DNA of 64,000 nucleotides from Minisyncoccota bacterium (GTDB lineage: Bacteria; Patescibacteriota; Minisyncoccia; Phycocordibacterales; UBA2100): positions 22,280 through 86,279 of the forward strand of contig JAYWCB010000005.1 in assembly GCA_043780835.1 (NCBI GenBank), in the 5' to 3' direction. Both the position numbers and the translations under genes were made by a program. The notes beneath the pieces were generated by a model. It worked only from the letters and a program-made list of their open reading frames with translations. It did not search any database and was not told where the DNA came from. This document shows positions 1 to 64,000 of the stretch, in pieces (position 1 is the first letter of the stretch; each line of letters begins with the position of its first letter).

Positions 1-20
1 GCTGCAGGTCTGGGAAGAAC

Positions 21-431
21 TTGAAACACTTGGCAAAGCAAAACTGCGCGTCATGCCCAACGGTCAAACACGCTATTTATTGCTATAAAATTTTTGATAT
101 GCACGTCTTTAATGCGGATACTATACCGATGGAACAGCGAAAGGGACTCGCTATTCGCGTTTTCCCGACGTCACTTTCCAAGAAAACTGAATTTATATAT
201 GTCGAATCAGAAATAGGACATGGACCTGTTGTCATTCAGCGAGTCAGTGATTTTTCGTATTTTATTGTTGAAGGATCGGGTGAATTTGAGATAGATAAAA
301 AAATTGAATTGTGCAAAAAAGGGGACCTCATTGTAATACCGGCAGGTACGCCATATACGTATCGCGGAAAAATGAATATCGTCGCATCGTCAACACCGCC
401 CTGGACCGCTGAGCAACAAATGACTGTATGA
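21..431 (+). CDS. Small cupin-like protein; true start probably an internal Met
   Basis: Beta-barrel-like composition with a PAGTPYTYRG motif resembling cupin motif 2. The stop overlaps the pheT start as ATGA. Confidence 0.4.
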   Translation: MKHLAKQNCASCPTVKHAIYCYKIFDMHVFNADTIPMEQRKGLAIRVFPTSLSKKTEFIYVESEIGHGPVVIQRVSDFSYFIVEGSGEFEIDKKIELCKKGDLIVIPAGTPYTYRGKMNIVASSTPPWTAEQQMTV

Positions 432-2227
432 AAATCTCCCGCAATTGGCTCCAGACCTATTTCGATAAACCGCTCCCCGACGCATTCGTTCTTTCTGATG
501 CGCTCACATTCCACGCGTTTGAAATCGACGGCGTAGAGCGTCATGGAGACGATGACATCCTCGATGTAAAAATCACCGCGAATCGTGGACACGATTGTTT
601 GAATCATCGCTCGATCGCGAAAGAAGTATCAGCAATTTTGGATATGCCAATGAAAGCGGATCCGTTAAAAATACAGCCAACGCTCGAACCGAAAACGAAT
701 CTGGTGTCCGTAAAAATCACTGAGACCTCGCTGTGCTCGCGATTCACCGCAGGGTATATTCGCGGCGTGACTGTTGGCCCGTCACCCGAATGGCTCAAAA
801 TCGCGCTCGAATCAATCGGCCAACGCTCGATCAATAATGTGGTAGATGCTACGAATTTCGTGATGTTCAATCTTGGGCAACCGTTGCACGCGTTCGATGC
901 GGGCAAGCTTGTGGCAAGTGATGTGGGCTATGCGCTCGAGGTGCGCCGAGCGCAGCCGGGCGAGAAAATTACCGCGCTTGATAACAAGGTCTACGAACTT
1001 TCGGATTCAATGCTCATGGTCGCGGATGCCAACGCCGGTGTTGCTGCCGGAATTGCGGGTGTCAAAGGCGGATTGCCTGCGGCGGTCGATTCGTCCACAC
1101 ATGACATCATCCTCGAGTCGGCGAATTTCAACGGAGTTTCAGTTCGCCGAACTGCATCTGCGCTCAAACTGCGCACCGATGCCTCCGCTCGTTTTGAGCA
1201 AGTGATTTCACCGGAATATGCTGCGCACGGCATGCGCGCCGTCGCTGCGCTCATAGTCGAACTTGCCGGCGGTGAACTCGTCGGATTTGTAGATGAGTAT
1301 CCCGTGCCGCAAACAATGACACCGGTTACGGTATCGACGGCGAAAGTGAACGCCGTTTTAGGCACACAGCTTCCCGCGTCTGAAATGGAACGTGCGCTTA
1401 CTCGTCTGGATCTTTCCCACATGAGCGCAAGCGACACATTTACCGTAACGCCTCGTTTTGAGCGTCTCGATCTCACCAGTCCCGAGGACTTGATCGAAGA
1501 AATCGGACGCATCATCGGCTACGACATGGTGCCGGAAATTGAATTACCGACACTCGGCACAAAGCCGCACATCAACGAAAACTTCGCTCGTATCGAATCC
1601 GTGCGCGAGCATATGATCGCCGAAGGCTATAGCGAAGTCTACACATCAGTATTTACCGAAAAAGGAGAGCGAGAAGTACTCAACAAAGTCGGCGGCGATC
1701 GCTCGTATCTGCGCGCGAATCTCACGGATGGGCTCAGTGAGGCGCTGGAGCGCAATGTGCGAATCAAAGACGCGCTCGGCGTCAAACAAGTGCAACTATT
1801 CGAAATTGGAACAATATGGACGGCCGGCGAAGAGAAGCTCGTTGTCGGTACCGCTGTCGAAAAAGGCGAGATAAAACAATACGCACTCAGTGATATTCCT
1901 GTACCTGAAGTCTACCCAGCGGGGGAAGGTTCAACGCTTGATCGCTACAAAACATTCTCGCGCTATCCATTTATTGTGCGCGATATCGCTATGTGGGTTC
2001 CGACAGGGACAATGGCCGACAGCGTACTCGAAACCATCCGTTCGCAGGGCGGACCCCTTCTTATGCGAACAGAACTGTTCGACACGTTCGTTAAAGGCGA
2101 CAAAACCTCCTTCGCGTTCAGATTGGTATTTCAATCATTTGATAAAACCCTTACAGACGACGAAGTGAATGCAATTGTTGCAACAACTACCACCGCACTG
2201 CAGGCACAGGGTTTCGAGATTCGTTAG
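428..2227 (+). CDS. pheT: Phenylalanine--tRNA ligase beta subunit, short form (599 aa)
   Basis: N-terminus MKISRNWLQTYF is typical of PheT, and B3/4 and B5-like regions are present. The protein is shorter than the roughly 800-aa bacterial PheT. Confidence 0.88.
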   Translation: MKISRNWLQTYFDKPLPDAFVLSDALTFHAFEIDGVERHGDDDILDVKITANRGHDCLNHRSIAKEVSAILDMPMKADPLKIQPTLEPKTNLVSVKITETSLCSRFTAGYIRGVTVGPSPEWLKIALESIGQRSINNVVDATNFVMFNLGQPLHAFDAGKLVASDVGYALEVRRAQPGEKITALDNKVYELSDSMLMVADANAGVAAGIAGVKGGLPAAVDSSTHDIILESANFNGVSVRRTASALKLRTDASARFEQVISPEYAAHGMRAVAALIVELAGGELVGFVDEYPVPQTMTPVTVSTAKVNAVLGTQLPASEMERALTRLDLSHMSASDTFTVTPRFERLDLTSPEDLIEEIGRIIGYDMVPEIELPTLGTKPHINENFARIESVREHMIAEGYSEVYTSVFTEKGEREVLNKVGGDRSYLRANLTDGLSEALERNVRIKDALGVKQVQLFEIGTIWTAGEEKLVVGTAVEKGEIKQYALSDIPVPEVYPAGEGSTLDRYKTFSRYPFIVRDIAMWVPTGTMADSVLETIRSQGGPLLMRTELFDTFVKGDKTSFAFRLVFQSFDKTLTDDEVNAIVATTTTALQAQGFEIR

Positions 2228-2298
2228 GAGCCGCGTACTCGCACACAACGGTTCGATTTCGCGCATCCGAAAACAGTGACGGAGATTTCTCAAACAAA

Positions 2299-2325
2299 GC
2301 CCCGGTGTGATACCGGGGCTTTCTG
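2299..2325. terminator. Hairpin gccccggt-gtga-taccggggc plus T-run; bidirectional terminator between pheT and the convergent gene
   Basis: GC stem followed by tttct, located between convergent genes. Confidence 0.5.
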
Positions 2326-2342
2326 TATTTAAACGCTGAACG

Positions 2343-2813
2343 CTACCAATTCGGTGCGGCGTTCGCGTAGGTGGCTGTCGGTCGGTACTCGCGGTATCCC
2401 ATGGCTGCGATCGAGTTCGCTTTCATAAGTATTAACTTCGATTTGAGGCCGCCGCGAGCGGCAATCCAGCGTCGCACCGGTTTCGGATACATCGCGTACA
2501 GCATTTTCGTTGCTTCGCGGTTTGTTACCGCACGACCGTTGGCATCTAAGTTCCATGCCGCATGGAATCCTAAGACGGCGCGCCGCGTGAAGAATATGCG
2601 TTCTGCAGGCACTGCACCGAACACAATTGTGCAGGATGATGCACAGAATCCGTCGATAATCACGTGCTCACCTGAACTCCGCAGGTCCTGGTACCGGTCG
2701 ACATACGTGCCGATTCGTCCGCCGCGATCGTCAGTTATTCTCACTTGCGCATGAGTCATCCCCGGCGCGAGTGTGAATACGAAAAATACTGCTGTGAGAT
2801 ATCGAATCAACAT
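2343..2813 (-). CDS. Secreted small protein with a ClpP/crotonase-fold-like segment (paralog A)
   Basis: Signal peptide LIRYLTAVFFVFTLAPGMTHA. The segment IDGFCASSCTIVFGA...RRAVLGFHAAW aligns to the ClpP Ser and His motif region (CMGQAASMGAFLL...RVMIHQP). Confidence 0.5.
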   Translation of the reverse strand: MLIRYLTAVFFVFTLAPGMTHAQVRITDDRGGRIGTYVDRYQDLRSSGEHVIIDGFCASSCTIVFGAVPAERIFFTRRAVLGFHAAWNLDANGRAVTNREATKMLYAMYPKPVRRWIAARGGLKSKLILMKANSIAAMGYREYRPTATYANAAPNW

Positions 2814-2926
2814 TCGCGTCTCCCCAAAGCTGAGCGATATTGCTCTACAAGAATTCTATAAGCGCCGCTGCGTGAAAGCAATCAAAGAAAAACCGGCACA
2901 TCGTGCCGGCAGTCAGTGATTGTTCG

Positions 2927-3487
2927 CTATCGCAGATCCTGCGCAGAACATAGGGGGAAGATGCCGACTGCATCTTCTGCACGCATTTTTAGCGACGAGT
3001 CGAATGTTTTCGCAATGGGATACCCGCCGTGTCTCTTCACCCAGCGGGTGATTGCTGCAGAATGCGTCGGGTTGAAGTACCGGGCGGTCATCATTGTGCC
3101 GTCGTCGTGCAGTTTGGCGTTGCCAAACCGGTCCTTCGCAAAAATCGAACCCTTGTGGAATCCAAGTACGGCGATAGGAGTTAGGCATACTCGAATTCCG
3201 CGAAGCTGCGCCTGGTCAAGCACGTGCACGCACGCAGAGACACACACACCGTCAACCATGATGTGACGGATATGCCGTTGCTGCATTTGAGCAAGCGCAA
3301 ACTCGAAAAACGGCATACGCCCACCGGTGTTCCATTTGATGATGCATCGTGTGGGCGTGCATCCCGGGAACATCAGTGCCACAAAGTCTGTTTCTTCCTC
3401 CTGCGTACCTGTAGTTGACGCGTGCGCGGTATACGGCAGAGCGCACTGGGCAAGCAGTGCGGCAATTCTTAGCGCGTGCTTCAGCAT
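2927..3487 (-). CDS. Secreted small protein, paralog B of the ClpP-like family
   Basis: Signal peptide present. VDGVCVSACVHVL...IAVLGFHKG is homologous to the adjacent gene. Confidence 0.5.
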   Translation of the reverse strand: MLKHALRIAALLAQCALPYTAHASTTGTQEEETDFVALMFPGCTPTRCIIKWNTGGRMPFFEFALAQMQQRHIRHIMVDGVCVSACVHVLDQAQLRGIRVCLTPIAVLGFHKGSIFAKDRFGNAKLHDDGTMMTARYFNPTHSAAITRWVKRHGGYPIAKTFDSSLKMRAEDAVGIFPLCSAQDLR

Positions 3488-3606
3488 GGTCGCCTCCGCT
3501 ACAGGTGGTTGTACGATTCGGCTGCGCGTACTATACGTCGCATACCTAAACCGACAAGGATATTTCGAAGCGAGCAGTGTCGCAAGTGGGCAAGGAGGTG
3601 TTTTTT

Positions 3607-3615
3607 TGATATACT
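3607..3615 (+). promoter_or_regulatory. Extended -10 element TGaTATACT, 14 nt upstream of the gyrB ATG with no SD
   Basis: tttgatatact read directly in the sequence. Confidence 0.45.
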
Positions 3616-3629
3616 CAAACGACTAAAAT

Positions 3630-5672
3630 ATGGCTGAAACCAAGGGAAATAAGAGTGGTAAAACAGGCTCGTACGGAGCAGCGGACATTACGGTATTAGA
3701 GGGCTTGGAAGCGGTCCGGCGGCGACCGGGCATGTATATCGGCACCACCGGTCCCGATGGTCTCCATCATCTTATTACGGAAATCTTCGATAACTCACGC
3801 GACGAAGCGATGGGCGGTTTTGCTGATGACATCGAGATTGCACTGTTGCCCGATAACATGGTTCGCGTGGTCGACAACGGCCGTGGTATTCCGGTCGACA
3901 TCCATCCAAAAACAAAAGTTTCCGCGCTTGAAACCATTATGACCACACTGCACGCCGGCGGTAAATTCGGTGGTGAGGGATACAAAGTTTCGGGTGGACT
4001 CCACGGAGTGGGAGCGTCTGTTGTGAATGCACTTTCCACGTACGCGCGTGTAGAAGTGCATCGCGACGGCGGGCAGCATGTGCAGGAATACAAAAATGGC
4101 GGCAAGGCAGTTTCAAAAGTAAAACAAATCGGCAAATCAAAATTCCACGGCACGATCACTGTGTTCCAGGCAGACCCTTCAATCTTTCAAGTTATTGAGT
4201 ACAACTGGGATCGCATCGTGCAGCACATGCGTCAGCAGGCATATTTGGTAAAAGGCTTGCGCATTGCAATGTACGACCTACGAAATGCAGAAAAAGTACC
4301 ACACGAAGACGTGATTTATTTGCGCGAGCTCGGGCTCGATGCACCATCGTTCTCGTTCTATTTCGAAGGAGGTCTTCGATCACTGGTCGGATTCCAGAAT
4401 CATCACCAGGAGCCGGTTCACAAAACCATTTTCTATGTAGAAAAAGAATTGGATGGTGTGCAAGTAGAAGTTGCATTGCAATACGTTGACGATATGTCGA
4501 CACGCCTCACCGCATTTGCCAATAATATTTACACTGCCGAAGGCGGCACACACGTAACCGGATTTAAAACCGCGCTTACCCGGACACTGAATGTGAAGAA
4601 CGGGGGCGGGAAAGACTCTGACAGCTTTACGGGCGACGACGTGCTCGAAGGGCTCACGGCGGTGGTATCAGTAAAACTTCAGGAAATCCAGTTCGAAGGC
4701 CAGACCAAGGGAAAGCTCGGTTCGATGGAGGCTCGCGGTGCAACCGAAACGGTTTTTGGGGAAGCGTTCAATATGTTTCTCGAAGAGCATCCCGACGAAG
4801 CACGTGCAATCATAGGCAAAATCACGCTCGCCATGAAGGCGCGCAAAGCTGCGAAAGCCGCCAAGGATTCTATATTGCGTAAAGGTGCGCTCGACGGCAT
4901 GACATTGCCCGGCAAGCTCGCAGACTGCCAGAGCAAATCAGCCGAAGAATCAGAAATCTTTATTGTGGAAGGAGACTCGGCAGGGGGCACTGCGAAAATG
5001 GGTCGCGATCGTCGCATTCAGGCGGTACTTCCGTTGCGCGGAAAAATTCTCAACATCGAACGAGCGCGCCTCGATAAAATGCTCGCGTCAGAACAGATCA
5101 AGAATCTCGTCGTAGCGCTCGGCACCGCAATCGGCGACATCTTCGATCTTTCAAAATTGCGTTATCACAAGATCATTATTGCAACTGATGCCGACGTGGA
5201 CGGGGCACATATTCGTACGCTCTTGCTTACGCTTATGTATCGCCACTTCCGCCCGGTTATCGACGGCGGATTCCTTTATATTGCGCAACCGCCACTTTTC
5301 AAAATTAAAAAAGGAAAAGAAGTGCACTACGCATATTCAGACGCCGAGCGCATCAAATACGCTGGATCAGACACACCGCTGGAATCTGAGGCGGCAGAGC
5401 CGGAGGACGTTGAAGGGGAAGAAATTCCCGAGGAAGTGCAAAAAAAGCGAGCCACCAAAATTTCAGTGCAACGATACAAGGGCTTGGGAGAAATGAATTC
5501 AGATGAATTGTGGGAAACCACGATGGATCCCGCGCGACGCATTTTGAAGCAAGTAAACATTGAGGATGCAGTGGATGCAGATATGGTGTTCGACATGCTC
5601 ATGGGCACCGACGTGCCTGCACGCAAATCATTCATTCAGTCACATGCCAAAGAGGCAACGCTCGACATCTAG
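3630..5672 (+). CDS. gyrB: DNA gyrase subunit B
   Basis: GHKL ATPase N-terminus (LEGLEAVRRRPGMYIGTT), a TOPRIM domain, and the C-terminal EGDSAGG motif. Confidence 0.95.
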   Translation: MAETKGNKSGKTGSYGAADITVLEGLEAVRRRPGMYIGTTGPDGLHHLITEIFDNSRDEAMGGFADDIEIALLPDNMVRVVDNGRGIPVDIHPKTKVSALETIMTTLHAGGKFGGEGYKVSGGLHGVGASVVNALSTYARVEVHRDGGQHVQEYKNGGKAVSKVKQIGKSKFHGTITVFQADPSIFQVIEYNWDRIVQHMRQQAYLVKGLRIAMYDLRNAEKVPHEDVIYLRELGLDAPSFSFYFEGGLRSLVGFQNHHQEPVHKTIFYVEKELDGVQVEVALQYVDDMSTRLTAFANNIYTAEGGTHVTGFKTALTRTLNVKNGGGKDSDSFTGDDVLEGLTAVVSVKLQEIQFEGQTKGKLGSMEARGATETVFGEAFNMFLEEHPDEARAIIGKITLAMKARKAAKAAKDSILRKGALDGMTLPGKLADCQSKSAEESEIFIVEGDSAGGTAKMGRDRRIQAVLPLRGKILNIERARLDKMLASEQIKNLVVALGTAIGDIFDLSKLRYHKIIIATDADVDGAHIRTLLLTLMYRHFRPVIDGGFLYIAQPPLFKIKKGKEVHYAYSDAERIKYAGSDTPLESEAAEPEDVEGEEIPEEVQKKRATKISVQRYKGLGEMNSDELWETTMDPARRILKQVNIEDAVDADMVFDMLMGTDVPARKSFIQSHAKEATLDI

Positions 5673-5693
5673 TCACGCTGAGCACGATATACT

Positions 5694-6779
5694 GTGGCGA
5701 TGAATGAAAGCATTCGTCGCGCACGCGATGTAAAGCGTGCAGAAATCGCACAGTCAAAAGTTGACGAGCCGGTCGAAAAGATCGACGAGGGCCGTCGTTG
5801 GTTTTTGCGGGGCGCTATTGCAAGTGCTGCGATGGCGGTGATGCCTGCACTTCCTGATACTGCGCACGCGGAAAAACTTGATGTACAGCGTTCTATAGAA
5901 GAGCGTGAAGCGATCATAGCGAATGCAATCGAGAAAACGAGGCGTGCAATGAACACGCCCGATGTACTCGCCGCGCGCAAAGGTGAAGGTCGCGACTTAT
6001 TGATGAAAGTGTTTCGCACGCTTCAATTTCCAATCACGCCGGAATTCATCAAAGGCACGAAGTACGACATGAGCGGTGTGCGCAAACGACACGCGGTGCA
6101 AATCGCATATCGGTGGGGGCGCAATCAGAAACTGATTGTGGAGCTTATTTCGAACAAGGCGGAATTCAAAAAAGAGACGGAGGCAGGGTATGGCAATGGA
6201 ATATTTTTCGGTACTGCACATTCTTTTCTCACTGCCAAACATGTGGCGGAAGATTCTCAGAACAGGCCCGATCCGAGAGCTGCTCGCGATATCGCGATTC
6301 TCCATACAGGTGCGTTGCGTGCACGTCCGGAACAGGTCGTAAAAGATGATCCCACACTTACCAACAACGACATCGACGGTGCGTTTGTTTCTGTCGAAGG
6401 AATTGATCCTGATACAACGGGTGATTTCGAGGGCTACAAAAGTTATCCCGGCGTTGCGCTGAAATTGTCGCGCGGGTTTATAGATAAATTATATTACACT
6501 ACTCCCGTTGCATACCGCGAGCGATTATGTAAATCGTTTGCGATTATATTGCCGCCTGGCGAGGGCACCGGGGCAACGGCCGCTCAAACGCCGGGTTCGG
6601 GTATGTCGGGTTCTCCGGTGTGGACGCTGCGCAACGGTGAGCGGGTGCTCGCCGGTATTATGCATATGACAACAAGTGAGCGGGACCCTGCGACCGGCAG
6701 AACTATCGATATAGCTTTTTTTCACGGCATCGAGGACGTGCGCGAAGAAGTTGCCTCACATATTCGAAGCGGCGCCTGA
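5694..6779 (+). CDS. Tat-signal secreted trypsin-like serine protease; the ATG at 5700 is probably the start
   Basis: GRRWFLRGAIASAAMAV is a twin-arginine motif. TAKHV (His), DIAILH (Asp) and GSGMSGSPV (Ser) form a chymotrypsin-fold catalytic triad. TATACT lies at 5688-5693, 6 nt before the ATG. Confidence 0.7.
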   Translation: MAMNESIRRARDVKRAEIAQSKVDEPVEKIDEGRRWFLRGAIASAAMAVMPALPDTAHAEKLDVQRSIEEREAIIANAIEKTRRAMNTPDVLAARKGEGRDLLMKVFRTLQFPITPEFIKGTKYDMSGVRKRHAVQIAYRWGRNQKLIVELISNKAEFKKETEAGYGNGIFFGTAHSFLTAKHVAEDSQNRPDPRAARDIAILHTGALRARPEQVVKDDPTLTNNDIDGAFVSVEGIDPDTTGDFEGYKSYPGVALKLSRGFIDKLYYTTPVAYRERLCKSFAIILPPGEGTGATAAQTPGSGMSGSPVWTLRNGERVLAGIMHMTTSERDPATGRTIDIAFFHGIEDVREEVASHIRSGA

Positions 6780-6825
6780 CGGCGCCGCTTTTTTCCAAAC
6801 ACATCGAGCGTGCGTGGTCTCGAAT

Positions 6826-7944
6826 TTAGTACTGGTACTGCGGGTAGTTTGGGTACTGCGTCTGGTACTGCTGTTGGTACGGGGGTTGATATTGCGGTTG
6901 ATACTGTGTCGCGCCGCTTACCCATACGGAGGCGTAATTATTTGACTGGCGACTGTCAGTTGCAAATAAATGTACCGTAAACATGCCATCAACGGCTGGG
7001 GTAAAGCGAAGTGTGTTGACCACGTGCGCACCACCGGCGAGTGACGGCTGTACCTGCGACGAGTATGTGTACGGTTGTGATGTCGGGATCTGCGCCTGGA
7101 ATGTGTATGAGCCGGACGGAGTAGATCCTATGTTGTGCACATCGAACTGCACCGCGGAGATTTCTGAAGGTGAATATGGCGCGCGCGCAACGAATGCACC
7201 GCTGTACGAGTCGATAACACCAACGGCAATGATTCGAACGGATAGATCAGCGGCAGACACCGGGCGTGGCGCTGGAACCGGTGACGGAATTGGGCGCGGA
7301 TAGCTAATCGGCTTTGGCGATGGGGTGATGTAAACCGGCTTTGGAGCAGGTGTCACGACCACCGGTGTTTCAACGACTGGTGTTGGTGGAGGTGTGATTA
7401 CAACCGGAGTGATAACAACCGGCGGAATCGTAATCGGTTCAGCCGAAACGACTCGAACGGTTGCGCTGCCTGTTGCTTCCGGGCCCGTGGTGCCTGCTGC
7501 GCTCGGAATGTAGAGAATTGAGATTGCTGTGTTTACCGAAGTAGTTCCCGTGAGCGTCGGGAGCATCGATGCAGTGCCGGTGGCATTGCCAACGGTGTAT
7601 GCAGCTCCGCACGGAATTGCATTTCCATCCACGGACATTTTCAAACCCTTTACGCATGTGTAGAGGATCGCATAGGTGCCGCGGTTTGGGCTCGAATGTT
7701 TCCACGAAACGTTGAACGGGGTATTTGCTGCGACTTCTGACGGTGCAGTTACGGTAATTTCTGTCTTTTTACTTCCGGAAAATGTATCCGAGAACCACGG
7801 AGTTGAAAGGGAAATGATATGGAGCAGACCCCAAATCACAATGATGATCAAAATGATGAATCCGACGATTGCGAGTATGTTTGCAACAATGCCCGGCTTG
7901 CGTGCCGGTCCCTGCGGTCGAATCTCTGGTGCTGCATCTGCCAT
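6826..7944 (-). CDS. N-terminally membrane-anchored surface protein with a Pro-rich linker and a Q/Y-rich C-terminal tail
   Basis: TM helix IVANILAIVGFIILIIIVIWGLLHII, PPVVITPVVITPPPTP repeats, and the tail QYQPQYQPPYQQQYQTQYPNYPQYQY. Confidence 0.55.
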   Translation of the reverse strand: MADAAPEIRPQGPARKPGIVANILAIVGFIILIIIVIWGLLHIISLSTPWFSDTFSGSKKTEITVTAPSEVAANTPFNVSWKHSSPNRGTYAILYTCVKGLKMSVDGNAIPCGAAYTVGNATGTASMLPTLTGTTSVNTAISILYIPSAAGTTGPEATGSATVRVVSAEPITIPPVVITPVVITPPPTPVVETPVVVTPAPKPVYITPSPKPISYPRPIPSPVPAPRPVSAADLSVRIIAVGVIDSYSGAFVARAPYSPSEISAVQFDVHNIGSTPSGSYTFQAQIPTSQPYTYSSQVQPSLAGGAHVVNTLRFTPAVDGMFTVHLFATDSRQSNNYASVWVSGATQYQPQYQPPYQQQYQTQYPNYPQYQY

Positions 7945-8010
7945 ATACGTGTTTTAGTGAATTGAAACGTGAGTAAACCTCAAAATCTAATAAAAATCTA
8001 TGAGGCCGCA

Positions 8011-8038
8011 ATTGTAACACCGATTACTGCATTGTCAA
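8011..8038 (-). promoter_or_regulatory. Consensus sigma70-type promoter (TTGACA-16-TACAAT) on the minus strand for the 6826-7944 gene
   Basis: Plus-strand attgta at 8011-8016 and tgtcaa at 8033-8038. Confidence 0.55.
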
Positions 8039-8056
8039 GTGCATGAGATGAATTCA

Positions 8057-8085
8057 TTGACAGTTCACCGCAGGGGTTGTACTTT
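8057..8085 (+). promoter_or_regulatory. Promoter TTGACA-17-TACTTT for the Cys-rich secreted protein gene
   Basis: Read directly. An AAGGA SD lies before the ATG at 8138. Confidence 0.5.
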
Positions 8086-8137
8086 CGTGCCAGCACACCG
8101 ATCAATTGAGATTTGGTGTGAACAAAGGACATCATCA

Positions 8138-8659
8138 ATGCGCAACCGTATTGGAATGCTCATCGCGGCGTGCGCTGCGATGATTTTCGTAACCACTCCC
8201 GCCGTAGCTCAGCGAGCAAACGTAGGCAAGCAGGTGCAAGCACCGTCCGATATGAGAGCCTATGTGGTGCCGGCAGCGCCGGTTCCGTATTCGCAGGCAA
8301 TCACATCGGCGTCTGGTAATTTCTGTGCGTGGGCGCCGGCGGCATTCACGTGTCAGGAAAACCAGCAGATGCAGCAGGAGACCTGCTTCACTGCCTGTAT
8401 GACGCCGGCAGAATGGGAACTGTGTCCCACGAAGTCGTGGTTTGCCGACTCGTATGACCACCGCGACGCGGCACCGATCGGTGCGACACCCGCAAATCGC
8501 ATTCGCTTTTTCGAGCGGTGCGGCACGGTGTGCAGGCCAATGGGTTTTGCTCGCATGGCGTATTGGTACGAGCCGCGCAGAATGACCGATGGCTCATGGC
8601 ACGAAGGCCGCTGGATCGTGTTTCCGTTCTCACCGCCACGCTCGGCATCGAGAAACTGA
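8138..8659 (+). CDS. Secreted Cys-rich protein
   Basis: Signal peptide MRNRIGMLIAACAAMIFVTTPAVAQ with multiple Cys. The start was trimmed to the Met that follows the SD. Confidence 0.5.
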   Translation: MRNRIGMLIAACAAMIFVTTPAVAQRANVGKQVQAPSDMRAYVVPAAPVPYSQAITSASGNFCAWAPAAFTCQENQQMQQETCFTACMTPAEWELCPTKSWFADSYDHRDAAPIGATPANRIRFFERCGTVCRPMGFARMAYWYEPRRMTDGSWHEGRWIVFPFSPPRSASRN

Positions 8660-8740
8660 AACAAACGTTCTGTAGGTCGCGTTCGGAAGTATGACGATGG
8701 GCTGCACTCGCCGCCCATCGTCAATTTTTTTTGCAAAATT

Positions 8741-10069
8741 TTAATTCTGAAGCATGTTGTGCTTCGTCCAGTATTCGTATCGCCATTTGTACGACATGAT
8801 CGGGAACTTTTTTCCAACAAATGCGAACAAACTGTGTGTATCCATGAACATCGCGTATTTCACATAGGTGCTATCCGTTGAGAGCAGTCGCTCTTCTCCA
8901 AGAGCGCGACCCATATAGATAATGCACACAAGCAAAAACAGAATTCCGGATTGGACTGGGTTCACAATGCCCACGCCATTGAGCACAGGAAAATAGAGGA
9001 ACGCCCACTGGAAACACTTTGATACATAAATCGGATGCCGCGTGAACGCGAACGGTCCTGTGGTAATAATGCCACGCATCGAAATATTGGCTGCGCGTAT
9101 TCCCACGATGGCTTCGCCCCACAGGTGGATGATCGCCATAAATATGATCACGAACGCGACGCAAAAAAGTATCCCGGGATGTGCAATGGTGTGGTACGCC
9201 CAGGCTGGCGTGCCGTGGTAGACCGCTTCGGTTTCTGCCGCCGGCACATAGCGTACCCACCCGCCAAAGAGCGCGCTGTTAATCGGCGGGTAGCACGAGA
9301 GGTTAATCGCCCAGGCAAACCACGTGCGGTCTACCTTTTTTAATTCTGTTCCTATGAGACGTGAGGCAAAAATGTAACCGGGCAAAATTGATGCTACGAT
9401 CAACATAAAGATTGCCAGATCAAGTCGTGTAATAAACACGACAAAATCGCCGGAGATATCGGGAACACCGTTCACGCGCAAGAAATTGATGTACCACGTG
9501 AGCGCATAGAAGTTGATGAGCAGAAAGAAGCAGCGCAAAAGCCACTCGCGAACACCATCAAAGAAGATTTTCCAATCGATCTCCCCAATGTGGAGTCGCG
9601 CAAGGAGTCCGAACTGATAGGTGCCATCCTGTTTATTGCCGAGAATGTATTCGGTCGCAAAAATGAGTATAAGAGAGGCGGGTACGACGAACAATAATAC
9701 GGGTACGACCGCTTCTCGCAGACGATTTAAATTGATGGTGTCGTCGTATGAGGGGAAGAGCCACACGAGAAAGAAAATGAATGAAATACCGAGAAGCACT
9801 CCAATGAATTTCGTCACCGTCGTGTCGATGACATTGTTCAGAGAACGCGTGGGCCGATCAACGATCTTCCATGGAGCCCGTGCCAATTCTGAGCAAAAGA
9901 GGTAGCCGCTCGCGAGCAGTGCCATGACGAGGGTTATCGTCACGTCGGAGGCCGATGTGCGATAGAGAGTCAGAAAAACAGCGACAATGATCGCGACCGA
10001 TACGAGGGGATCGAACCAACTGCCCACGGAGAGTCGGTAGATGTCTGCTTTTGTTACTGATGTGCTCAT
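8741..10069 (-). CDS. Polytopic membrane protein with a C-terminal ICMT/PEMT-family methyltransferase-like domain
   Basis: More than 8 TM helices. The ITTGPFAFTRHPIY and EERLL...Y motifs are typical of isoprenylcysteine carboxyl / phospholipid methyltransferases. Confidence 0.6.
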   Translation of the reverse strand: MSTSVTKADIYRLSVGSWFDPLVSVAIIVAVFLTLYRTSASDVTITLVMALLASGYLFCSELARAPWKIVDRPTRSLNNVIDTTVTKFIGVLLGISFIFFLVWLFPSYDDTINLNRLREAVVPVLLFVVPASLILIFATEYILGNKQDGTYQFGLLARLHIGEIDWKIFFDGVREWLLRCFFLLINFYALTWYINFLRVNGVPDISGDFVVFITRLDLAIFMLIVASILPGYIFASRLIGTELKKVDRTWFAWAINLSCYPPINSALFGGWVRYVPAAETEAVYHGTPAWAYHTIAHPGILFCVAFVIIFMAIIHLWGEAIVGIRAANISMRGIITTGPFAFTRHPIYVSKCFQWAFLYFPVLNGVGIVNPVQSGILFLLVCIIYMGRALGEERLLSTDSTYVKYAMFMDTHSLFAFVGKKFPIMSYKWRYEYWTKHNMLQN

Positions 10070-10233
10070 AGGATTGAGACGGTACTACAACATAGCAGAG
10101 CTATTTATGCAAGTTGTACTGCAAGGCCATTCGGCGTATCGTGCCCGCGGATCCGTGACAGGACCCTCTCATGCGGACTTCATCAAGTCTCACGTAGATT
10201 GCGCGCGGAGACGGTTCCACTCTAATTTATTTA

Positions 10234-12948
10234 TTGATTTTTAATCGTATTGGCGCTATGTCAGCATTCAGTTTCCACAAGAAAGGTTTTGCATTTTCAT
10301 CCTTGCAAACACTCGGCACTGCATTCGTTGCTCTTATTCTTTTTGGGTTCGCGATGATGCTTGTTTTACGCGCGGATCATAGTTTTGCATTACGTATTGG
10401 AGGCACCGGCGGAGCAGCGGGGCTTTTCTTGGCACATGCTGATGGTGGTGATGGCGGTGGAGGCGGCGACTCAGGCGGCGGCGGTGACTCCGGTGGTGGC
10501 GGCGGCGCTGGTGATGGAGGTGGCGGTGGCGGCGGCGGCGCTGGTGGAGGCGACTCAGGCGGCGGCGGTGACTCAGGCGGCGGCGGCGCAGGCGGTGGCG
10601 ATTCTGGCGGCGGCGGTGACTCCGGCGGAGGCGGCGGAAGTTCCGGTGACGGTGGTGGCAGCTCCGGCGATGGAGGAGGAGGCGGAGGAGGCGGTGGCGA
10701 TGGAGGAGGCGGTGGCTGCACATCAAACTGCACACCACCACCTGTCGCAGTTTCCTGTGCGATCACCGCTAATCCGACGCAGGTGCAATCGGGCGGTTCA
10801 ACCACACTCACGTGGACATCCAGCGGCGCAACATCTGCTGCGCTCTCCGGAATTGGCAGCGTGACGGTAAGCGGGTCACGCACGGTCGCGAACATTACTT
10901 CGAATCGTACGTTCGTACTTACGGTCGCAGGTCCGGGCGGTACAGCAACCTGCCAAACGGCGGTCACTGTTACGGTACCCCCACCTTCGTGCACACTCTC
11001 TGCAAATCCCACAACAATTGAAAACACCGGATTCTCCACGCTCTCGTGGTCATCATCAAACGGTGCGTCCGCTACACTCACCACGATCGGTTCAGTTCCG
11101 CTCACAGGTTCCGCAATAGTTACTCCTGCGGTTACAACCACATATACACTCACGGTCCTCGGGCAAAACGGACAAACAGTCACGTGCCAAACCATTGTTA
11201 CGGTGCGACCAGTACCGAATGCGCCGAGCTGCACACTCTCTGCAAATCCATCGTCCATTCAAAGCGGAGGCTCAACGGTCTTGAATTGGAGTTCTAGTAA
11301 TGCAGTTTCTGCATCGTTCAATCAAGGCATCGGATCGGTTGGAGTATCGGGGAGCCGTACAGAAAGTGCTATCACTTCAAATCGCACCTATGTGCTCACC
11401 GTCACCGGTTCAAACAGACAAACTGCTACATGCGAGGCGCCGGTAACCGTGACCACACCGAGCGCACCGAGCTGCACCATCTATGCAAATCCGACTGATG
11501 TGCAGAGCGGTGGCTCTTCTACACTCACCTGGACTTCAACCAATGGAACTTCAGCAACCATCAATCAGGGAATCGGATCAGTCTCACTGAACGGCTCATA
11601 TACAGTTTCAAACATCACGCAGAATAAAACATTCGTACTCACCGTCACCGGATCAAACGGTCAAACAGTGAATTGCGAAACACGTGTGGTTGTAACCCAA
11701 ATTCCAAATCCACCGGCATGCACGCTCACCGCGAATCCGACGCAGGTGCAATCGGGCGGTTCCACGAGTCTGGTCTGGACTTCCACCAACGCATCGAGCG
11801 CATCGTTCGATAACGGCATCGGCAGCGTGGGTGTAAATGGTTCGTATTCAGTCTCGAACATAACGTCAAATCGAACCTACACACTCACCGTCATGGGTTC
11901 CAACGGTCAGACTGCAACGTGTCAGACATCCATCGTCGTGACACAGATTCCAAGCGCACCGAGCTGCACGCTCAGTGCAAATCCGAACAACGTAAATTAC
12001 GGTGGCTCATCCACGCTCACCTGGTCGTCGAACAATGCGATTTCCGCGATGCTCGATAACGGAATCGGATCGGTCGGAGTAAACGGTTCGTACGTTGTTT
12101 CGAATGTCACATCAAATCGCACCTACTCGTTGACGGTCACCGGCTCGAACGGACAAACGGCAACATGTCAGGCGCCGATTGTGGTGCAACAGCAGAATGT
12201 AACGCCGAGCTGCACGATTTCTGCATCGCCGTATTCGATTACACAAGGTCAGTCAGTAACGCTCTACTGGTCTTCTACAAACGCATCGTCTGCATTCATT
12301 AATCCGAATGTCGGTACGGTGGGAACGGCAGGATCAATGCAGGTATTCCCGCAAGGCAACAGCACGTACACGCTCACGGTAATGGGAACCAACGGTCAGA
12401 CCGTGACGTGCCAAACATCGGTGGTCGTGCAAAACATTGTGAACCAAGTTCCGTACTGCACCATCTATGCAAACCCGACATCCGTGCAGCGTGGCCAGAG
12501 TGCGATGATCACGTGGACCTCGCAGAATGCACAAAGTGCACAACTCTCGAGTGTCGGATCAGTGGGAGTAAACGGATCGATGAATGTGACGCCGTATCAG
12601 CCAACCACGTATACGCTCACGGTGTGGAGCGCAACCGGTCAACAGGCAACATGCAGCGCATCCATCCAAATGAATCAGCCGCCGTACTTCCCGCCACCGA
12701 CGTATTACCCACCACAACCGCCCATCTACTACCCACCACAACCACCAACGATCTATCCTCCGATTCAGTATTACCCTCCGAACATTCCGATTTCGTACAT
12801 CCCGTACACGGGACAGGGAAGTCCGATCGGTAACATCGTGCTCTTCGGTCTCATCGTTGCGGCATCACTCAGCGGCGCCTATCTCTTGCTCTACTCACGC
12901 GGCGGAGCTCGCGAAATGCTCGCGCAAGCTGGACTGCTTCGCGCCTAA
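10234..12948 (+). CDS. Large cell-surface protein: signal peptide, Gly/Asp/Ser-rich region, eight tandem Cys-bracketed beta-sandwich-like domains, Pro/Tyr-rich stalk, and an IPYTG-TM-SRGGA C-terminal sorting signal
   Basis: Repeats of the form CTLSANP..QSGGST.L.W.S.NA.SA...GIGSV...GS..V..ITSNRTY.LTV.G.NGQTATC. The C-terminus reads IPYTGQGSPIGNIVLFGLIVAASLSGAYLLLYSRGGA. The listed start is TTG; the ATG at 10258 is an alternative. Confidence 0.8.
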   Translation: MIFNRIGAMSAFSFHKKGFAFSSLQTLGTAFVALILFGFAMMLVLRADHSFALRIGGTGGAAGLFLAHADGGDGGGGGDSGGGGDSGGGGGAGDGGGGGGGGAGGGDSGGGGDSGGGGAGGGDSGGGGDSGGGGGSSGDGGGSSGDGGGGGGGGGDGGGGGCTSNCTPPPVAVSCAITANPTQVQSGGSTTLTWTSSGATSAALSGIGSVTVSGSRTVANITSNRTFVLTVAGPGGTATCQTAVTVTVPPPSCTLSANPTTIENTGFSTLSWSSSNGASATLTTIGSVPLTGSAIVTPAVTTTYTLTVLGQNGQTVTCQTIVTVRPVPNAPSCTLSANPSSIQSGGSTVLNWSSSNAVSASFNQGIGSVGVSGSRTESAITSNRTYVLTVTGSNRQTATCEAPVTVTTPSAPSCTIYANPTDVQSGGSSTLTWTSTNGTSATINQGIGSVSLNGSYTVSNITQNKTFVLTVTGSNGQTVNCETRVVVTQIPNPPACTLTANPTQVQSGGSTSLVWTSTNASSASFDNGIGSVGVNGSYSVSNITSNRTYTLTVMGSNGQTATCQTSIVVTQIPSAPSCTLSANPNNVNYGGSSTLTWSSNNAISAMLDNGIGSVGVNGSYVVSNVTSNRTYSLTVTGSNGQTATCQAPIVVQQQNVTPSCTISASPYSITQGQSVTLYWSSTNASSAFINPNVGTVGTAGSMQVFPQGNSTYTLTVMGTNGQTVTCQTSVVVQNIVNQVPYCTIYANPTSVQRGQSAMITWTSQNAQSAQLSSVGSVGVNGSMNVTPYQPTTYTLTVWSATGQQATCSASIQMNQPPYFPPPTYYPPQPPIYYPPQPPTIYPPIQYYPPNIPISYIPYTGQGSPIGNIVLFGLIVAASLSGAYLLLYSRGGAREMLAQAGLLRA
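10438..10716 (+). repeat. Tandem degenerate GGNGGNGAYTCN-type DNA repeats encoding a roughly 93-aa Gly/Asp/Ser tract
   Basis: Repeated ggcggcggtgactcaggcggcggc units. The antisense ORF is poly-Pro. Confidence 0.7.
10756..12678 (+). repeat. Eight tandem coding repeats of about 240 nt (80-aa domains)
   Basis: Period of about 240 nt. Units 1 and 5 share an identical 29-nt stretch, aatccgacgcaggtgcaatcgggcggttc, at 10771 and 11744. Confidence 0.7.
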
Positions 12949-12968
12949 GTACCACACTCGTTCAGAGC

Positions 12969-12994
12969 CTGTGCAAGGTGTCACCTTGCACAGA
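12969..12994. repeat. 26-nt perfect palindrome ctgtgcaaggtg-t-caccttgcacag-a, copy 1 (intergenic, 21 nt after the surface-protein stop)
   Basis: Read directly. An identical copy lies at 63284-63309. Confidence 0.85.
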
Positions 12995-13019
12995 CATAAT
13001 CAGGGTCTCTCGAATGGAC

Positions 13020-13048
13020 TTGACAAATGTGTCGTAATGGTCTATAAT
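13020..13048 (+). promoter_or_regulatory. Consensus promoter TTGACA-17-TATAAT for the sortase gene; the ATG is 6 nt downstream (leaderless)
   Basis: ttgacaaatgtgtcgtaatggtctataat, then accgct, then ATG at 13055. Confidence 0.65.
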
Positions 13049-13054
13049 ACCGCT

Positions 13055-13762
13055 ATGAATACGGGTTCCAATCGAGATAATCGCCCACACAAACCACCGT
13101 TTGCCGTTTACTTTTCGGCGACGATTATTTTGTTTGTGCTTTCACTTTCTGTGGCTGATTCTCTCGGTCTCGTACCGGATTACATCGATGGTACGGAATC
13201 TGAGCATGTTGCAGTGCAGACAACAGCGAGCGACAATCTTCCAGTTTCAGATTTGCCTGAGCTTGGTCAAACACAATCGGCGGCTATCGATGAGACACCA
13301 GCTGCATCGCCAGCATCAAAAAACGCAAAACCGATCTCCATCATCATTCCGTCAATCGGCATGAATCTTCCCGTTCAAAACCCGAACACCCGCGATCTCG
13401 GTGTGCTCGATACGTTGTTGCAACACGGCCCAGCACGCTACGTAGATTCGGCTCACCTTGGTGAGCGCGGCAATGTGATTATTTTTGCGCACTCTTCGCA
13501 TCTGCCGGTCGTGCACAATCAAATGTACAAAGCATTCAACCGTGTGCCGGAACTTACGCAGGGCGACACTATTACTGTCGTTGGTGACGACGGACAGAAA
13601 TATCTGTATAGCGTAACCTCTGTTCGCAAAGCGGATGTGTCGGACGCAACCATCGATCTCTCACCGCGTGTCGGCACAAAGCTTACGCTCGTGACGTGCG
13701 ACACGCTTACGGGTAAAACCGCGCGCTTTATTCTTGAAGCCGACTTTATCGGAACTATCTAA
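13055..13762 (+). CDS. Sortase (transpeptidase), membrane-anchored
   Basis: N-terminal TM helix. IFAHS (His), TLVTC (catalytic Cys) and TARF (Arg) align with SrtA AGH / TLITC / R. The start was trimmed to the leaderless ATG. Confidence 0.85.
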   Translation: MNTGSNRDNRPHKPPFAVYFSATIILFVLSLSVADSLGLVPDYIDGTESEHVAVQTTASDNLPVSDLPELGQTQSAAIDETPAASPASKNAKPISIIIPSIGMNLPVQNPNTRDLGVLDTLLQHGPARYVDSAHLGERGNVIIFAHSSHLPVVHNQMYKAFNRVPELTQGDTITVVGDDGQKYLYSVTSVRKADVSDATIDLSPRVGTKLTLVTCDTLTGKTARFILEADFIGTI

Positions 13763-13767
13763 TTCAT

Positions 13768-14412
13768 ATGAAAAATTTCCTTACACCATTTATTGTTTCG
13801 TTTATGCTCGCATTTCCGCAGATCACGCTCGCGATGTCATACGCGATGCCTGCGTATCAGCCGATATATTTCGAAGCGATCTCGCTCACCGGATGTCCGT
13901 ATCCGACGAGTGTGTCTGCTTTTACCGGTGAAAGCGCATTTACCGGGACCTCTGACGTAACGGGTGTGCCGTACACAACGGGCGTATCGTACGATACCGG
14001 AGATTCATATCGCGTCGGCGTCTCAGCTCGTACATCAGAAAGCTATCGCGTGGGCACGTCGTATTCGACAGGCTCATCGTATGCAACCGGTGCGTCTTCC
14101 GGACGTGTCGGATCATCGTATGCAACGGGCGAGAGTTATTCGACGGGGTATTCGCAACCGTCGAGCTATTCGGTACCGACAAGTTACTCAACAGCAACCA
14201 GTCATCCGAAACGATCTTCGTACAATCATACTCAGTATGCTGACTACAATGCACCGCACTTTTACAATGAATCGCCTACAACGGTGACTGACACCACAGG
14301 GTATTACTACGAAACCTATTATCCAGAAACCGCGCAATACGCATCGAATTCGAACTATGCGCCGACAACTCGATACGACGACGTGATGGGCGTGTACTAC
14401 CAGAGTTACTAA
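13768..14412 (+). CDS. Secreted Ser/Tyr/Thr-rich low-complexity protein
   Basis: Signal peptide MKNFLTPFIVSFMLAFPQITLA, then T/S-G-x-SY repeats. It starts 5 nt after the sortase stop. Confidence 0.55.
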   Translation: MKNFLTPFIVSFMLAFPQITLAMSYAMPAYQPIYFEAISLTGCPYPTSVSAFTGESAFTGTSDVTGVPYTTGVSYDTGDSYRVGVSARTSESYRVGTSYSTGSSYATGASSGRVGSSYATGESYSTGYSQPSSYSVPTSYSTATSHPKRSSYNHTQYADYNAPHFYNESPTTVTDTTGYYYETYYPETAQYASNSNYAPTTRYDDVMGVYYQSY

Positions 14413-14435
14413 TCTGATTCAGCTATAGACAAAAA

Positions 14436-14458
14436 GACCGCGATGCGCGGTTTTTTTG
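14436..14458 (+). terminator. Intrinsic terminator accgcg-atg-cgcggt plus T7
   Basis: Hairpin followed by tttttttg. Confidence 0.65.
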
Positions 14459-14493
14459 TTAGTAGCTTCATGATTTCCGCAGTAGGGAATCAT

Positions 14494-14522
14494 TTGACAA
14501 ATCCGTCAAATGTGCTACATTA
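14494..14522 (+). promoter_or_regulatory. Promoter-like TTGACA-17-(T)ACATTA
   Basis: Exact -35 with a weak -10. Confidence 0.35.
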
Positions 14523-14581
14523 ATTTTGGAGCATATCGCACCAGCCTCAAAGAGGTTCACCCAACGAAAAAGGACCAGCAG

Positions 14582-15544
14582 ATGTCCATTCAAGCATTCT
14601 CAAATCTTCTGACTCATCAGCCCCGCGTAACGAACGATGGTGACATTGTCTACTCAGGATTCAAGGCAGAGGACATGTTCCAAGAATACGGTCACAAGCT
14701 GCGCGATTGGCGCGATCGTGACCGGAAAACCAAGGAGCTCATCGGACCGCGGCGTCTCGTCACTGTCCTCGGAACCGAAGACGCCAACACGATCGCGAAG
14801 GGTTTCGAAGCGGTCGAGATAAAAGAGGGCGATGGAGAGTTGAAGATCAAAACTGCGGTGGAAGACAAGTCACGGTGGGCAACCTTCGGTGCGTATGCTG
14901 TTGACGGCGAAGGCAAACCCCTCCTGACGCCTGTGATGAAAGACGAACTATTCTTTTACGCGAAGATCATCACCGGGTTGGTACATACTCCGGTGCGGCA
15001 CGTCGATCCGCGCAGCGGCAAGACGTACACCAAATTGTGGACCGAGGATGATCTGACGGGTCTCATGCGTCGTCGCATGAACGTGTCGGAGCATGGGTTC
15101 CACACACTCGGCGGCGCCGATACGATCCGCAACAACGTCGGCGAGAGCGATCTCTCCGATCAGACGCAGGTGCTGTGGTCGAAGGCTTCGCGGAGCAAGA
15201 TCTTCGATACGAAGATCCCGCAGAGCCGTTGGCAGCTTGTGCGCATCTACCGCCATGGCGGCGAAGGTGCGGTGCAGGACACTGGTGTTCTGGTTCGCTA
15301 CAAAGGCCTCGGCGATACGCTGCAGATTATCGACGCGTCGAACGATCCGGTGGTTCGTGAGGCGTGGCGAATCGCCGAACAGGCTCGCATCGATCAGCAT
15401 CGTGCAAATATCAAGGCACGGGCACTTGCTCGAAAGCTGGCGAAGCAGAAAGGCGAAACGGTCGCAGAGGTCGTGGAAGCGGATGTCGACGAGGTGGTTC
15501 CTACCACCGAGGAGGTGTCCCTCGAAGAGACTGCTGCGGCGTAA
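14582..15544 (+). CDS. Hypothetical protein (320 aa), no signal peptide
   Basis: ORF with an AAGGA SD; no recognisable domain. Confidence 0.5.
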   Translation: MSIQAFSNLLTHQPRVTNDGDIVYSGFKAEDMFQEYGHKLRDWRDRDRKTKELIGPRRLVTVLGTEDANTIAKGFEAVEIKEGDGELKIKTAVEDKSRWATFGAYAVDGEGKPLLTPVMKDELFFYAKIITGLVHTPVRHVDPRSGKTYTKLWTEDDLTGLMRRRMNVSEHGFHTLGGADTIRNNVGESDLSDQTQVLWSKASRSKIFDTKIPQSRWQLVRIYRHGGEGAVQDTGVLVRYKGLGDTLQIIDASNDPVVREAWRIAEQARIDQHRANIKARALARKLAKQKGETVAEVVEADVDEVVPTTEEVSLEETAAA

Positions 15545-15565
15545 ATATAATCGATCGCGTTCTTT

Positions 15566-15603
15566 GAACCCCAGGGTGGCAACACCCCGGGGTTCTTTTT
15601 TTT
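15566..15603 (+). terminator. Intrinsic terminator aaccccagggtg-gcaa-caccccggggtt plus T9
   Basis: Read directly. Confidence 0.65.
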
Positions 15604-15639
15604 CAAGAGCACGCGATGCACGATGGTACAATTTTCATA

Positions 15640-17490
15640 ATGATGGCGAGAAATCCGGAAACCGTACGACGGCAAAAAGAAAAGCCGACACCGATTGCAG
15701 ACGATGTTCGCGCTCGATGGAAAGACACGTGGCTTCGCGAGGGTGAATACATATTGGTGGATGAGCAGATGAACGAACTTGCTCGCGTTCCGTTCAACGA
15801 AACGAATTTGCGTCACTACAATTTAGGGCCTGAGAAAAATATTATCGTCGCCGAACAGAAGATTTTAGAACAAACAAACGAGCAGCGACGGGCGTTAGGA
15901 CTACGTGAGTTCCGAACGTTTGCCCAAATTGGACGTGGTGACACCGTTCGTTCCGTCACACCCACTGAATTGGAACCGGACACAACACTGCCACTGGATC
16001 CCGGCACGCTGTCCGAACCAGATGCGCCGTCGGTTCGCACGCGCCGCGCGCGCGGCATCAATCCCGCATCGCCGAATACATCGGCACAGAATCAGCCGAA
16101 TACGCCGTCGCAAACGCCACCCGCCTCACCGAACGCTGTGCCGAATACACCGCCTCAATCTCCGTCTGCCACACCAAACACTCCACGTCAGACGCCGCCG
16201 CAATCTCCACCGAACGCTCAGAATTCTCCGCCGCCCGTTCCCAACGCTCCGCTGGCAACTCCGACAATCCCGCCTGTTGTCCCCATAGCGCGGCGCGGCG
16301 GCGGCGGATTTACGTCGGGCTCTGGCACAATGAAGCCGATGGGTCTTGAATCTTTCTACAAACGTCGCGATAAAAGCGCCGAGATCGATCGTCAAAAGAC
16401 GATCGTCAATCCGGTAAGCGGCGAAGGTATGGACGCCCCGCCGGAGACGACCGTCGGCGAAATAATGGGGGACGCTGATCAGCAAAAACTGTTCGTAAAT
16501 ACGTTCCTTGCACGCGAGAACGAAAAATTTGCGAAAGAGTTTGCGAAGAAAAACGCAGACGGCAAGTTGCTCACTGCTGCCGAAGACAAGGAGCTCGAGC
16601 GTCTGCGAAAGAAATTCATCAAGGAAATGAGCGAGGTGCAGAGCGTGAAGGAGTACCTCACGCCCGAACACTTCAAGCGCATCGCAGAAGTTGACCCGCG
16701 CATCGCCGAGGTGGTGGGGAAGATAGGTCATGAAAAAGCCGAGGATCTCATGGAAGCGGAGCTCACGGAGCTTATGGTCACTGACCCGGCAAAGTTTCGA
16801 AAAATGCGCAATGCACTGAAGTCGTTCCACGACCTTGATCATTCGCCTCGCGTTGCCCGAGTCGAAGCGGACATCCGCAAATCGCAGGCTAAGATCGGCA
16901 TGTCAGAAGACGAGTTCCTTGCAGCGACGAAGCTCGGATCGCCGACTGCAGTCGAGAAACGCTTCCACGAACTTGCACACGAGCGCCTGCCGCTTCTTGG
17001 ACGCGCGCTCAACTTTGGCGGTTGGATCAACAAGCGCTCAGTACAGGAGCTCTCCAGGCACTACGCCTCGCAAGAGGCGATCATGCAGGATGCCGACAAG
17101 CATATGAAAGCGGTCGGATCTGTCCTGCAGGCAACACTCAATCCTGAGATGAGATTACGTATCCAGAAACTTGCGATGGAGGGTATTCTCGAAGAAAAAG
17201 TACCGGATACGATAAACACCATCGAGGACTATCGCGCGGTCAAACACGAGAATAGTCCCATGGCAATGCAGACCGCATTTGATGAGATAAAAGCCGCTGA
17301 AGCAGCTAAAAACCAGATCACCAACTGGGCCGACCCAACGAACGCCGCACGTCTGGATTCACTCAAAGACTCTTTTGCGAAATCGGCGTATGAGAAACAA
17401 AAGAAGCAGAAAACGTCGGGCCTCTATGCCATCCTGTTAAGGGTGCTATTCGGAAAGTCATCCGACGATATCAAGAATAAGCTCAAGTAG
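15640..17490 (+). CDS. Hypothetical large protein with a Pro/Thr/Ser/Asn-rich low-complexity segment and a helical C-terminal half
   Basis: NTPSQTPPASPNAVPNTPPQSP... then a K/E-rich helical region. No signal peptide. The start at the MMARN methionines follows a CATAAT box. Confidence 0.5.
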   Translation: MMARNPETVRRQKEKPTPIADDVRARWKDTWLREGEYILVDEQMNELARVPFNETNLRHYNLGPEKNIIVAEQKILEQTNEQRRALGLREFRTFAQIGRGDTVRSVTPTELEPDTTLPLDPGTLSEPDAPSVRTRRARGINPASPNTSAQNQPNTPSQTPPASPNAVPNTPPQSPSATPNTPRQTPPQSPPNAQNSPPPVPNAPLATPTIPPVVPIARRGGGGFTSGSGTMKPMGLESFYKRRDKSAEIDRQKTIVNPVSGEGMDAPPETTVGEIMGDADQQKLFVNTFLARENEKFAKEFAKKNADGKLLTAAEDKELERLRKKFIKEMSEVQSVKEYLTPEHFKRIAEVDPRIAEVVGKIGHEKAEDLMEAELTELMVTDPAKFRKMRNALKSFHDLDHSPRVARVEADIRKSQAKIGMSEDEFLAATKLGSPTAVEKRFHELAHERLPLLGRALNFGGWINKRSVQELSRHYASQEAIMQDADKHMKAVGSVLQATLNPEMRLRIQKLAMEGILEEKVPDTINTIEDYRAVKHENSPMAMQTAFDEIKAAEAAKNQITNWADPTNAARLDSLKDSFAKSAYEKQKKQKTSGLYAILLRVLFGKSSDDIKNKLK

Positions 17491-17491
17491 T

Positions 17492-17743
17492 ATGACCAAC
17501 ACAGAACTTTTGGAACAGATGGAATCGGCACTGGAGAGCGGCGGAGAAGCTGCGCTCGAGCGTTACCTCATCGATAATTTCGAAAATCTACCCAAAGACA
17601 TACAGGGTAAGGTACTGGTTTCTTTCATGCGGGAAACGGTGGAGGGCGATGATGCGATACTTGAGATACAGGAGAAGGGGATTGCCGCCATCCAAGCAAT
17701 TGAAGCGCTTAAAGCAGAGATCACAAACGAGGGCTCTAAGTAA
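17492..17743 (+). CDS. Small acidic hypothetical protein (83 aa)
   Basis: Starts 2 nt after the upstream stop; likely co-translated. Confidence 0.4.
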   Translation: MTNTELLEQMESALESGGEAALERYLIDNFENLPKDIQGKVLVSFMRETVEGDDAILEIQEKGIAAIQAIEALKAEITNEGSK

Positions 17744-17765
17744 GGGTTTAAAAGCGGATCGACAC

Positions 17766-17794
17766 TTGACAAGTTGTATTTATTGGTCTACAAT
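17766..17794 (+). promoter_or_regulatory. Consensus promoter TTGACA-17-TACAAT
   Basis: Read directly. The downstream leader carries an AAGGAG SD. Confidence 0.6.
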
Positions 17795-17860
17795 ACACCC
17801 AGTGTCCCGAATCGTAATGACCGGGATTCAATATCACAATCAAACAGCAAGGAGCTCTCG

Positions 17861-18313
17861 ATGAAAACGTTCAACATGGCCTTGGTTGGTGCGAGTGCAC
17901 TTTTGCTCGGCGCGTTCGTTCAAGTGAACGATGCGGCGGCGCAGTATCGCGGCAATCCGAACGGCGGAGTCGCAACGGGGGGAAGCATGGCAATTCAAAA
18001 TGGCGTTCCTCACGCATCCCAGCATTACGACAACAGCTGTCGTCGACTCGGTGGTCCATGGTGCCTTACGGGTCCTGGAAATCATGGCGGCGGCTACGGT
18101 AAGCAGTACGGAGGCGTTTATAGTCAACAATACGGCCATGGTCATAGAGTGCAACATGGACAGCGGATGGTGCTGATGAGTCGCGAAGTGCGGCACATCC
18201 GAATCGTTCGCACTCATCAGGAGAGAGGGTCGATGCAAGGGGGAACGAATTCATCGGGCAATATGTCCGGCGTCTCGCGCCCTTCGCTTCCCAGCGGTTG
18301 GTCATGGATGTAA
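17861..18313 (+). CDS. Secreted Gly-rich protein
   Basis: Signal peptide MKTFNMALVGASALLLGAFVQVNDAAA. SD aaggag lies 7 nt upstream. Confidence 0.55.
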   Translation: MKTFNMALVGASALLLGAFVQVNDAAAQYRGNPNGGVATGGSMAIQNGVPHASQHYDNSCRRLGGPWCLTGPGNHGGGYGKQYGGVYSQQYGHGHRVQHGQRMVLMSREVRHIRIVRTHQERGSMQGGTNSSGNMSGVSRPSLPSGWSWM

Positions 18314-18316
18314 TAC

Positions 18317-18532
18317 ATGGTACATGACGAAAAAAAACCCGGGAAAGCCGGTGATGGAGGTGAAAAGGTGTTGAAGGCAGTTGCCATCACGGTCGTGGTC
18401 ATCCTCGCTATAATCGGTCTCATATCGCTGGGAAACAACGACGTGCGTATACGAGACGGCGGAGTCAGAGTCGGTGGTAACCCCGCGTACGATCACCTGC
18501 CGCGCCTCCCACGCGGATGGCATTACGATTGA
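18317..18532 (+). CDS. Small single-TM membrane protein
   Basis: TM helix VLKAVAITVVVILAIIGLISLG. Confidence 0.35.
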   Translation: MVHDEKKPGKAGDGGEKVLKAVAITVVVILAIIGLISLGNNDVRIRDGGVRVGGNPAYDHLPRLPRGWHYD

Positions 18533-18553
18533 GTTCTTTCAAAAAAACAAAAA

Positions 18554-18578
18554 GGCGCCTCTGAACGGCGCCTTTTTC
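18554..18578 (+). terminator. Intrinsic terminator ggcgcc-tctgaac-ggcgcc plus T5
   Basis: Read directly. Confidence 0.65.
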
Positions 18579-18582
18579 TTTA

Positions 18583-18613
18583 TTGACAGATCGTAACAGA
18601 TATGATGTTATAT
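18583..18613 (+). promoter_or_regulatory. Promoter TTGACA with a -10 region TATGATGTTATAT
   Basis: Exact -35. The -10 is ambiguous, with a 17-19 nt spacer. Confidence 0.4.
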
Positions 18614-18659
18614 CGCCAGCTCAATAATGGGTAAATCCGGCGAAAGATAGGAGACCATC

Positions 18660-19367
18660 TTGTCAAAACTCTATTCCTTACTCTACGCTGCAGTAATTGG
18701 GATCGTCGCGTTTCTCTTGATCGCGCTTTTTCTCCCGTATCAGGCGGAGTGGGGTCGCCGCGTATCGGCAAACTTCATTACGGGGCTGATGCCGGGGGTG
18801 ACGGATCCGTTCATTTCCTCATGGGCGCTTGCGGCTCTGGTGTTCACGCTCGTGTTCGCCGTCGCCGCACTCGTGCTGTTGATCGTGATCCGTCGGACAC
18901 ACGGGAATTCATTGCTCGCGATCTGCGCGTCGATGCTCAACGTGGGCCCGAGCATCTGGTTCGGTATTCACATGCATCGCGTGTTTATCGGTCCGCTCGA
19001 ATACGGCCCGATCAAATTGGCTGCGATCGCTCCGTCTGCGATCAACGTCTCATACTTTGTATGGACGATCGTATTGCCCGGAGTGGGGTACCTCGCACTC
19101 TGTATGCTAGCGCTTGTGATGCGTCCGCGAACATCGACTGTTCTGTTCATGTTCTCGGCCGTTGCGTCGATGGTTCCGATCGCTGAGATCGGATACGTCT
19201 GGCTTTCGTGGGCAGGGAGTTCGTCGTGGCAGCCGAATCTACTCCGGGACAACGCGATGATCGTGTGGTTCTGGGTGGAGTTCGTGGATGTGCTGATCCT
19301 TGCGACAGCTTACATGCTCGCTACGAGATCAGCAGTCGTCGAGCCGGGAGTGGCAGGCACCCACTAA
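18660..19367 (+). CDS. Polytopic membrane protein (TTG start)
   Basis: Six hydrophobic segments. AGGAG lies 8 nt upstream of the TTG. Confidence 0.5.
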   Translation: MSKLYSLLYAAVIGIVAFLLIALFLPYQAEWGRRVSANFITGLMPGVTDPFISSWALAALVFTLVFAVAALVLLIVIRRTHGNSLLAICASMLNVGPSIWFGIHMHRVFIGPLEYGPIKLAAIAPSAINVSYFVWTIVLPGVGYLALCMLALVMRPRTSTVLFMFSAVASMVPIAEIGYVWLSWAGSSSWQPNLLRDNAMIVWFWVEFVDVLILATAYMLATRSAVVEPGVAGTH

Positions 19368-19386
19368 CGCTCTTCAGGAAATACAA

Positions 19387-19415
19387 GGCGGGCCCGTCAG
19401 GCCCGCCTTGACTTT
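19387..19415 (+). terminator. Hairpin ggcgggcc-cgtca-ggcccgcc followed by a T-rich tract
   Basis: Read directly. Confidence 0.5.
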
Positions 19416-19472
19416 TTATGTATTTTATGTATGGTTTGTGCAGGAAAAAACACCACGGGAAGGGTTTCCATC

Positions 19473-19973
19473 ATGGTACATATCGATCCGGCTCACGACG
19501 CTCACGGAGATACCGGTCACAAACAGACCTTCATCCTCGCAGTCGCGGGAATGTGGTCAATCATGTTTTCGCTGATCATTTATCTCTCGATCACGGGGTG
19601 GTTCATACCGAACATCCGCTCCGATATTCCCACCGCGATTATTTCTTCGGTGCGGATCATTGGCGCGATCTCGTTTTTCGCGATCGTGCATGTAGGAATC
19701 CAGCTCGCGCTCATAACAAACCGTCCGAATAGGGAAGCACCGCTGTGGCAGAAGGCATTCGACTATCTCACATCGTTCGCCCCCTTACTATTGGGTGTGA
19801 TCCTCGGACATATCATGGCGGCGCGGCAGTATGACCGCGCATACGCGTCATGGTGGATCGAGCTTCGCTTCTGGATCGACGTGATCGTGTGCACTGCGAT
19901 TGCAGTCGACGTGATCCCAACAGTTAAATTGATCATTTTTGGTCGATCAAGCGCGGCAGACGATGATCACTGA
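19473..19973 (+). CDS. Polytopic membrane protein
   Basis: Hydrophobic helices. The start is at MVHIDP, after a gggaaggg SD-like element. Confidence 0.45.
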   Translation: MVHIDPAHDAHGDTGHKQTFILAVAGMWSIMFSLIIYLSITGWFIPNIRSDIPTAIISSVRIIGAISFFAIVHVGIQLALITNRPNREAPLWQKAFDYLTSFAPLLLGVILGHIMAARQYDRAYASWWIELRFWIDVIVCTAIAVDVIPTVKLIIFGRSSAADDDH

Positions 19974-19993
19974 TCATTCAATGGCACACTGAA

Positions 19994-20024
19994 CGCCGGC
20001 AACCACTAATGTTGCCGGCGTTTT
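19994..20024 (+). terminator. Intrinsic terminator cgccggcaac-cactaat-gttgccggcg plus T4
   Basis: Read directly. Confidence 0.65.
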
Positions 20025-20030
20025 AATATA

Positions 20031-20058
20031 TTGACAAAAACGGATTCACGTGTATAAT
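20031..20058 (+). promoter_or_regulatory. Consensus promoter TTGACA-16-TATAAT
   Basis: Read directly. Confidence 0.6.
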
Positions 20059-20106
20059 ACTTGACAGTCTGAGGCATACCGCCTTCAGTTTATAAGGGAG
20101 ATACCG

Positions 20107-20841
20107 ATGCACAGGATCACGACAATACTCGCTACGGTTGCAATCATCGGCTCAGCATCGCTCGCGGCATTTGCCCAAAGCGACATCCTCGAGCCCGTAA
20201 CGCCGCCGACTGCGAAGACCGAAACCCCGCCTGTCGTAACAGCGGCTCCGGCAGAAAAGACGAAGGCTCCGCCGGTCATAACTGCAGCGCCAAAGTCTGA
20301 AGCGTTGCCGGCCGCTACCACGGAACCGACACTTGCTCCACCGGCGCCAAAGCCCTCGATCGCGGCAACGGCACCGCTTCCTCCGCCTGCGCCGCTGACG
20401 CTAGATGTTTCGCTGGAAACGCAGGTGAATAACCTGCAGACGAAACTCGCCAACATCGAGAAATCGACCAAGGAGGAGCTCGCGCGGACGAATGAACAAC
20501 TGGGCAAGACCAGTGACGCTGTCACGAAATCGACCAGTGTGATGGTCGAGCTCGCGAAGACGATTGATGGTCTCAACAAGAAGATCGACGGAGTCGATGC
20601 GAAGATTGCTAGCATTCCTGCGAGCGCGCCGGCAACGGACGTTTCCAAGGATCTGAAGGCACTCTCCGATCGCGTGCTTTCGATTGAAACGAAGCTCAGC
20701 GATCCGGCTGTACCTGTTGCGCCGCCGGCAGCAACGCCGACGTCGGAACGGGAGTCGTCCACAAAGACCGCGGAAACGACCGACTTCGGCCCGAAACACG
20801 AGCCGTTCTCGCTTCCGAAGGGTTGGTCGGCTCTGAACTGA
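20107..20841 (+). CDS. Secreted Pro/Ala-rich coiled-coil protein
   Basis: Signal peptide, a PPVITAAP region, and heptad-like LQTKLANIEKSTKEEL. SD gggag. Confidence 0.6.
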   Translation: MHRITTILATVAIIGSASLAAFAQSDILEPVTPPTAKTETPPVVTAAPAEKTKAPPVITAAPKSEALPAATTEPTLAPPAPKPSIAATAPLPPPAPLTLDVSLETQVNNLQTKLANIEKSTKEELARTNEQLGKTSDAVTKSTSVMVELAKTIDGLNKKIDGVDAKIASIPASAPATDVSKDLKALSDRVLSIETKLSDPAVPVAPPAATPTSERESSTKTAETTDFGPKHEPFSLPKGWSALN

Positions 20842-20878
20842 CCCAACCGATTAGATATCGGAAGGGAATGCACTTTAA

Positions 20879-20904
20879 GGGCCTCCTCACGGAGGCCCTT
20901 TGTT
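20879..20904 (+). terminator. Intrinsic terminator gggcctcc-tcac-ggaggccc plus tttgtt
   Basis: Read directly. Confidence 0.65.
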
Positions 20905-20908
20905 ATAC

Positions 20909-20940
20909 TTGACAAATGGTTATGAACATAGTATTATAAT
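20909..20940 (+). promoter_or_regulatory. Consensus promoter TTGACA-17-TATTAT(AAT)
   Basis: Read directly. Confidence 0.55.
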
Positions 20941-20994
20941 ACCAGATCGGTAAAACCTACCGATGATTTGGCTCAACCCAAGAGGAGACTAGCT

Positions 20995-21264
20995 ATGGTG
21001 ACCACGAAGATCGCGTTTGCTTTTGCCACCCTGTTCGTGCTCTCTGCTCCCGCCAGTGCCGACGTGAAAGTGGACACATCCACTTTCCCGAAGAACTGGA
21101 CGGCTGTCGGACAGCCGAAGGACCAGAAGGACGGTGAGAAGTGCAGTGTCGAGTCTGGGCGCAAGCTCGTGATCTCAGACCGCTTCAAGGTACTGCCGAA
21201 CGGCAACCGCTTCTATCTCTTCGACTGCGTGCCACTCAACGATGCACGTAGCGCGGCTAAGTAA
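20995..21264 (+). CDS. Small secreted protein (89 aa)
   Basis: SD gaggag lies 7 nt upstream. Signal peptide MVTTKIAFAFATLFVLSAPASA. Confidence 0.5.
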   Translation: MVTTKIAFAFATLFVLSAPASADVKVDTSTFPKNWTAVGQPKDQKDGEKCSVESGRKLVISDRFKVLPNGNRFYLFDCVPLNDARSAAK

Positions 21265-21287
21265 GGTCAGGTTCGACCATGTTCTTT

Positions 21288-21330
21288 GGGGACAGTTGCA
21301 TACTGCAGCTGTCCCCTAAAACTTTTATTC
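21288..21330 (+). terminator. 12-bp hairpin ggggacagttgc-atact-gcagctgtcccc followed by a U-rich tract
   Basis: Read directly. Confidence 0.45.
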
Positions 21331-21419
21331 TTCCGGACGCAAAGCTTCGCGGCTTTGGATCCGGGTGAAGAAACCCTTGCTCTTTACATCACACATATAC
21401 AGCACAGAGGAGAGTTACC

Positions 21420-21956
21420 ATGAATATGATTCGCATTATTGCGTTGCTTCTGATCTCCGTTACCACCGCTTCCGCGCAGGACTGCAAGGTGCTCGATTCG
21501 TCACTCCTCGCACCTGTCAGTGAGACGACGCCGGGATATACGATGGTAGAGATCATGATTCCGATCGCGATATCGAACGAGCAGAAACCGCTCAAGGTCG
21601 GCGGCAAAGGTAGCTTCCGATTCTTCCTGTCAGGCGTTCACGAGCTGGTTGCGTACGACACGTACACTGGCATCAAGACGATCGAACGGTGTGTCCGCGA
21701 AGTTCGCGGCGCAAACGGTGAGCGATTTACCGATTCGTATCTGAGCATGCAGGTGGTCGGCAATGTCTCTAACGTCGGAGCGAACGCGTTTCTTGTGAAG
21801 GCATCGATCGTGATGCCGGCGGTGACTGTCGTTTCCAAGCCAGAGGTTTTTACCCGTTTAAAAGACGGGGAACAATATTCCGGTGCATGGGCAACGAGAG
21901 AAGGCAGGCAGTACCTTGTGCTCTCAAGCAAGAAAATGCCGGCCGATAGCAAGTAA
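21420..21956 (+). CDS. Secreted hypothetical protein
   Basis: SD agaggag. Signal peptide MNMIRIIALLLISVTTASA. Confidence 0.5.
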   Translation: MNMIRIIALLLISVTTASAQDCKVLDSSLLAPVSETTPGYTMVEIMIPIAISNEQKPLKVGGKGSFRFFLSGVHELVAYDTYTGIKTIERCVREVRGANGERFTDSYLSMQVVGNVSNVGANAFLVKASIVMPAVTVVSKPEVFTRLKDGEQYSGAWATREGRQYLVLSSKKMPADSK

Positions 21957-21985
21957 CTGGCGCACTGCGCAAATATGTGAGAAAA

Positions 21986-22012
21986 GGGGGGCATCATGGC
22001 CTCCCTTTTTTT
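21986..22012 (+). terminator. Hairpin gggggg-catcatgg-cctccc plus T7
   Basis: Read directly. Confidence 0.5.
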
Positions 22013-22017
22013 GTACC

Positions 22018-22045
22018 TTGACATTCAATAAAATCCATGTATAAT
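22018..22045 (+). promoter_or_regulatory. Consensus promoter TTGACA-16-TATAAT
   Basis: Read directly. Confidence 0.6.
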
Positions 22046-22086
22046 AACGATATTAAAAGGTTTTCTGTGTTAATTAACAAATTTGT

Positions 22087-23568
22087 ATGAACTCATTCAA
22101 AACGTTCAGTGTAAATAGCTCTTTGGCCGTGACAGTTGCTCTTTTGATAGCGTGTGCGTCATTTGGCATCTCATCGACTGTAGCTAACGCTGCGGATATT
22201 GGTGAGTTCGGCGACTTTGGAGGCGCTTCCGGCGGCTACTACGGTGGTCAGGAATTTGCTGCTAATAATTATTATGGTGGTCAGGAGTTCGCAGCTGACA
22301 ACTATTACGGTGGCCAAGAGTTTTCCAGTAATGGCTACTTCGGTGGTCAGGAGTTCTCAAACAATGGTGACTACTTCGGCGGAATGGAATTCGCAAACAA
22401 AGGCGACTACTATGGCGGAATGGAGTTTTCTAACTCTGGCACGTCGCTAACGACCGATACATATGACGTATATGAGGCACTCGATACCTATGCAGCACAA
22501 AGCTATGGTTCAACTGGTTCATTCGGTGGTGGTTCATTCGGTGGCGGTTCAACAGGAGGATATTCCTCTGGCGGACGCTCTGGCGGATCATCCTTCGGTG
22601 GTTACTCGACTCCGAGCTTTAGTTCATCCGGCGGGTGCACCACGTGCCACTCCCAGACTCCGAATTATCCGGCACCGGTGTGCATAACGTGCAATTACCC
22701 GGTCCCAACACCAGTTCCTCATCCGGTTCCGACATGCACCACATGCGGCGGATCGAATGTAACGAACACGAACATCAAGACCACAAACACGTACACTGAC
22801 AACTCGATCAACGGCAGCTTCAACACAAATGTGCACGGTGATGGCAATGTTGTCGGCGGCGGTTACCAGGGCGTTGCAGTTGCAACACTTGCTCCGGTTG
22901 TTCCGCAGCATCCGATCGTGTATCAGCAGCAGATTGCAGCTCCGTACTGTGTGATTAATCTCACCAATGCCGGCGCATACAATGCACAGGCAACACTCGT
23001 GTGGTCGTCAAGCAATGCGCAGAATGCATACATTTCGCAGGTTGGTGCAGTTGCACCGAACGGTCAGCGATTTGTAACGGGTTACACAAACCAGACGTAC
23101 TCTCTTACAGTTACCGGTCAGGGCGGTACCTACACCTGCAACACGCAGCCTTGGGCGCCAACGTATGTTGCGCCAACACCGATTAACCCGAGCGTTTCGC
23201 TCACGCAGATTCCGTACACCGGCCTCGCACTCTCACCGTTTGCACAGGCGATGTATTGGCTCTCGCTCATGTCAGTAGCTGCGGCAGGTGGATACTTGCT
23301 CGTCTACTACAAGGGAGGAGCACTCGCGTTCGCTGGTGCAGCGCTGAGCCGCCGACAGAATCACATCGTTGTATCTGAAACGTCTGAACAGGATACGACC
23401 GAAGTTGAAGCTCCGGAAACAGAAAATGAAGGGGAAACAGAACCGCAGGTCAGTCCTGTGAATATGCGCACCTTTCTTCCAACAATGGCAGAAACTCAGA
23501 CACGTGATGCGATGCAAATGATCCGAAATGCCGCAGGTGTTCCGCAGATCATCATCAGCCGCGCCTAG
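22087..23568 (+). CDS. Surface protein with six YYGGQEF repeats, Gly/Ser-rich and Cys-containing segments, one beta-sandwich-like domain related to the 904-aa protein, an IPYTG-TM-YKGGA sorting signal, and an acidic C-terminal tail
   Basis: Signal peptide. LTQIPYTGLALSPFAQAMYWLSLMSVAAAGGYLLVYYKGGA. Domain LVWSSSNAQNAYISQVGAV...YSLTVTGQGGTYTC. Confidence 0.7.
   Translation: MNSFKTFSVNSSLAVTVALLIACASFGISSTVANAADIGEFGDFGGASGGYYGGQEFAANNYYGGQEFAADNYYGGQEFSSNGYFGGQEFSNNGDYFGGMEFANKGDYYGGMEFSNSGTSLTTDTYDVYEALDTYAAQSYGSTGSFGGGSFGGGSTGGYSSGGRSGGSSFGGYSTPSFSSSGGCTTCHSQTPNYPAPVCITCNYPVPTPVPHPVPTCTTCGGSNVTNTNIKTTNTYTDNSINGSFNTNVHGDGNVVGGGYQGVAVATLAPVVPQHPIVYQQQIAAPYCVINLTNAGAYNAQATLVWSSSNAQNAYISQVGAVAPNGQRFVTGYTNQTYSLTVTGQGGTYTCNTQPWAPTYVAPTPINPSVSLTQIPYTGLALSPFAQAMYWLSLMSVAAAGGYLLVYYKGGALAFAGAALSRRQNHIVVSETSEQDTTEVEAPETENEGETEPQVSPVNMRTFLPTMAETQTRDAMQMIRNAAGVPQIIISRA
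22237..22437 (+). repeat. Six tandem 33-36 nt coding repeats (YYGGQEF-x-N-x)
   Basis: Protein-level repeats with diverged codons. Confidence 0.6.
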
Positions 23569-23901
23569 TCACATGAAGTCCGCCGCTCGTCCTGCGAAGC
23601 CACAGGCCTCGCAGGGCCAAAGCTCCAACCCTCCTACGCTCCTTACGAGCTACGAAGGGCAAGAAAGTGAAACGAAACAGCCCCGAAAATTGTCGGGGCT
23701 GTTTTGGTTTTAACTTTTGTTTCGCATCTGTTCGCGGACTTCTTCGCGCACCCAATCCTTAAATCGATCTATTTGTTGTTTCACTTCTTCCTTTATCCAT
23801 TGCTTATCGCTCGATGAAAGTCCTTGATCTGCCATACGTTTGTTCATGTATTAAATGGCTTATATGACGCAAGTATATCGCATACTCCGTGCACATCGCC
23901 T

Positions 23902-23939
23902 ATACACCAATCTCTCACCACCGCGTATAATCGGTGTAT
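23902..23939 (+). repeat. 38-nt element atacaccaatctctcaccaccgcgtataatcggtgtat (internal inverted ends ATACACC...GGTGTAT), copy 1; overlaps the -10 box and start codon of the downstream gene
   Basis: Read directly. Copy 2 lies at 24507-24544, with 31 of 38 identical. Confidence 0.7.
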
Positions 23940-24498
23940 GGGCAGTATCGAACTTCAGGGTGCGAAACTTACACGAAAGAATCGCACGAAATATCTCATC
24001 TTGGAGACTATAAAGATTGCAGGTGTCTTAAGCGTCGCGCTTGTCGCCCCGAATATCCTTTCTGGGCTCGCTAAATTAGGTGTTATTGCAACACCTCGCG
24101 CAGGTGAAATCGCAAAGCGTTCGTATACGCGCATGGTAGCGGCAGGGTTAGTAAAATTCGATGGGAAGTTCCTCAGACTTACAGAAAAGGGTAAATTCGA
24201 GCTTGACCGTATGAGTATGGCAACAATAAAGCCCAAGAAATGGGACAGAAAATGGCGCGTGCTTATCTTTGATATACCTGACTATCGTAGAAGTTTGCGA
24301 GATAAAGTGAGGCGAACGCTTCGAATGATCGGGTTTGAACGGTTGCAAGATAGTGTGTGGATTTACCCGTATGATTGCGAAGATCACATCACATTACTGA
24401 AAGCCGATTTTAAGGTGGGGAAAGACATGCTGTATATGGTGGTTGATTCTTTAGAAGGCGATAGCTGGCTGCGGAAACATTTTGCGCTGAAAGGCTGA
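23938..24498 (+). CDS. PaaX-family-like putative regulator (winged-helix N-terminus plus Cas2-like PaaX_C-type C-terminal domain)
   Basis: KWRVLIFDIPDYRRSLRDKVRRTLRMIGFERLQDSVWIYP resembles the PaaX C-terminal / Cas2-like motif. TATAAT sits 6 nt before the ATG. Confidence 0.5.
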   Translation: MGSIELQGAKLTRKNRTKYLILETIKIAGVLSVALVAPNILSGLAKLGVIATPRAGEIAKRSYTRMVAAGLVKFDGKFLRLTEKGKFELDRMSMATIKPKKWDRKWRVLIFDIPDYRRSLRDKVRRTLRMIGFERLQDSVWIYPYDCEDHITLLKADFKVGKDMLYMVVDSLEGDSWLRKHFALKG

Positions 24499-24506
24499 TC
24501 TGATAG

Positions 24507-24544
24507 ATACACCGATTTCTCACCACCGTGCACTATTGGTGTAT
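24507..24544 (+). repeat. 38-nt element, copy 2, 9 nt after the stop of the PaaX-like gene
   Basis: atacaccgatttctcaccaccgtgcactattggtgtat. Confidence 0.7.
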
Positions 24545-24595
24545 CTGGTAAAAAGGTGTGGCATGAGGGTTCAACAGCGACGACTACAGCGGCGA

Positions 24596-26335
24596 TTACA
24601 GCGAGCGGGCGGCGATGTCATGTTTTAATTTCTCGATAACGGGATCGATTGCGTCGGTTTTTTTGTCGCTGGCGCGGTTTTCGATAGTTATCGTGTTTGC
24701 ACCCACTTCTTCATCACCCACAACGATATAGTAGGGAATTTTCTGGATTTTTACGTTGCGAATGCGCTTACCTAAGCTATCGTCGTGATCAAGTTCTGCG
24801 CGAATACCGTGTTGCAGCAGAGTATCCACTACCGCCGCTGCATAGTCTGTATGTTTCTCGGAAACAGGTAGTACGCGTACCTGCACGGGTGCCATCCAAA
24901 GCGGAAATGCGCCCGCGTAGTGCTCGATCAGGATTCCCATGAATCGATCCGGGGAACCGATGAGTGCCCGATGGATCATGACTGGTGTTTTTTTTGTGCC
25001 ATCGTCAGTCGTGTATTCTAGGCCGAATCGTCCCGGCATGGTGCGATCCACCTGGATCGTAGAAATTTGCCATTCACGTCCGAGTCCATCTACTGCCATG
25101 ATATCGAGCTTCGGTGCGTAGAAAGCTGCCTCACCTTCGGCGGCCTTAAATGCTACACCGCTTTTTTCAAGAACTGTTTTCAATTGGGCTTCGGACTGCT
25201 CCCATGTTTCATCTGAGCCAAGATACTTTTCTTTGTTGTTTGGATCGCGGAGTGATAAGCGAATCCAGTAGCTGACACCGTATGTGGTGAGTGCGTCTTT
25301 AATTACATCGAGAACATTCAAGAGCTCGGCTTCTACCTGGTCTTCACGGCAGAAAATATGACCGTCGTCTTGCGCGAATGCGCGAAGGCGGGTGAGACCG
25401 GAGAGCTGTCCGGGTCGTTCGTCGCGGTAGAGGTTCGCGAAATCTGCGTAGCGGATAGGGAGGTCACGATAGCTTCGCGGGCGCGAAGAATAAATTTGCG
25501 TATGCTGCGGGCAGTTCATTGGCTTCAAAAACATTTCGTCTTCAACGTACTGGCTGCGCACGCTCATCATGTCTTCCTTGTACAGGTCGTAGTGCCCAGA
25601 GAGCTTAAAGAGTTCCGCCTTATTAACGTTCGGGGTGTGCACTTCGCCGAATCCGAGACGCATGTTTAATTCACGCGAATAGTTGATGATCGCATTGCGT
25701 ACGATATTGCCGCGGGGTGTATAGAGCGGCATGCCGGAACCCACGAGATCTGAAAAGGTGAACAGGTCCTGTTCTACGCCAACTTTGCGGTGGTCGCGCT
25801 TGATTGCTTCTTCGCGTTGCACGATATACGCATCGAGTTCTGCCGGAGTAGAAAAGGCAAGTCCGTAAATGCGAGTCAACATCGGATTTTTTTCGTCGCC
25901 GCGCCAATACGCGCCGGCAATACGGTCGAGTTTAAAGGAGTCTGAGTCGATCTCCCGTGCAGGATTTTCTGCATGGCCGCCGCGACACAAATCGGTAAAA
26001 CCACCGCAGGTATACAGGGTGATTTCTTCACCGCGCGATGCGATTTCGTTGATGAGCTCAGATTTATACGGATTGCCTTCGAACCGCTTCAGCGCTTCGT
26101 CTTTTGAAACTGTTTCGTGGGTGAATTCAGTCCATTTGGACAGCGATTTACGCATTGTTTTCTGGAAGCCCTTGAGGTGCTCTTCGGAAACCTTGTCGGT
26201 GCCAAAATCTACGTCGTAGTAGAAGCCGTTATCAACGGCGGGGCCGATCGTAAGGACGGCGTTGGGGTAGTCCTGTAGCACTGCCTGTGCGAGCAGGTGA
26301 GCGAGCGTATGGCGGATTTCTGATATGTCGGACAT
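24596..26335 (-). CDS. thrS: Threonine--tRNA ligase (lacks the N-terminal TGS domain)
   Basis: Class II aaRS core with an editing domain and an anticodon-binding C-terminus. The start was trimmed to MSDISEIRHTL. Confidence 0.88.
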   Translation of the reverse strand: MSDISEIRHTLAHLLAQAVLQDYPNAVLTIGPAVDNGFYYDVDFGTDKVSEEHLKGFQKTMRKSLSKWTEFTHETVSKDEALKRFEGNPYKSELINEIASRGEEITLYTCGGFTDLCRGGHAENPAREIDSDSFKLDRIAGAYWRGDEKNPMLTRIYGLAFSTPAELDAYIVQREEAIKRDHRKVGVEQDLFTFSDLVGSGMPLYTPRGNIVRNAIINYSRELNMRLGFGEVHTPNVNKAELFKLSGHYDLYKEDMMSVRSQYVEDEMFLKPMNCPQHTQIYSSRPRSYRDLPIRYADFANLYRDERPGQLSGLTRLRAFAQDDGHIFCREDQVEAELLNVLDVIKDALTTYGVSYWIRLSLRDPNNKEKYLGSDETWEQSEAQLKTVLEKSGVAFKAAEGEAAFYAPKLDIMAVDGLGREWQISTIQVDRTMPGRFGLEYTTDDGTKKTPVMIHRALIGSPDRFMGILIEHYAGAFPLWMAPVQVRVLPVSEKHTDYAAAVVDTLLQHGIRAELDHDDSLGKRIRNVKIQKIPYYIVVGDEEVGANTITIENRASDKKTDAIDPVIEKLKHDIAARSL

Positions 26336-26417
26336 GTGCGAGTGATGATAGCAGCAAACGTGTGGGGCGCAAAAAGAGCGACGCACGTGAATGTGCGTCG
26401 CTCGATAGGGGCCTTTC

Positions 26418-26771
26418 TCAGAGAGGCGGAAGCACGGTGAGAGGATGCTCAGGCCAGAAGTGCGACAGTTTTGAGAACTGACGCCGAAGCAACACCCGTT
26501 CAGTGTGTGGCAATGTGTTCAAATCCCGACAGCGGTCGGCGATCTCGACGCATATCCTTTTGACTGCATCATCGGTGTCGCACTCGAGCGCGGTCCGCAT
26601 ATCGGCGCGAAACGATGCGTCGAGCGTGCGGTACGTACCGTTCATGTTTGCGAGCACGTTGAGCACTGCGATGGTGCGGGTTTTCTCGAGCTCGAGGTAT
26701 TCTGTCCGATCAATTGCACCTGCAGCGATTTGGAAATCGTACGGCTCCGGATGCGTGCGTCCTTTTGCCAT
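26418..26771 (-). CDS. Hypothetical protein (117 aa)
   Basis: The N-terminal Arg-rich extension of the 238-aa ORF was judged spurious and trimmed to MAKGRTHPEP. Confidence 0.3.
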   Translation of the reverse strand: MAKGRTHPEPYDFQIAAGAIDRTEYLELEKTRTIAVLNVLANMNGTYRTLDASFRADMRTALECDTDDAVKRICVEIADRCRDLNTLPHTERVLLRRQFSKLSHFWPEHPLTVLPPL

Positions 26772-26893
26772 TTCGGTATCCTCCGCAACGTGCACACGAT
26801 GTGCAGCTTTCTTCGGTAACGATACGACCTCTGTCGCGCGAGTCAACCTGTGTATAACTAAAAAGGCGGGAGCAATGCTCCCGCCGTGTTCGA

Positions 26894-27274
26894 TCACGCG
26901 TGGATCGATAAGTTTGTTTCTTCGGCGAGGCGCATGCAAAATAGTTGCGCCTGCAGAATTTTCTTTTCGTCGGATCGATGACGTGTCTCGATCAATCGAT
27001 CGAGTGTGATCACGATGTCTGCGATATCGCGCACGAGTAACATCGGATCTTCGCCGTAGGGAATATCCGGATGAAGTTCGTGCAGCACGTCTTCCATAAT
27101 TGTGAGTGATTCGGGTGGAGGCGGCTCGAGACATAGCTCACGAATGAGAAGACGCAGTGCGCTGCAGGCAGCTTTGATTCGGTCGACCTCTGCCGCATCG
27201 GCATTGTCTGCGCCGAGGCCGTGCACGATCGGAATCGCCTTACGGCAGTCGATAAATACTTTTTGTTGCGCCAA
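26894..27274 (-). CDS. Hypothetical protein (126 aa)
   Basis: ORF only. Confidence 0.3.
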   Translation of the reverse strand: MAQQKVFIDCRKAIPIVHGLGADNADAAEVDRIKAACSALRLLIRELCLEPPPPESLTIMEDVLHELHPDIPYGEDPMLLVRDIADIVITLDRLIETRHRSDEKKILQAQLFCMRLAEETNLSIHA

Positions 27275-27334
27275 GTCGTAGACTCCTCGATGAAAGATAA
27301 CCCGAGCGATTTAAACACAAAAATAGAATAATGT

Positions 27335-30300
27335 CTACAGCGCCTTCGCCTTTTCAGCAACAAAACTATCCTCACCGTTTCGTTCCGAGATCTTACCCTT
27401 GAGCATGATGCAGTTGCCGGAGACGATGAGCGCGTCGTTTTCTTTCAGCAAATTTGGGAAAATCACCACTTCGATGGAATCAGACAAATCCGATATTTTA
27501 AGAAATGCCATCTTTTCGCCTTTTTTGGTCAAAATCGTCTGCACGGTTTCTACATAGCCGGCGATTACCGTCTCCACGTTCTTTAAATGCTCCTTCGCGT
27601 GCTTGATGCTGTTTTTTGCGTTTGATAATTTTGCCGCGTGCTTGTCGAGCGGATGACCCGATACATAGAGACCGAGCAATTCTTTCTCCCATAAAAGTTT
27701 CTGATCCATTGATGCGGGCGCAGCATCCTCGAGCCGGAGTTTCGCGAGCGCAGGAGCTTCTGAGAGGCCTCCAAAGAGCGAGCCTTGATCCACAGGACGC
27801 CTCGTAAGCTCGCGGTGGAATTCCAAAAGCCGTTCAATATTTTGCATCAGCTGTCCTCGTTCCGCGTAGTCATCGAGAGCACCGCTTTGAATGAGTGATT
27901 CGAGAGACTTTTTATTAAAGCTCTTGTCGGCAATGCGCGATACGAAGTCTGATATGTCGTTAAAATGTCCGTTTTTTTCTCGCTCGGCAATAATCGTGTC
28001 AGCGACACCGGTACCGAAATTCTTAATCGAGTACAAGCCAAAGCGTATGGCGTTTTCGTCGATTACGGTAAAATTGCCCTTACTTTCGTTGACCGACGGC
28101 GGAGAAATGGAGATGCCCATTCGCTTACACTCGTTGATGACCTCGGAAATTTTTTCCACGTCGCCGGCGTCGGCGGTGAGGACCGCGGCCATGTAATCCA
28201 CGGGAAAATTGGCTTTCATATAGGCCGTTTTATATGCGAGGTTACCGTAGCTCGCCGCGTGCGCTTTATTGAATCCGTATGCGGCAAACGTTTCAATTTG
28301 TTCCCACAATGTTTGTACCACCGCAGGTTTCATGCCGCGCTCGATGCAGCCGCCGGTAAACTTTTCTTTCTGAGCGGCCATTTCCGCCGGCACTTTTTTG
28401 CCCATAGCCTTTCGGAATTTGTCGGCATCAAGCCAGCTGTATCCCGCAAGATCGATGGCGATTTGTAGCACGTCGTCTTGATAGGTGATCACACCGTACG
28501 AATTTTTAAGAATTGCTTCCATCCGCGGATCGAGATAGGTGACGAGTGCAGGGTTCTTTTTGCGTTCAATATATTGCGGAATGAAATTCATCGGACCGGG
28601 GCGATAGAGTGCAACCATCGCGTTGATGTCGTGAATTACCGACGGTTTCAGATCGACGAGGTAGTTCGTCATACCACCGCCTGCAAGCTGGAAGACTCCG
28701 AGCGTTTCGCCGCGCGCAAGCATTTCGTATGTTTTTTTATCGTCGAGCGGGAAATTATCGATATCGATTTCTTTGCCGAGTCGCTCGTGAACGCGCTGAA
28801 TAGAATCGGCAAGAATGGTGAGGTTGGTAAGGCCAAGGAAGTCGAATTTCAAAAGTCCGGCGTCCTCTACGGCATGCATGTCGTACTGCGTGATTTTTTT
28901 GCCGCCTTTAGGGTCGGGTTGGATGGGCACGAAATCTGTTACCGGAGTCGGTGCTATCACCACGCCCGCGGCATGTACACCCACGTGTCGCGCGTTGCCT
29001 TCTACTTTCTTTGCTAAATCCAAGACCTCGCGGGCATCCTGGTCGCGTTTATAGAGTTCAAGCAGTTCGGGTACCTCATCGAGTGATCCTTGAATCGTTA
29101 CCGGAAATCCTTGTTTACCGAATGGAATCAGTTTCGCGATCGCATCACCCAACGCGTACGGATGGCCCAGTGCGCGCGATACATCGCGCACTGCTGCTCG
29201 TGCCATCATCGTGCCAAACGTGCCGATCTGCGCCACGTGGTCGTCGCCGTATTTGGTGCGCACGTAATCGATCATGTCGTCGCGACGATTGTCTGCGTAA
29301 TCCATGTCGATATCCGGCGCGGATGGGCGCTCAGGATTTAAGAATCGTTCAAAGGGAAGTCCGTACTCCAACGGATTCACATTCGTGATCCCGGCAAGGT
29401 ATGTGACGAGCGATCCTGCTACTGATCCGCGAATGTTGGTCAAAATTCCCTGTTCCTTTGCGTGATGAAGTAGATCGGAGACCACGAGAAAGTACGGAGA
29501 ATATCCTTTTTTGGCGATGACGCCGAGTTCGTATTCGAGTCGTGTAAGGGTGGTGTCGTTTTGTTCCAATCCGCGGCGCGCGAATCCTGAAAAGGCGAGC
29601 TTGCGCAATTCGTCGTCGGCATTCTGTCCTTTTTCAAGCAAGAAATCAGGAAATACCCAGGTTCCCAGCTTGAGTTCAATCGAGCACATTTCGGCGATTT
29701 TGACGGTATTTTCGAGCGCCTCAGGCAAATCTTTGAAAAGAGAGATGGCCTTTTCCTTCGATATGAAAGAAAAATCATTGGACGTGCCTTCGAAGTCTCG
29801 ATTCAGGGTGCCGCCGGAGCGGATCTTTGTTACGAGCTCGCGTGCGATCGCGTCTTCTGGTTTTAAATAGTAGGTGTCGTGCGCGGCAACGAGCGGAATA
29901 TCTGCGGCACGGGCGTATTCGATTATCTTCTGCATCCGTTCTTCATGGCCTTCAATTTCGTGATGGCGCGTGATTTCTACGAAGCAATCGTCGCCGAATT
30001 GTTTTTTATACCAATCGAGTGATTCGCGCGCGCGATCGTCGACACCGTCTTTGAGTGCTTTTGCATGCTCGCCACCGAACGACGGTAAAATCGCCACGAG
30101 TCCTTCTTTATATTCTTGAATGAGTTCGCGATCGAGGCGGGGACGATAGTAAAAACCTTCTATGTATGCGCGCGATACGACTTGCAACAAATTTCGATAA
30201 CCCGTCATGTTTTTGGCAAGCAGTACCAATCGCGAGGTTTTGTCATCGATGCGGTGCTCCTTGTCGTGACGGGTGCGGGGCGCAACGAAAAAGTCCACGC

Positions 30301-30499
30301 CGATGATCGGTTTGATGCCTGCGGCTTTGCATTCTTTGTAAAATTCGATCGCCGCATACATGTTGCCTGCGTCGGTGAGTGCCAGCGCTGTTTGACCGTC
30401 GGCTTTTGCAGCTGCGACAAGATCTTCTATTTTAGGCAACGCTTCCAGGAGCGAATAGTGCGAGTGATTGTGTAAATGGACAAAATCCGCACGCGACAT
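27335..30499 (-). CDS. dnaE: DNA polymerase III alpha subunit
   Basis: PHP domain (HLHNHSHYSLLEA), polymerase core, and an OB-fold C-terminus. Plus-strand agtata (TATACT on the minus strand) sits 6 nt before the ATG. Confidence 0.92.
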   Translation of the reverse strand: MSRADFVHLHNHSHYSLLEALPKIEDLVAAAKADGQTALALTDAGNMYAAIEFYKECKAAGIKPIIGVDFFVAPRTRHDKEHRIDDKTSRLVLLAKNMTGYRNLLQVVSRAYIEGFYYRPRLDRELIQEYKEGLVAILPSFGGEHAKALKDGVDDRARESLDWYKKQFGDDCFVEITRHHEIEGHEERMQKIIEYARAADIPLVAAHDTYYLKPEDAIARELVTKIRSGGTLNRDFEGTSNDFSFISKEKAISLFKDLPEALENTVKIAEMCSIELKLGTWVFPDFLLEKGQNADDELRKLAFSGFARRGLEQNDTTLTRLEYELGVIAKKGYSPYFLVVSDLLHHAKEQGILTNIRGSVAGSLVTYLAGITNVNPLEYGLPFERFLNPERPSAPDIDMDYADNRRDDMIDYVRTKYGDDHVAQIGTFGTMMARAAVRDVSRALGHPYALGDAIAKLIPFGKQGFPVTIQGSLDEVPELLELYKRDQDAREVLDLAKKVEGNARHVGVHAAGVVIAPTPVTDFVPIQPDPKGGKKITQYDMHAVEDAGLLKFDFLGLTNLTILADSIQRVHERLGKEIDIDNFPLDDKKTYEMLARGETLGVFQLAGGGMTNYLVDLKPSVIHDINAMVALYRPGPMNFIPQYIERKKNPALVTYLDPRMEAILKNSYGVITYQDDVLQIAIDLAGYSWLDADKFRKAMGKKVPAEMAAQKEKFTGGCIERGMKPAVVQTLWEQIETFAAYGFNKAHAASYGNLAYKTAYMKANFPVDYMAAVLTADAGDVEKISEVINECKRMGISISPPSVNESKGNFTVIDENAIRFGLYSIKNFGTGVADTIIAEREKNGHFNDISDFVSRIADKSFNKKSLESLIQSGALDDYAERGQLMQNIERLLEFHRELTRRPVDQGSLFGGLSEAPALAKLRLEDAAPASMDQKLLWEKELLGLYVSGHPLDKHAAKLSNAKNSIKHAKEHLKNVETVIAGYVETVQTILTKKGEKMAFLKISDLSDSIEVVIFPNLLKENDALIVSGNCIMLKGKISERNGEDSFVAEKAKAL

Positions 30500-30702
30500 G
30501 GACTGAGTATACCCCGCGAGATATTCCGCTGGATTTGGATCAAAAGTCAGACCGTAATGTCGTTGGCGTGTCTAGTTGTGAAAGAGTGTATATAGCACGT
30601 TTTTGTTATGGCGGTAGGTCATTGACTCTTAGGAGGAGTCGTCTTAGAGTGGTGGCGGTATCGAACTCCATCCTATATTTTTAAAAAACGAGGGAGGATG
30701 CA

Positions 30703-30858
30703 ATGGTGGATCGAATAGTGCGTGCGAAAAAGCTGGCAGTTTACAAATGTGCCGCTGTCGGCGGCATGATTGGCGGCATCATCTTTGCCGTGTGTCTCAT
30801 TTTCGGCGGTCTCGTGATGGTCGTTATTGCCGGTGTAGGCTCACGATTACACGCATGA
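30703..30858 (+). CDS. Small hydrophobic membrane protein (51 aa); not in the supplied ORF track because it is under 60 aa
   Basis: SD gagggagga lies 6 nt upstream of the ATG. MVDRIVRAKKLAVYKCAAVGGMIGGIIFAVCLIFGGLVMVVIAGVGSRLHA. A terminator hairpin lies downstream at 30886-30912. Confidence 0.4.
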   Translation: MVDRIVRAKKLAVYKCAAVGGMIGGIIFAVCLIFGGLVMVVIAGVGSRLHA

Positions 30859-30885
30859 AGATTTTGCTGAGATATGCACTTTTGA

Positions 30886-30912
30886 GGACCGCGCGTTGCG
30901 CGGTCCTTTGTT
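30886..30912 (+). terminator. Intrinsic terminator ggaccgcgc-gtt-gcgcggtcc plus tttgtt
   Basis: Read directly. It lies inside the 5' extension of the listed rnhB ORF, which supports the trimmed rnhB start. Confidence 0.6.
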
Positions 30913-30925
30913 ATTATTATGCGTA

Positions 30926-31561
30926 ATGAGATACGTCATCGGTATCGACGAAGCGGGTCGCGGCGCACTTGCCGGTCCTGTTTGCGTCGGAGCCGTTTTG
31001 ATGCCGCTTGATTTGGACTGGCGCATTGCATACGCACTGGTAACCACTCGTGGCGAACCGCGCCTTCGGGATTCCAAACAGCTCTCAGCCCAACAGCGTG
31101 AGATTCTGTACGAATATATCGTCACGCACGGCCGCTTGAAACACGCGGCTGCATTCGTAGATGCGCCGGTTATCGATTCCATCGGGATCGTAAATGCTGC
31201 TCATGAGGCGGCAGCCGTTGCGCTCACTCGCATCGGTGTGAGTGCGGATAAGGTGGAAGTGCTGCTCGACGCGGGCTTACGCGTGCCCGAATTGTGGCAG
31301 CAGCGCTCGTTTGTACGGGGCGACGAAAATGTGCCCGCGATCGCGCTCGCGTCGGTTATTGCAAAAGTCACACGGGACAGGCTTATGGAAAGTCTTCCGG
31401 AGAACTTTTCGCCCTATAAATTCAGCGAACACAAGGGCTACGGGACGCTCGCACATCGCAAGGCAATAGCAAAATCCGGGCTCTCTGTGTTGCATCGAGC
31501 AACGTTCTGTACACGGCTCTCGCACGCCGGAAACCGCTCCGAAGCCCTTTCAGAGGAGTAA
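30926..31561 (+). CDS. rnhB: Ribonuclease HII
   Basis: MRYVIGIDEAGRGALAGPV is the canonical RNase HII N-terminus. Confidence 0.85.
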   Translation: MRYVIGIDEAGRGALAGPVCVGAVLMPLDLDWRIAYALVTTRGEPRLRDSKQLSAQQREILYEYIVTHGRLKHAAAFVDAPVIDSIGIVNAAHEAAAVALTRIGVSADKVEVLLDAGLRVPELWQQRSFVRGDENVPAIALASVIAKVTRDRLMESLPENFSPYKFSEHKGYGTLAHRKAIAKSGLSVLHRATFCTRLSHAGNRSEALSEE

Positions 31562-31583
31562 GGGCTGCCGCAACTGCGTGGCG

Positions 31584-31611
31584 TTGCAAAAAGGCTTACA
31601 ATCTGTATAAT
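31584..31611 (+). promoter_or_regulatory. Promoter TTGCAA-16-TATAAT, 10 nt upstream of the rpmF ATG
   Basis: Read directly. Confidence 0.5.
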
Positions 31612-31621
31612 CCGCCCCAAT

Positions 31622-31891
31622 ATGGTAATCCGAATGCGTCGTAATCGTTCTCAAACCGCCCAGCGGCGTTCTCATCATGGGCTGACCAGTTCTCGCGTAA
31701 CTACCGATGCGTCCGGTAATGCGCACCTGCGCCATCGCGTGGATCCGGAAACCGGGATGTACCGAGGCAAGGTCATTATCGACGTCGTCGCCCGAGCAAA
31801 GCGCGATCAGCGACGCGCAAAGCGCAAAGACACTGAATTGCGTGCGAGCGGCCAAATTCGCGAAGACAAGCAGACCGAAGCAACCAAATAA
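31622..31891 (+). CDS. rpmF: Ribosomal protein L32 with a basic C-terminal extension
   Basis: The RRSHHGLT motif is typical of bL32. Confidence 0.6.
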   Translation: MVIRMRRNRSQTAQRRSHHGLTSSRVTTDASGNAHLRHRVDPETGMYRGKVIIDVVARAKRDQRRAKRKDTELRASGQIREDKQTEATK

Positions 31892-32025
31892 CACAAAGAT
31901 AAAGAACCGTCGAGAGTCGGTTCTTTTCTTACAGAGTGCGTTCAGTCATCCACAGTTTTGCGCGCAGGTTCATCGGCAGTTTATTTTTATCGTGTACACT
32001 AGGGGAGTGTTCAGTTCCTTCGTAT

Positions 32026-32943
32026 ATGGCAAATAGGCACCTCGCACGTTCGGTCGCTCTGCAAGTGCTCTTTGAGCGCGATTCCTCGAATGGTGCGTTG
32101 TCGCTGGATGAGTGCTACGGACGATTGGCAGATTATGCCAAAGAATTCGGTGCACGCGATTCAGATATGCCGTTTATGAAGACACTTCTCCAAACCGCGA
32201 TCACAAAGCAAAAAGAAATCGATGAGGTAATCGTGCGCGCTGCGCCGGAATGGCCACTTGATAAAATCGCGGCCATCGATCGTAATATTTTGCGTATCGG
32301 ATTAACCGAGCTTTTGTACGCGGATCGAGCGCAAGTGCCCGCAAAAGTGGCAATCAATGAAGCGATAGAACTCGCGAAAGCATTCGGGAGCGCATCGTCC
32401 GGCCGTTTCGTGAATGGTGTACTCGGTGCGGTGTATGTGGAGCTCGGAGAGCCCGGAAAAAACGAAGGCAGCATGCGAAAATCTCCCGCGAATCCGGCAA
32501 AAATGCCGCTCGAGGAGCTTGCAGGGGCCGTTGTGTATGCGGAAAACGAAGGCGAGTTTTACCTCGCGTTCGTGCACGATATATTCGGCCACTGGACGAT
32601 CTCAAAGGGAAAAGTGGAACACGGTGAAGACGTCCAGCAGGGAGCCATCCGTGAACTGAAAGAAGAAATGGGTTTGGATATTGAGATCGTAGAAGAAATC
32701 GGTGTGAATGAATATATAGCCAACGACTCAAAAATCTCCGGCGGTAAAAAGAAAAAGCGCGTTACCTATTTCCTCGCGAAATCACCGTTTGTTGATATCA
32801 AACTCGGTCCCTCAGGCGGGCTCGATGATGCGCAGTGGTTTCCCCTTGCTGCGGTGGGAGATTTGAATTTCTATGACGACTCCCTTACCAAGATCGTGAT
32901 CCCGGCCATTAAGGCCCTCGCGAAAATTCGCGCGCAGAAGTAG
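32026..32943 (+). CDS. nusB: NusB antitermination factor fused to a C-terminal NUDIX hydrolase domain
   Basis: The N-terminal 145 aa are NusB-like (ARSVALQVLFE...RNILRIGLTELLY). The C-terminus carries a perfect Nudix box GKVEHGEDVQQGAIRELKEEMGL. Confidence 0.75.
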   Translation: MANRHLARSVALQVLFERDSSNGALSLDECYGRLADYAKEFGARDSDMPFMKTLLQTAITKQKEIDEVIVRAAPEWPLDKIAAIDRNILRIGLTELLYADRAQVPAKVAINEAIELAKAFGSASSGRFVNGVLGAVYVELGEPGKNEGSMRKSPANPAKMPLEELAGAVVYAENEGEFYLAFVHDIFGHWTISKGKVEHGEDVQQGAIRELKEEMGLDIEIVEEIGVNEYIANDSKISGGKKKKRVTYFLAKSPFVDIKLGPSGGLDDAQWFPLAAVGDLNFYDDSLTKIVIPAIKALAKIRAQK

Positions 32944-32949
32944 GTACGT

Positions 32950-33636
32950 ATGGATTTCGCACCGTTTGAGGCGAAGATCGGATATACATTTCGCAAGCGT
33001 GAGCTCTTGGAGCAGGCGTTTACACATCGTTCGTATTTGAACGAGCATCGAGGATCCGGTCGTGAACACAACGAACGGCTCGAATTTTTGGGCGACGCAA
33101 TTCTTGAACTTGTCGTAACGGAATTTTTATATAACAAGTATCCCGATAAACCCGAAGGCGAGTTGACTGCCTTTCGCGCAGCACTTGTAAACACGGTATC
33201 GATTGCTGCTGCAGCCCAAGTACTCGGCATGAATGACTACTTACTGTTGAGTCGGGGCGAATCGCGTGACATGGGTCGTGCGCGACAAATCATTCTTGCC
33301 AATGCGTTCGAGGCGCTCATCGGCGCAATTCACTTAGATGCAGGCTACCCGGCGTCGCGCGATTTTATATCCAAGCAATTATTTCATAAAGCCGATGCGG
33401 TCGTAGAACACCGTCTGTGGCAGGACGCGAAAAGCAAGCTGCAGGAGTTATCACAAGAAAAACTCGGATTTACTCCTGTGTATGAAGTGGTAAGTCAGTC
33501 CGGTCCTGACCACGACAAAGTATTTCTGACCGGTGTGCGGTTGGGAAGCGAACGCGTAGCGACCGGTGAAGGCCGATCAAAACAAGAATCAGAACAAGCG
33601 GCGGCGGTGAAGGCGATTGTGGCGAAGGGATGGTAG
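32950..33636 (+). CDS. rnc: Ribonuclease III
   Basis: The signature ERLEFLGDA and a dsRBD C-terminus. Confidence 0.9.
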   Translation: MDFAPFEAKIGYTFRKRELLEQAFTHRSYLNEHRGSGREHNERLEFLGDAILELVVTEFLYNKYPDKPEGELTAFRAALVNTVSIAAAAQVLGMNDYLLLSRGESRDMGRARQIILANAFEALIGAIHLDAGYPASRDFISKQLFHKADAVVEHRLWQDAKSKLQELSQEKLGFTPVYEVVSQSGPDHDKVFLTGVRLGSERVATGEGRSKQESEQAAAVKAIVAKGW

Positions 33637-33644
33637 GGCGCTAC

Positions 33645-33742
33645 GGGACACGTGGCCTTTTTGGGTACGAAATTTTCTTGGTAGAAAATTTTTCCATGTT
33701 CACGCCGTCGCGTTCACAAGCCCCAAAAAGGCCGCGTGTCCC
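33645..33742 (+). repeat. 21-bp inverted repeat (gggacacgtggcctttttggg ... cccaaaaaggccgcgtgtccc) enclosing a 56-nt loop with its own gaaaatttt duplications, 9 nt after the rnc stop
   Basis: Read directly. One G.U wobble if folded as RNA. Confidence 0.6.
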
Positions 33743-33900
33743 TACGCTTGATTGAGGAGAGAAAAATTTCTCCATTCTCGGTCCGTCGACCTCGAAAGCC
33801 TCCAAATCGGCACGTATCCCTCCGCTGGGTTGTGTAGGTGCGGAAGAGATGGCAGAGTAGCGGAAGTTTAGTGATAGTTAACCGGAAACAGGAGAAAAGA

Positions 33901-34275
33901 ATGCGCGAATCGATACCGTTGCTCAACATCGGCGGCACCCGCATTGCTCGGATCGGCAGTACGCCGTGCTTCATGCAAGACGTCTCAATCGGACGCGAAT
34001 TCGCGGCCGACGGCCGTCTCTATCAGCTCATGATGTCGCAGACAAAATTTAGTGCCGTGCAGATGCTGAGTCGATTTCGTAAGGACGGCAAGTGGTACAT
34101 GCGCATGGACGAAAAAAGTGCGAAACTTCTTGATCCGAATATGCCGCTTGCGGATACATGTCAGATCCAAATCATTCTGGACGCGACTCAAAAAGTTGAA
34201 GCGCTCGACATCATCTATCGCGGCCGCGACGAACGCGCTCCAGCGCCGAATGTCAGTAAGATTGCACGTGCTTAA
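33901..34275 (+). CDS. Hypothetical protein (124 aa)
   Basis: SD aggag lies 6 nt upstream. Confidence 0.45.
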   Translation: MRESIPLLNIGGTRIARIGSTPCFMQDVSIGREFAADGRLYQLMMSQTKFSAVQMLSRFRKDGKWYMRMDEKSAKLLDPNMPLADTCQIQIILDATQKVEALDIIYRGRDERAPAPNVSKIARA

Positions 34276-34282
34276 AACAATA

Positions 34283-34317
34283 CACCCGTGGGTCTCGGCC
34301 CGCGGGTGCGCTTTTTT
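34283..34317 (+). terminator. Hairpin cacccgtggg-tctcgg-cccgcgggtg plus T6
   Basis: Read directly. Confidence 0.55.
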
Positions 34318-34325
34318 GATACAAT
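34317..34325 (+). promoter_or_regulatory. Extended -10 element TGaTACAAT, 6 nt upstream of the GTG start of the SMC-like gene
   Basis: Read directly. Confidence 0.45.
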
Positions 34326-34331
34326 AATTGC

Positions 34332-36539
34332 GTGTATTTGAAATCGATCGAGCTGGCAGGGTTTAAATCGTTCGGAAAAAAGTCCGAACTGGTTTTTACA
34401 TCGACTATTGCCTCGATTGTTGGTCCGAACGGCTCAGGCAAATCCAATGTGGCAGAAGCGTTTCGCTTTGTCCTCGGCGAGCAGTCAATGAAAAGCATGC
34501 GCTCGAAAAAGGGTGAGGATCTCATTTGGGGCGGCTCACCAACATTGGGTCGCGCAAACCGCGCCGGAGTAAAAGTTATTTTTGATAATTCCACGCGATT
34601 GCTCGATATCGATTTCAACGAGGTCGTGCTCGAGCGAATCGTGTATCGAGACGGCCAGAACGAGTACCTGATGAACGGTACTGCGGTGCGCTTGAAAGAC
34701 GTTATTCGCCTGCTCGCGGGTGCGAACATTGGCGGATCGGGATACCAGATTATTTCGCAGGGCGAAGCGGATCGAATTTTAAATGCGTCGCCCAAAGAAC
34801 GTCGCGAAATGGTGGAAGATGCGCTCGGCCTGAAACTGTACCAACACAAGAAAGCCGAGTCCGAACGCAAGCTCGATGAAACCGGTATAAATATTGATAA
34901 GACCAAATCGCTACGTCGCGAAATTGCACCGCATTTGAATTTCTTACGTTTGCAGGTGGAAAAGATCGAAAAGGCACGGGAAATGAAGGAAGATTTAGCC
35001 GCAAAGTTGGCCGATTATCTCTCACGGGAGTACGCGTATCTTACTCAAGAAGATGCACGGCTTCTGGATGACGCACGAGCGCACGAGCATGAATTAAAAA
35101 CGCTTACCGAGCGTCTACGTGAAGCGGGGACTAAATCGGGGCGCGGCGGGGATGTAGCTTCGCAGGAATTACAGGCTCGTGTGAGCGAGTTACAGTCGCG
35201 ACTTTCTGAGACACGCCGTCGAAGAGAAGAGATTGCGCGCGAACTTGGTCGTGCCGAGGGCACACTTGAAGCGACAAATGTAACGGTAGAAGCAATTGTG
35301 CCGGTTCCGCATGTGCGGCAATTTGTGCATGAGGTCGATGATACGCTCTCCAATGCAGAACGAGCGGGTGATGTATCGGCTATGCGCGAGCTTGTATCAA
35401 ATGTGCGCGGACGAATTCGGGCGTTTGTTGACGGGCTCGCGGGAACTGCTCCGGAAACAAACAAAGAAGTGCAGCAACAGGTGGAGCGCCTCACCGTACA
35501 ATTGAAAGACATTGAAGCCGAAGAGGCGCGTCTTGCGACAGACATTGAAATGGCGCGCGCCGGCATTGCACAAAGCCGCGAAGCATCATTTGCCGCAGAG
35601 CGGGAATCGGTTGAATTGCAGTCGCAAGTGCGTGAGGTACGCACGATGCTCGATTCCGCCAACGCCGCACGCTCACAGCTCGCACACGTGCGGCAGCGGT
35701 TCGAAGAAGAGGTGCGTGAAGGCATTGCACTCATTGGTGCGGCGGTCCACGCGTGGGACAAAAATGAAATTCCTGAAGGCGCGCTTTCCGAAGACCGATC
35801 CATACAGGAAAAGCGCCGTCGCGATGTGGAGCGACTCAAGATAAAAATCGAAGAGAGCGGTATCGGCAACGGCGACGCCATCGTCAAAGAATTTACACAT
35901 ACAAAGGAGCGAGATGAATTTTTGACTCGCGAACTCATTGATTTGGAAAAGTCTGAGCACTCGTTGCGCGACATCATCGCCGATCTGGAGAAAACCATCG
36001 ACCTACGCTTCAACGAAGGCCTGAAAGACATCAACGTGGCTCTGAACTCCTTCTTCGCAAAGCTCTTCAACGGCGGGGAAGCGAAGTTTATGGTCGAGCA
36101 GTCCCGCCGCGCATCAAGGCGACGCCTTGATGCAGAGGATGACGACGGGTTGGAGGAAAGCCTCCTGGAAGACGAGGAGTTATATGCGGGACTCACTGTA
36201 GCGGTGCATTTGCCGCGCAAAAAAGTGCATGGCCTCGAAGTCCTTTCCGGGGGCGAGCGGGCACTGACTTCGATTGCAATGATTTTTGCGATGTCACAGG
36301 TGAATCCCCCGCCTTTTTTGATTTTAGACGAAACCGACGCCGCACTCGACGAGGCAAATTCCAAGCGCTACGCCGATATGATCCGCGAGCTCGGCGCAAA
36401 GTCACAGCTTATTGTGATCACCCACAATCGCGCCACGATGGCAGCAGCAGGGGAATTGTATGGCGTGACTATGGGAAGTGACGGTGTGTCCAAACTTTTG
36501 TCTGTGAAATTCGAAGAGGCTACCAAGGTAGCAAAGTAG
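34332..36539 (+). CDS. smc: SMC-family chromosome segregation ATPase, short form (735 aa, no obvious hinge)
   Basis: Walker A GPNGSGKSN, coiled coil, signature LSGGERALTSIA, and Walker B ILDETDAALD. Confidence 0.75.
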   Translation: MYLKSIELAGFKSFGKKSELVFTSTIASIVGPNGSGKSNVAEAFRFVLGEQSMKSMRSKKGEDLIWGGSPTLGRANRAGVKVIFDNSTRLLDIDFNEVVLERIVYRDGQNEYLMNGTAVRLKDVIRLLAGANIGGSGYQIISQGEADRILNASPKERREMVEDALGLKLYQHKKAESERKLDETGINIDKTKSLRREIAPHLNFLRLQVEKIEKAREMKEDLAAKLADYLSREYAYLTQEDARLLDDARAHEHELKTLTERLREAGTKSGRGGDVASQELQARVSELQSRLSETRRRREEIARELGRAEGTLEATNVTVEAIVPVPHVRQFVHEVDDTLSNAERAGDVSAMRELVSNVRGRIRAFVDGLAGTAPETNKEVQQQVERLTVQLKDIEAEEARLATDIEMARAGIAQSREASFAAERESVELQSQVREVRTMLDSANAARSQLAHVRQRFEEEVREGIALIGAAVHAWDKNEIPEGALSEDRSIQEKRRRDVERLKIKIEESGIGNGDAIVKEFTHTKERDEFLTRELIDLEKSEHSLRDIIADLEKTIDLRFNEGLKDINVALNSFFAKLFNGGEAKFMVEQSRRASRRRLDAEDDDGLEESLLEDEELYAGLTVAVHLPRKKVHGLEVLSGGERALTSIAMIFAMSQVNPPPFLILDETDAALDEANSKRYADMIRELGAKSQLIVITHNRATMAAAGELYGVTMGSDGVSKLLSVKFEEATKVAK

Positions 36540-36815
36540 CCTCAAGTTCGCTGTGGCGCATTTCTTCACGAGGCGCATTTTGTCGGGATGATGCTCCTAA
36601 AGAGAGGAGTGAAACAAGGAGTGGAATCGTTTCTATTCGTTGAAGACGTTTTTCTTTCATAATATGATCGAAGAAAACTATGCGTAATCATAATAGAAGA
36701 CAGATGAATACATCATGAATCGGTCATACAGTCGGGCTTGAATACCTGCAGCTTTCAAAAAGAGACATGTCGAGTATCGTGCGAAAATATTAACTGGTTG
36801 TTGCAGGAGTGGAAA

Positions 36816-36854
36816 CAATAAAAAAGGACCGGTCGAATGTTTTCGTACCGGTCC
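36816..36854 (-). terminator. Intrinsic terminator for the minus-strand gene 36876-37151 (hairpin ggaccggtcgaa / ttcgtaccggtcc, T-run on the minus strand)
   Basis: Read directly. Confidence 0.5.
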
Positions 36855-36875
36855 CGTTGGTAGTAGTGCCAAGGA

Positions 36876-37151
36876 TCAATTGCACTTTTCTGCATGTGCT
36901 TCCTCCGTCCCTACGTCGAGTTCCACTATATCTTTCTCGTCGATAACGCGTCGAACGACAGCTTTCAGCTCCTCCTTACTGCAGCATGTATGCAGAGATA
37001 CGAGCACCACAGTGAGTACGCTCTCCTCTGTGCACATGGAGTTGTAGACATCGCCCACACTATCGAGCGCATCACAGATACGTCGATATTGTTCGTGCGG
37101 GAAGGTACCACGCAATGTTACGCTTGCCTTAAGCTTGTTCACGAAGACCAC
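36876..37151 (-). CDS. Hypothetical small protein (91 aa)
   Basis: ORF with a downstream terminator. Confidence 0.4.
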   Translation of the reverse strand: MVFVNKLKASVTLRGTFPHEQYRRICDALDSVGDVYNSMCTEESVLTVVLVSLHTCCSKEELKAVVRRVIDEKDIVELDVGTEEAHAEKCN

Positions 37152-37231
37152 CTCCTTTCACAACTTTCACTTAATCATGAATACATTGTGATGTATATGA
37201 AGACGGTACGAGCGGCAGATTTGACCACAAT

Positions 37232-37260
37232 TTGACGGTCGGTGACAACTTTGTTAGAGT
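37232..37260 (+). promoter_or_regulatory. Promoter TTGACG-17-TAGAGT, 6 nt before the rpsP ATG (leaderless)
   Basis: Read directly. Confidence 0.5.
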
Positions 37261-37266
37261 CTCGCC

Positions 37267-37653
37267 ATGTTGAAAATTCGAATGCAGCGAGTAGGCCGCA
37301 TAAATATGCCGTCGTACCGTATTATTGTGGTGGAACACACCGAAGGACCAAAGACGGGTAATATCGTTGAAAAAGTCGGTACCTATAATCCTCGCTCCAA
37401 AGAGCGCGTAATCGACGCGGATCGCGTGAAGTACTGGATGTCAGTCGGCGCACAGCCATCGGACACCGTACACAATATGCTCATAAGCTTGGGCATCATG
37501 ACCGGCAAGAAGATTAATGTGCTCCCAAAGTTCGTAGCGCCTGAGAAGCCCGTTGAAGAAACTCCCGTAGCTTCGGCTCCAGCCGCAAAAGTAGCTGCAC
37601 CGGAAGAGGTTGCAGCAGAGACTCCTGCAACGGAAGAAACTCCTGCCGCGTAA
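37267..37653 (+). CDS. rpsP: Ribosomal protein S16 with an Ala/Pro/Glu-rich C-terminal extension
   Basis: MLKIRMQRVGRINMPSYRIIV. Confidence 0.9.
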   Translation: MLKIRMQRVGRINMPSYRIIVVEHTEGPKTGNIVEKVGTYNPRSKERVIDADRVKYWMSVGAQPSDTVHNMLISLGIMTGKKINVLPKFVAPEKPVEETPVASAPAAKVAAPEEVAAETPATEETPAA

Positions 37654-37744
37654 GCACAGTAACCCACAGATGGGTTTTGACCCGATGCCGTGAGAGCGGT
37701 ATTCTTCTAGGACTATTAGGAATTATTGAGTTGCTAACGACTGA

Positions 37745-38137
37745 ATGACTGTTATGGAACGCGATCAGCAATTTTTGGAATATGTTATCAAGTCTCTCGT
37801 CGAACATGCAGACGATGTAAAGATCACGCGTGTCGTTGATGAGATGGGTGTGCTCTTAACTCTCTGCGTCCATAAAGACGACATGGGTAAGGTCATCGGG
37901 CGTTCGGGCGCAACCGCTAAAGCAATCCGTACGATTTTGCGCGTGGTGGGTATGAAGTACGACGCGCGTGTCAATCTCAAGATCGAGGAACCGGAGGGTA
38001 GCGATCGCACAGGGCTCGGTTTGGGTGAAGACCGCGGACCGAAACCCGTTACGGCAGAGCCGGATCCGGCGAAGCCCTACGAGCGCGACACAACGGTAGA
38101 CGACGTGATCAACGACCTCAAAGAAGGAAAGATGTAA
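37745..38137 (+). CDS. KH-domain RNA-binding protein (YlqC/UPF0109-like)
   Basis: VGRSGATAKAIRTIL is a GXXG-type KH motif. Located downstream of rpsP. Confidence 0.7.
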   Translation: MTVMERDQQFLEYVIKSLVEHADDVKITRVVDEMGVLLTLCVHKDDMGKVIGRSGATAKAIRTILRVVGMKYDARVNLKIEEPEGSDRTGLGLGEDRGPKPVTAEPDPAKPYERDTTVDDVINDLKEGKM

Positions 38138-38151
38138 TCAAAAAACAGCAC

Positions 38152-38400
38152 ATGCCGTCGTTCCGCAGACTCGGATTCATATCTGTCGCGTGCATTGCGA
38201 TGCTTATGATGTACGACATTTTTGTTGCCTCATCATGGGGAACTGCGATTCCGATCTTTGATGCACTCCTGGTATTTGCTGCTCTGGTGAGTTTTGCTTG
38301 GGTAGATAAAGCGATAGATATACCGAACCGTCACGCGCGATGGTTACGGGTGATCGGCATAGTCATGATTGTTTGGTACCTCGCTCGCGTCACTAGTTGA
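38152..38400 (+). CDS. Small membrane protein (82 aa), sitting where rimM is normally found
   Basis: Two to three TM helices. Confidence 0.35.
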   Translation: MPSFRRLGFISVACIAMLMMYDIFVASSWGTAIPIFDALLVFAALVSFAWVDKAIDIPNRHARWLRVIGIVMIVWYLARVTS

Positions 38401-38581
38401 GTCGCTGGTTCTTCGTCTTTCGCATTCATAGGTGCGAAATGCTCTTGCATGCATGTGACTCACTTCTACGTTTTCGTCGAGTGGTAATACGTGGAGAGTT
38501 CTTTTTGGTTCCATGAAGCCATTACCACACGATGCTCTTAAGTTCATTGACATGTTCGAAAACTATGATGATATAACCACG

Positions 38582-39274
38582 ATGATGCATTTTCATGTTG
38601 TCAGTTTGTTTCCCGAAGCTATCGAGCCGTATCTGAAGAGATCGATTTTGGGACGCGCTATCGAAGAAAAGAAAATAAAGGTCTCGTACTATGATCCCAA
38701 GGATTTTAGTCTTCCGGCCCGTGGTAAAAAAGCACGTGCGCAGGATATGCGGGTTGATCGTCGGCCATACGGCGGTGGTCCCGGTATGGTCTTACGACCT
38801 GATCCGATTTTAAAAGCGGTAGAAAAGGCACGCGGCAAAAAGAAGAAGGTGATGATAATCTTCTTCGCTACGGATGGAGAACAATTTACAGAAGAAATGG
38901 CAAAACGGATGGCGAATCCTAAAGGCGACGCCTTTAGGAATATTATATTCATCTGCGGAAGATACGAAGGCATTGATGCGCGCGTGCAGAAGATTTTGAA
39001 AGCAAAAAAAGTCACGGTCGGTCCGTATGTAGTCACGGGAGGGGAATTGCCGGCGGCAATAATGATCGATGTGATCGCGCGATTTATTCCGGGGGTGTTG
39101 GGTAAAGCCGAATCGTTGGAGGCGTCTCGCGTCTCAAGTCCTGAAGTGTATACGCGTCCCGAAGTGTTGGAGTGGAAGAAAAAGAAATACCGTGTGCCGA
39201 AAGTGCTTTTGGGCGGCAACCACGCAGAAATGGACGCGTGGAAGGCCTCTATTCGTTCAAAAAAGTCAAAGTGA
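38582..39274 (+). CDS. trmD: tRNA (guanine37-N1)-methyltransferase
   Basis: SPOUT motifs DRRPYGGGPGMVL and ICGRYEGIDARV. Confidence 0.88.
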   Translation: MMHFHVVSLFPEAIEPYLKRSILGRAIEEKKIKVSYYDPKDFSLPARGKKARAQDMRVDRRPYGGGPGMVLRPDPILKAVEKARGKKKKVMIIFFATDGEQFTEEMAKRMANPKGDAFRNIIFICGRYEGIDARVQKILKAKKVTVGPYVVTGGELPAAIMIDVIARFIPGVLGKAESLEASRVSSPEVYTRPEVLEWKKKKYRVPKVLLGGNHAEMDAWKASIRSKKSK

Positions 39275-39382
39275 CCACTTTTTATTTTTCGCGGGGGGAC
39301 TTGAAATATAAATAAATCCTGTTACTGTGCGAATTGGAGCGCACGCATATCATGCGTCTGCGTATCAAACAGGAGGTGATCT

Positions 39383-39610
39383 ATGGCTGATTTGAGGAGT
39401 GCAGGGCCGTCCGGTCCGGTCCGAATGATCGATACGGTCCGAAAAGCGTCGGATGTGCCGTTCGATTACGGCAATTCAATCTCGATCCCCGCTGTGGTCC
39501 ATATGATCGACGGCAAGGCTACAGTAGTCCGACTCGATCCTCGTGACCCGAATTTCCACCTGTTTTACGGCCTGATACCGATCGCACCAACCATGCGTAA
39601 AACCGGTTGA
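39383..39610 (+). CDS. Hypothetical small protein (75 aa)
   Basis: Strong SD caggaggtg lies 6 nt upstream. Confidence 0.45.
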   Translation: MADLRSAGPSGPVRMIDTVRKASDVPFDYGNSISIPAVVHMIDGKATVVRLDPRDPNFHLFYGLIPIAPTMRKTG

Positions 39611-39636
39611 GGTGATGGCATGATTCCGCCCAGAAA

Positions 39637-39671
39637 GACGAGCAATCTTAGCGATTGCTCGTCACTTTTTA
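39637..39671 (+). terminator. Intrinsic terminator gacgagcaatc-tta-gcgattgctcgtc plus T5
   Basis: Read directly. Confidence 0.6.
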
Positions 39672-39759
39672 TATGAACTTGCCCTTTGCAATATCCGTGG
39701 GCTAGTATAAACTCTCGATCAGGACATACGCGTCGTATGCCTTATAGGAGACTCTCACC

Positions 39760-39996
39760 ATGACTCCAGACAAGTTATTCGCTCAATTCCTGGCACTTCG
39801 GGCCGAAACAAAACATGGACAGAAATCCGAGAAATCACGATTTATCTGCACAATGCCACCGGCCGTGTTTCAGGAACCTTATGGCGGTCGATGCGGACAT
39901 GTATTTGCGGTCGGCGAAAAAAACTGTCCGGATCCACATGCTCGGCATGTCAAACCGTTCTCGCAACGCGCCGCGAGCCGTTCTCATGTTCTGTAA
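39760..39996 (+). CDS. Hypothetical small Cys/His-containing protein (78 aa)
   Basis: SD aggag lies 8 nt upstream. Confidence 0.4.
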   Translation: MTPDKLFAQFLALRAETKHGQKSEKSRFICTMPPAVFQEPYGGRCGHVFAVGEKNCPDPHARHVKPFSQRAASRSHVL

Positions 39997-40039
39997 TAGT
40001 GGTCCTGTGGCCTAAACGTCGCGGATTGCTCTAATCAAA

Positions 40040-40071
40040 GAGCTCGGGTAACCCCGGGCTCTTCGTTTTTT
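40040..40071 (+). terminator. Hairpin gagctcgggt-aa-ccccgggctc plus T6
   Basis: Read directly. Confidence 0.5.
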
Positions 40072-40102
40072 GCGCCGTAACACGGTATTGCGGAGCTTCT
40101 AT

Positions 40103-40132
40103 TTGACAGACACCTGGCTCTTCGCGTATATT
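40103..40132 (+). promoter_or_regulatory. Promoter TTGACA-18-TATATT for rpoBC, with a roughly 190-nt leader
   Basis: Read directly. Confidence 0.55.
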
Positions 40133-40213
40133 ACTCGGACATTTGCTCCTGATTGTGTTGCGGTAGAACGCGCAAATTTGCATTCTTTACAGTCGTCGAA
40201 AGGCGACACAAGG

Positions 40214-40241
40214 CGATCCCTCTTTTCGGATCGTTTTTTTT
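40214..40241 (+). promoter_or_regulatory. Terminator-like attenuator hairpin cgatcc-ctcttttc-ggatcg plus T8 inside the rpoB leader
   Basis: Read directly. Confidence 0.4.
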
Positions 40242-40327
40242 AAAAGGGTTTCTTCATCGTAATCACATGCGGTGCAGCTTGCTTCCTGTTTGTGCAGGTA
40301 TGGCAGTTGCGTCGTGTGTCCAAAAGC

Positions 40328-43300
40328 ATGGCTAAAACCAAGCAAGCGGTCCGACCGCAAAAGTTTTTTGGAAAGTTTCGCGAGCCACTCGTGAAGCTTC
40401 CGAGCCTTGTGGAATCGCAAATCGATTCCTTCCGCCAATTTGTCGACGGCGGCGCTGAGCGCGTGTTCAAGGAGTTTTCTCCGATCAGCGATCATTCAGG
40501 CAAAAAGTTTGAACTCGAACTCGTGAAATTCTCGTTCGGTGAACTGCGCTGGGACGAGCAGTACGCGAAACGTTTTATGAAAACCTACGAATCGCCGCTC
40601 TCTATGGTGGTGCGTTTGAAGAATAAAACAACCGGCGAAAAGAAAGAGCAGGAAATTTTCCTTGCTGATTTTCCATGGATGACCGCGCACGGTACCTTCG
40701 TGATCAACGGCGTAGAGCGCATCGTTGTGCCGCAGCTCGCGCGCTCATACGGTGTATTTTTCGAAGCCATCCCGTACAAGGGCAAGAACTATTTCGCGGC
40801 TAAAATCATTCCGGCACGCGGCGTATGGATCGAAATAGAATCCGACGCTGATGGCGCTATGTACGTGAAAGTGGATCGTAAGCGCCGCTTCCCGGTCACC
40901 TCACTCTTGCGCGTACTCGGTCTCACCACTGAAAAAGAAATTCTTTCAAAGTTTGAAAAGAATCAGCCCGCAAAGGACGCGGTTGCCGCAACGCTCGCAC
41001 TTGATCACGCACACACCATCGAGGAAGCGTACGTAGAAATTTACCGCCGCCTGCGCGACGGAGATATCGCAACACCGGACAACGCACGCGATCACGTGAA
41101 ATCTATTCTCTCCGCAGATCGTTACGACTTTTCTCGTGTCGGCCGCTTCCACTTCAATCGCCGATTCGGTCTCTCTACAAATGAAAAAGAGATTCAGAAT
41201 TCCACGCTCACACTCGAAGACGTGGTGCGTATCGTGACGCACATTGCAGATCTCAACCACAATCCGCATTCGGAAGCTGACGACATCGACCACTTGGGCT
41301 TCCGCCGCGTGCGATTTGCGGGCGAATTGCTCGAACAGCGCATGCGCGTGGGCCTCTCACGTATGAAGCGCAACATCCAAGACCGTATGGCGATGGTTGA
41401 TCCGGAAACATGCACACCTGTTTCGTTCGTGAATCCGCGACCGTTCCAGGCTGCGATCCGTGAATTCTTCACGACCGACCAACTCTCCCAGCTCATGCAG
41501 CAATACAATACACTCGACGAAATCGAACATCTTCGCACGCTTTCGACCCTCGGTCGCGGCGGTCTCACCTCTGAGCGCGCAGGACTCGAAGTGCGTGACG
41601 TGCACTCATCTCATTACGGACGCGTCTGCCCGATCCACACACCGGAAGGTAAGAACATCGGGCTCGTGCTCCACATGTCGCTTTACGCACGACCAAACGA
41701 ATTCGGCATCATCGAAACGCCGTACGCACGTGTGGAAAAGGGAATGATTACAAAAGACATCCAATATTTGAACGCGCTCGAAGAGGAGCAGTATGCGATC
41801 GCGCATGCCGCAACACCGCGCGATGATTCCGGACAAATCTCGGTGGAACTCGCGGAAGTGCGCCTTGGCGGCAAACCGACACTCGTGAAAGCAACCGATG
41901 TGCATTTCATGGAAGTCGCTACCAACCAACCGTTCTCTGTTGCCACGTCACTGATTCCGTTTGTTGAAAACGATGACGCGAACCGTGCGCTCATGGGTTC
42001 GAACATGCAAAAACAGGCAGTTCCACTCGTGGTGCCGGACGCGCCGTTTGTCGGAACCGGTATTGAATCCGTTGCAGCACGCGACTCAGGACGTCTCATT
42101 CTTGCGGAAGACGCGGGAGAGGTAACCTACGCAGACGCTGCAATGATCAAAGTTAAAAACGCAGAAGGTAAGACCAAGGATTATCCGTTGGTCAACTTTA
42201 TGCGAACGAACGGCTTCACCACGTTCCACCAACGCCCTGCGGTAACCGTAGGCGACGCGGTAAAGAAAGGCGGACTTCTCGCAGACACTTCAACATCGGT
42301 CAATGGTCAGATGGCGATCGGACAAAATGTTCGCGTCGCGTTCTTGCCATGGTTCGGTGCCAACTTCGAAGACGCAATTGTTATTTCCGAAAAGCTCGCC
42401 AAAGAGGCACGCTTCACATCCATTCACATGGAAGAGTTTGTCTGTGTCGTGCGCGACACTAAGCTTGGGCCGGAGGTAACGACACACGACATTCCAAACG
42501 TTTCCGAATTTAAACTCCGTAATCTCGACGAAGACGGCGTAGTGCGCATCGGTGCAGAAGTGCGCCCGGGCGACATCCTCGTCGGTAAAGTAACTCCAAA
42601 GGGCGAAACGCAGCTCACTCCGGAAGAGCGATTGCTCCACGCGATCTTCGGCGAAAAGGCCAAGGACGTAAAAGACACATCGCTGCGCATGGAAGGAGGC
42701 AAGCGCGGACGCGTTATCGGCGTGAAGATCTTTTCGCGCGAAACAGGTGATCAGCTTGAATCCGGTGTGATCAAGCGCGTGCACATCGAAGTTGCGCAAT
42801 TGCGTACGATTTCAGTCGGCGACAAGCTCGCAGGACGTCACGGCAACAAAGGTGTTATTTCGCGCATTTTGCCGGAAGAAGACATGCCGTTCGATAAGGA
42901 TGGAAATCCTGTCGACATCATCCTCACTCCGCTCGGCGTGCCATCACGTATGAACCTCGGACAAATTCTTGAATTGCACCTTGGGCTCGCGGCTGAAATG
43001 CTCGGCTACCAGGCAATCGTCCCATCATTCGCCGGAGCAACCGAAGTCGAAATTCGCGAAGAATTAGAAAAGGCAGGCGTTGATCCGTCGGGCAAGCGTC
43101 AACTATTCGACGGCCGCACCGGTGAAGCATTCGCACAGCCGGTATCCGTGGGCGTTATGTACATGTTGAAGCTACACCACATGGTGGAAGACAAAATCCA
43201 CATGCGCTCCATCGGGCCATACTCGCTCACTACGCAGCAGCCACTCGGCGGAAAAGCCCAGAACGGCGGTCAGCGCGTGGGAGAAATGGAAGTGTGGGCA

Positions 43301-43510
43301 TTCCTCGGATACGGGGCAGCATATTCGCTCCGGGAAATTCTCACCATCAAATCAGACGACATCTTGGGACGCTCAGCGGCATTCGATGCCATCGTCTCCG
43401 GAAAGCGTATCGAAGAAACAAATACTCCGGCTACATTCAATGTCTTGGTCAGACACTTGCGAGGCCTCGGAATCGACATCGACTTCCTCGAGTCGAAACC
43501 GGAACTTTAA
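40328..43510 (+). CDS. rpoB: DNA-directed RNA polymerase beta subunit (about 1060 aa)
   Basis: Conserved RpoB blocks throughout, ending ...RGLGIDIDFLE. Confidence 0.95.
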   Translation: MAKTKQAVRPQKFFGKFREPLVKLPSLVESQIDSFRQFVDGGAERVFKEFSPISDHSGKKFELELVKFSFGELRWDEQYAKRFMKTYESPLSMVVRLKNKTTGEKKEQEIFLADFPWMTAHGTFVINGVERIVVPQLARSYGVFFEAIPYKGKNYFAAKIIPARGVWIEIESDADGAMYVKVDRKRRFPVTSLLRVLGLTTEKEILSKFEKNQPAKDAVAATLALDHAHTIEEAYVEIYRRLRDGDIATPDNARDHVKSILSADRYDFSRVGRFHFNRRFGLSTNEKEIQNSTLTLEDVVRIVTHIADLNHNPHSEADDIDHLGFRRVRFAGELLEQRMRVGLSRMKRNIQDRMAMVDPETCTPVSFVNPRPFQAAIREFFTTDQLSQLMQQYNTLDEIEHLRTLSTLGRGGLTSERAGLEVRDVHSSHYGRVCPIHTPEGKNIGLVLHMSLYARPNEFGIIETPYARVEKGMITKDIQYLNALEEEQYAIAHAATPRDDSGQISVELAEVRLGGKPTLVKATDVHFMEVATNQPFSVATSLIPFVENDDANRALMGSNMQKQAVPLVVPDAPFVGTGIESVAARDSGRLILAEDAGEVTYADAAMIKVKNAEGKTKDYPLVNFMRTNGFTTFHQRPAVTVGDAVKKGGLLADTSTSVNGQMAIGQNVRVAFLPWFGANFEDAIVISEKLAKEARFTSIHMEEFVCVVRDTKLGPEVTTHDIPNVSEFKLRNLDEDGVVRIGAEVRPGDILVGKVTPKGETQLTPEERLLHAIFGEKAKDVKDTSLRMEGGKRGRVIGVKIFSRETGDQLESGVIKRVHIEVAQLRTISVGDKLAGRHGNKGVISRILPEEDMPFDKDGNPVDIILTPLGVPSRMNLGQILELHLGLAAEMLGYQAIVPSFAGATEVEIREELEKAGVDPSGKRQLFDGRTGEAFAQPVSVGVMYMLKLHHMVEDKIHMRSIGPYSLTTQQPLGGKAQNGGQRVGEMEVWAFLGYGAAYSLREILTIKSDDILGRSAAFDAIVSGKRIEETNTPATFNVLVRHLRGLGIDIDFLESKPEL

Positions 43511-43543
43511 TCGCTCGCGATTTTAACTTTCTGAATCATCTCT

Positions 43544-46500
43544 ATGTCACTCCAAAAAAAGAAAGACATCATCCCTGCATCGTTTGAAGCCGTCGCAATG
43601 CGACTCGCATCTCCTGAGCGCATGCACGAGTGGTCGTACGGCGAAATCACAAAGCCGGAGACCATCAACTACCGAACCCAGCGACCGGAAAAGAACGGGC
43701 TCTTCGATGAGCGCGTCTTCGGTCCTGAAAAGGATTACGAATGCTACTGTGGTAAATATCGCGGCATTCGTTTCCGAGGCATCGTCTGCGAAAAGTGCGG
43801 CGTGGAAATTACGCGCGCAATCGTGCGTCGTGAACGCATGGGTCACATTGACCTCGCGACACCGGTCGCACACATCTGGTTCCTCCGCGGTATTCCATCA
43901 CGCATTGCGCTTATGCTCGGACTCTCCGCAGCAGAAGTCGAAAAGGTGGTGTACTTTGCCGGTTACATCGTGACCAAGGTAGACGAAGACGTTCGCACGC
44001 AGTTGCTCAAAGATCTTGATCAGGAATTCCAAACCAAGAACAAGGCAGCCGCAAATGCAGACGTAAAAACCGAACTCAAAGAAAAGGCAACCAAGGCCAA
44101 GAAAGAAATCGAATCGATTAAAGAAGGCGTCGTGCTCGACGAAGCTGCGTACCATTTGTTTGCCGTTAAGTACGGTGCGATGTTCCGCGCTGCGATCGGT
44201 GCAGAGGCGCTCTACCAGATTCTCAAACAGATTAATCTCGACGTGCTCATCGTGAAGTTGAAGGAACTCTACGAAAAGGCAGGAGCAGCTGAACGCGACA
44301 AAGTGCGCAAGCGACTTGGTCTTGCAGAAGCACTCCAGCGCGCAGGTGTTCGCCCTGAATGGATGTTTATGACTCGTCTTCCTGTCGTACCACCGGCACT
44401 TCGCCCGATGGTTGCGCTTGAAGGCGGTCGTCACGCATCGTCCGACTTGAACGATCTCTATCGCCGCGTGATCAACCGTAACAACCGCTTGAAGCGATTA
44501 CTCGCAATCCACGCGCCGGAAGTTATTCTCCGAAACGAAAAGCGCATCTTGCAGGAAGCGGTGGACGCACTGCTCGACAACTCCATGCGTCGCGGTGCAG
44601 GCGTGCTCGGCATTCTCGGCGGTCGCCGTCGCGCGCTGAAGTCTCTCGCTGATTACTTGAAAGGTAAGCACGGTTACTTGCGACAAAACTTGCTCGGTAA
44701 ACGCGTTGACTACTCGGGACGCTCCGTCATCGTTGTCGGACCCGACCTTGCACTCGACCAGTGCGGATTGCCGAAGCACATGGTGCTCGAACTTTTCCGA
44801 CCGTTTGTTATTGCAGGATTGCTCGCACGTGAACTCGCGTACAACATCCGTGGTGCAGGCCGTTTGATCGAAGACGAAGCGCCGGAGGTGTGGCCAATTC
44901 TCGAAGAGGCAATCAAAGACAAATACGTATTGCTCAACCGCGCACCAACGCTCCACCGTCAGTCGATCCAGGCATTCCGCCCGGTCTTGATTGAAGGAAA
45001 CGCGATTCAGGTGCACCCACTCGTGTGCCCAGCGTATAACGCAGACTTCGACGGCGACGCGATGGCAGTCCACGTGCCGCTCTCAGAAGCAGCACAGCTC
45101 GAAGCGCGTCTGATGATGTCGGCAAACAAGAATATCTTGAAGCCGGGATCCGGCGACGTTGTCGTTGCGTCCAAGCTCCTCGACATCGTGCTCGGGTGCT
45201 ACTGGATGACAAAGTCTGTTGACGGATTGAAGGGCGAAGGCAAAGCATTCCCGACGACAAATTCCGCAATTACCGCATTCGACTTCGGTGCAATTGATAT
45301 GCGCGCGAAGATCAAGGTACTTCCAAGTGACTCCGCAAAATACACACAGTACGAAGGCAAGGTGTTCGACACCACCGTTGGCCGCTTGCTGTTCAATTCT
45401 GTTCTACCGACGGACTTCCCGTTTATGAACGAAGAAATCACGAACAAGCGCATGGGCGCACTCGTGCACAGTCTTGTCGCGCACTACTCGCTCGACGGTA
45501 TTCCAAAGGTGCTCGACGCGATCAAGAAGTTTGGATTCCGCTACGCAACTCATGCAGGCATCACGTGGTCAATTTCCGACATCGTGGTTCCCGAGGTGAA
45601 GCACGAGATGGTGCGCGCCGGTATGATAGCCGCAGCCAAAGAAATGGATAGTTACAACAATGGCTTGCTCACCGAAACGGAACGACGCCGCTCAACCATC
45701 GATATTTGGGCTAAGACGTCAAACGATTTGCGTAAGCACGTTGTGGAAGCGCTCGACCACATGGGACCGGTGCACGACATGATCACATCCGGCGCCCGAG
45801 GCTCCGTGGTGCAGCTCCACCAAATGGTAGGAATGAAAGGCTTGATCACTAACCCGCGCGGCGAAATCATCGAATTCCCGATTACTTCATCGCTGAAAGA
45901 AGGACTTACTCCGATCGAATACTTTATTTCGACACATGGTGCACGTAAAGGTCTCGCTGATACCGCGCTCAACACCGCGCGCGCAGGGTACCTCACCCGA
46001 CGACTCTTCGATGTTGCGCACGACGTAGTGGTGCTCGAAGCAGATTGCGGTCAGAAGGAGGGCGTGCTCATCCCGCGACCGGGCAAGGAGAATATCGGAG
46101 GCAACTTCGGTGACCGTGCAGCAGGACGCGTGCTTGCAGCAGACGCCATGGACGGCGAGAAGGTGCTCTTCAAACGCAATCACATGATCACCCGCGACGA
46201 AGCGCCGATTATGGAAAGCAGTGGCGTGCAGGAAATTCTGGTCCGCTCACCGATGACGTGCAAAGTCGCACGCGGCGTATGCCAAAAATGCTACGGCGTT
46301 GACCTCACCAACGGCGAACTCATCGACGTGGGCGAGGCAGTCGGCGTGATCGCTGCACAAGCAATTGGCGAACCGGGCACACAGCTCACAATGCGTACAT
46401 TCCACACCGGAGGCGTTGCAACCGCAGGAGGCGACATCACAATGGGTCTGCCCCGCGTTGAAGAAGTCTTCGAATGCCGCATTCCAAAACTGCCTGCTGC

Positions 46501-47260
46501 GATTTCGCGAATCAATGGCGTGGTGACTGATCTCATCAAGGACGGACAAGAAACCGTTATCGTGATCCTCGCCGACACCGTATCCACCGCAAAGACTGCA
46601 AAGGGTGTAAAGAAGGAAACGGAATATCGTATTCATCCACTCCGAACCATTCACGTGAAAGTAGGCGACGCGGTTGTAAAGGGTCAATTCCTGACCGACG
46701 GTTCCGCAGACTTGGAAGAACTCTTCCTTCTCGGGGGCAAAGAAATCGCGCAACAGTACATCATCAACGAAATTACACGCATTTACGAATTGCAGGGCGT
46801 TTCGACCGCGCGCAAGCACCTCGAAATTATCGTCAAGCAAATGTTCTCGCGTGTGCAAGTTGCACAGTCAGGGGACACGGGCGTTTCTGCAGGCGAAATC
46901 ATCACCGATTTCGAACTCAATCGAATCAATGGAGTGCAGAAAGAAGTGGGCGGCGAACCGGCAAAGGCAAAGCCATTGCTCCTCGGTATTACGGAGGTCT
47001 CACTCACACGAGCCTCGTTCCTCTCGGCGATTTCGTTCCAGAACACACCGCGCAAGCTTGCAGAAGCGGCGGTATCCGGATCGATCGATCGCTTGGTTGG
47101 TTTGAAGGAGAATGTGATTATCGGTCGTCTTATTCCGGCAGGAACCGGATTCAAGGGATCGAAAAAGCACGGCTATATCACGGCCATGGAAGCTCAGTTC
47201 AAGGCTATGGAACCGGTGCATATTCCCGAGGCGCCTGTCTCGGAGGTCATGCGACAGTAG
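43544..47260 (+). CDS. rpoC: DNA-directed RNA polymerase beta-prime subunit
   Basis: Zinc-finger CYCGKYRG...CEKCG and the NADFDGD catalytic motif. Confidence 0.95.
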   Translation: MSLQKKKDIIPASFEAVAMRLASPERMHEWSYGEITKPETINYRTQRPEKNGLFDERVFGPEKDYECYCGKYRGIRFRGIVCEKCGVEITRAIVRRERMGHIDLATPVAHIWFLRGIPSRIALMLGLSAAEVEKVVYFAGYIVTKVDEDVRTQLLKDLDQEFQTKNKAAANADVKTELKEKATKAKKEIESIKEGVVLDEAAYHLFAVKYGAMFRAAIGAEALYQILKQINLDVLIVKLKELYEKAGAAERDKVRKRLGLAEALQRAGVRPEWMFMTRLPVVPPALRPMVALEGGRHASSDLNDLYRRVINRNNRLKRLLAIHAPEVILRNEKRILQEAVDALLDNSMRRGAGVLGILGGRRRALKSLADYLKGKHGYLRQNLLGKRVDYSGRSVIVVGPDLALDQCGLPKHMVLELFRPFVIAGLLARELAYNIRGAGRLIEDEAPEVWPILEEAIKDKYVLLNRAPTLHRQSIQAFRPVLIEGNAIQVHPLVCPAYNADFDGDAMAVHVPLSEAAQLEARLMMSANKNILKPGSGDVVVASKLLDIVLGCYWMTKSVDGLKGEGKAFPTTNSAITAFDFGAIDMRAKIKVLPSDSAKYTQYEGKVFDTTVGRLLFNSVLPTDFPFMNEEITNKRMGALVHSLVAHYSLDGIPKVLDAIKKFGFRYATHAGITWSISDIVVPEVKHEMVRAGMIAAAKEMDSYNNGLLTETERRRSTIDIWAKTSNDLRKHVVEALDHMGPVHDMITSGARGSVVQLHQMVGMKGLITNPRGEIIEFPITSSLKEGLTPIEYFISTHGARKGLADTALNTARAGYLTRRLFDVAHDVVVLEADCGQKEGVLIPRPGKENIGGNFGDRAAGRVLAADAMDGEKVLFKRNHMITRDEAPIMESSGVQEILVRSPMTCKVARGVCQKCYGVDLTNGELIDVGEAVGVIAAQAIGEPGTQLTMRTFHTGGVATAGGDITMGLPRVEEVFECRIPKLPAAISRINGVVTDLIKDGQETVIVILADTVSTAKTAKGVKKETEYRIHPLRTIHVKVGDAVVKGQFLTDGSADLEELFLLGGKEIAQQYIINEITRIYELQGVSTARKHLEIIVKQMFSRVQVAQSGDTGVSAGEIITDFELNRINGVQKEVGGEPAKAKPLLLGITEVSLTRASFLSAISFQNTPRKLAEAAVSGSIDRLVGLKENVIIGRLIPAGTGFKGSKKHGYITAMEAQFKAMEPVHIPEAPVSEVMRQ

Positions 47261-47283
47261 GGAGTTATAACCCGAAACAAAAA

Positions 47284-47308
47284 GCCCCTCCGGGGGCTTT
47301 TTGTTTTG
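47284..47308 (+). terminator. Intrinsic terminator gcccc-tccg-ggggc plus T-run
   Basis: Read directly. Confidence 0.6.
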
Positions 47309-47344
47309 AACTATGGTACAAGGTGCGCAGGTGGAGGGTAGCTC

Positions 47345-47848
47345 ATGTCTAAATTGAAGAGTGAATTAGGATCCGCGATAGAGCGTGTGTTTTCGCTTCA
47401 AAAGCGGGGTACCGGCACGGAGATATTCGTTTTGCAGGGATGGAAAAAAAGTCCGCACACGTTCTATCTCGACGACGTGTACGATGTGTATCAGCGTTTG
47501 ACCGATTGGATCCGCAATGAGGAACAATTCGTGCTTTTTGCGGTCGCATCGCGTGCGAACGGGTTTCGTCGTAATTACCTGTTTATGCAAGACGGACATG
47601 AATACTGCGGACTGTTGTTTTCGCGATGGTACGGCAGCTTTATGTTTGTGTTCGGCATCGATGGGCGCCGAACTGCAGAGCTGTATTACATGGGAGTCAG
47701 CTACGCGTCGAATGAGTCGCAAATGGAAGATATAACGGCGTACTGCAGTCGTATGTCTACTGATTTTGCTGCGTTGATTGAGACCGAGTACTTTGATCTG
47801 CGAGACAGCATTGTCGGCAGATTCGGTATTCAAAAGGCGACTCTTTGA
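47345..47848 (+). CDS. Hypothetical protein A (167 aa)
   Basis: SD ggaggg lies 7 nt upstream of the ATG. Confidence 0.5.
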   Translation: MSKLKSELGSAIERVFSLQKRGTGTEIFVLQGWKKSPHTFYLDDVYDVYQRLTDWIRNEEQFVLFAVASRANGFRRNYLFMQDGHEYCGLLFSRWYGSFMFVFGIDGRRTAELYYMGVSYASNESQMEDITAYCSRMSTDFAALIETEYFDLRDSIVGRFGIQKATL

Positions 47849-47922
47849 GTCGCCTTTTTCGTTTTGTGGACATCATGCATTCGTATGATAGAAATTGCCA
47901 AGGCCCACACAAGGAGACACAC

Positions 47923-48327
47923 ATGAGTGACTTGATAGTAGCTCACGCAAGGCCTCGCGTAGATTTCAGTTCGCCATGCTTCCATCGCGAAGCGGTCGCA
48001 TTGCAGCATCGGTACGCAACGATTGGTCGCTCTCTCACGAAGCGCACGCTGCGCTCCGCGCTCAAAACCATCCCCGGGCATCTGGATTGGATAGAGTCAC
48101 CGCTTACTGACGGTTACATGCCATACGGCATCGTCTACTTCAAGACGAAGCGAGCGAAAATCGCGATCGTATTTCCGCAGTGTTTCGATGATTCTGGTGA
48201 AGACGGGACCGAAACCGATCGATCGCTCACGATACATTTTATCGGCGACGTGGTCGTTGATCATATGGTTTCGCTCACGAACTCGCTGTTGTTTGTTCTC
48301 GCGCAGCAGCCGCTCCGGAATCGATAA
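47923..48327 (+). CDS. Hypothetical protein B (134 aa)
   Basis: SD aaggag lies 6 nt upstream of the ATG. Trimmed from the listed ORF. Confidence 0.5.
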   Translation: MSDLIVAHARPRVDFSSPCFHREAVALQHRYATIGRSLTKRTLRSALKTIPGHLDWIESPLTDGYMPYGIVYFKTKRAKIAIVFPQCFDDSGEDGTETDRSLTIHFIGDVVVDHMVSLTNSLLFVLAQQPLRNR

Positions 48328-48477
48328 CCGATTGAAGATTACGAACCGTGCGAGTGTGCGGCGTCAACATAATCAGTTGATCAAAAACATGAGAAAGCTG
48401 GGCGCACCTGCCCAGCTTTTGTTTTGGCAGAGCTGTGCTTTGATTGTGGTAGTGCAACGAGAAACCGGGAGGATGCC

Positions 48478-48753
48478 ATGGTAGGTGCTCAGCTAGCAGT
48501 CATGATGCCCAGTGATCGCGCTCGCGCATGTTCGCTCTACGACAGAATAGAATCTGCGCTTGCAGAATCGAGGGCGTGCGACGATACCGTATGCGAGGCG
48601 CTCAAGAGGGTTCGCGGCGTAATGCACATGGACTTCAAAGAGCTCAGGGTTCTCCGGAGCTTCGTTATCGAAGACGACCTCGATTTCCGGATTTGGCACG
48701 TACGCGTGCGCTATCCTGACGACCGAATCGTCGACATCACACACGAGTCCTGA
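48478..48753 (+). CDS. Hypothetical protein C (91 aa)
   Basis: SD gggagga lies 5 nt upstream of the ATG. Trimmed. Confidence 0.45.
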   Translation: MVGAQLAVMMPSDRARACSLYDRIESALAESRACDDTVCEALKRVRGVMHMDFKELRVLRSFVIEDDLDFRIWHVRVRYPDDRIVDITHES

Positions 48754-48779
48754 GGATTCGTAACCCTAGTCAGCCGGAC

Positions 48780-48808
48780 GAGTTTACTCGCCCGGCTTTT
48801 GACATAAC
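48780..48808 (+). terminator. Hairpin agccggacgag-ttta-ctcgcccggct plus T4
   Basis: Read directly. Confidence 0.5.
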
Positions 48809-48967
48809 TTTCCTCACTTTCGCTTTTGGAATCCGGCCGAGGCATAATGGCCGTACCTATGGCAAGCGACTCCGTACAGCACCACATGAGTATTTCCATT
48901 TTTCTAAGGCGGGGTACCGGCAAGAAAAATTGGTCACAGATCAAAGACCGCAACCTCACAAATTGAT

Positions 48968-50671
48968 ATGGCAAATGACACCGTTCAACAAATTAAAGAT
49001 CGTTTGTCGATTGTCGACGTGGTTTCGCAGTATGTGAAATTGGAACGCGCGGGTGGGAGTCTGCGTGCACGGTGTCCATTCCACGCGGAGCGCACACCGA
49101 GCTTCCACGTATCCCCAGATCGCGGCACGTATCACTGCTTCGGGTGCGGTGTGGGCGGTGATATATTTTCCTTTGTCGAAGCAATCGAGGGATTAGATTT
49201 CAAGGGAGCGCTCAAAGTACTCGCAGAAAAAGCGGGTGTTGAGCTCTCCTACGAAAAACCGGAGCAGCGCGATGCGCGCGATCGATTGTTTGAGCTACTC
49301 GAAGTGGCAACAATTTTCTATTCGTCGCGCTTGAATGATGCTGCGAATGCGTATCTAAAAGATCGCGGCATATCCGAAACAATCGTGTGCTCTTTTCGCG
49401 TAGGGTGGGCGGGGGATTCGTGGAGCGAAGCGTCGGAATATTTTAAAAGCAAAAAGTTTTCGGACAACGAAATTATTGAAGCGGGGCTCGCAAAAAAGAA
49501 TGAGCGCGGTGGACTGAGTGATAAATTTCGAAACCGCATCATGTTTCCTATCGGTGACCCTGCAGGGCGTGTCGTCGGCTTTTCCGGACGCAGCTTCGGC
49601 GAAAAGGCGTCGCCCGAGGCACCGAAATATCTCAACAGTCCGGAAACGCCGCTCTTTCATAAGTCGCGCATTCTGTATGGTTTCGACAAAGCAAAGCAAT
49701 CGATCCGAAAACACAATTTTGCCATCCTCGTAGAAGGTCAGATGGACCTCTTGGCATCGCACGAAGCCGGGTGGGGTAATACGGTGGCTGTGTCGGGTAC
49801 CGCTTTCACTCCTGAACATGTGACATTGGTGATGCGCATGACAGAAAATCTCGTACTCGCGCTCGATGGTGATCAGGCAGGAATCAAAGCCGCGGGGAAG
49901 GCGGCGCGCGCGGCACTCCAAGGGGGAATGAATGTAAAAGTTGCGCAGTTACCGACAGGAAGCGATCCTGCCGAGTTAATATTGAAAGACGGAGTAGAGG
50001 CATGGCGCGCTGCCATTCGAGACAGTAAGGACATCATTACGTTCTTGCTCGATGTGCTCTATGCGCATGCGCCGGAACGAGATAAATTTCGCCGCAATGT
50101 GGAGGCGGTGGTGCTTCCGTTTTTGGCCGACGTGCAAAGTCCGATTGCACGAGAACAATATGTGCGTGAGATCGCACGACGCCTTAATGTGTCAGAGGGT
50201 GCAGTGATGGAAACATTCAGCAATGTGCCGCGAGCACGTGCACCTGAGCAACCGCAGACGGTGATCGCGCCGCAAGAAAGAAATTTTGCTACAGACAAAG
50301 TGCGTCAAGCGTATGCGCTTTTGATCTGGCAGGAGAGTATGCCGGTCTCAGCTATCGATAGCGCTCAGTTTGAAAAAAGTTTACGCGAAGCAATCGGCGA
50401 CGCCGCATTTGAACAGTTGCGTGCAGCGCCATTGAGTGATCAAGAGGCGTTGCGATTTTTAGCAAGCGATATGTTTAAAAACGTGCAAACACTTGAGCAA
50501 GAGGCGCGCGATATGTCGAACAGTTTGTTGAAGGGTCGTTTACACATTGAAATTACGGCGCTTACCGAGGCAATTCGCGATGCAGAAATGCGCCAAGACA
50601 CCGACGCACTCGACAAAGCATTTGAATCGCTAAACGCATTGCGTGCAAGGCTTGCGCAAATTTCCGGGTAG
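48968..50671 (+). CDS. dnaG: DNA primase
   Basis: CHC2 zinc finger CPFHAERTPSFHV...CFGCG and a TOPRIM EGQMD motif. Confidence 0.9.
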   Translation: MANDTVQQIKDRLSIVDVVSQYVKLERAGGSLRARCPFHAERTPSFHVSPDRGTYHCFGCGVGGDIFSFVEAIEGLDFKGALKVLAEKAGVELSYEKPEQRDARDRLFELLEVATIFYSSRLNDAANAYLKDRGISETIVCSFRVGWAGDSWSEASEYFKSKKFSDNEIIEAGLAKKNERGGLSDKFRNRIMFPIGDPAGRVVGFSGRSFGEKASPEAPKYLNSPETPLFHKSRILYGFDKAKQSIRKHNFAILVEGQMDLLASHEAGWGNTVAVSGTAFTPEHVTLVMRMTENLVLALDGDQAGIKAAGKAARAALQGGMNVKVAQLPTGSDPAELILKDGVEAWRAAIRDSKDIITFLLDVLYAHAPERDKFRRNVEAVVLPFLADVQSPIAREQYVREIARRLNVSEGAVMETFSNVPRARAPEQPQTVIAPQERNFATDKVRQAYALLIWQESMPVSAIDSAQFEKSLREAIGDAAFEQLRAAPLSDQEALRFLASDMFKNVQTLEQEARDMSNSLLKGRLHIEITALTEAIRDAEMRQDTDALDKAFESLNALRARLAQISG

Positions 50672-50832
50672 GAGTAAGATATCTCTGTTAGGCACTAGGT
50701 AGGTAAGTACATAAGGCCTAGCCATATTGAAAAGGCAGCTTCCAGAAATTGGGGCTGTTTCGATACGTTTGTATATATAACGAGTGTTCATCCAATTTTC
50801 AGACAAATATTATAAATATAAGAAAAGTTCTC

Positions 50833-52155
50833 ATGGCAAAACAAAAAAAATCAGCCGCGAAAAAAACGAACAGCATTGTGAAAGCGCAGGCGCCTCGTGC
50901 GGCAAGCGTTGCCCGTGCAAAGAAGGCAGTGAAGCGCTCCGTAAAAACGAATCGCACAAGTGCAACATCGCGCGCAGGACGCACCGAAGCAAAACAGCAG
51001 CCCATGCAGAAAATTGAGATCAAGGGCGGTAAGGTAAAAAAACAGGTAATGGCTGGTGCCAAGCCGGGCATGACAAAGGGTAAGTCTGCCGACAAGGTGG
51101 AGGCTCTGATTAAGCTTGGCCGTGAGCGTGGCTACATCACATTCGACGAAATCCTTCGGGAGTTTCCGACCATCGAAGACAACATGACCTTGCTCGAAGA
51201 AATGTACGAGCGATTTGCAACTGCGGGCATCGATGTGCTCGAAGGTGGCGGCATGCTCGAAGACACGTCAGCGGATACCGTACTTGCTTCCAAGAAGCTT
51301 CAAAATCGCCGTTCAGATTCCAACTACGACTCGGTGCAAATGTATTTACGTGAAATCGGTCAGTATCCGCTTCTCAACGGCGAACAGGAAAAGGATCTCG
51401 CAAAGCGCATTTTGACCGGCGACGACGAAGCCCGCTCTATTTTGGCGCGCTCCAACCTTCGATTGGTTGTCTCTATTGCGAAGAAGTATGTAAACCGCAG
51501 TCCTGATTTGACCCTGCTTGATCTCATTCAGGAGGGTAATCTCGGCCTCTTTAAGGCGGTCGACAAATTCGACTACTCGAAGGGATTTAAATTCTCAACC
51601 TATGCCACCTGGTGGATTCGCCAGGCGATCACACGTGCGCTTGCCGACCAAAGTCGTACTATCCGTATTCCGGTGCACATGGTGGAAACCATCGCCAAAT
51701 ACAAGCAGAAGGTGCGCGAGCTCTCGCAGTATTTGGGCCGAGATCCGCTACCGGAGGAAATTGCCGCAGAAATGGGAATCGAAGTCGACAAGATTTACAC
51801 CATTCAGAAGATCAATCAGGACACCGTCTCATTGGAATCGCCGGTTGGAGAAGACGACGACGAGCGCTCAACACTCGGCTCGTTCATCGCCGACGACACG
51901 ATCGCAGCTCCAGATCAGGACGCATCGCGCCGAATCCTCTCAGAGCAGATGATGGGCATCCTCGACGAGCTTTCGCCGAAGGAGCGCAAGATCCTCGAAA
52001 TGCGCAACGGTCTGACCGACGACGGCATCTGCTACACACTCGAAGAGGTGGGCCGAGAGTTCGGCGTCACCCGTGAGCGCATCCGCCAGATCGAGGCCAA
52101 AGCCCTCGAGCGCATCCGCTTCCACGAACGAGCCAAACAATTGCGAAGCTATTAA
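50833..52155 (+). CDS. rpoD: RNA polymerase sigma-70 factor with a Lys/Ala-rich N-terminal extension
   Basis: Regions 1.2-4.2 are present, including [13 protein letters not shown] and [17 protein letters not shown]. Confidence 0.92.
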
Positions 52156-52163
52156 AAGAGAAA

Positions 52164-52190
52164 ACGCCTCGGGAAACCGGGGCGTTTTTA
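52164..52190 (+). terminator. Intrinsic terminator acgcctcgg-gaaa-ccggggcgt plus T4
   Basis: Read directly. Confidence 0.6.
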
Positions 52191-52210
52191 TAGTTGTGCA
52201 ATAACTTTGG

Positions 52211-52543
52211 TTATTTGTTCATTTTTGTTCGCAAAGCAATTGCAGTAAGGAACATGGCCAGCTGTTCGCGTCTTATTTGGCCACTTTCTACCCGCCACTC
52301 TAGAGCATACGGGTAGAGGTCACCCGCCGGGACAACGTGACCCATTTTCCCAAGGTGTTGTTCCGACAGTCGTTGTATTGTTCTCGACGAAGGAAACTTC
52401 GTCTTTCGAGCCACCTCATCGGGAGGCATTTTAAAGTCCCTTCCATAAGGCACTACACGTATTTCCATTACCCTCGTTCGTTTTCTTGTAAACGTCGAGA
52501 GATTGAGTGAAATCGAATTGTGGACTGTTTCAAACTCGTTCAT
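52211..52543 (-). CDS. Hypothetical protein (110 aa)
   Basis: SD ggagg lies 7 nt upstream of the ATG. Trimmed to MNEFETV. Confidence 0.45.
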   Translation of the reverse strand: MNEFETVHNSISLNLSTFTRKRTRVMEIRVVPYGRDFKMPPDEVARKTKFPSSRTIQRLSEQHLGKMGHVVPAGDLYPYALEWRVESGQIRREQLAMFLTAIALRTKMNK

Positions 52544-52663
52544 CTGATAGCCTCCAAATATTGATTTTGCTTCCAATTTAATACTATATCAAGCTCATCT
52601 TGTCAAATCACTCACCTTGCACATGTTTACCGAAACGGCTGGGGTTCGGGCTACAATAGCCGC

Positions 52664-53107
52664 ATGGACGAACAATATATGGAAATGGCGATTGCTCAGG
52701 CTGAGGAGGCTAAGATGGATGGGGAGTGGCCGTTTGGGGCGGCGATTGTACGGGATGGCGAGGTGATTGCGCAGAACCGTTGTCGCGAAGCAAAAGAAAA
52801 GACAGTGCTGGCACATGCAGAACTGCACTCCGTAAACGACGCATGCAAAGCGCTTAGTACAAATAATCTGAGCGACTGTGTAATTTATTGTTCCAACGAA
52901 CCATGCCTTATGTGCGCAGCAGCGATCTTTCAGGCAAAGATTCCACGTGTCGTAATCGGTGCATCACGCAGCGATTTGCCCGAGCTATTACGTGAACGAC
53001 AATTCCGCATTGAACACTTGGCCGAAGATTCCGGATTCAATCCCGAGATTGTCCGTGGTGTTCTCAAAGACAAGGTAATTGCTTTATTTGCCGACATCAA
53101 AAAGTAA
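52664..53107 (+). CDS. tadA: CMP/dCMP-type zinc deaminase, TadA-like tRNA adenosine deaminase
   Basis: The HAE ... PCLMC zinc-binding motifs. Confidence 0.72.
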   Translation: MDEQYMEMAIAQAEEAKMDGEWPFGAAIVRDGEVIAQNRCREAKEKTVLAHAELHSVNDACKALSTNNLSDCVIYCSNEPCLMCAAAIFQAKIPRVVIGASRSDLPELLRERQFRIEHLAEDSGFNPEIVRGVLKDKVIALFADIKK

Positions 53108-53114
53108 AAGAAAA

Positions 53115-53130
53115 AGGACGGTCCTTTTTC
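53115..53130 (+). terminator. Intrinsic terminator ggac-g-gtcc plus T5, directly after tadA
   Basis: aaaaaggacggtcctttttcc. Confidence 0.55.
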
Positions 53131-53147
53131 CAATAGGAAAACAAAAG

Positions 53148-53172
53148 CGGCCGGAAGCAGTGCTTCCGGCCG
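53148..53172. terminator. 12-bp perfect hairpin cggccggaagca/tgcttccggccg, bidirectional
   Basis: Read directly, between convergent genes. Confidence 0.5.
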
Positions 53173-53176
53173 TTGA

Positions 53177-53314
53177 TCATTTTTTCCTGTAGATATACAG
53201 GACCGAGAGCGCGCTCGCGATCGCGAACAGGATTGTGGTGATGCCCGCCGATTTTAGGACTGTGTCGATGTCGGCATTACCGAGCCCGGCGACGTACAGG
53301 TGAATGTTGTGCAT
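53177..53314 (-). CDS. Small C-terminally TM-anchored protein (45 aa), not in the ORF track; follows the 53323-53721 gene by 9 nt
   Basis: MHNIHLYVAGLGNADIDTVLKSAGITTILFAIASALSVLYIYRKK. An AGGA element lies 8 nt upstream. Confidence 0.3.
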   Translation of the reverse strand: MHNIHLYVAGLGNADIDTVLKSAGITTILFAIASALSVLYIYRKK

Positions 53315-53322
53315 CGAGAATC

Positions 53323-53721
53323 CTAATTCGCGCGTGAGCGACGGGTGCTGAAGGTGCGGGTCTTCTTGGTGACTTTCGCATCTATCGTGGTTTCCGTGCC
53401 CGAAGAGGGATGCACAAGGTGGAACTTTGCGACCTTACGCAGCGAGGATTTCGAGTAGAAATCAGTGAGCAAAAATTCGAAACTTCTCACCGTATCCAAG
53501 TCGGAATCTAAGAACGCAACGAAACGCGTGCCCCGATATACGCCGTGCTGCATCCGCCCCTTGCACTCGATCATGCCGTCGCACAGCTCACTTTCAAACA
53601 TCAGCCGCTGGTCGTCGTTGTCGCCGTCGAATTCGAGTGCGGCATCCTGGATCACTAGCATTTGCTCCGGCGTTAATTGCTTGCCCGTCCAATTAATTAC
53701 GATAGCGCTCATCGGCACCAT
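53323..53721 (-). CDS. Hypothetical protein (132 aa)
   Basis: SD gggggaaag lies upstream of the ATG. Trimmed to MVPMSAIV. Confidence 0.45.
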   Translation of the reverse strand: MVPMSAIVINWTGKQLTPEQMLVIQDAALEFDGDNDDQRLMFESELCDGMIECKGRMQHGVYRGTRFVAFLDSDLDTVRSFEFLLTDFYSKSSLRKVAKFHLVHPSSGTETTIDAKVTKKTRTFSTRRSRAN

Positions 53722-53832
53722 GGCTTTCCCCCGTACTTTTATTGACCTGCGGGGCATCCTACGCCTCACTCTTACAAAAGCAAACGACCGGAATCCGCGA
53801 GGGGATTCCGGTCGTGAATGATCTACTCGAAG

Positions 53833-54024
53833 TTATTTACCGGATGCCATATAGCCTGTTTTCACTTCCATTTCTCCGCCGACCACTGCAGGAATCGACG
53901 AACGAGGGTAGCCATAGACTGGTCTGCGACCGGCAGCGAATTCGTCGGTCAACCAGCCTCTGATGAAAAGAGATGCGTGCTGTTTTTCGATTTCTGCGCT
54001 TTTCACGTTCTCAAAGTCAGTCAT
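53833..54024 (-). CDS. Hypothetical small protein (63 aa)
   Basis: SD aaggag lies 7 nt upstream of the ATG. Confidence 0.4.
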   Translation of the reverse strand: MTDFENVKSAEIEKQHASLFIRGWLTDEFAAGRRPVYGYPRSSIPAVVGGEMEVKTGYMASGK

Positions 54025-54038
54025 CAGGTTCTCCTTTT

Positions 54039-54251
54039 TCAAGCGCGCGCGGGCTCGGTCAGCGAAAGAAACCAGGGCATCTTCTTGCGATCAACGCCGC
54101 AGCATAGCAATGCCTCCGTTGCATCGTGAATCATGATTGCGGCGCCGTGTGCAGTTTCAGCTTCAGGCGCGCTCCGGTTATTCCGCTGCAGTCCCACGGC
54201 AATACCGCGAGCTTTCTCGAGATTCTTACGAATTTCCATTGGACCGGTCAT
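54039..54251 (-). CDS. Hypothetical small protein (70 aa)
   Basis: ORF only, with a weak SD. Confidence 0.25.
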   Translation of the reverse strand: MTGPMEIRKNLEKARGIAVGLQRNNRSAPEAETAHGAAIMIHDATEALLCCGVDRKKMPWFLSLTEPARA

Positions 54252-54370
54252 TGTCGTGCATCTCCCTGTTGAACCAAGAAAACTATGCCGTAACGGCGCA
54301 GAAAAGCAAAGCCAATTGTACTAGAGTCGAACTCTGGTACATTCCACTGAATCCACGGACTGAGGCGCGT

Positions 54371-54874
54371 CTATTTCTTTGTCTTTGACGGGCGAAGAAC
54401 TGCAAGGGTGTGCTTGGAGCGTTTGCCGGTGAGATGGTCTATGACTTTTGCGATGTTCTTGGTGCGAGTGGATTCTTGTTTGAGGCCGTTGAGATAGCGA
54501 TTGATTTCTTTTTGGCGGCTTGGCGCGAGTGCATTAAATGCGGCAATCGCGCGCGGATCGCGTGCGAGCACTTTTACAAATTCGGGATGGGGCAAGACCG
54601 TGCGGTCGCTCGGATCGTATTCGATCGTGATCGATGCAACATCGTTGTTCTTGAGCTTCGCTGCCTTCAGCATGGGGCCATTAATGTAGAGCCGCCAGTG
54701 ACCCGCAAACTTTACGAGTGTTTGTAGGTACTGCGCACCGTTGATCGTGCCCCTCACGGGGATAGGGCCCGAGCGCTTTTTTGCCTGGTTGAGAATATGA
54801 CCAATCACATCGTCCGGTGGTATAACGCAGGGGTTAATGCCAATCTTAAAAATCACCTGCGAAAACCATTTCAT
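54371..54874 (-). CDS. DUF1905 plus YdeI/OmpD-associated (bacteriocin-protection-like) domain protein
   Basis: PVRGTINGAQYLQTLVKFAGHWRLYINGPMLKAAKL, followed by PEFVKVLARDPRAIAAFNALAPSRQKEINRYL. Confidence 0.65.
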   Translation of the reverse strand: MKWFSQVIFKIGINPCVIPPDDVIGHILNQAKKRSGPIPVRGTINGAQYLQTLVKFAGHWRLYINGPMLKAAKLKNNDVASITIEYDPSDRTVLPHPEFVKVLARDPRAIAAFNALAPSRQKEINRYLNGLKQESTRTKNIAKVIDHLTGKRSKHTLAVLRPSKTKK

Positions 54875-55034
54875 CCGGGTATCCTATCAAAACAAAACGG
54901 CCTGGACGCTGACAGTTCTTTTGTGGGATGTACTGAGGTTGGACCTCAGTACATAGCAAAACGGGAGTAAGGTTCGGCCGGATGTGAAAAAAGGACGGTC
55001 CTTTGGAAAAGGGCCGTCCTTTCGGAATCGCGAA

Positions 55035-55439
55035 ATGGTCGGATTAGGGAGGATTTGGTCGTGCTACCATTTTGTGATGGGATTGGAATTCAGACATGAG
55101 AAACCAAAGCAGCCGACCCCGGAAATGATGCCGGAAAAAGTGGAGAAAATTGCGTCGGCTGCACTCAAAATAAAAGGCGAGTTATATGAGGGTCCGACAC
55201 ATGGTGATGCGTGGAATTCAGCGCTTATGAAGCATCCCGAATTTGATACCGGAAATGATCTTGAAATTGACGAAGGTTTTCTCACTTCACTCGGACGATT
55301 TGTTACCCGGGAAGAGGGTAAGGAAATTGCCGAAAAATCAGCGCAACTCCGAAAGCCCATTCATGACGGGCGAAATTGGCTCGACTCAAATGATGTCGTT
55401 GGTTTGGGCGACACATCGAGCCATTCCTCCACTTTATAG
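55035..55439 (+). CDS. Hypothetical protein; start uncertain (55035 or 55077)
   Basis: The listed 5' extension reads through two hairpins and was trimmed. Confidence 0.35.
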   Translation: MVGLGRIWSCYHFVMGLEFRHEKPKQPTPEMMPEKVEKIASAALKIKGELYEGPTHGDAWNSALMKHPEFDTGNDLEIDEGFLTSLGRFVTREEGKEIAEKSAQLRKPIHDGRNWLDSNDVVGLGDTSSHSSTL

Positions 55440-55703
55440 TAAGAGAATTTGGTGCACGAAAGACATACCTATTAACGGTCCTATAGGATCGTTAATAGGT
55501 AATGATATTTATAGTAGTGTCTGGGAATTTGAAAGCTTCTATTGCGCAGTTGAGGGTGCGTGATATACCGAGTATATGAATCGCAGCGCACTTGTAGTCG
55601 TCCTCCTTCGAAGCCCGTGTGGCGGCCTTCGCTCCTGACGATTCAAAAGAATTGCCCGGAACAAAGCCCGTCACAAGCGGGCTTTGTTCTTTTAAAGGAG
55701 GCG

Positions 55704-55979
55704 ATGATGGAAGAAACGTATCTGCAATTTGTAGACAAGGGTCGATGGGCTATCGGTCGCGTAGTTAATGGAAAGTGGTTACGGCTTGTGCAAGACTCCC
55801 GACTTGATAATCCGGTCGACGCTGAACATGCGTTGCGTGCATGCACGTTGGCTGTGAATCACTCGAATTTCGACGAGTATTTTCCAATCCATCCCGTTCG
55901 CGGTCGGTGTCCGACGCTTGAGTTCTTGGAAATTTTTGCCCGCGTAGGCGAGAAAATCAAAAAAGAGGTTGGCGTGTGA
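55704..55979 (+). CDS. Hypothetical protein (91 aa)
   Basis: SD aaaggagg lies 6 nt upstream. Confidence 0.45.
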   Translation: MMEETYLQFVDKGRWAIGRVVNGKWLRLVQDSRLDNPVDAEHALRACTLAVNHSNFDEYFPIHPVRGRCPTLEFLEIFARVGEKIKKEVGV

Positions 55980-56037
55980 CATAAGAAAGTGGCCGGAATC
56001 GAAAGATTCCGGCCACTATATTTTCCATTCACGGCGC

Positions 56038-56232
56038 TCATGATCGGTGTCTCTTTCTCGATAGTAATGTGAGCGCGACACCGGCTAAGCATACAGATCC
56101 GCCTGCGAACATGCCGATACCGATCGACGCTAATACGCCGACGGTCGTTGATGGATCGATGATCTCGATGGTTTTTGCCGCAGCCGCACTCGTTATCGCG
56201 AGGACAACGACGATCATTTCTGTGTATCTCAT
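56038..56232 (-). CDS. Small two-TM membrane protein
   Basis: Hydrophobic helices. Confidence 0.4.
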   Translation of the reverse strand: MRYTEMIVVVLAITSAAAAKTIEIIDPSTTVGVLASIGIGMFAGGSVCLAGVALTLLSRKRHRS

Positions 56233-56280
56233 GTGAGCTCTCCCAGATGAACCGTTTGCATGCTACTCCTACAGTCCCTA

Positions 56281-56299
56281 AAAGCAAACGGCCCGACGA
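56281..56299 (-). terminator. Hairpin gcccgac-gattt-gtcgggc with a T-run on the minus strand
   Basis: Read directly. Confidence 0.5.
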
Positions 56300-56328
56300 T
56301 TTGTCGGGCCGAAGCGATATGTGTGATT

Positions 56329-56613
56329 TTACGCAGTGAGCTGCGTACTCGTGGAGTTTGAAGCCTCGTATGCCGCCTGACGGCGAACTTCGCGACGATA
56401 CGCAAATGCGTCGAGCGATTCGCGAATCGCCGTTGGAAGCATCATCAGTACAGCGATCAAGAGACCGGTAGCTACAGAGCCTAAGATCACGAGCGAAAGT
56501 GGGGCAGTGAATGTCCACGGAAATACAGCAACGGAAACCGAGGCCGTATTTTGAAGGGCAAAATCGACTGCTACCGCACCCACACAGATGCCTATAATGA
56601 GGAACAAAATCAT
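56329..56613 (-). CDS. LapA/DUF1049-like small membrane protein
   Basis: Two TM helices. FALQNT...VAVFPW pattern. Confidence 0.45.
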   Translation of the reverse strand: MILFLIIGICVGAVAVDFALQNTASVSVAVFPWTFTAPLSLVILGSVATGLLIAVLMMLPTAIRESLDAFAYRREVRRQAAYEASNSTSTQLTA

Positions 56614-56775
56614 AGCTGTTGAATTGACTAGCTGATAAGCCTACTCTTTAGACGTCGCACCGTGTCGATTCTTCCATTGCAAAAATAAGAAAATATTGTC
56701 TAATTTAAACAAAACGACCGCCCAAGGGGACGGTCGAATACGCGTACGCAACAGAACTACAAAAGAACAAAAGGT

Positions 56776-56985
56776 TTACTCAGCAGGTTCAGATGTCTCC
56801 CGTTTCCGGTCGCCCAATATGATCAAAATGATCACGGCGATAAGAAAGAAACCGAACAGCGGTAGCAGCCAGTGCGGACCTATCCCAATCCGCATTGGTA
56901 GTGTTGAGTTAAAAAAGATCTCGAGCAATGCAACTGATATGAGAAATTGGAGTATTGCCGGAGTCTTTTTGATCTCAGAAAGCAT
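56776..56985 (-). CDS. Small membrane protein (69 aa)
   Basis: Hydrophobic helices. Confidence 0.4.
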   Translation of the reverse strand: MLSEIKKTPAILQFLISVALLEIFFNSTLPMRIGIGPHWLLPLFGFFLIAVIILIILGDRKRETSEPAE

Positions 56986-57129
56986 TCGCGCCCCTTTTTC
57001 ATTTCTAGTGAGAGTCGTGGCCCGTGGGGCCGTGGAGTATCCTAACCGATATTGGTGAGGATAAAAGGTATTCGGCCGGTATCGCTGTGGATACCGGCCG
57101 AAAGAAGAACATAGAAGAACGAAGAATAG

Positions 57130-57471
57130 TTAGTTGACGACCGGACGTATATCAGGGTGCTCGATGTGCGCGCGCATATTGAGCTTGATACAGATCCGGG
57201 TCGCACGTGCGCTACTACGGCATTTCATCGCGAGGCGATAGCGTCGTTCTACGAAGTGGCGCGTGGCTTCCTGAACCTCCGCATTGAAGAGCTCGACGAG
57301 AACACTGTTCGACACCCACGAGGTGTCATCTGCAACAAGTTGCTGAACTTCGTGCTTCATTTGGTTGAGCTCAGTAATCGCCTCAGTAATATCTGCACGC
57401 GAACGCATGCGCCGTATCTTTCGCCGAACGCGAAGGAGTCGCTGCTTCGCTGCAATGAGGAGAAGAAACAT
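57130..57471 (-). CDS. Hypothetical basic protein (113 aa)
   Basis: SD aaggat lies 8 nt upstream. The listed 257-aa ORF was trimmed because its N-terminus overlaps the helicase start and promoter. Confidence 0.4.
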   Translation of the reverse strand: MFLLLIAAKQRLLRVRRKIRRMRSRADITEAITELNQMKHEVQQLVADDTSWVSNSVLVELFNAEVQEATRHFVERRYRLAMKCRSSARATRICIKLNMRAHIEHPDIRPVVN

Positions 57472-57561
57472 TCCGAAATCCTTTTTTCCATTTTTACCGT
57501 TGCGTACCTTACCACGCGAAATGCGGCTGACAAGCGGCACGTCCTGGGGATTATCCCGCGG

Positions 57562-57570
57562 TGATATACT
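57562..57570 (+). promoter_or_regulatory. Extended -10 element TGaTATACT, 9 nt before the helicase ATG
   Basis: Read directly. Confidence 0.45.
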
Positions 57571-57579
57571 GTCGCTCTT

Positions 57580-60500
57580 ATGAAAGGCTCCCACAATCAT
57601 CAACAGTTCGCGAAATACTACGCAACGCTCAATGATGCGCAAAAGAAAGCGGTCGATACCATCGAGGGGCCGGTAATGGTAGTCGCCGGTCCCGGTACCG
57701 GTAAAACACATATTCTCACGCTGCGTATTGCCAATATTCTTCAAAAGACCGACACGCCGCCGGACGGCGTACTTGCGCTTACTTTTACTGAAGCGGGGGT
57801 TGATGCAATGAAGCAGCGACTTCTGAAAATGATCGGGCCAACGGCATACAAGGTGGGGATCTATACATTCCATGGATTTTGCAACGACGTTATCCATTCG
57901 CATCCTGAATATTTTCCACGCATCATCAGTTCTGTTGCCCTCACCGACATTGAATCCATTTTATACATTCGCGAGGCACTCACTGAGCTTCCGCTGGAAA
58001 AGCTAAAACCATTCGGGGACCCGTATTTTTATGTGCAATCCGTTAAAAGTGCAATCAGCACGCTCAAGCGAGAGCACAAAACACCGACTGATGTACTTTC
58101 CGCCACCGCATCTCGACTACAAGACATCGCGGGTGATTCGGAATCAGTGCATCAAAAAGGGGCTCACAAGGGTAAGGTAAAAGGTGCGGCGCAAACACAA
58201 ATTGATAGACTCAATAAAGAGCATGAACTCGGACTCGTGTTTGAGTGGTATGAACACAAGCTCACCGCAATGCGCAAATTCGATTTTGACGACATGATCG
58301 GCGAAGTCGTGCGTGCGCTCGAAGCAGACGAAAGTTTTCGGCTTGCGGTACAGGAAAAATATCTTTACATTCTGGCGGACGAACATCAGGACGCAAACGG
58401 ATCTCAAAACAAATTGCTTGAATTATTGAGTTCATACGACACGTCGCCGAACCTTTTTATCGTCGGTGACGAAAAGCAGGCGATATTTCGGTTTCAAGGC
58501 GCATCGCTCGATAGTTTTTCTTATTTCCATACTCAATTCCCGAATGCGGTACTGATTCCGTTGGTAGAGTCGTACCGCTCAGGCTCGGTGCTTTTGGACG
58601 CGGCACATGGCCTTATGCGGGAATCAATTCCTGAAGCGCGTCATCCGAAACTGCAGAGCAAGCTTGCACATCCGCATCTCGCAGTTTTGGAGCAACGGAC
58701 ATTCACGAGCGAAGAACATGAAATCAATTGGGTAGTTTCGGCGGTCGGCCGGAAAATAGCAGAGGGAGTTGCACCGGGAGATATTGCGATTATGTATCGT
58801 ACGAATGCAGATGCCCGGGCAATTTCAAGGTCGTTGTCATTGAACGGTATTCTGCACGCGCTTGATTCAAAAAGCACCATATTTAACGATCACACACTCA
58901 CGCAGCTAGTTACATATCTACGACTCTGCATGCATATCGGAAGTGATGAGTTCATTGCACATGCGCTGCATTTTCCGTTCTCGGGTGTTTCCTCGCATGA
59001 TACGTACAAAGTAATCGTATACGCTCAGAAACGGCGCATCCCATATATCGAGGTGATTACGTCGCGTGAGCATCTGAAAGACGCGCGCGTATACGACGGT
59101 GCTGCAGTCTGCACATTTGGAGATACCGTACTCAGGCTCTCAAAAATGGCACATGAAGAGTCGGCGCGGGATTTCTTCGACCGCCTACTGCATGAAAGCG
59201 GGTTTCTGTCCTACGTGCTCAAACGCACTGACGCCATATCGGTGTTAAATGCGGTGAGAGGTCTCGCTCAAACGCTCGAAACATTAAGTGCTACCAAAAC
59301 ACTTTATACCGGACTCGATTTCGTCCACGATATCGGACTCTACGAGGAATACGGAATCGAAATCGAGCCGGACACACAGCCGAAAGAACGCACGAATGCA
59401 GTGCATCTTGTAACGGCTCATCGTAGTAAAGGTCTTGAATACGAAAACGTGTATATCGTGCATGCGCGGGATGCGCACTGGGGCAATCGACAGTCACGAA
59501 ATAATCTGCCACTCTCCACACTTGCGACGGTGAACGACACGGATATCGAAGATGAGCGACGGCTTTTTTACGTGGCCCTCACGCGGGCAAAGCAATATGT
59601 GTCGGTTTCGTACGGCACCACATCCGCATCGCGCAGTCGCGAAAGCACCATCACGCAGTTTATGATGGAAATTGATCCGGCCTTAGTTACAATATGCGAC
59701 ACACGTGCGTATGAAGATTCGGTTGCGCCATCGGATGCGTTTCGGGTAATGCCGCTGAGATCGGACTCCATGAGCGACGCAGAATTTCTGCGCGACGCGT
59801 TTCTCGAGCAAGGTATTTCTGCAACCGCTCTCAATAATTACTTGGATTGCCCATGGAAATATTTCTATCGCAACCTGGTGCGGGTGCCGGAAAAACCGAC
59901 ATCAAGTTCACTTTACGGAAACGCATTGCACAATGCGCTGCGTTTATTCCGTGACCTGTCGGCTTCCACACGTGTGTTTCAGTCTCTTTCGGTCTTGCTT
60001 GAATTCCTTATGGTATCAATTGATCAACAGGGATTTACTCCGGCCTCGTACAAAGATGCGCACGCAAAGGGTATTCGGGCGCTTACGGATTGGCATACCC
60101 GAAATGCTGCGGACTACGAATTCAATACGATGTGCGAAAAGAAATTCGAAGTGTATTTTCCACTCGCGAGTGCAGTCATTCCGCAGATCCTGCTACGAGG
60201 ACTAATCGATGTTATAGAATTCGGCAGCGACGGCTCCGTTCGCGTGATTGACTACAAAACAGGGAAACATAAAAGCCGCAATGAAATCGAGGGCGGCACG
60301 AAAAACGCAACCGGTGATTACAAACGACAGCTCGACTTCTATTGCATTTTGCTTGAACTCTCTCATATGCAACAACCGTCGAGACTCGATCTGGAATTTA
60401 TAGAGCCTGATGCCGCAGGGAAAACAGTCGTGCACGATTTTGGATATGATGCCGCGGCGATCGAAGAATTGAAAACAACCATCAATCGTGTAGCCGGAGA

Positions 60501-60594
60501 AATCTACGCGTTATCGTTCTGGAATGCAGGTTGCAAAAAAGATGATTGTGAATACTGCGCACTCCATTCACTGACAGAAAAAACGAGTGCATAA
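57580..60594 (+). CDS. UvrD/PcrA-family helicase fused to a C-terminal RecB-family (Cas4/AddB-like) PD-(D/E)XK nuclease domain with a Cys cluster
   Basis: Motif I VVAGPGTGKTHILT. The nuclease region contains IDYKTGK, and Cys residues at CPWKYFY ... CKKDDCEYC. Confidence 0.85.
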   Translation: MKGSHNHQQFAKYYATLNDAQKKAVDTIEGPVMVVAGPGTGKTHILTLRIANILQKTDTPPDGVLALTFTEAGVDAMKQRLLKMIGPTAYKVGIYTFHGFCNDVIHSHPEYFPRIISSVALTDIESILYIREALTELPLEKLKPFGDPYFYVQSVKSAISTLKREHKTPTDVLSATASRLQDIAGDSESVHQKGAHKGKVKGAAQTQIDRLNKEHELGLVFEWYEHKLTAMRKFDFDDMIGEVVRALEADESFRLAVQEKYLYILADEHQDANGSQNKLLELLSSYDTSPNLFIVGDEKQAIFRFQGASLDSFSYFHTQFPNAVLIPLVESYRSGSVLLDAAHGLMRESIPEARHPKLQSKLAHPHLAVLEQRTFTSEEHEINWVVSAVGRKIAEGVAPGDIAIMYRTNADARAISRSLSLNGILHALDSKSTIFNDHTLTQLVTYLRLCMHIGSDEFIAHALHFPFSGVSSHDTYKVIVYAQKRRIPYIEVITSREHLKDARVYDGAAVCTFGDTVLRLSKMAHEESARDFFDRLLHESGFLSYVLKRTDAISVLNAVRGLAQTLETLSATKTLYTGLDFVHDIGLYEEYGIEIEPDTQPKERTNAVHLVTAHRSKGLEYENVYIVHARDAHWGNRQSRNNLPLSTLATVNDTDIEDERRLFYVALTRAKQYVSVSYGTTSASRSRESTITQFMMEIDPALVTICDTRAYEDSVAPSDAFRVMPLRSDSMSDAEFLRDAFLEQGISATALNNYLDCPWKYFYRNLVRVPEKPTSSSLYGNALHNALRLFRDLSASTRVFQSLSVLLEFLMVSIDQQGFTPASYKDAHAKGIRALTDWHTRNAADYEFNTMCEKKFEVYFPLASAVIPQILLRGLIDVIEFGSDGSVRVIDYKTGKHKSRNEIEGGTKNATGDYKRQLDFYCILLELSHMQQPSRLDLEFIEPDAAGKTVVHDFGYDAAAIEELKTTINRVAGEIYALSFWNAGCKKDDCEYCALHSLTEKTSA

Positions 60595-60675
60595 CTAATG
60601 CTTGCGCTCATCGGTATTTCATCATTCAATTGACACAGCGACGCTCCGCGGTGGAGCGAAGAAGGGAGAGAAGCA

Positions 60676-61617
60676 ATGCGGACGCATCTGATGCTATCGG
60701 TCGCCGGACTCCTCTTGTTGACGAGCTCCGCGCCAGCAGAAATGCTTTCGACGACTGATGTCACGGCATATTATAAAGACACGTGGCTTGCAAGTCTTGA
60801 AGAAAAATCGCGCTGTGCGGTTACGCTGCAAGCGCTCGCGACTGACGACATTCTTGTCGCTAAGCGAAACGGCGTCGCGATTGATCAGGCAATGCGCGAA
60901 ACCCGTTGTCTCGACAGCTACTCGTACATTTACGGACGGAGTATTTTGCCGAGCGCGCCGACGGCTACTTTGCTCGATACGCCATCTATAGATGTCGTGG
61001 GATCCTACTTGTTTGTCTATATCAATACATTCGACAACAAGGGCGAGGATCTGCTCGCGAAGATCGAAAAAATCAGTGAGCCGGTACGTGCGTCGGTGAA
61101 AACAGTTGTCATCGATGTGCGGGGTAATCCGGGCGGTCAAATCGATACATTGCGAAAAGTGTTGGATCTGTCGTTTTCTCCGAGAGCGGGGATGCGATTT
61201 CTAGAACTTTCCGGCAAGGCGACATACGGCACGTTTTACACAACGACTCGTACCGGCATATTCGCGGGCCGTGATATTCGAATCCTCACGGATCCGCACA
61301 CGGCATCATCGTCGGAATGGATGATCGAAACGCTGTGCTTTGAGTGGTACCCCGATAAATGCACGACGCTGGGTAATTCCCCGACGTTCGGCAAGTCCTT
61401 GCTGCAATGCATCAATAAGGATGCAAGTCTCGAGGTAAAGCTCACCTGTGGTGAGTGGTACATGGCAGATAAGTATCCGTCCGGGAAAGACCAATCAAAA
61501 CTTCCGCAGCGAATTCAGGGAATCGGCATTACACCCGATAAGCTCATGATCTTTGCGGAGTGCGAACGCTTTGGCTACACGTGCATTGCACGCGAGCTCG
61601 CCGACGCGGGTCTTTGA
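60676..61617 (+). CDS. Secreted S41-family (C-terminal processing) peptidase-like protein, no obvious PDZ domain
   Basis: Signal peptide. VIDVRGNPGGQ and TASSSEW motifs. SD agaagggagag. Confidence 0.55.
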   Translation: MRTHLMLSVAGLLLLTSSAPAEMLSTTDVTAYYKDTWLASLEEKSRCAVTLQALATDDILVAKRNGVAIDQAMRETRCLDSYSYIYGRSILPSAPTATLLDTPSIDVVGSYLFVYINTFDNKGEDLLAKIEKISEPVRASVKTVVIDVRGNPGGQIDTLRKVLDLSFSPRAGMRFLELSGKATYGTFYTTTRTGIFAGRDIRILTDPHTASSSEWMIETLCFEWYPDKCTTLGNSPTFGKSLLQCINKDASLEVKLTCGEWYMADKYPSGKDQSKLPQRIQGIGITPDKLMIFAECERFGYTCIARELADAGL

Positions 61618-61679
61618 TCCTTTCAATAATTGCAAAACGCCGGGCTCGTAGTCCGGCGTTTTTGTTGCCCGTGAATGAA

Positions 61680-62180
61680 TTAGCGGGCGCGCACTTTGAG
61701 ACGGGTTTGGCGTTTCTTGTTGATCTTTGGAAGACGGATCATGAGCACACCGTGTTTTTCGGATGCCTCTGCCATGTCCACATCGACTTCTTCGGGAAGC
61801 AGAATAGTGCGGGTGAATGAGCCCCAGTAGAGCTCGCGTTGATAGTAGGCATCTTCCTCAACTTCTTTGTCGTCGGCGCGCGATCCGGAAATCGTGAGCA
61901 TTTCACGAGTGAGTGCGATATCGATGGTTGAGGGCTGCACTCCAGCAATGAGCGCTTTCACCACGATAGCGTCGTTGGTTTGATACACGTCTACCGCGAG
62001 TTCACCGCCCGGATCAGCATCATGGGTATCGCGATCGGCTTCGGATGCATTGAAATTGAGATGTCGCTCGGCACCTTTACCTTCTGGCTGTGCGCGTTCT
62101 GCCGGTTGATCGAAATACTCGTCGTACTCATTGTCGGCGGTTCCGGTGAGCTTGGAGAAAAAAGAAGGTTTTTTAATCAT
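61680..62180 (-). CDS. Hsp20/alpha-crystallin small heat-shock protein
   Basis: Alpha-crystallin domain with the IRLPK-type C-terminus. Confidence 0.85.
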   Translation of the reverse strand: MIKKPSFFSKLTGTADNEYDEYFDQPAERAQPEGKGAERHLNFNASEADRDTHDADPGGELAVDVYQTNDAIVVKALIAGVQPSTIDIALTREMLTISGSRADDKEVEEDAYYQRELYWGSFTRTILLPEEVDVDMAEASEKHGVLMIRLPKINKKRQTRLKVRAR

Positions 62181-62204
62181 GATCGTGTAATAAGAATAAA
62201 ACTG

Positions 62205-62927
62205 TCATCGCCACCTCGGGTGGATTCGTTTAATGTATTCAAGCACCGCGAGCAGCGCGATAACTCCAAGCCAGACAAAAGAAAATGTGCGGAACAAAGA
62301 CTCTTCCGCTGTGTTCAGTATAAAAAAGTTAAAGGCACTGTGCAAAAGGCACGCGAGGATAACTCCGTAGAGCATGTAGCGGCGCTTGATGCGTTTGGAG
62401 GCATAAAACGAGAGGGCGAGTGCGACGCCGATAACGGCAGAGGAGAGAACGTGTAAGAGCGTGGCCCCAATAAAGCGCAGATTGCCCGTGATGAATGTCT
62501 GCACGAAGGTGTCGCCTCCGAGAGGTGAAAGCAAAAAGAGTGTGTTTTCCGCTGCAGCAAAGCCGAGTGCAACTGCCACCATGTAGATGACCGAATCGAT
62601 CGGTTCGTCGTTTTCGCGTCGCTTCAACACCGTGATGCGGGCGGCAAAAAATTTCATGAGCTCCTCAATAAACGACCACGCGGTGAACACGAGTGTTTGC
62701 CCCGTGAGGAAAAATCCGGGCATGGTGAAGTCCATTATCAGTGGCTGTACGAATCGCTCGATGGGTATGACGACGGCGACCGTTACCATGCCCGATAAAA
62801 AGGCGAGTGCTATCAAGCGCCGTGGCTCCGGATGCAGCGCGTCTTCGCGCCGCCAAAACCACAGCCACGCGAGCGCGGGCAATATACCGCCGGCTACGGC
62901 TGCGGCAATTCCTTGAAGCCCGGACAT
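62205..62927 (-). CDS. PrsW-family-like intramembrane protease
   Basis: Polytopic, with FIEELMKFF (EExxK), AENTLF and a conserved His in LLHVL. The start was trimmed to MSGLQG. Confidence 0.45.
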   Translation of the reverse strand: MSGLQGIAAAVAGGILPALAWLWFWRREDALHPEPRRLIALAFLSGMVTVAVVIPIERFVQPLIMDFTMPGFFLTGQTLVFTAWSFIEELMKFFAARITVLKRRENDEPIDSVIYMVAVALGFAAAENTLFLLSPLGGDTFVQTFITGNLRFIGATLLHVLSSAVIGVALALSFYASKRIKRRYMLYGVILACLLHSAFNFFILNTAEESLFRTFSFVWLGVIALLAVLEYIKRIHPRWR

Positions 62928-62931
62928 GTGC

Positions 62932-64000
62932 CTATTGTACCGTAGGCCACTTCGCAATCATGAGCTGATCGGAGGACGTGTGGGGAAGATGCTGCCAGAT
63001 GGTTTCTGTTACAAACGGCATGAACGGATGCAGGAGGCGAAGTGAAATCGAGAGGATTTCCGTGAGCGCTCGTTCGCGCGATTTTTTCGCGGCTTCGTCT
63101 TCGCTCCGAAATATTGGTTTGGATGCTTCGAGAATTTCGGCAGCAAAACGATCCCAGACATAGTGATACACCTCATCCGCGGCAAGATCGAGGCGGAATC
63201 CATCGATGTTTGCTGTTACGCCCGCTGCGATGCGCTCCGCTTCGCGGATAAGTTCTGCATCGGCTTCCAGCAGCGTTACCTCACTGTGCAAGGTGTCACC
63301 TTGCACAGAGTCAGTCTGGTTCTCGAGCACGAAGCGTGTGATGTTCCACAACTTATTCGCAAAATTCTTGAATCCGCGAATACGATCTTCCGACAGTTTA
63401 AGATCGTTGCCCATTTGCGCACCAAATATGAGTGAGAGGCGAGTCGCATCGGCACCGTATTTTTGTGTCATGTCGAGCGGATCAATGATATTGCCGAGAC
63501 TTTTCGACATCTTGCGGCCCTGTCCGTCGCGCACGAGCCCGTGCAAGTACACGTGCTTAAACGGTACTTGCCCGAGCAAAAATCCGCTCATTAAAATCAT
63601 GCGTGCGACCCAAAAGAAGATAATGTCGTATCCGGTTTCGAGGACCGCTGTCGGGTGATAGGTCTGTAAATCTGCGGTGTTGTCGGGCCACCCCAAAGTA
63701 GAGAAGCTCCACAAGCCTGACGAGAACCACGTGTCGAGTACGTCGGGGTCTTGTTCCCACCCGTCACCGGGAGACTCGATTTGCACTTTTGTGTCGCCGT
63801 CTTTGAACCATGCAGGGATGCGATGCCCAAACCAAATTTGTCGCGAAATATTCCAGTCACGCAAATTATCGATCCAATGGAAATAAATCTTTTCAAAGCG
63901 ATCCGGCAATATTTTGATAGTGCCCTGATCAACCGATTTGCGCATGATCTCTTTGAGTGTGGTCGTTGAACCGCTCTCAATACCCGTTATTTCAGAATGG
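62932..64000 (-). CDS. valS: Valine--tRNA ligase, C-terminal part; the gene continues beyond the window end
   Basis: KMSKSLGNIIDP motif and an anticodon-binding region. It contains the in-frame 26-nt palindrome. Confidence 0.85.
   Translation of the reverse strand, partial: HSEITGIESGSTTTLKEIMRKSVDQGTIKILPDRFEKIYFHWIDNLRDWNISRQIWFGHRIPAWFKDGDTKVQIESPGDGWEQDPDVLDTWFSSGLWSFSTLGWPDNTADLQTYHPTAVLETGYDIIFFWVARMILMSGFLLGQVPFKHVYLHGLVRDGQGRKMSKSLGNIIDPLDMTQKYGADATRLSLIFGAQMGNDLKLSEDRIRGFKNFANKLWNITRFVLENQTDSVQGDTLHSEVTLLEADAELIREAERIAAGVTANIDGFRLDLAADEVYHYVWDRFAAEILEASKPIFRSEDEAAKKSRERALTEILSISLRLLHPFMPFVTETIWQHLPHTSSDQLMIAKWPTVQ
63284..63309. repeat. 26-nt perfect palindrome, copy 2, in-frame inside valS (encodes SVQGDTLHS)
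   Basis: Identical to 12969-12994. Confidence 0.85.

Follow-up and report, generated by a model that had tools for sequence, protein, structure and literature searches.

An IPYTG sorting module associated with a candidate lineage-specific sortase system of Candidatus Kaiserbacteria

In the 64-kb stretch of DNA analysed herein (the window), which comes from a Kaiserbacteria-like CPR bacterium with a small genome, a sortase gene lies downstream of a gene for a 904-aa repeat-rich surface protein, and our motif scan confirmed that LPXTG, LAXTG and NPQTN are absent from both this protein and a second, 493-aa one encoded nearby. The locus raises the question of which signal the enzyme reads, and whether the proteins bearing that signal are cleaved and anchored. 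The first-pass annotation had proposed that both proteins share a distinct signal, namely IPYTG followed by a hydrophobic helix and Y-x-[KR]-G-G-A, possibly read by a new sortase subclass.

The features of the sortase gene are as follows.
13055..13762, + strand: sortase gene, 235 aa from ATG 13055 (the alternative ATG 13037 gives 241 aa)
13020..13048, + strand: sigma-70-type consensus promoter TTGACA-17-TATAAT, 12/12 matches, ending 6 nt before ATG 13055
13490-13492, 13697-13699 and 13724-13726, + strand: codons of the catalytic His, Cys and Arg

The ORF as listed spans 12857-13762 (301 codons); the true start is almost certainly ATG 13055, because the perfectly matching promoter lies just before it and the homologues begin at an equivalent MNxG. 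Judging from the position of the promoter, the sortase appears to be transcribed separately, and its message is probably leaderless. The protein consists of an N-terminal membrane helix (residues 22-43), a disordered linker of ~50 residues and a catalytic β-barrel (about residues 95-241), the type II membrane-anchored arrangement of class A SrtA from Staphylococcus, Streptococcus and Bacillus. Pfam Sortase (PF04203) matched residues 162-296 of the 301-codon ORF (E=5e-18; 65.5 bits against a cut-off of 26.6), and H152 (FAHSS), C221 (TLVTC) and R230, corresponding to the His-Cys-Arg triad and TLxTC motif of SrtA, were invariant across 28 homologues, as were the enzyme's own helix and its juxtamembrane segment ADSxGxVPDYIDG. 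The earlier statement that the catalytic residues all align with SrtA held in part: in the HMMER alignment with Bacillus anthracis SrtA, which covered the whole region, the Cys of TLxTC and the Arg that follows it were aligned, but the His was mismatched (FAHSS against 'LAGHN'). The PDB profile match was an SrtA entry (2kw8, 1.2e-8), and with an AF2 model of the catalytic domain (pLDDT 60-94 in 10-residue block means) Foldseek assigned a probability of 1.0 to matches with over 100 structures of sortases, including SrtA, SrtC and SrtD, the best target again being an SrtA (3rcc, TM-score 0.80). Family, triad and fold therefore showed the gene downstream of the repeat-rich surface protein to encode a true sortase, as had been claimed.

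The class-model profile search that had been recommended for this enzyme placed it in none of the curated classes, since no NCBIfam sortase class model reached its cut-off and the matches listed included no model for class A or B. The scores, in bits with the cut-offs in brackets, were 37.9 (160) for class E, 33.9 (166) for class F, 27.9 (158) for class GN, 27.1 (39.35) for sortase_fam (TIGR01076), 24.7 (160) for class C and 22.1 (140) for class D. Although SrtA entries match it best in both sequence and structure, the Kaiserbacteria sortase is only about 20-26% identical to class A enzymes, scores below sortase_fam and every class-model cut-off, and differs from them in its invariant helix and juxtamembrane segment. 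Classes E and F of Actinobacteria, which act on LAXTG or LPXTG and fill the housekeeping role in organisms without SrtA, provided the highest-scoring models, but at about a quarter of the cut-offs, and position 2 of the Kaiserbacteria motif is Pro rather than Ala. The enzyme also keeps the catalytic Arg, in whose place actinobacterial class F enzymes reportedly have Asn (PMC8703055). Because it stays below the cut-offs of the class A-F models, it is fair to regard this sortase as a distinct clade of Candidatus Kaiserbacteria/Paceibacterota within the CPR, more than half of whose genomes contain sortases (PMC6744442).

Immediately upstream of the sortase gene, the 904-codon ORF shows the following features.
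10234..12948, + strand: surface-protein ORF, 904 codons from TTG, with ATG 10258 as the likelier start (ORF list and translation)
10462..10636, + strand: Gly/Asp/Ser low-complexity spacer of imperfect 15-48 nt tandem repeats (Tandem Repeats Finder)
10756..12693, + strand: eight tandem Ig-like repeats, CT[LI]xANP...TC, of 78-82 aa with one Cys pair per repeat
12799..12813, + strand: IPYTG (residues 856-860), with the proposed sortase cleavage site at T/G
12826..12945, + strand: hydrophobic helix IGNIVLFGLIVAASLSGAYLLLY, then a 17-residue basic tail SRGGAREMLAQAGLLRA

From the N- to the C-terminus, the protein comprises a signal/anchor (secretion signal MSAFSFHKKGFAFSSLQTLGTAFVALILFGFAMMLVL, assigned by eye), a (GGGD/GGDS)n spacer, the eight Ig-like repeats, a Pro/Tyr-rich stalk, the IPYTG module and a short tail, and we propose that it is a fibrillar, adhesin-like protein. 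Pfam gave it weak matches to BiPBP_C and a PKD-like domain. The (GGGD)n spacer is also present in the orthologues from loci L098, L132 and L003, and orthologues that share this architecture immediately precede sortases with only 46-52% identity. The translated C-terminus, ...ISYIPYTGQGSPIGN-IVLFGLIVAASLSGAYLLLY-SRGGAREMLAQAGLLRA*, agreed with the reported order of IPYTG, helix and YSRGGA; after the helix, YSRGGA is followed by 12 residues, the 17-residue basic tail is kept in the close relatives L001-L005 and L042, and 49 residues run from the IPYTG Ile to the stop, within the ~35-50 residues of an extreme C-terminal signal. In the neighbour of the L098 sortase, two repeats putatively resembling Cna-B/SpaA-type domains, which are typical of sortase substrates, were also read from the sequence.

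The features of the gene for the 493-aa protein are listed below.
22087..23568, + strand: gene of the proposed 493-aa core substrate ('class 2'; ORF and translation)
23179..23352, + strand: 58-residue sorting module PSVSLTQ-IPYTG-LALSPFAQ-AMYWLSLMSVAAAGGYLLVYY-KGGALAFAGAALSR (family logo)
23209..23223, + strand: IPYTG (residues 375-379)
about 23239-23310, + strand: membrane helix, then YYKGGA
23506..23562, + strand: conserved C-terminal cytoplasmic motif TxD[SA]M...G.P[RKQ]I[IV]IxR (alignments; predicted β-hairpin)

This protein, which matched nothing in Pfam or NCBIfam, carries a signal peptide (MNSFKTFSVNSSLAVTVALLIACASFGISSTVANA/AD, cut by eye), Gly/Tyr-rich repeats, three CxxC, one Ig-like domain, the IPYTG module and a cytoplasmic tail of ~85 residues. 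The second copy of the signal described earlier is indeed present as IPYTG-helix-YYKGGA, but it does not end the protein: 119 residues separate the IPYTG Ile from the stop (family median 114), beyond the extreme C-terminus. An AF2 model of a 215-aa query placed a helix at residues 106-146 and tail strands at residues 196-202 and 208-214 (pLDDT over residues 191-215, 64-81 in 10-residue block means), and modelled IPYTG as part of an extended, disordered segment linking the Ig domain to the helix. The protein is thus predicted to be bitopic with a conserved cytoplasmic tail.

Across the family, the module comprises 58 residues, PYVSL[ST]Q-IPYTG-FDFGxxGN-helix-YY[KR]GGA (logo), and its profile, searched against 1.84 billion cluster representatives, matched 736 of them at E<=1e-3 and 303 at E<=1e-10. 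IPYTG was read in 154 of the best 156 matches, with P, T and G where the canonical motif has them and I replacing L, and stands 5-8 residues ahead of an uncharged helix of ~22 residues followed by R or K. This corresponds to the three-part signal of class A LPXTG proteins (xPxTG, hydrophobic helix, basic residue); the post-helix [KR], which the first-pass annotation included in its distinct signal, is what any cell-wall sorting signal normally has as its third part. While the shared IPYTG and helix stood, the conserved GGA did not hold beyond a sub-clade: the post-helix frequencies in the family were R 0.25, K 0.22, G 0.72, G 0.64 and A 0.44, and other members read YY[VIL]P... instead of the [KR]GGA consensus. 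The Kaiserbacteria signal differs from the class A one in its fixed IPYTG with invariant Tyr, its conserved 58-residue context and its longer tails (17 residues in the 904-aa and about 85 in the 493-aa protein), and the LPXTG anchor models PF00746 (Pfam) and TIGR01167 (NCBIfam) matched neither substrate. In 124 of the 156 best-matching relatives, the tail runs to about 70-90 residues and closes with P[RK]IVIxR. Of 165 IPYTG occurrences, 33 had a short tail and thus the classical three-part C-terminus, in several different passenger proteins; several of these genes precede the sortase gene by 230-280 nt, in lineages that share only 46-52% sortase identity. The module peptide type regarded as a candidate sortase substrate is SLTQIPYTGFDFG.

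Both proteins of the window are compositionally biased (G-, S-, T- and Y-rich), and short motifs can recur in such sequences, so that the two IPYTG might have arisen by chance in low-complexity surface proteins that have no function in common, or might be an annotation artefact. The counts leave this explanation a negligible probability: IPYTG occurred twice in the window against 0.023 expected (six-frame), and in 80 related sortase loci (1.19 Mb) [IL]PYTG was observed 64 times on the sortase strand and never on the other, against 1.3 expected, all 64 then being followed by a helix. In 2.08 Mb of the lineage, three-part signals were found with IPYTG in 127 cases and with LPYTG in one, the others being at noise level (at most 3 each); the canonical LPXTG substrates that had been named as evidence against a distinct signal were not recurrent there, nor were LAXTG or NPQTN signals, and no real ORF of the window contained any of the three followed by a helix. 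A chance origin of IPYTG was refuted by the locus counts, the 736 profile matches and this survey.

Of the sortase-seeded loci, 35 extended 9.5 kb or more downstream, and 31 of these contained IPYTG plus helix; conversely, 21 module-seeded loci extended 9 kb or more upstream, and 20 of these contained the sortase. Homologues of the 493-aa protein occurred in 49/80 sortase-seeded and 80/80 module-seeded loci. These data supported a strong linkage of IPYTG plus helix to the Kaiserbacteria sortase clade. The sortase gene and the 493-aa gene are, however, embedded in a conserved housekeeping backbone (PheT-GyrB-...-ThrRS-DnaE), and thus much of the synteny could reflect inherited gene order rather than functional coupling.

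The reading that we prefer, with a probability of roughly 0.6, is that Candidatus Kaiserbacteria/Paceibacterota possess a lineage-specific sortase system, in which IPYTG cleavage would lead to wall anchoring of Ig-like surface proteins. The sortase, a membrane-anchored cysteine transpeptidase of the sortase superfamily with the His-Cys-Arg triad, would act on Sec-exported, Ig-like-domain proteins bearing the extended conserved module, with YY[KR]GG and a basic tail after the helix; as in class A systems, one enzyme per locus would serve few substrates. The helix and basic tail would hold the precursor in the membrane, the sortase would cut between T and G to form a thioacyl intermediate, and the ectodomain would be handed to an amine nucleophile, most plausibly a peptidoglycan precursor, yielding a surface protein covalently linked to the wall. 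In the 493-aa protein, cleavage would leave the helix and a cytoplasmic peptide of ~85 residues ending in the conserved β-hairpin; any role of this tail is inferred. Against wall anchoring, we counted the invariant Tyr at X, the conservation of FDFGxxGN past the scissile bond and of helix residues, and the conserved cytoplasmic tail in most family members, a degree of conservation far exceeding that of the usual disposable sorting signal, as well as the failure of both substrates to match the curated LPXTG-anchor models, the housekeeping synteny of both genes, and the still unsettled structure of the CPR cell envelope (PMC5220378).

Several of these points argue for a retained anchor, the alternative already raised in the first-pass annotation, at least in the 493-aa family, whereby the module would be an uncleaved juxtamembrane/transmembrane element of an intact bitopic protein joining the Ig domain to the cytoplasmic β-hairpin, and the sortase either a mere gene-order neighbour or an enzyme acting on other proteins. 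Conservation throughout the 58 residues, including those of the helix and those that follow the bond proposed to be cut, the Tyr fixed at a normally free position, the tails of 124/156 relatives with their predicted β-hairpin end and the shared synteny all fit such a protein, and the conserved P[RK]IVIxR speaks for a cytoplasmic function most easily understood without cleavage. Nevertheless, the module also occurs with short basic tails in the 33 classical arrangements on several passengers, some of which are encoded right in front of the sortase gene in lineages that have diverged; the three positions at which sortases need P, T and G never vary; and no other sorting signal for the conserved sortase emerged from the 2.08 Mb. 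Moreover, strongly conserved full-length signals are a property of dedicated sorting systems, such as the class GN 'marine' sortase with its single target and, analogously, exosortase/PEP-CTERM and archaeosortase/PGF-CTERM. Like these, the Kaiserbacteria system would pair one enzyme with one or a few cognate targets, its genes cluster, and its entire C-terminal signal region is conserved enough for profile detection. The GN motif and taxon are different and its model scores far below the cut-off, and we know of none among these systems with a long conserved cytoplasmic extension past the helix. On balance, we regard the retained anchor as unlikely, yet retain it as an alternative.

Polymerisation into a pilus or fibre, with a class C-like sortase joining IPYTG Ig-repeat subunits head to tail via lysine, is considerably less probable. 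Streptococcal pilins (Streptococcus agalactiae, S. pneumoniae) typically carry IPXTG, and the Ile at position 1, the adjoining substrate and sortase genes, the Ig-like substrate domains and the class C structures among the top structural matches are all shared with such systems. In contrast, each locus here has a single sortase gene; inspection of its product, which ends 11 residues past the catalytic Arg, revealed neither a DP[FWY] lid motif nor a C-terminal membrane anchor; and the class C model scored far short of its cut-off. Furthermore, only one of the three Lys of the 904-aa protein lies outside the signal peptide, leaving a single Lys in the mature protein as read, and no pilin motif or conserved Lys was seen by eye in the Ig-domain alignments.

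Returning to wall anchoring by a dedicated sortase, the proposal of a distinct signal and a new subclass was borne out insofar as IPYTG recurs with the clade and no class cut-off is reached, but IPXTG itself is an accepted sortase motif variant, carried by four proteins of Streptococcus agalactiae (PMC8225981). The near-invariant IPYTG appears to be an undescribed variant of the LPXTG system, whose main substrate has a conserved cytoplasmic tail. More tentatively, and in our judgement doubtfully, the 493-aa family may be a two-sided substrate, with the Ig ectodomain going to the wall and a membrane peptide being freed or unmasked with a working β-hairpin, PRIVIxR; combined with the invariance of the enzyme's own helix and juxtamembrane stretch, such a substrate would make this a new class of sortase, one that contacts its substrate over an extended, partly intramembrane interface. 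If this were true, the hairpin could target anchoring spatially, for example to the division site, could report surface assembly to the cytoplasm like the streptococcal 'C-pep' circuit, or could act as a degron.

The product of the gene at 13055-13762 (+) matched the Pfam Sortase family (65.5 bits, E=5e-18), and every curated class model scored below its cut-off: class E (37.9 against 160), F (33.9 against 166), GN (27.9 against 158), sortase_fam (27.1 against 39.35), C (24.7 against 160) and D (22.1 against 140). A homologue search yielded 882 relatives at E<=1e-3, the best 120 of which all carried PF04203; among the relatives listed, the few that were named bore the label "sortase" alone, one of them from Candidatus Paceibacterota. 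His152, Cys221 (within TLVTC) and Arg230 were invariant in 28 homologues (53-82% identity), as were much of the membrane helix and the juxtamembrane ADSxGxVPDYIDG segment, which we consider more unusual. When the family profile was compared with the PDB, SrtA from B. anthracis ranked first (1.2e-8), and enzymes of classes C, E and D came next. An AF2 model predicted an N-terminal helix, a disordered linker of ~50 residues and a β-barrel; its Foldseek matches to SrtA, SrtC and SrtD (15-26% identity) were too even to discriminate, and class assignment from structure was dropped. Neither a DP[FWY] lid nor a C-terminal anchor was found in the sequence. The Pfam match, the invariant His/Cys/Arg residues and the failure of all class models bore out the proposal of the first-pass annotation that this is a genuine, possibly distinct sortase: the enzyme is a bona fide sortase of a clade outside the curated classes.

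A TTGACA-17-TATAAT promoter (12/12 match) was identified at 13020-13048, ~70 nt downstream of the ORF of a 904-aa surface protein, and the sortase ATG at 13055 lies 6 nt past its -10 hexamer. Since the homologues also begin at the position equivalent to this ATG, the extension of the ORF back to 12857 is not real, and the sortase mRNA is probably a transcript of its own, separate from the upstream substrate gene, and possibly leaderless. Upstream of this promoter and past the end of the 904-aa gene lies a perfect 21-nt palindrome, GTGCAAGGTG-T-CACCTTGCAC (12971-12991), which has no T-run and could act as a site for protein binding or form a hairpin resembling a terminator.

Two proteins encoded in the window carry an IPYTG signal, and the features concerned are as follows.

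10234-12948, + strand: 904-codon surface protein gene, likely start ATG 10258, with an N-terminal signal/anchor
10462-10636, + strand: (GGGD/GGDS)n spacer of the 904-aa protein, encoded by tandem repeats
13768-21956: ten intervening ORFs between the sortase and the 493-aa protein gene
22087-23568, + strand: 493-aa protein gene, with a signal peptide, YYGGQEF-type repeats, three CxxC motifs, one Ig-like domain and the IPYTG signal

The 904-aa protein is a substrate of the fibrillar Ig-repeat type, in which the signal/anchor and the spacer are followed by eight Ig-like repeats (78-82 residues each, with one Cys pair per repeat), a Pro/Tyr-rich stalk and the C-terminal signal, ...ISYIPYTGQGSPIGN-IVLFGLIVAASLSGAYLLLY-SRGGAREMLAQAGLLRA, directly before the stop. 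Together with its orthologues it falls into class 1, defined by a short tail and the classical three-part C-terminus (33/165 occurrences). In three related loci (L098, L132 and L149), a gene of the same architecture, comprising a GGGD spacer, Ig-like repeats and a Pro-rich stalk, lies 230-280 nt upstream of a sortase sharing just 46-52% identity with that of the window. This clade-wide recurrence of the adjacency between class 1 gene and sortase is the best genomic evidence for a functional link. The L098 gene (~2900-4770, +), which comes from a distant relative, joins two repeats that, by eye, look like Cna-B/SpaA to a series of CPPGQ(I/T)GTYPNC repeats, a single Ig-like domain and the IPYTG module; given this mixture of domains, the passengers of the IPYTG signal are modular. 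Adjoining the 904-aa substrate gene, 8741-10069 (-) encodes a polytopic membrane protein restricted to the closest relatives, which resembles ICMT-like methyltransferases weakly (E=0.0011, short of the cut-off).

The 493-aa protein represents class 2, the dominant form. Its signal region, ...PSVSLTQIPYTGLALSPFAQAMYWLSLMSVAAAGGYLLVYYKGGALAFAG..., is followed by ~85 more residues, and the median distance from motif to stop in class 2 is 114 residues; this second signal is not C-terminal. The tail ends in TxD[SA]M...G.P[RK]IVIxR in 124/156 sequences. AF2 predicted for class 2, in order, an Ig sandwich, a disordered IPYTG stretch, a long helix that runs through YYKGGALAFAGAAL, an acidic linker without order and a C-terminal β-hairpin, the last with 10-residue block mean pLDDT values of 64-81 (residues 191-215 of the 215-aa query). 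A Foldseek search with the C-terminal model of the 493-aa protein returned generic Ig-like matches only (best E=3e-3), and no pilin or adhesin family. At the N-terminus, 33-36 nt tandem repeats (22236-22424) encode YYGGQEF(A/S)xN units, and a Pro-rich ectodomain stretch upstream of the Ig-like domain holds the three CxxC motifs (CTTC, CITC and CTTC; 22636-22748, residues 184-220), which could form a metal or disulfide site. Just downstream, 23824-24498 (+) encodes a PaaX-like protein whose central domain is Cas2-like (PF20803, E=7e-20); in 13 related loci its gene lies upstream of the sortase instead.

The signal proved to be part of a 58-residue module consisting of IPYTG with its flanks, a membrane helix and a basic segment. 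A sortase-seeded scan with one genome per species gave 80 loci, titled Kaiserbacteria, Paceibacterota, Parcubacteria or similar CPR, and six-frame translation of these contained 64 occurrences of [IL]PYTG against 1.3 expected, all on the sortase strand. At least one occurrence was present in 31/35 of the loci with at least 9.5 kb downstream. The logo of 64 distinct sequences read P(-7) Y V S L [ST] Q on the N-side of I P Y T G, and F D [FL] G x x G N A x Y W, helix, Y L x V Y Y and [KR] G G A on the C-side. The reported conservation of [KR]GGA was upheld only in part (R.25, K.22, G.72, G.64, A.44), other members having YY[VIL]P. Reciprocally, the module served as seed for a set of 80 metagenome loci, and the sortase was found in 20/21 of those with at least 9 kb upstream.

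Word-indexed searches, which recovered 11 proteins with the 493-aa C-terminus and 4 with the 58-aa module, all unnamed, were too insensitive, and the module was therefore searched exhaustively as a profile against 1.84 billion cluster representatives, giving 736 matches at E<=1e-3, of which 303 reached E<=1e-10. The pentapeptide was IPYTG in 154 and MPYTG in 1 of the 156 sequences examined, and the only recurrent motif-helix-basic signals in the 2.08 Mb collected were IPYTG (127) and LPYTG (1). The LPYTG case (L013:9947) has a classical short RLRLVG tail, and MPYTG occurs in protein P0135; among these sequences, position 1 tolerates L or M as rare variants, and P, Y, T and G are fixed. Within the window, no real ORF carried an xPxTG-plus-helix signal besides those of the two proteins, and a motif search of both confirmed that LPXTG, LAXTG and NPQTN are absent from them. 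Four mini-proteins of 57-90 aa (P0132-P0135) raised the idea of the module as a stand-alone unit, which was rejected and given no weight: as P0132 lies where synteny places the full gene, ahead of ThrRS and DnaE, and a truncated ORF immediately precedes it, they are probably split or truncated gene calls.

The backbone order is PheT-GyrB-(membrane protein 6826-7944, divergent)-sortase-[variable genes]-class 2-ThrRS(-)-DnaE(-). Since sortase and class 2 gene lie inside this conserved housekeeping backbone, their co-location alone could be inherited gene order; synteny was thus downgraded as proof of coupling, and we relied on the reciprocal test, on the repeated placement of such genes just upstream of the sortase in divergent lineages and on the lack of any other signal. 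Pfam assigned the rest of the window to housekeeping functions (PheT, GyrB, ThrRS, DnaE, SMC, TrmD, primase and sigma-70), and two large ORFs at 40292-47260 are taken, from size and position, to be RpoB/RpoC candidates. The divergent neighbour at 6826-7944 (-), conserved in 69/80 related loci at about -320 nt from the sortase, has as its product a type II membrane protein of 372 aa, in which Ig-like regions are combined with a linker rich in Pro and a C-terminus rich in Gln and Tyr; this protein has no Pfam match and no IPYTG. PHROGs and Pfam scans of the ORFs at 13768-21956 gave no informative match, hence no sign of prophage or accessory sortase-system genes; being also mostly missing from related loci, they look like a lineage-specific variable island. 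One of them, starting 6 nt past the sortase stop, encodes a secreted Ser/Thr/Tyr-rich 214-aa protein.

The most economical reading of these sequence data is that the sortase carries out its usual reaction on an extended signal fixed within the lineage, with all of the enzymology inferred. The precursor would be kept in the membrane by the helix and basic tail, the sortase would cut IPYTG between T and G, and the ectodomain would be handed to a wall precursor. Pilus polymerisation by the sortase is unlikely because there is one sortase, no lid and, read by eye, just one Lys in the mature form of the 904-aa protein. Several traits are nevertheless unusual, namely the invariant Tyr at X, the conserved FDFGxxGN on the leaving side, the conserved helices of both enzyme and substrate, and, uncommonly for a sortase substrate, a cytoplasmic tail that is conserved in the core protein. 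These keep alive the alternative raised in the first-pass annotation, in which the anchor is retained uncleaved, at least for class 2. If cleavage does occur, as we prefer, the same traits would allow a more novel reading, with a function of its own for the leftover peptide. A PrsW-family intramembrane metalloprotease (62205-62957, -; PF13367, E=9e-28), encoded at a distance from the locus, is a conceivable clearance route for such peptides.

CPR/Patescibacteria, which are thought to hold a large share of bacterial diversity, live attached to other cells, and the biology of their envelope and surface is little known. The basic residue past the helix is a standard element of sorting signals. 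Nor is Ile at position 1 new, since S. agalactiae has four IPXTG proteins (PMC8225981). Sortases have been reported from over half of CPR genomes (PMC6744442), and "sortase motifs" have been mentioned for CPR surface proteins (PMC5220378). Our literature searches and library scans found no description of the recognition motif of CPR sortases and no relevant paper using the term "IPYTG"; no Pfam or NCBIfam model covers the module, and its proteins have no database name past "hypothetical". The analysis supplies an unclassified sortase clade paired with an invariant IPYTG module, a substrate search profile with its 736 cluster representatives, and two substrate types, one fibrillar with Ig repeats and the other a core protein whose cytoplasmic tail is conserved. 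Because Tyr is fixed at X and Ile at position 1, the sortase could also be of use for orthogonal ligation, provided that this specificity holds, and the conserved tail could reveal a coupling of surface anchoring to the cytoplasm.

Follow-up and report, generated by a model that had tools for sequence, protein, structure and literature searches.

A REP-like palindrome in a Patescibacteria genome, probably mobilised by a RAYT-like Y1 transposase

Two identical copies in a 64-kb window

The window analysed here is a 64-kb stretch of DNA (52% GC) that holds a repeat-rich surface-protein gene, a sortase gene, smc, trmD and, running off its far end, the 3' part of valS (Table 1). The surface protein gave weak PKD-like and BiPBP_C Pfam matches and its gene carries tandem domain repeats of 243-246 nt. 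The sortase gene product matched Pfam Sortase (E = 2.8e-18), and its promoter is a perfect TTGACA-17-TATAAT that scored 12/12 in the promoter scan. No Rfam match was obtained at gathering thresholds across the whole window. The closest named ValRS and TrmD homologues were from the Kaiserbacteria, Paceibacteria or Patescibacteria group, which places the window in an ultra-small CPR (candidate phyla radiation) bacterium. In Patescibacteria, genomes are streamlined to about 1 Mb, and the usual description is of little repetitive or mobile DNA.

Table 1. Genes and palindromes discussed in the text, with positions in the window
Feature	Position	Strand	Details
Surface-protein gene, 904 aa, repeat-rich	10234..12948	+	ORF and translation; copy 1 follows its 3' end
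Family A palindrome, intergenic copy 1	12969..12994	.	CTGTGCAAGGTG-T-CACCTTGCACAG plus shared A
Sigma-70-type promoter and sortase gene	13020..13762	+	Promoter 13020-13048; ATG 13055 to 13762; downstream of copy 1
Family B palindrome in smc	36111..36133	.	GCATCAAGGCG-A-CGCCTTGATGC; smc on plus strand; codes ASRRRLDA
Family B palindrome in trmD	38917..38939	.	TCCTAAAGGCG-A-CGCCTTTAGGA; trmD on plus strand; codes NPKGDAFRN
valS, 3' part	62932..64000	-	Runs off window end; no upstream stop codon; Pfam tRNA-synt_1 and Anticodon_1
Family A palindrome, intragenic copy 2	63284..63309	.	In frame in valS (minus strand); codes SVQGDTLHS

In a scan of the window, the 26-mer CTGTGCAAGGTGTCACCTTGCACAGA was recovered with 0 mismatches both between the surface-protein gene and the sortase promoter (copy 1) and within valS (copy 2), as the first-pass annotation had reported. 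A third copy was absent from the 64 kb when up to 3 mismatches were allowed. The annotation had also judged chance recurrence very unlikely, and 100 dinucleotide-preserving shuffles gave 0 matches to the 26-mer. Bases 1-25 make up a perfect 12-1-12 palindrome; base 26, an A common to both copies, lies outside it. The bases directly flanking the 26-mer are unlike between copy 1 and copy 2. Two identical 26-mers, where none is expected by chance, point to a recent duplication.

The 904-aa surface-protein ORF ends in a TAA stop at 12946-12948; copy 1 starts 20 nt past this stop, ends 26 nt upstream of the -35 box of the sortase promoter, and sits between co-directional genes. Translation bore out that copy 2 is read in frame, its peptide being residues 623-631 of the 747-aa ValRS. 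The complete valS gene was found at L007:4921-7164, on a Logan contig (run SRR23617225) that shares 11,924 nt with the window at 100% identity, the valS copy included. Because this contig is an independent assembly with the same sequence, the valS copy is not an artefact of one assembly.

As single-stranded DNA, the element is predicted to fold into a hairpin of 11 bp with a 3-nt loop (dG -12.2 kcal/mol and z -5.2 for copy 1, dG -12.5 kcal/mol and z -3.9 for copy 2). In length and hairpin stability the 25-nt palindrome falls within the range of repetitive extragenic palindromes (REPs; about 20-40 nt, stable). As to copy number, there are two identical copies in the window and 0 in a further 10 kb of the same genome. 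The placement of copy 1 agrees with the extragenic, 3'-of-ORF location of REPs, and copy 2 is intragenic. Read from the sequence, five of the six reading phases of the family A element are free of stop codons.

A stable hairpin at this distance behind a stop codon might also be the terminator of the surface-protein gene, in which case the valS copy would be a coincidence or an artefact. This explanation is highly improbable. No T-run is present, the sequence after the stem being ACATAATCAG, and 0 terminator-like sites were found in 12700-13300; chance identity of 26 nt is excluded by the shuffles, and the valS sequence is identical in the independent assembly. A plain terminator was therefore rejected as a full explanation, since it leaves the valS copy unexplained, and copy 1 may, as a side effect, behave like a terminator or stabilise RNA.

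Palindromes inside valS, trmD and smc

The 40 best ValRS matches were aligned, a check that the first-pass annotation had proposed. The segment SVQGDT..LHS, which follows the conserved NITRFVLEN, occurs in the window protein only and is missing in 39 of the 39 closest homologues (74-86% identity); those of 79-86% identity have ENT[AS]ELDP.ATL at this site. The two nearest relatives, L017 and L018 (~80% DNA identity), have no palindrome at the valS site, where the window is 18 nt longer. The same loop is shorter in the solved T. thermophilus structure 1GAX, and its length varies across homologues. The evidence of these alignments is that the valS segment is an insertion in a variable loop. The annotation had held that coincidence would be indicated if only two copies existed and the ValRS segment were conserved in homologues without the palindrome in their DNA; copies were found elsewhere (see below), and the homologues are without the peptide.

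A second set of palindromes lies in the same window. The pattern AAGG-N5-CCTT occurs 7 times as a palindrome vs 0.58 expected, with none in the sister contigs L017, L018, L103 and L104 (~65 kb total) and two in the relative L105. Two of the window copies share the core AAGGCG-A-CGCCTT (family B); both are perfect 11-1-11 palindromes with unlike outer arms, and each is read in frame within an essential gene. The trmD copy and the valS copy (VQGDTLH) share one codon phase. Among the 39 closest TrmD homologues, 37 are without the insert and read LSKKKDIIF, and the other two (P0242 and P0263) have an orthologous palindrome at the same site. This palindrome is AATCATAAAGGCGACGCCTTTATGATT in L100, with a compensatory C>A / G>T pair relative to the window, and carries a single mismatch in L102.

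The smc site is a hypervariable charged loop. At this site L103, L104 and L105 are non-palindromic but nearly equal in length (net +3 nt), with a similar peptide, RA[GS]RKDIDE. Insertion is thus ambiguous for the smc copy, which, from the sequences compared, may be a replacement or an in-situ change. The relative L105 has a near-identical palindrome, ATCAAGGGG-T-CGCCTTGAT, with an outer arm as in the smc copy, in an intergenic position after rpsP, which argues for dispersal. The net length changes (+18 nt in valS, +18 nt in trmD and +3 nt in smc) all differ from the element length, so a clean insertion is not demonstrated. Against the nearest relatives, only ~80% identical at the DNA level, neither exact insertion boundaries nor a target-site duplication was made out, and no empty-site polymorphism within a population was seen.

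These observations bear on an origin without any transposase, in which a quasi-palindrome is made and kept perfect by arm-to-arm template switching at replication and its copies spread between loci or strains by recombination or gene conversion. In quasi-palindrome mutagenesis, template-switch correction yields compensatory pairs, and the trmD pair is the product expected of it. The unequal length changes, the near-equal length and similar peptide at the smc site of relatives, and the unlike outer arms of family B copies that are nevertheless both perfect also speak for this origin. Taken alone, however, it does not explain two identical 26-mers at unrelated loci, and we consider it unlikely as the whole origin.

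Copies of the core and the Y1 gene family

The 21-nt core GTGCAAGGTG-N-CACCTTGCAC was found in six metagenome contigs (37-46% GC, unrelated flanks) among 241 million metagenome records, with 0 matches in 185,579 species genomes (one per species) and 0 in viral contigs. In two contexts the core flanks or enters an IS200-like Y1 gene. In L002 (same locus as L008/L009), three full copies and one partial copy surround a 230-aa Y1_Tnp ORF (PF01797, 31.3 bits vs a cutoff of 23): the immediate upstream flank has an inverted doublet, the immediate downstream flank a single copy, and a further copy within the ORF is in frame and reads TVQGVTLHG. In L004, the palindrome is found at the 3' end of another Y1-like ORF, whose product shares only 32% identity with the L002 protein, and in L020 the same 13-nt apex occurs inside and downstream of a further Y1 family member. 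Elsewhere the palindrome spans the tdk stop codon between convergent genes (L003) or is in frame in uvrC (L005), and a variant is in frame in a WecG glycosyltransferase gene, reading TVQGPTLHG (L011). The genes around the copies are different in every contig. The hairpin foot is CTGTGC...GCACAG, with CCGTGC...GCACGG in L001, L002 and L006. No GTAG, GTGG or CGTC tag was present in the element, including the versions in these three contigs, and such a tag was also missing from the cognate palindromes of other genomes.

Two further proposals of the first-pass annotation can be weighed against this distribution. One was a shared operator for a dimeric regulator, which here would bind duplex DNA and control the sortase promoter. 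Perfect dyad symmetry, the position of copy 1 just 26 nt upstream of a consensus promoter and the AT-rich, TATA-like sequence that several metagenome copies abut would all suit an operator. However, copy 2 lies in the middle of valS, related copies lie inside WecG, UvrC, trmD and smc, and no constant promoter position is seen (valS, WecG, UvrC, Y1 gene, tdk stop codon, 26 nt before the -35 box). The neighbour genes change from contig to contig, the TATA-like flanks themselves belong to a longer palindrome, and same-locus copies with paired changes in both arms fit base-pairing better than half-site recognition. With many copies inside coding sequence, an operator is very unlikely.

The other proposal was a motif for DNA uptake or modification, considered here together with restriction-modification and other recognition sites. 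Natural competence is predicted for many Patescibacteria, which would favour an uptake motif, as would conservation of the core in several unrelated contigs. Known uptake sequences, at about 1 per kb, are short and non-palindromic; the density here is 2 per 64 kb. The core is absent from all 185,579 species genomes and present in only 6 contigs of the metagenome records, and it varies by genome and tracks the Y1 paralogue. This proposal fared poorly, and there is little chance that it is correct.

The Y1 protein of L002 (P0121) was found to have >5,597 homologues of ~228 aa. The family is apparently mostly from Patescibacteria, as the few source-named homologues are all Patescibacteria. Its consensus contains NHFH (HUH motif), LFQG and YIHRNP, and it carries the class-2 signature of REP-associated tyrosine transposases (RAYTs), namely HUH, the catalytic Tyr and Y---NP. 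The best and only NCBIfam match was the RAYT model NF047646, at 32-42 bits, below its cutoff of 80. The family profile matched the solved ISDra2 TnpA (2xm3) weakly (E = 0.012), in an alignment that brings the HUH and Tyr regions together. Judged by motifs and length, the family fits best in class 2 of Quentin et al. 2018, where the TIRYT-like subclass 2.1 is nearest (PMC6006769 Table 1). In eight contigs the Y1 gene is single-copy and syntenic and adjoins a peptidase M16 gene.

No Y1 gene was detected in the window by tblastn with the L002 Y1 protein, or with the family HMM in the six-frame ORFs of the window, L007 and L019 (74 kb of genome). In the sister genome GCA_040384425.1, the region ~600 nt upstream of trmD holds what is left of a Y1 gene, truncated by a stop codon after ELYEIRILAYVVMPNHWHLLLYP, which indicates that the lineage has, or had, Y1 genes. 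The relatives L104 and L105, examined for an intact Y1 gene beside trmD, have none.

In order to examine the surroundings of Y1 genes, 80 loci with family members were taken from named genomes (Woese-, Gottesman-, Levy-, Davies-, Chisholm-, Shapiro- and Saccharibacteria), and 72 loci with 74 genes were recognisable. Only odd palindromes with arms ≥ 7 nt were counted, and these were chosen for being perfect. There were 26 within 200 nt upstream of the 74 genes and 22 within 200 nt downstream, with ~2.5 expected per zone from a background of 0.17 per kb, an enrichment of perfect palindromes of about 10-fold on both flanks. A further 22 were internal to the Y1 genes and fell into two clusters, +110 to +155 and +415 to +465 nt from the YHxYNRG motif. 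A conserved Y1 peptide, TLQGxTFKG, was considered as the whole cause of the internal palindrome and rejected for the close subfamily, in which 12-13 of 13 positions pair vs 6-9 expected with synonymous codons redrawn. The internal palindrome was absent from distant Y1 family members and is not universal.

The cores vary by genome (AAGGTGACACCTT, AGGGTCAGACCCT, AAGGTTCAACCTT, AAGGCCAGGCCTT, AAGGACAGTCCTT and others). Dispersed copies were found in L011, L026, L029, L035, L067 and L086, some of them in frame in large ORFs (e.g. L029:3042 and L029:15940). In L042, L048, L063 and L089, the palindromes that flank a single gene are set apart from each other by compensatory double changes. A 77%-identical Y1 orthologue, P0122 (L010-L015), has GTGCAAGGTC-G-GACCTTGCAC upstream and inside, with the innermost pair changed on both sides, and this palindrome recurs as a dispersed copy at a distance of 9 kb. 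Another Y1 paralogue, 2 kb from P0122, has its own CAAGGCT-N-AGCCTTG upstream of and inside the gene. At the level of sequence, these comparisons show that pairing rather than sequence is conserved between palindrome copies. The family combines a single-copy, syntenic gene with palindromes on both sides and elsewhere; a Y1 gene flanked by its own hairpin, with the hairpin also scattered, is, as far as gene and repeat order can tell, REPtron architecture.

The failure to find a Y1 gene in 74 kb of this genome is in keeping with the template switching discussed above. Two further results stand against template switching acting alone: the 21-nt core common to unrelated genomes and the roughly 10-fold palindrome enrichment on both Y1 flanks, neither of which it explains. 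It could nevertheless operate alongside transposition as maintenance, also in the ambiguous smc case.

Proposed mobilisation and comparison with known systems

Taken together, we read the 25/26-nt palindrome as a REP-like element that a RAYT-like Y1 transposase has probably mobilised, its host being a Patescibacteria genome with relatives among Kaiserbacteria/Paceibacteria, and give this reading a probability of roughly 70%. The first-pass annotation had suggested a small palindromic mobile element able to insert in frame, as Rickettsia RPEs do. The mobile element is favoured, given its absence from 39 ValRS homologues, the core that flanks Y1 genes and the related in-frame copies in WecG, UvrC, TrmD and Y1. 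The better analogue, though, is a 20-40-nt REP/RAYT or TIR/TIRYT system rather than the RPEs, and mobility itself is what we infer from these patterns.

Under the proposed mobilisation, the element would form its 11-bp hairpin when single-stranded. HUH/Y1 tyrosine transposases, in their RAYT/TnpA(REP) class, act on hairpins of this kind. A Y1 enzyme, presumably encoded by the same genome, would cut and rejoin single-stranded DNA at the hairpin foot, so that the hairpin is copied to new sites; by analogy with TnpA-REP and IS608, the mechanism may be single-stranded cut-and-paste or copying. A copy that landed behind a gene would stay as a typical 3'-flanking REP, as copy 1 may have done; there, behind the surface-protein gene and ahead of the sortase promoter, it could act as a hairpin in RNA or DNA. 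Within a gene, a copy would survive only with the frame kept and in a tolerant surface loop. Copy 2, with about 9 residues added to ValRS, would be such a case, and the family B copy in trmD would follow the same pattern. Most simply, the intragenic copies are passengers that keep the frame and sit in tolerant loops. Their perfect self-complementarity could be kept by hairpin selection or by arm-to-arm template switching.

A broader and much more tentative possibility is a Patescibacteria-wide system of REPtron type, with >5,000 RAYT-like Y1 proteins and perfect, untagged hairpins whose apical 2 bp vary by genome and, in one contig, also between two paralogues that are neighbours. In such a system, insertion into the surface loops of essential proteins (ValRS, TrmD, SMC, UvrC, WecG) and of Y1 itself would be routine, and self-complementarity would be kept by compensatory change. 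Hairpin function or active correction in these minimal genomes would then be implied, and the repeats would not be inert debris.

If the proposed mobilisation is correct, hairpin repeats of REP/RAYT type are active, or were recently active, in Patescibacteria genomes, and become small peptide insertions in essential enzymes, which would explain some lineage-specific "loop insertions" of CPR proteins. Annotators and structural modellers would then have reason for caution, in that such insertions would be DNA-level events and not protein adaptation. The large and diverse set of Y1-enzyme/hairpin pairs would also serve the study of how HUH transposases read their substrates.

REP/REPIN elements with their RAYT (TnpA-REP) transposases, or REPtrons, are the closest comparison, and were reportedly set out by Nunvar (2010), Bertels and Rainey (2011) and Ton-Hoang (2012). 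The present palindromes resemble them in being short (20-40 nt) and hairpin-forming, with copies at separate sites, in having one copy (copy 1) just 3' of an ORF between co-directional genes, in flanking, in other contigs, a single-copy, syntenic Y1 gene on both sides with its cognate palindrome, in having an own palindrome per Y1 paralogue, and in occurring in frame in other genes and in the Y1 gene itself. Unlike REPs, they carry no GTAG, GTGG or CGTC tag, and they are perfect, with a 1-nt centre and no bulge, whereas REP stems are imperfect and bulged. The window copies are singlets, unlike REPIN doublets, and their density is low (two family A copies in 74 kb). The host, with a Patescibacteria genome of roughly 1 Mb, also differs, the associated Y1 family falls below the curated RAYT threshold, and, unlike in a REPtron, the cognate Y1 gene was not found in 74 kb of this genome.

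RAYT/TnpA-REP proteins have been classified (PMC6006769, PMC5581495). REPs have been described inside genes, including tRNA-synthetase and repair genes, the typical site being just 3' of ORFs (PMC3733652), and in-frame REP insertions occur in tnpA(REP) genes of subclass 2.4 (PMC6006769). Literature searches linking RAYT or REP with Patescibacteria/CPR gave no description of REP-type repeats in Patescibacteria, and the single paper with both terms mentions an archaeal RAYT gene rather than CPR REPs.

By motif comparison only, the Y1 family resembles TIRYTs and subclass 2.1 (NHFH, LFQG, YIHRNP, ~228 aa). Self-complementary repeats flank some TIRYT genes and also occur scattered, as families of moderate abundance (Di Nocera 2013, PMC3733652). 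For subclass 2.1 TnpA-Y1, no REP-like hairpins have been reported and the repeat consensus is GGGG[AT][CG]A[CG] (PMC6006769), which is absent here. The likeness to IS200/IS605 TnpA would lie in the HUH/Y1 catalytic fold family (PF01797 and the weak ISDra2 TnpA profile match) and, by analogy, in the recognition of DNA hairpins. Unlike multi-copy IS200/IS605 insertion sequences, the Y1 genes here are single-copy and syntenic, have no tnpB partner, and have hairpins that disperse without the gene.

Rickettsia RPEs have no sequence relationship to the present elements and no link to a flanked Y1 gene, and most RPE families are 100-150 nt long whereas the element here is 25-26 nt, so that neither the length nor the consensus of RPEs was found. 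RPE-4 and RPE-6 carry a CGTC tag (PMC3733652). The likeness is one of outcome, with palindromic repeats in frame in functional, often essential genes of a reduced genome, each adding a short peptide in a tolerant loop. Intragenic REPs are already documented and the general picture of REP biology is unchanged; against the known REP/RAYT systems with their in-frame intragenic REPs, the differences here are untagged perfect palindromes, a sub-threshold Y1 family and a Patescibacteria host.

In-frame palindromes in essential and repair genes

Perfect 11-1-11 palindromes sharing the core AAGGCG-A-CGCCTT were found in frame within smc and trmD, both essential genes, and constitute a second palindrome family (family B). 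The trmD copy is missing in 37 of its 39 closest homologues and a compensatory pair is present in orthologues of this palindrome; as an insertion, the smc copy is ambiguous. Two TrmD homologues (P0248 and P0249) carry another lineage-specific insert, IKPRKSEQGRPLLKPE, in a different TrmD loop, and this could be a further palindrome-derived insertion seen at the protein level. In a uvrC fragment on contig L005, the core of family A (the REP-like palindrome located 5' of the sortase promoter and inside valS) lies in frame, encoding CARCHLAH. Another hairpin, GTCCCGCC-GAAG-GCGGGAC, comes directly after it, making this in effect a tandem insert of hairpins within a repair gene.

Locations of palindromes, hairpins and repeats in the window and on contigs of relatives or metagenomes (L-numbers)
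Feature	Location
Family B, smc	window 36111-36133
Family B, trmD	window 38917-38939
Tandem hairpins, uvrC fragment	L005:60-130
GCCGGAA / TTCCGGC hairpins	window 53148-53172, 53784-53815, 55988-56017, 57071-57102
Similar 14-1-14 palindrome, sister genome	L018:13347-13375
Third hairpin family	window 53110-53130, 54991-55003, 55009-55021; L105:8335-8353
Sortase promoter and start codon	window 13020-13057
Surface-protein gene, low-complexity stretch and tandem domains	window 10440-10720 and 11139-12641
33-36-nt tandem repeats	window 22233-22440
Truncated Y1 remnant	L103:9118-9387
Palindromes internal to Y1 genes	L008:2261-2287, L010:10240-10266, L020:10179-10203, L029:10184-10198, L042:2083-2113

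Intergenic hairpins and the sortase region

Four intergenic hairpins within 4 kb have the common stem GCCGGAA / TTCCGGC, resembled by the sister-genome palindrome, and may represent a further REP-like or terminator family. The third family of hairpins, with the sequence (G)AAAAAGGAC-G-GTCCTTTTT(C), looks terminator-like but is dispersed: one window copy is 7 nt 3' of an ORF stop codon, two neighbouring copies are 5' of the gene at 55035-55439, and in the relative GCA_046594495.1 (contig L105) the hairpin is 3' of trmD, a different locus.

The sortase promoter is perfect (TTGACA-17-TATAAT), and the sortase ATG begins just 6 nt 3' of the -10 box, which suggests a leaderless mRNA. The neighbouring surface-protein gene contains a long Gly/Asp/Ser low-complexity stretch and seven tandem domains of ~82 aa, repeated with a period of 243-246 nt and all bearing conserved Cys residues. 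The tandem repeats of ORF 22087-23568 encode a YYGGQEF-like motif.

Y1 genes and their internal palindromes

A truncated Y1/RAYT-like remnant (containing ELYEIRILAYVVMPNHWHLLLYP, then a stop codon) was identified ~600 nt 5' of trmD in sister genome GCA_040384425.1 (contig L103), with no counterpart at the same position in the window. Y1 genes of the subfamily nearest to P0121 (the Y1 protein of contig L002) harbour their own cognate palindrome in frame, where they encode the conserved motif T[LV][QK]Gx[TS][FL][KQH]G; there, 12-13 of 13 positions are paired, whereas redrawing the synonymous codons gives an expectation of 6-9. This internal palindrome is absent from distant Y1 family members. 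A comparable habit has been described for RAYT subclass 2.4 (PMC6006769).

Follow-up and report, generated by a model that had tools for sequence, protein, structure and literature searches.

Introduction

Known NusB proteins, for instance those of Escherichia coli, Aquifex, Thermotoga and Mycobacterium tuberculosis, consist of a single domain of about 130–160 amino acids (aa) with a seven-helix fold, and their genes usually stand in a ribH-nusB or nusB-folD context. The BoxA site of NusB is formed by its C-terminal helix; in E. coli, F122 stacks on U8 of BoxA, and E81, Y18 and the basic N-terminus also have roles in the contact with BoxA or NusE (PMC3177189). BoxA-mediated Nus autoregulation has been described in gamma-proteobacteria (PMC5725501).

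A NusB-like N-terminal domain joined to a C-terminal enzyme domain, a SAM methyltransferase, is found in RsmB/Sun, the 16S rRNA m5C967 methyltransferase. Ap4A/ApnA hydrolases are free-standing or, as in MutT1, fused to a histidine-phosphatase domain, and RppH (E. coli NudH, B. subtilis YtkD/BsRppH, Bdellovibrio BdRppH), which has the Nudix fold, carries no tether to an RNA-targeting domain. NrtR, a repressor acting on DNA operators, provides a precedent in which the Nudix domain, often catalytically inactive, serves in ligand sensing and is joined to a domain that binds nucleic acid, in this case a C-terminal winged-helix DNA-binding domain. The eukaryotic CFIm25/NUDT21 is an inactive Nudix protein of RNA processing, without fusion to a Nus factor, and SuhB is an enzyme-fold protein that serves as a subunit in rrn antitermination.

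In the locus described here, a NusB protein is extended at its C-terminus by a Nudix domain of about 140 aa. The gene lies between rpmF and rnc, unlike in the two nusB contexts named above. The locus is part of a 64-kb stretch of DNA, the whole of which was analysed and is referred to as the window. The original prediction, which was made from this stretch, saw in the fusion a suggestion of a coupled RNA 5′-end processing or antitermination module; its interpretation is supported in part, and such a function is possible. Literature searches for NusB-Nudix fusions or for NusB in CPR bacteria found nothing relevant.

The nusB::nudix reading frame

The gene and the parts of its product are as follows:

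32026..32943, + strand: nusB::nudix ORF, 305 aa plus stop, an uninterrupted frame with both Pfam domains
32026..32445, + strand: NusB domain, all-helical (aa 1–140; PF01029, TIGR01951, AF2, Foldseek)
32446..32520, + strand: flexible linker (aa 141–165), with the clade-level motif GEPGK at aa 141–145
32521..32940, + strand: Nudix domain (aa 166–305; PF00293), probably of the ApnA-hydrolase type by PDB sequence and fold matches
32608..32676, + strand: Nudix box GKVEHGEDVQQGAIRELKEEMGL (aa 195–217), read directly from the sequence

Inspection of the sequence and its ORFs showed that the frame runs from the ATG at 32026 to the TAG at 32941–32943 without interruption. A longer form starting with the GTG at 31936 was ruled out, since the homolog N-termini and the tblastn matches start at ATG 32026. 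The matches begin at residue 1 in nearly all of the 80 loci that were fetched, a subset of the at least 495 GTDB species genomes with a tblastn match to the fusion, and most of the homologs listed are 301–310 aa long.

A check for a frameshift or an assembly error had been recommended. Both are excluded, because all of the 120 close homologs among the matches listed (78–94% identity) have the NusB and NUDIX Pfam domains and because the fusion is full length and uninterrupted in the 80 fetched loci, with the linker translated in frame in 80/80. The possibility that separate nusB and nudix genes were joined artificially by a sequencing or assembly frameshift found no support and is thus practically refuted, the same unbroken architecture recurring in hundreds of independent assemblies, and the single 305-aa fusion ORF stands as predicted.

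The survey of phylogenetic distribution that had been proposed found the uninterrupted fusion in at least 495 GTDB species, in the Paceibacteria (including Kaiserbacteria), which are tiny uncultured bacteria, and the fusion remains intact from 94% down to 29% identity. NusB::Nudix is the standard form of NusB in the Paceibacteria clade; having been called unusual, the fusion is so relative to model bacteria but not within this clade. The 64-kb window contains neither a second nusB nor a second Nudix gene. Unfused NusB proteins exist in relatives, in a different gene context, and the search for stand-alone orthologs of the Nudix domain yielded Nudix-only candidates solely on contigs of 0.7–1.8 kb, which are probably fragments. 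In each of the two domains dN is low (0.04–0.18) and dS is saturated; by this measure, the Nudix domain is under purifying selection.

The NusB domain and the linker

The N-terminal region matches Pfam PF01029 (NusB) over aa 7–136 (E 2.9e-30, 105.8 bits vs a cut-off of 23.1) and belongs to TIGR01951 (nusB) with 113.3 bits vs a cut-off of 88.35, so that the identity of this domain is directly observed. The AF2 model of the domain has seven helices with pLDDT >90, and Foldseek matched it to Aquifex NusB (3r2d_B, TMt 0.87, rmsd 2.0 Å). The domain also shares with the known NusB proteins the helices VPxKVAINEAIELAK...FVNGVL and the BoxA/NusE contact residues: F128, D85 and F16 align with F122, E81 and Y18 of E. 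coli NusB, and among 46 diverse family members F128 is invariant, whereas D85, R4 and R8 are at least 90% conserved. Judged by profile and predicted fold, the N-terminal part is the orthologous NusB and the genome's own NusB, and the prediction of a complete NusB-like domain proved correct. It would act as a normal antitermination factor, with predicted binding of BoxA RNA and S10.

The models of RsmB, a protein that resembles NusB::Nudix in domain order and in its connection to rRNA biogenesis, matched only the NusB region (E 1e-11, 30–44 bits vs cut-offs of 269–540). Membership in the RsmB family was ruled out, since the scores are below cut-off and the C-terminal domain is Nudix; moreover, the N-terminal domain of RsmB is NusB-like, whereas that of the window protein is an orthologous NusB.

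The linker of about 20 residues is the least conserved region of the protein and varies in length; its GEPGK motif is at least 90% conserved in alignment A2. In the AF2 model, pLDDT is <50 for aa 143–157 and 89 overall. AF2 predicted no fixed interface between NusB and Nudix (pTM 0.51), and a fixed interdomain interface was therefore rejected as unsupported. The linkage is thus flexible, and in the model NusB and Nudix are independently folded domains joined by a disordered linker. Since the BoxA site is made by the C-terminal helix of NusB, the tether to the Nudix domain begins beside the bound RNA.

A flexible, poorly conserved linker of variable length would also suit mere co-expression without mechanistic coupling, in which, in a streamlined genome, a housekeeping ApnA/NTP pyrophosphatase was joined to NusB but works independently of it. 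We consider this unlikely: the fusion is unbroken over the whole identity range given above, and Nudix-only relatives appear solely on the short contigs. Further points on both sides come from the Nudix domain itself.

The Nudix domain

Pfam PF00293 (NUDIX) matches aa 167–277 (E 2.1e-16, 60.6 bits vs a cut-off of 21.1), and Foldseek matched the predicted domain to many Nudix structures. With both phmmer and Foldseek, the top PDB matches included the Aquifex Ap4A hydrolase 3i7u (TMt 0.82–0.84, 28–30% identity), and the others included mycobacterial MutT1/Rv2985, Chlamydia CT771 and the Ap4A hydrolases of C. elegans and human. The domain has the WTxPKG signature before the Nudix box in common with the Ap4A/ApnA hydrolases (aq_158 3i7u, NUDT2, C. 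elegans 1ktg, CT771, Thermus Ndx1, MutT1/Rv2985), in which it takes the form W-T-x-P/S-K-G, and it also shares the Lys-rich loop and the YxL and W motifs with them. By sequence and predicted fold, its nearest relatives are these enzymes, and the domain is probably of the diadenosine polyphosphate (ApnA) hydrolase type, at an identity of only 24–30% to the top PDB matches. This similarity, greatest to free-standing Ap4A hydrolases, is compatible with an independently working pyrophosphatase. In public annotation, NusB::Nudix proteins appear as "NusB" alone, and the second domain is hidden.

The likening of the domain to RppH could not be upheld. The sub-models of PRK00714 (E. coli-type RppH) scored 17–29 bits vs cut-offs of 116–259 and TIGR02705 (B. 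subtilis-type RppH) 17.8 bits vs a cut-off of 154.4; RppH membership was ruled out, all models being far below cut-off. BdRppH is a weak sequence match (E 7.7e-4). By analogy with RppH, action on RNA 5′ polyphosphate ends is nevertheless conceivable.

In the window protein, GKVEHGEDVQQGAIRELKEEMGL matches the consensus GX5EX7REUXEEXGU exactly, in agreement with the canonical Nudix box predicted for this genome, and the domain therefore looks catalytically active here, as far as can be predicted from an intact box. Among close relatives, the Glu of the "RE" pair, E210, is kept in 153/201 and replaced by Lys in 42/201, and the catalytic residues are intact in all 28 of the 28 close proteins sampled into alignment A2. 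In an intermediate clade, 53/109 proteins are without a catalytic residue and 56/109 keep all five; among diverse cluster representatives, 38/46 are without one. The losses are mostly at the "RE" Glu (E58 in the human enzyme), where many orthologs have K, V, I or A instead. Conservation of the box across the orthologs, as expected of an enzyme, was thus not found (8/46 diverse representatives keep all five residues). The box proved degenerate in many homologs, which speaks against the original prediction at the family level, but it is mostly intact in the close clade.

The repeated loss of the RE Glu shows that a large part of the family can do without hydrolysis. In most family clusters the domain with a decayed box is still full length and its non-catalytic residues are conserved: among the 38 box-degenerate representatives, K194 is kept in 37, K/R244 in 34, Y248 in 37, W271 in 35 and Y283 in 36, a conservation pattern that is observed directly. 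K194 and K244 align with K36 and K83 of the C. elegans Ap4A hydrolase, and we take these lysines to be phosphate-binding. Because they and several aromatic residues outlast the catalytic loss, the role of the domain across the whole family looks like binding more than hydrolysis, a view that rests on sequence conservation. A small-molecule ligand and an RNA 5′ end are equally compatible with the conserved residues.

These patterns bear on three alternatives. The independently working pyrophosphatase is in line with the canonical box of the window protein, but a purely enzymatic passenger would be expected to be deleted after catalytic loss, whereas the dead domain is kept at full length in most clusters. 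According to a second alternative, which we regard as rather unlikely, the Nudix domain is an NrtR-like ligand sensor: it would bind a nucleotide signal such as ApnA, ADP-ribose or an alarmone resembling (p)ppGpp, and its occupancy would adjust rRNA antitermination through NusB, or else autoregulation, any retained hydrolysis only resetting the signal. The catalytic Glu has been lost repeatedly, with the fold, the likely phosphate-binding Lys and several aromatics kept, and Foldseek placed the Nudix domain of NrtR at ranks 4–5 of its matches; the NrtR alignments, however, have a high rmsd of about 10 Å, the model offers no interdomain interface that could pass an allosteric signal, and the box kept in the close clade argues that chemistry matters there. 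Membership in the NrtR family was ruled out, the sole domains found being an N-terminal NusB, i.e. an RNA-binding Nus factor, and a C-terminal Nudix; the resemblance is one of analogy.

A third alternative, which appears very doubtful, makes the Nudix domain a structural subunit of the rRNA antitermination complex that acts through protein-protein or RNA contacts, with catalysis incidental, much like SuhB in E. coli or CFIm25 in eukaryotic RNA processing. It would agree with a domain that is under purifying selection although many family members have lost catalytic residues, and the inositol monophosphatase SuhB, which has no sequence relationship to the window protein, is an integral subunit of the Nus complex (PMC6614797, PMC6614801). 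Against it, no partner or interface was found, the box is conserved in the window's clade, and, judged from alignment, the conserved residues may well belong to the nucleotide site known from ApnA hydrolases and do not obviously form a new surface.

Gene neighbourhood and leader region

The following features surround the gene:

31622..31891, + strand: rpmF (ribosomal protein L32; PF01783), the conserved upstream neighbour
31901..31926, strand not assigned: hairpin between rpmF and nusB::nudix, called on the minus strand by the scan
31995..32000, + strand: −10-like hexamer TACACT, a possible nusB::nudix-rnc promoter found by inspection only (the consensus scan made no call)
32014..32020, + strand: heptamer GTTCCTT resembling BoxA, in the 5′ leader at a distance of 12 nt from the ATG
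32950..33636, + strand: rnc (RNase III), 228 aa (TIGR02191, 243 bits vs a cut-off of 166)
33640..33666, + strand: terminator-like hairpin and T-tract 3′ of rnc, a consensus match only

The order L32–nusB::nudix–rnc, usually followed by smc, is common to the fetched loci, with rnc downstream in nearly all of the 80, and the synteny rpmF–nusB::nudix–rnc was also observed in distant clades of 31–50% identity, so that the cluster is conserved throughout the Paceibacteria. In the window, rnc starts 6 nt past the nusB::nudix stop. The original prediction rested partly on this spacing: the adjacency holds down to 31%-identical relatives, but the 6-nt gap is not conserved, relatives having anything between about 12 and about 560 nt. 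The two genes are probably transcribed together, and the upstream hairpin could be a putative rpmF terminator. The arrangement rnc-smc...rpsP-KH-trmD resembles the ancestral Bacillus-type (Firmicute-like) order. In view of this order and of the variable gap, adjacency to rnc does not by itself prove a dedicated module and may be inherited synteny and not functional coupling.

In the leader, the motif G[CTA]TC[CT]TT occurs within 60 nt upstream of the nusB::nudix ATG in 53/78 loci vs 2.7 expected, and upstream of the control genes it was found in 0/72 (L32), 1/76 (rnc) and 1/55 (smc) cases. It is absent at the distant loci L081 and L082, and the GTTCCTT of the window is a weak variant, a single copy of which is not significant by itself. 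The enrichment, which is a direct observation, suggests Nus autoregulation by analogy with gamma-proteobacteria, where a BoxA-like motif likewise lies in the gene's own leader. By inspection, hexamers of the type TAcAcT, TAtACT or TACAAT were seen at about the same place as the −10-like hexamer in many loci. The sole perfect BoxA-like match in the window, TGCTCTTTGA at 32066–32075, lies inside the ORF; it was ruled out as a regulatory element and is a by-product of the conserved peptide LQVLFE, because its synonymous positions vary freely over 78 loci. No rRNA, tRNA or other Rfam family was found in the 64-kb window, and there was hence no rrn BoxA to inspect in it.

Proposed function

From these observations we infer the binding and catalytic activities of NusB::Nudix and the identity of its ligand. 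Our working proposal, to which we give somewhat less than an even chance, is that NusB tethers a module binding and hydrolysing polyphosphate nucleotides or RNA 5′ ends to BoxA transcripts. The NusB part would bind, together with S10, the BoxA of nascent rRNA leaders and also the BoxA-like element in its own short leader, which would result in autoregulation. The tethered Nudix domain would then engage a nucleoside-polyphosphate group near the BoxA-bound complex, the likeliest target being the 5′-triphosphate or Np4-capped end of a BoxA-bearing transcript. Where the box is intact, as in this genome, the target group would be hydrolysed; in lineages that lost the catalytic Glu it would be bound only. 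The protein would work alongside RNase III in rRNA maturation. The RppH scores below cut-off, the absence of a fixed interdomain interface in the AF2 model, the weak leader motif of the window, the possibly inherited rnc synteny and the repeated loss of the RE Glu count against this proposal.

A more specific version, in our view rather unlikely, makes NusB::Nudix a BoxA-guided enzyme or reader of RNA 5′ ends on rRNA leaders and on its own mRNA; docked on a BoxA near the start of the transcript, it would bring the Nudix domain to that end. The box-intact form would convert the 5′-triphosphate or Np4 cap and so license 5′-end-dependent decay or processing coordinated with RNase III, and the box-degenerate form would clamp the end and keep the 5′ leader on the elongation complex. 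If this is true, NusB::Nudix would be the first Nus factor that itself carries an activity modifying RNA ends.

NusB is among the best-studied transcription factors and has been described as a single-domain protein, whereas its form in Paceibacteria has an additional domain that is strongly conserved. Throughout this class of CPR bacteria, the fused form is the only NusB seen at the rpmF-rnc locus; superfluous domains are expected to be lost from such reduced genomes, yet the Nudix domain is kept. The repeated loss of the catalytic Glu with retention of the domain offers a clean natural series for studying the transition from enzyme to pseudoenzyme. A domain that acts on RNA 5′ ends or holds them would link antitermination, 5′-end chemistry and RNase III processing through one polypeptide; a nucleotide sensor would add a new input to the control of rRNA synthesis in bacteria about whose growth control little else is understood.

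Occurrence and architecture of the fusion

The nusB::nudix gene, which is located between rpmF and rnc, is a single uninterrupted reading frame (ATG at 32026 to TAG at 32943, forward strand) encoding 305 amino acids. The original prediction of one ORF joining NusB to a Nudix domain with a canonical box was borne out, as was the start of rnc (RNase III model TIGR02191, 243 bits) at 32950, 6 nt past the stop codon. The protein scored 113 bits with the NCBIfam NusB equivalog TIGR01951 (cut-off 88).

Features of the NusB–Nudix protein
Residues 7–136: NusB domain (Pfam E 2.9e-30)
Residues 141–145 (32446–32460): GEPGK, start of the linker
Residues 167–277: NUDIX domain (Pfam E 2.1e-16)
Residues 195–217: Nudix box GKVEHGEDVQQGAIRELKEEMGL, exact fit to GX5EX7REUXEEXGU

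A frameshift or assembly error was ruled out, as 80 fetched loci (58–92% identity) carry the uninterrupted fusion and align in one frame from residue 1 to ~300; with the same two-domain frame throughout the relatives, an artefact is practically excluded. Both Pfam domains were present in all 120 best database homologs listed (78–94% identity), and the named ones, mostly from Candidatus Kaiserbacteria, are labelled only "NusB", the label that public databases give to the fusion proteins. Scanning GTDB with one genome for each species turned up at least 495 relatives, the source of the 80 fetched loci. Exhaustive HMMER searching of 50%-identity cluster representatives yielded full-length fusion clusters by the dozen, with identities as low as 29–31%, and a 31%-identical member used as a query retrieved further two-domain fusions of ~300 amino acids labelled Pacebacteria, Paceibacterota or Patescibacteria, some of them on 0.6–0.75 Mb contigs. 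The dN values were 0.04–0.18 in both domains alike, with dS saturated. Since homologs, clusters and GTDB relatives all carry it intact, the fusion is, as judged from these comparisons, the usual form of NusB in much of the Paceibacteria (candidate phyla radiation); it is thus widespread, and unusual only by comparison with model bacteria.

Unfused NusB proteins of ~150 amino acids occur among related sequences. One of them (152 amino acids, 6001–6459 of a 71-kb contig, 45% identical to the window NusB domain) follows groES-groEL and small ORFs and precedes a PaaX_M-domain gene; neither rpmF nor rnc was seen near it on that contig, and the context is unrelated to that of the fusion.

No description of a NusB–Nudix fusion was found in the literature searched. 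The architecture follows the logic of RsmB, in which a NusB-like domain also precedes an rRNA enzyme, although the enzyme domain differs and, unlike in RsmB, the NusB part is orthologous.

An AlphaFold2 model built from an alignment of 140 relatives (mean pLDDT 89) shows two predicted independently folding domains, seven helices in residues 1–140 and an alpha/beta fold in residues ~160–305, joined by a flexible tether (residues 143–157, pLDDT <50). The pTM of the whole protein was only 0.51, and therefore no fixed orientation between the domains is predicted. Conservation is lowest in the linker, which also differs in length among relatives. GEPGK, at least 90% conserved across the 140 relatives (a wider Kaiserbacteria-type clade), lies at the start of this predicted disordered stretch and may be an interaction motif.

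The NusB domain and the BoxA-like leader

The NusB half can be aligned to NusB proteins of known structure (Thermotoga, Aquifex, M. tuberculosis and E. coli), and Foldseek superimposed it on Aquifex NusB (TMt 0.87, rmsd 2.0 Å). In the NusB–NusE–BoxA structure, F122 stacks on BoxA U8 and F122D destroys both function and the binding of BoxA, E81 recognises U8 and touches NusE H15, and nusB5 (Y18D) likely disrupts the heterodimer according to the authors (PMC3177189). The equivalent of F122, F128, is invariant in 46 diverse fusions; that of E81, D85, is at least 90% conserved in them, as are R4 and R8 of the basic N-terminus, and that of Y18 is F16 in the window protein. Since BoxA and NusE contact residues are conserved, we conclude that NusB function is probably retained.

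The gamma-proteobacterial BoxA consensus is GYTCTTTAANA. In many loci, the leader upstream of the nusB::nudix start codon carries TGCTCTTT(A), TGTTCTTT, TGATCTTT or TTGCTCCTT; the copies in loci L003–L067 read TGCTCTTTA, TGTTCTTT, TGATCTTT or GCTCCTT, often two of them 8–12 nt apart. The window has a weaker variant. A C at BoxA position 6 occurs in Aquifex, and Gram-positive bacteria have a U at position 3.

BoxA-like element of the window
32014–32020: GTTCCTT, 12 nt ahead of the start codon and downstream of a −10-like TACACT

In 53 of 78 loci, the 60 nt ahead of the start codon contained the heptamer G[CTA]TC[CT]TT, where the background of these loci predicts 2.7; it most often started 10–19 nt before the ATG. 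Control regions had it in 0/72 (rpmF), 1/76 (rnc) and 1/55 (smc) cases. The unconstrained preceding base was T at 45 of 67 sites, and 16 sites were exact GYTCTTTA. The motif was not found in the distant loci L081 and L082. This enrichment in nusB::nudix leaders supports recognition of BoxA by the NusB domains of this family and suggests autoregulation by the Nus complex. In loci with a recognisable −10-like element, it also implies an mRNA 5′ end only ~10–25 nt from the BoxA-like site. Within the ORF, TGCTCTTTGA (32066–32075), the sole perfect TGCTCTTTRA in the 64 kb, was rejected as an element: its synonymous sites vary freely across loci, which makes it a codon by-product of LQVLFE.

The Nudix domain and its catalytic box

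The original prediction cited RppH as an example of a Nudix enzyme acting on RNA 5′ ends. RppH models scored only 17–29 bits against cut-offs of 116–259 (the B. subtilis-type model 17.8 against 154), which rules out an RppH ortholog; the neighbours are ApnA hydrolases instead. The nearest solved proteins by sequence and Foldseek are Aquifex Ap4A hydrolase 3i7u (TMt 0.82–0.84, 28–30% identity), mycobacterial MutT1/Rv2985 (deposited as "Nudix diadenosine polyphosphatase"), Chlamydia CT771, Thermus Ndx1 and the Ap4A hydrolases from human and C. elegans. These Ap4A/ApnA hydrolases share HWT-x-S/P-KG before the box with the window protein. On the basis of these neighbours and this signature, the domain is predicted to be of the ApnA-hydrolase type. 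An uncoupled housekeeping ApnA/NTP hydrolase would have such neighbours too, a rather unlikely reading that sits less easily with the state of the box across the family.

Catalytic box in nusB::nudix relatives
Close proteins of the 140-relative alignment (n=28, 78–93% identity): E201, R209, E210, E213 and E214 all intact
Close clade (n=201, identity ≥58%): E210 kept 153/201, E210K 42/201
Intermediate relatives (n=109, 47–59% identity): canonical box 56/109, most others with E210 replaced by K, V, A or G
Diverse cluster representatives (n=46): all five catalytic residues kept 8/46

A degenerate box in homologs, named originally as a refuting observation, was thus seen in part of the family: in none of the 28 close proteins, but in 38/46 diverse ones. 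A neighbour-joining tree has canonical and degenerate boxes interspersed in one half of the family and no canonical box in the other, which indicates repeated loss. We take the E210 position to be that of the catalytically dead E53A mutant of E. coli RppH and of the general base of MutT. It aligns with E58 of human NUDT2, the E58A mutant of which was crystallised (PDB 4ijx).

In the 38 degenerate representatives, W190 (35/38), K194 (37/38), Y230 (32/38), K/R244 (34/38), Y248 (37/38), W271 (35/38) and Y283 (36/38) are kept. Window K194 and K244 correspond in the alignment to K36 and K83 of C. elegans Ap4A hydrolase, presumably phosphate ligands; its Y76, which presumably stacks on adenine, aligns to a variable loop and to none of the conserved aromatics. 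Because these lysines and aromatics persist where the box has decayed, family-wide selection likely acts on the Nudix fold and a probable polyphosphate-binding site rather than on hydrolysis, and the window's own clade appears additionally to select for the catalytic residues. By analogy, a decayed box with binding residues kept would fit an NrtR-like nucleotide sensor modulating NusB, which we consider doubtful; loss of the box in a domain that is kept would also fit a SuhB- or CFIm25-like structural subunit, which is quite improbable. The intact boxes of the close clade weigh on the other side of both.

Gene neighbourhood

The order dnaE(−)/rnhB–rpmF–nusB::nudix–rnc–(variable)–smc is found in essentially all 80 loci, and the rpmF–fusion–rnc core, with or without smc, is kept around a 31%-identical member and around one 54% identical in the 140-relative alignment. 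The adjacency to rnc is therefore deeply kept, but the tight 6-nt spacing is not: with spacers of ~12 to ~560 nt among the loci, tight translational coupling is not a conserved feature. Downstream of smc lie rpsP, a KhpA-type KH protein gene and trmD. The order rpmF...rnc-smc...rpsP-KH-trmD (30896–39274 of the window) resembles what we take to be the Bacillus-type order without the plsX/fab/acpP fatty-acid genes, nusB::nudix occupying the slot between rpmF and rnc, and by this resemblance the rnc neighbourhood probably reflects inherited synteny in part. In rRNA maturation, NusB is functionally linked to RNase III, and this link could explain the persistence of the pair. Hairpins bracketing the two genes weakly suggest a two-gene transcription unit.

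Hairpins flanking nusB::nudix-rnc
31901–31926: hairpin after rpmF
33640–33656: terminator-like hairpin after rnc

The L32 protein (rpmF, 31622–31891) has 89 amino acids, a Pfam match at residues 9–54 only and a C-terminal tail of ~35 residues, many of them Lys, Arg or Glu. The rnc-smc spacer (33637–34331) contains a 145-aa ORF (33838–34275) for which no Pfam match was found; this interval ranges from <0.1 kb to >3 kb among related loci. The SMC-like gene (34332–36539) encodes only 735 amino acids, a typical bacterial SMC having ~1200. Since relatives match it along a similar length (~2.2 kb) and the distant L081 version has 696 amino acids, the shortening seems to be a clade feature. No tRNA gene or Rfam family at threshold was found within the 64-kb window.

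Possible mechanism

The Nudix domain of the window is of the predicted ApnA type and catalytically complete, often dead elsewhere, with the likely binding residues kept. Our tentative proposal is that the NusB part would dock on BoxA and the Nudix domain, on its tether, would engage a nucleoside-polyphosphate near the BoxA-bound complex, most plausibly the 5′-PPP or Np4-capped end of the transcript that carries the BoxA; lineages with an intact box would hydrolyse that end.
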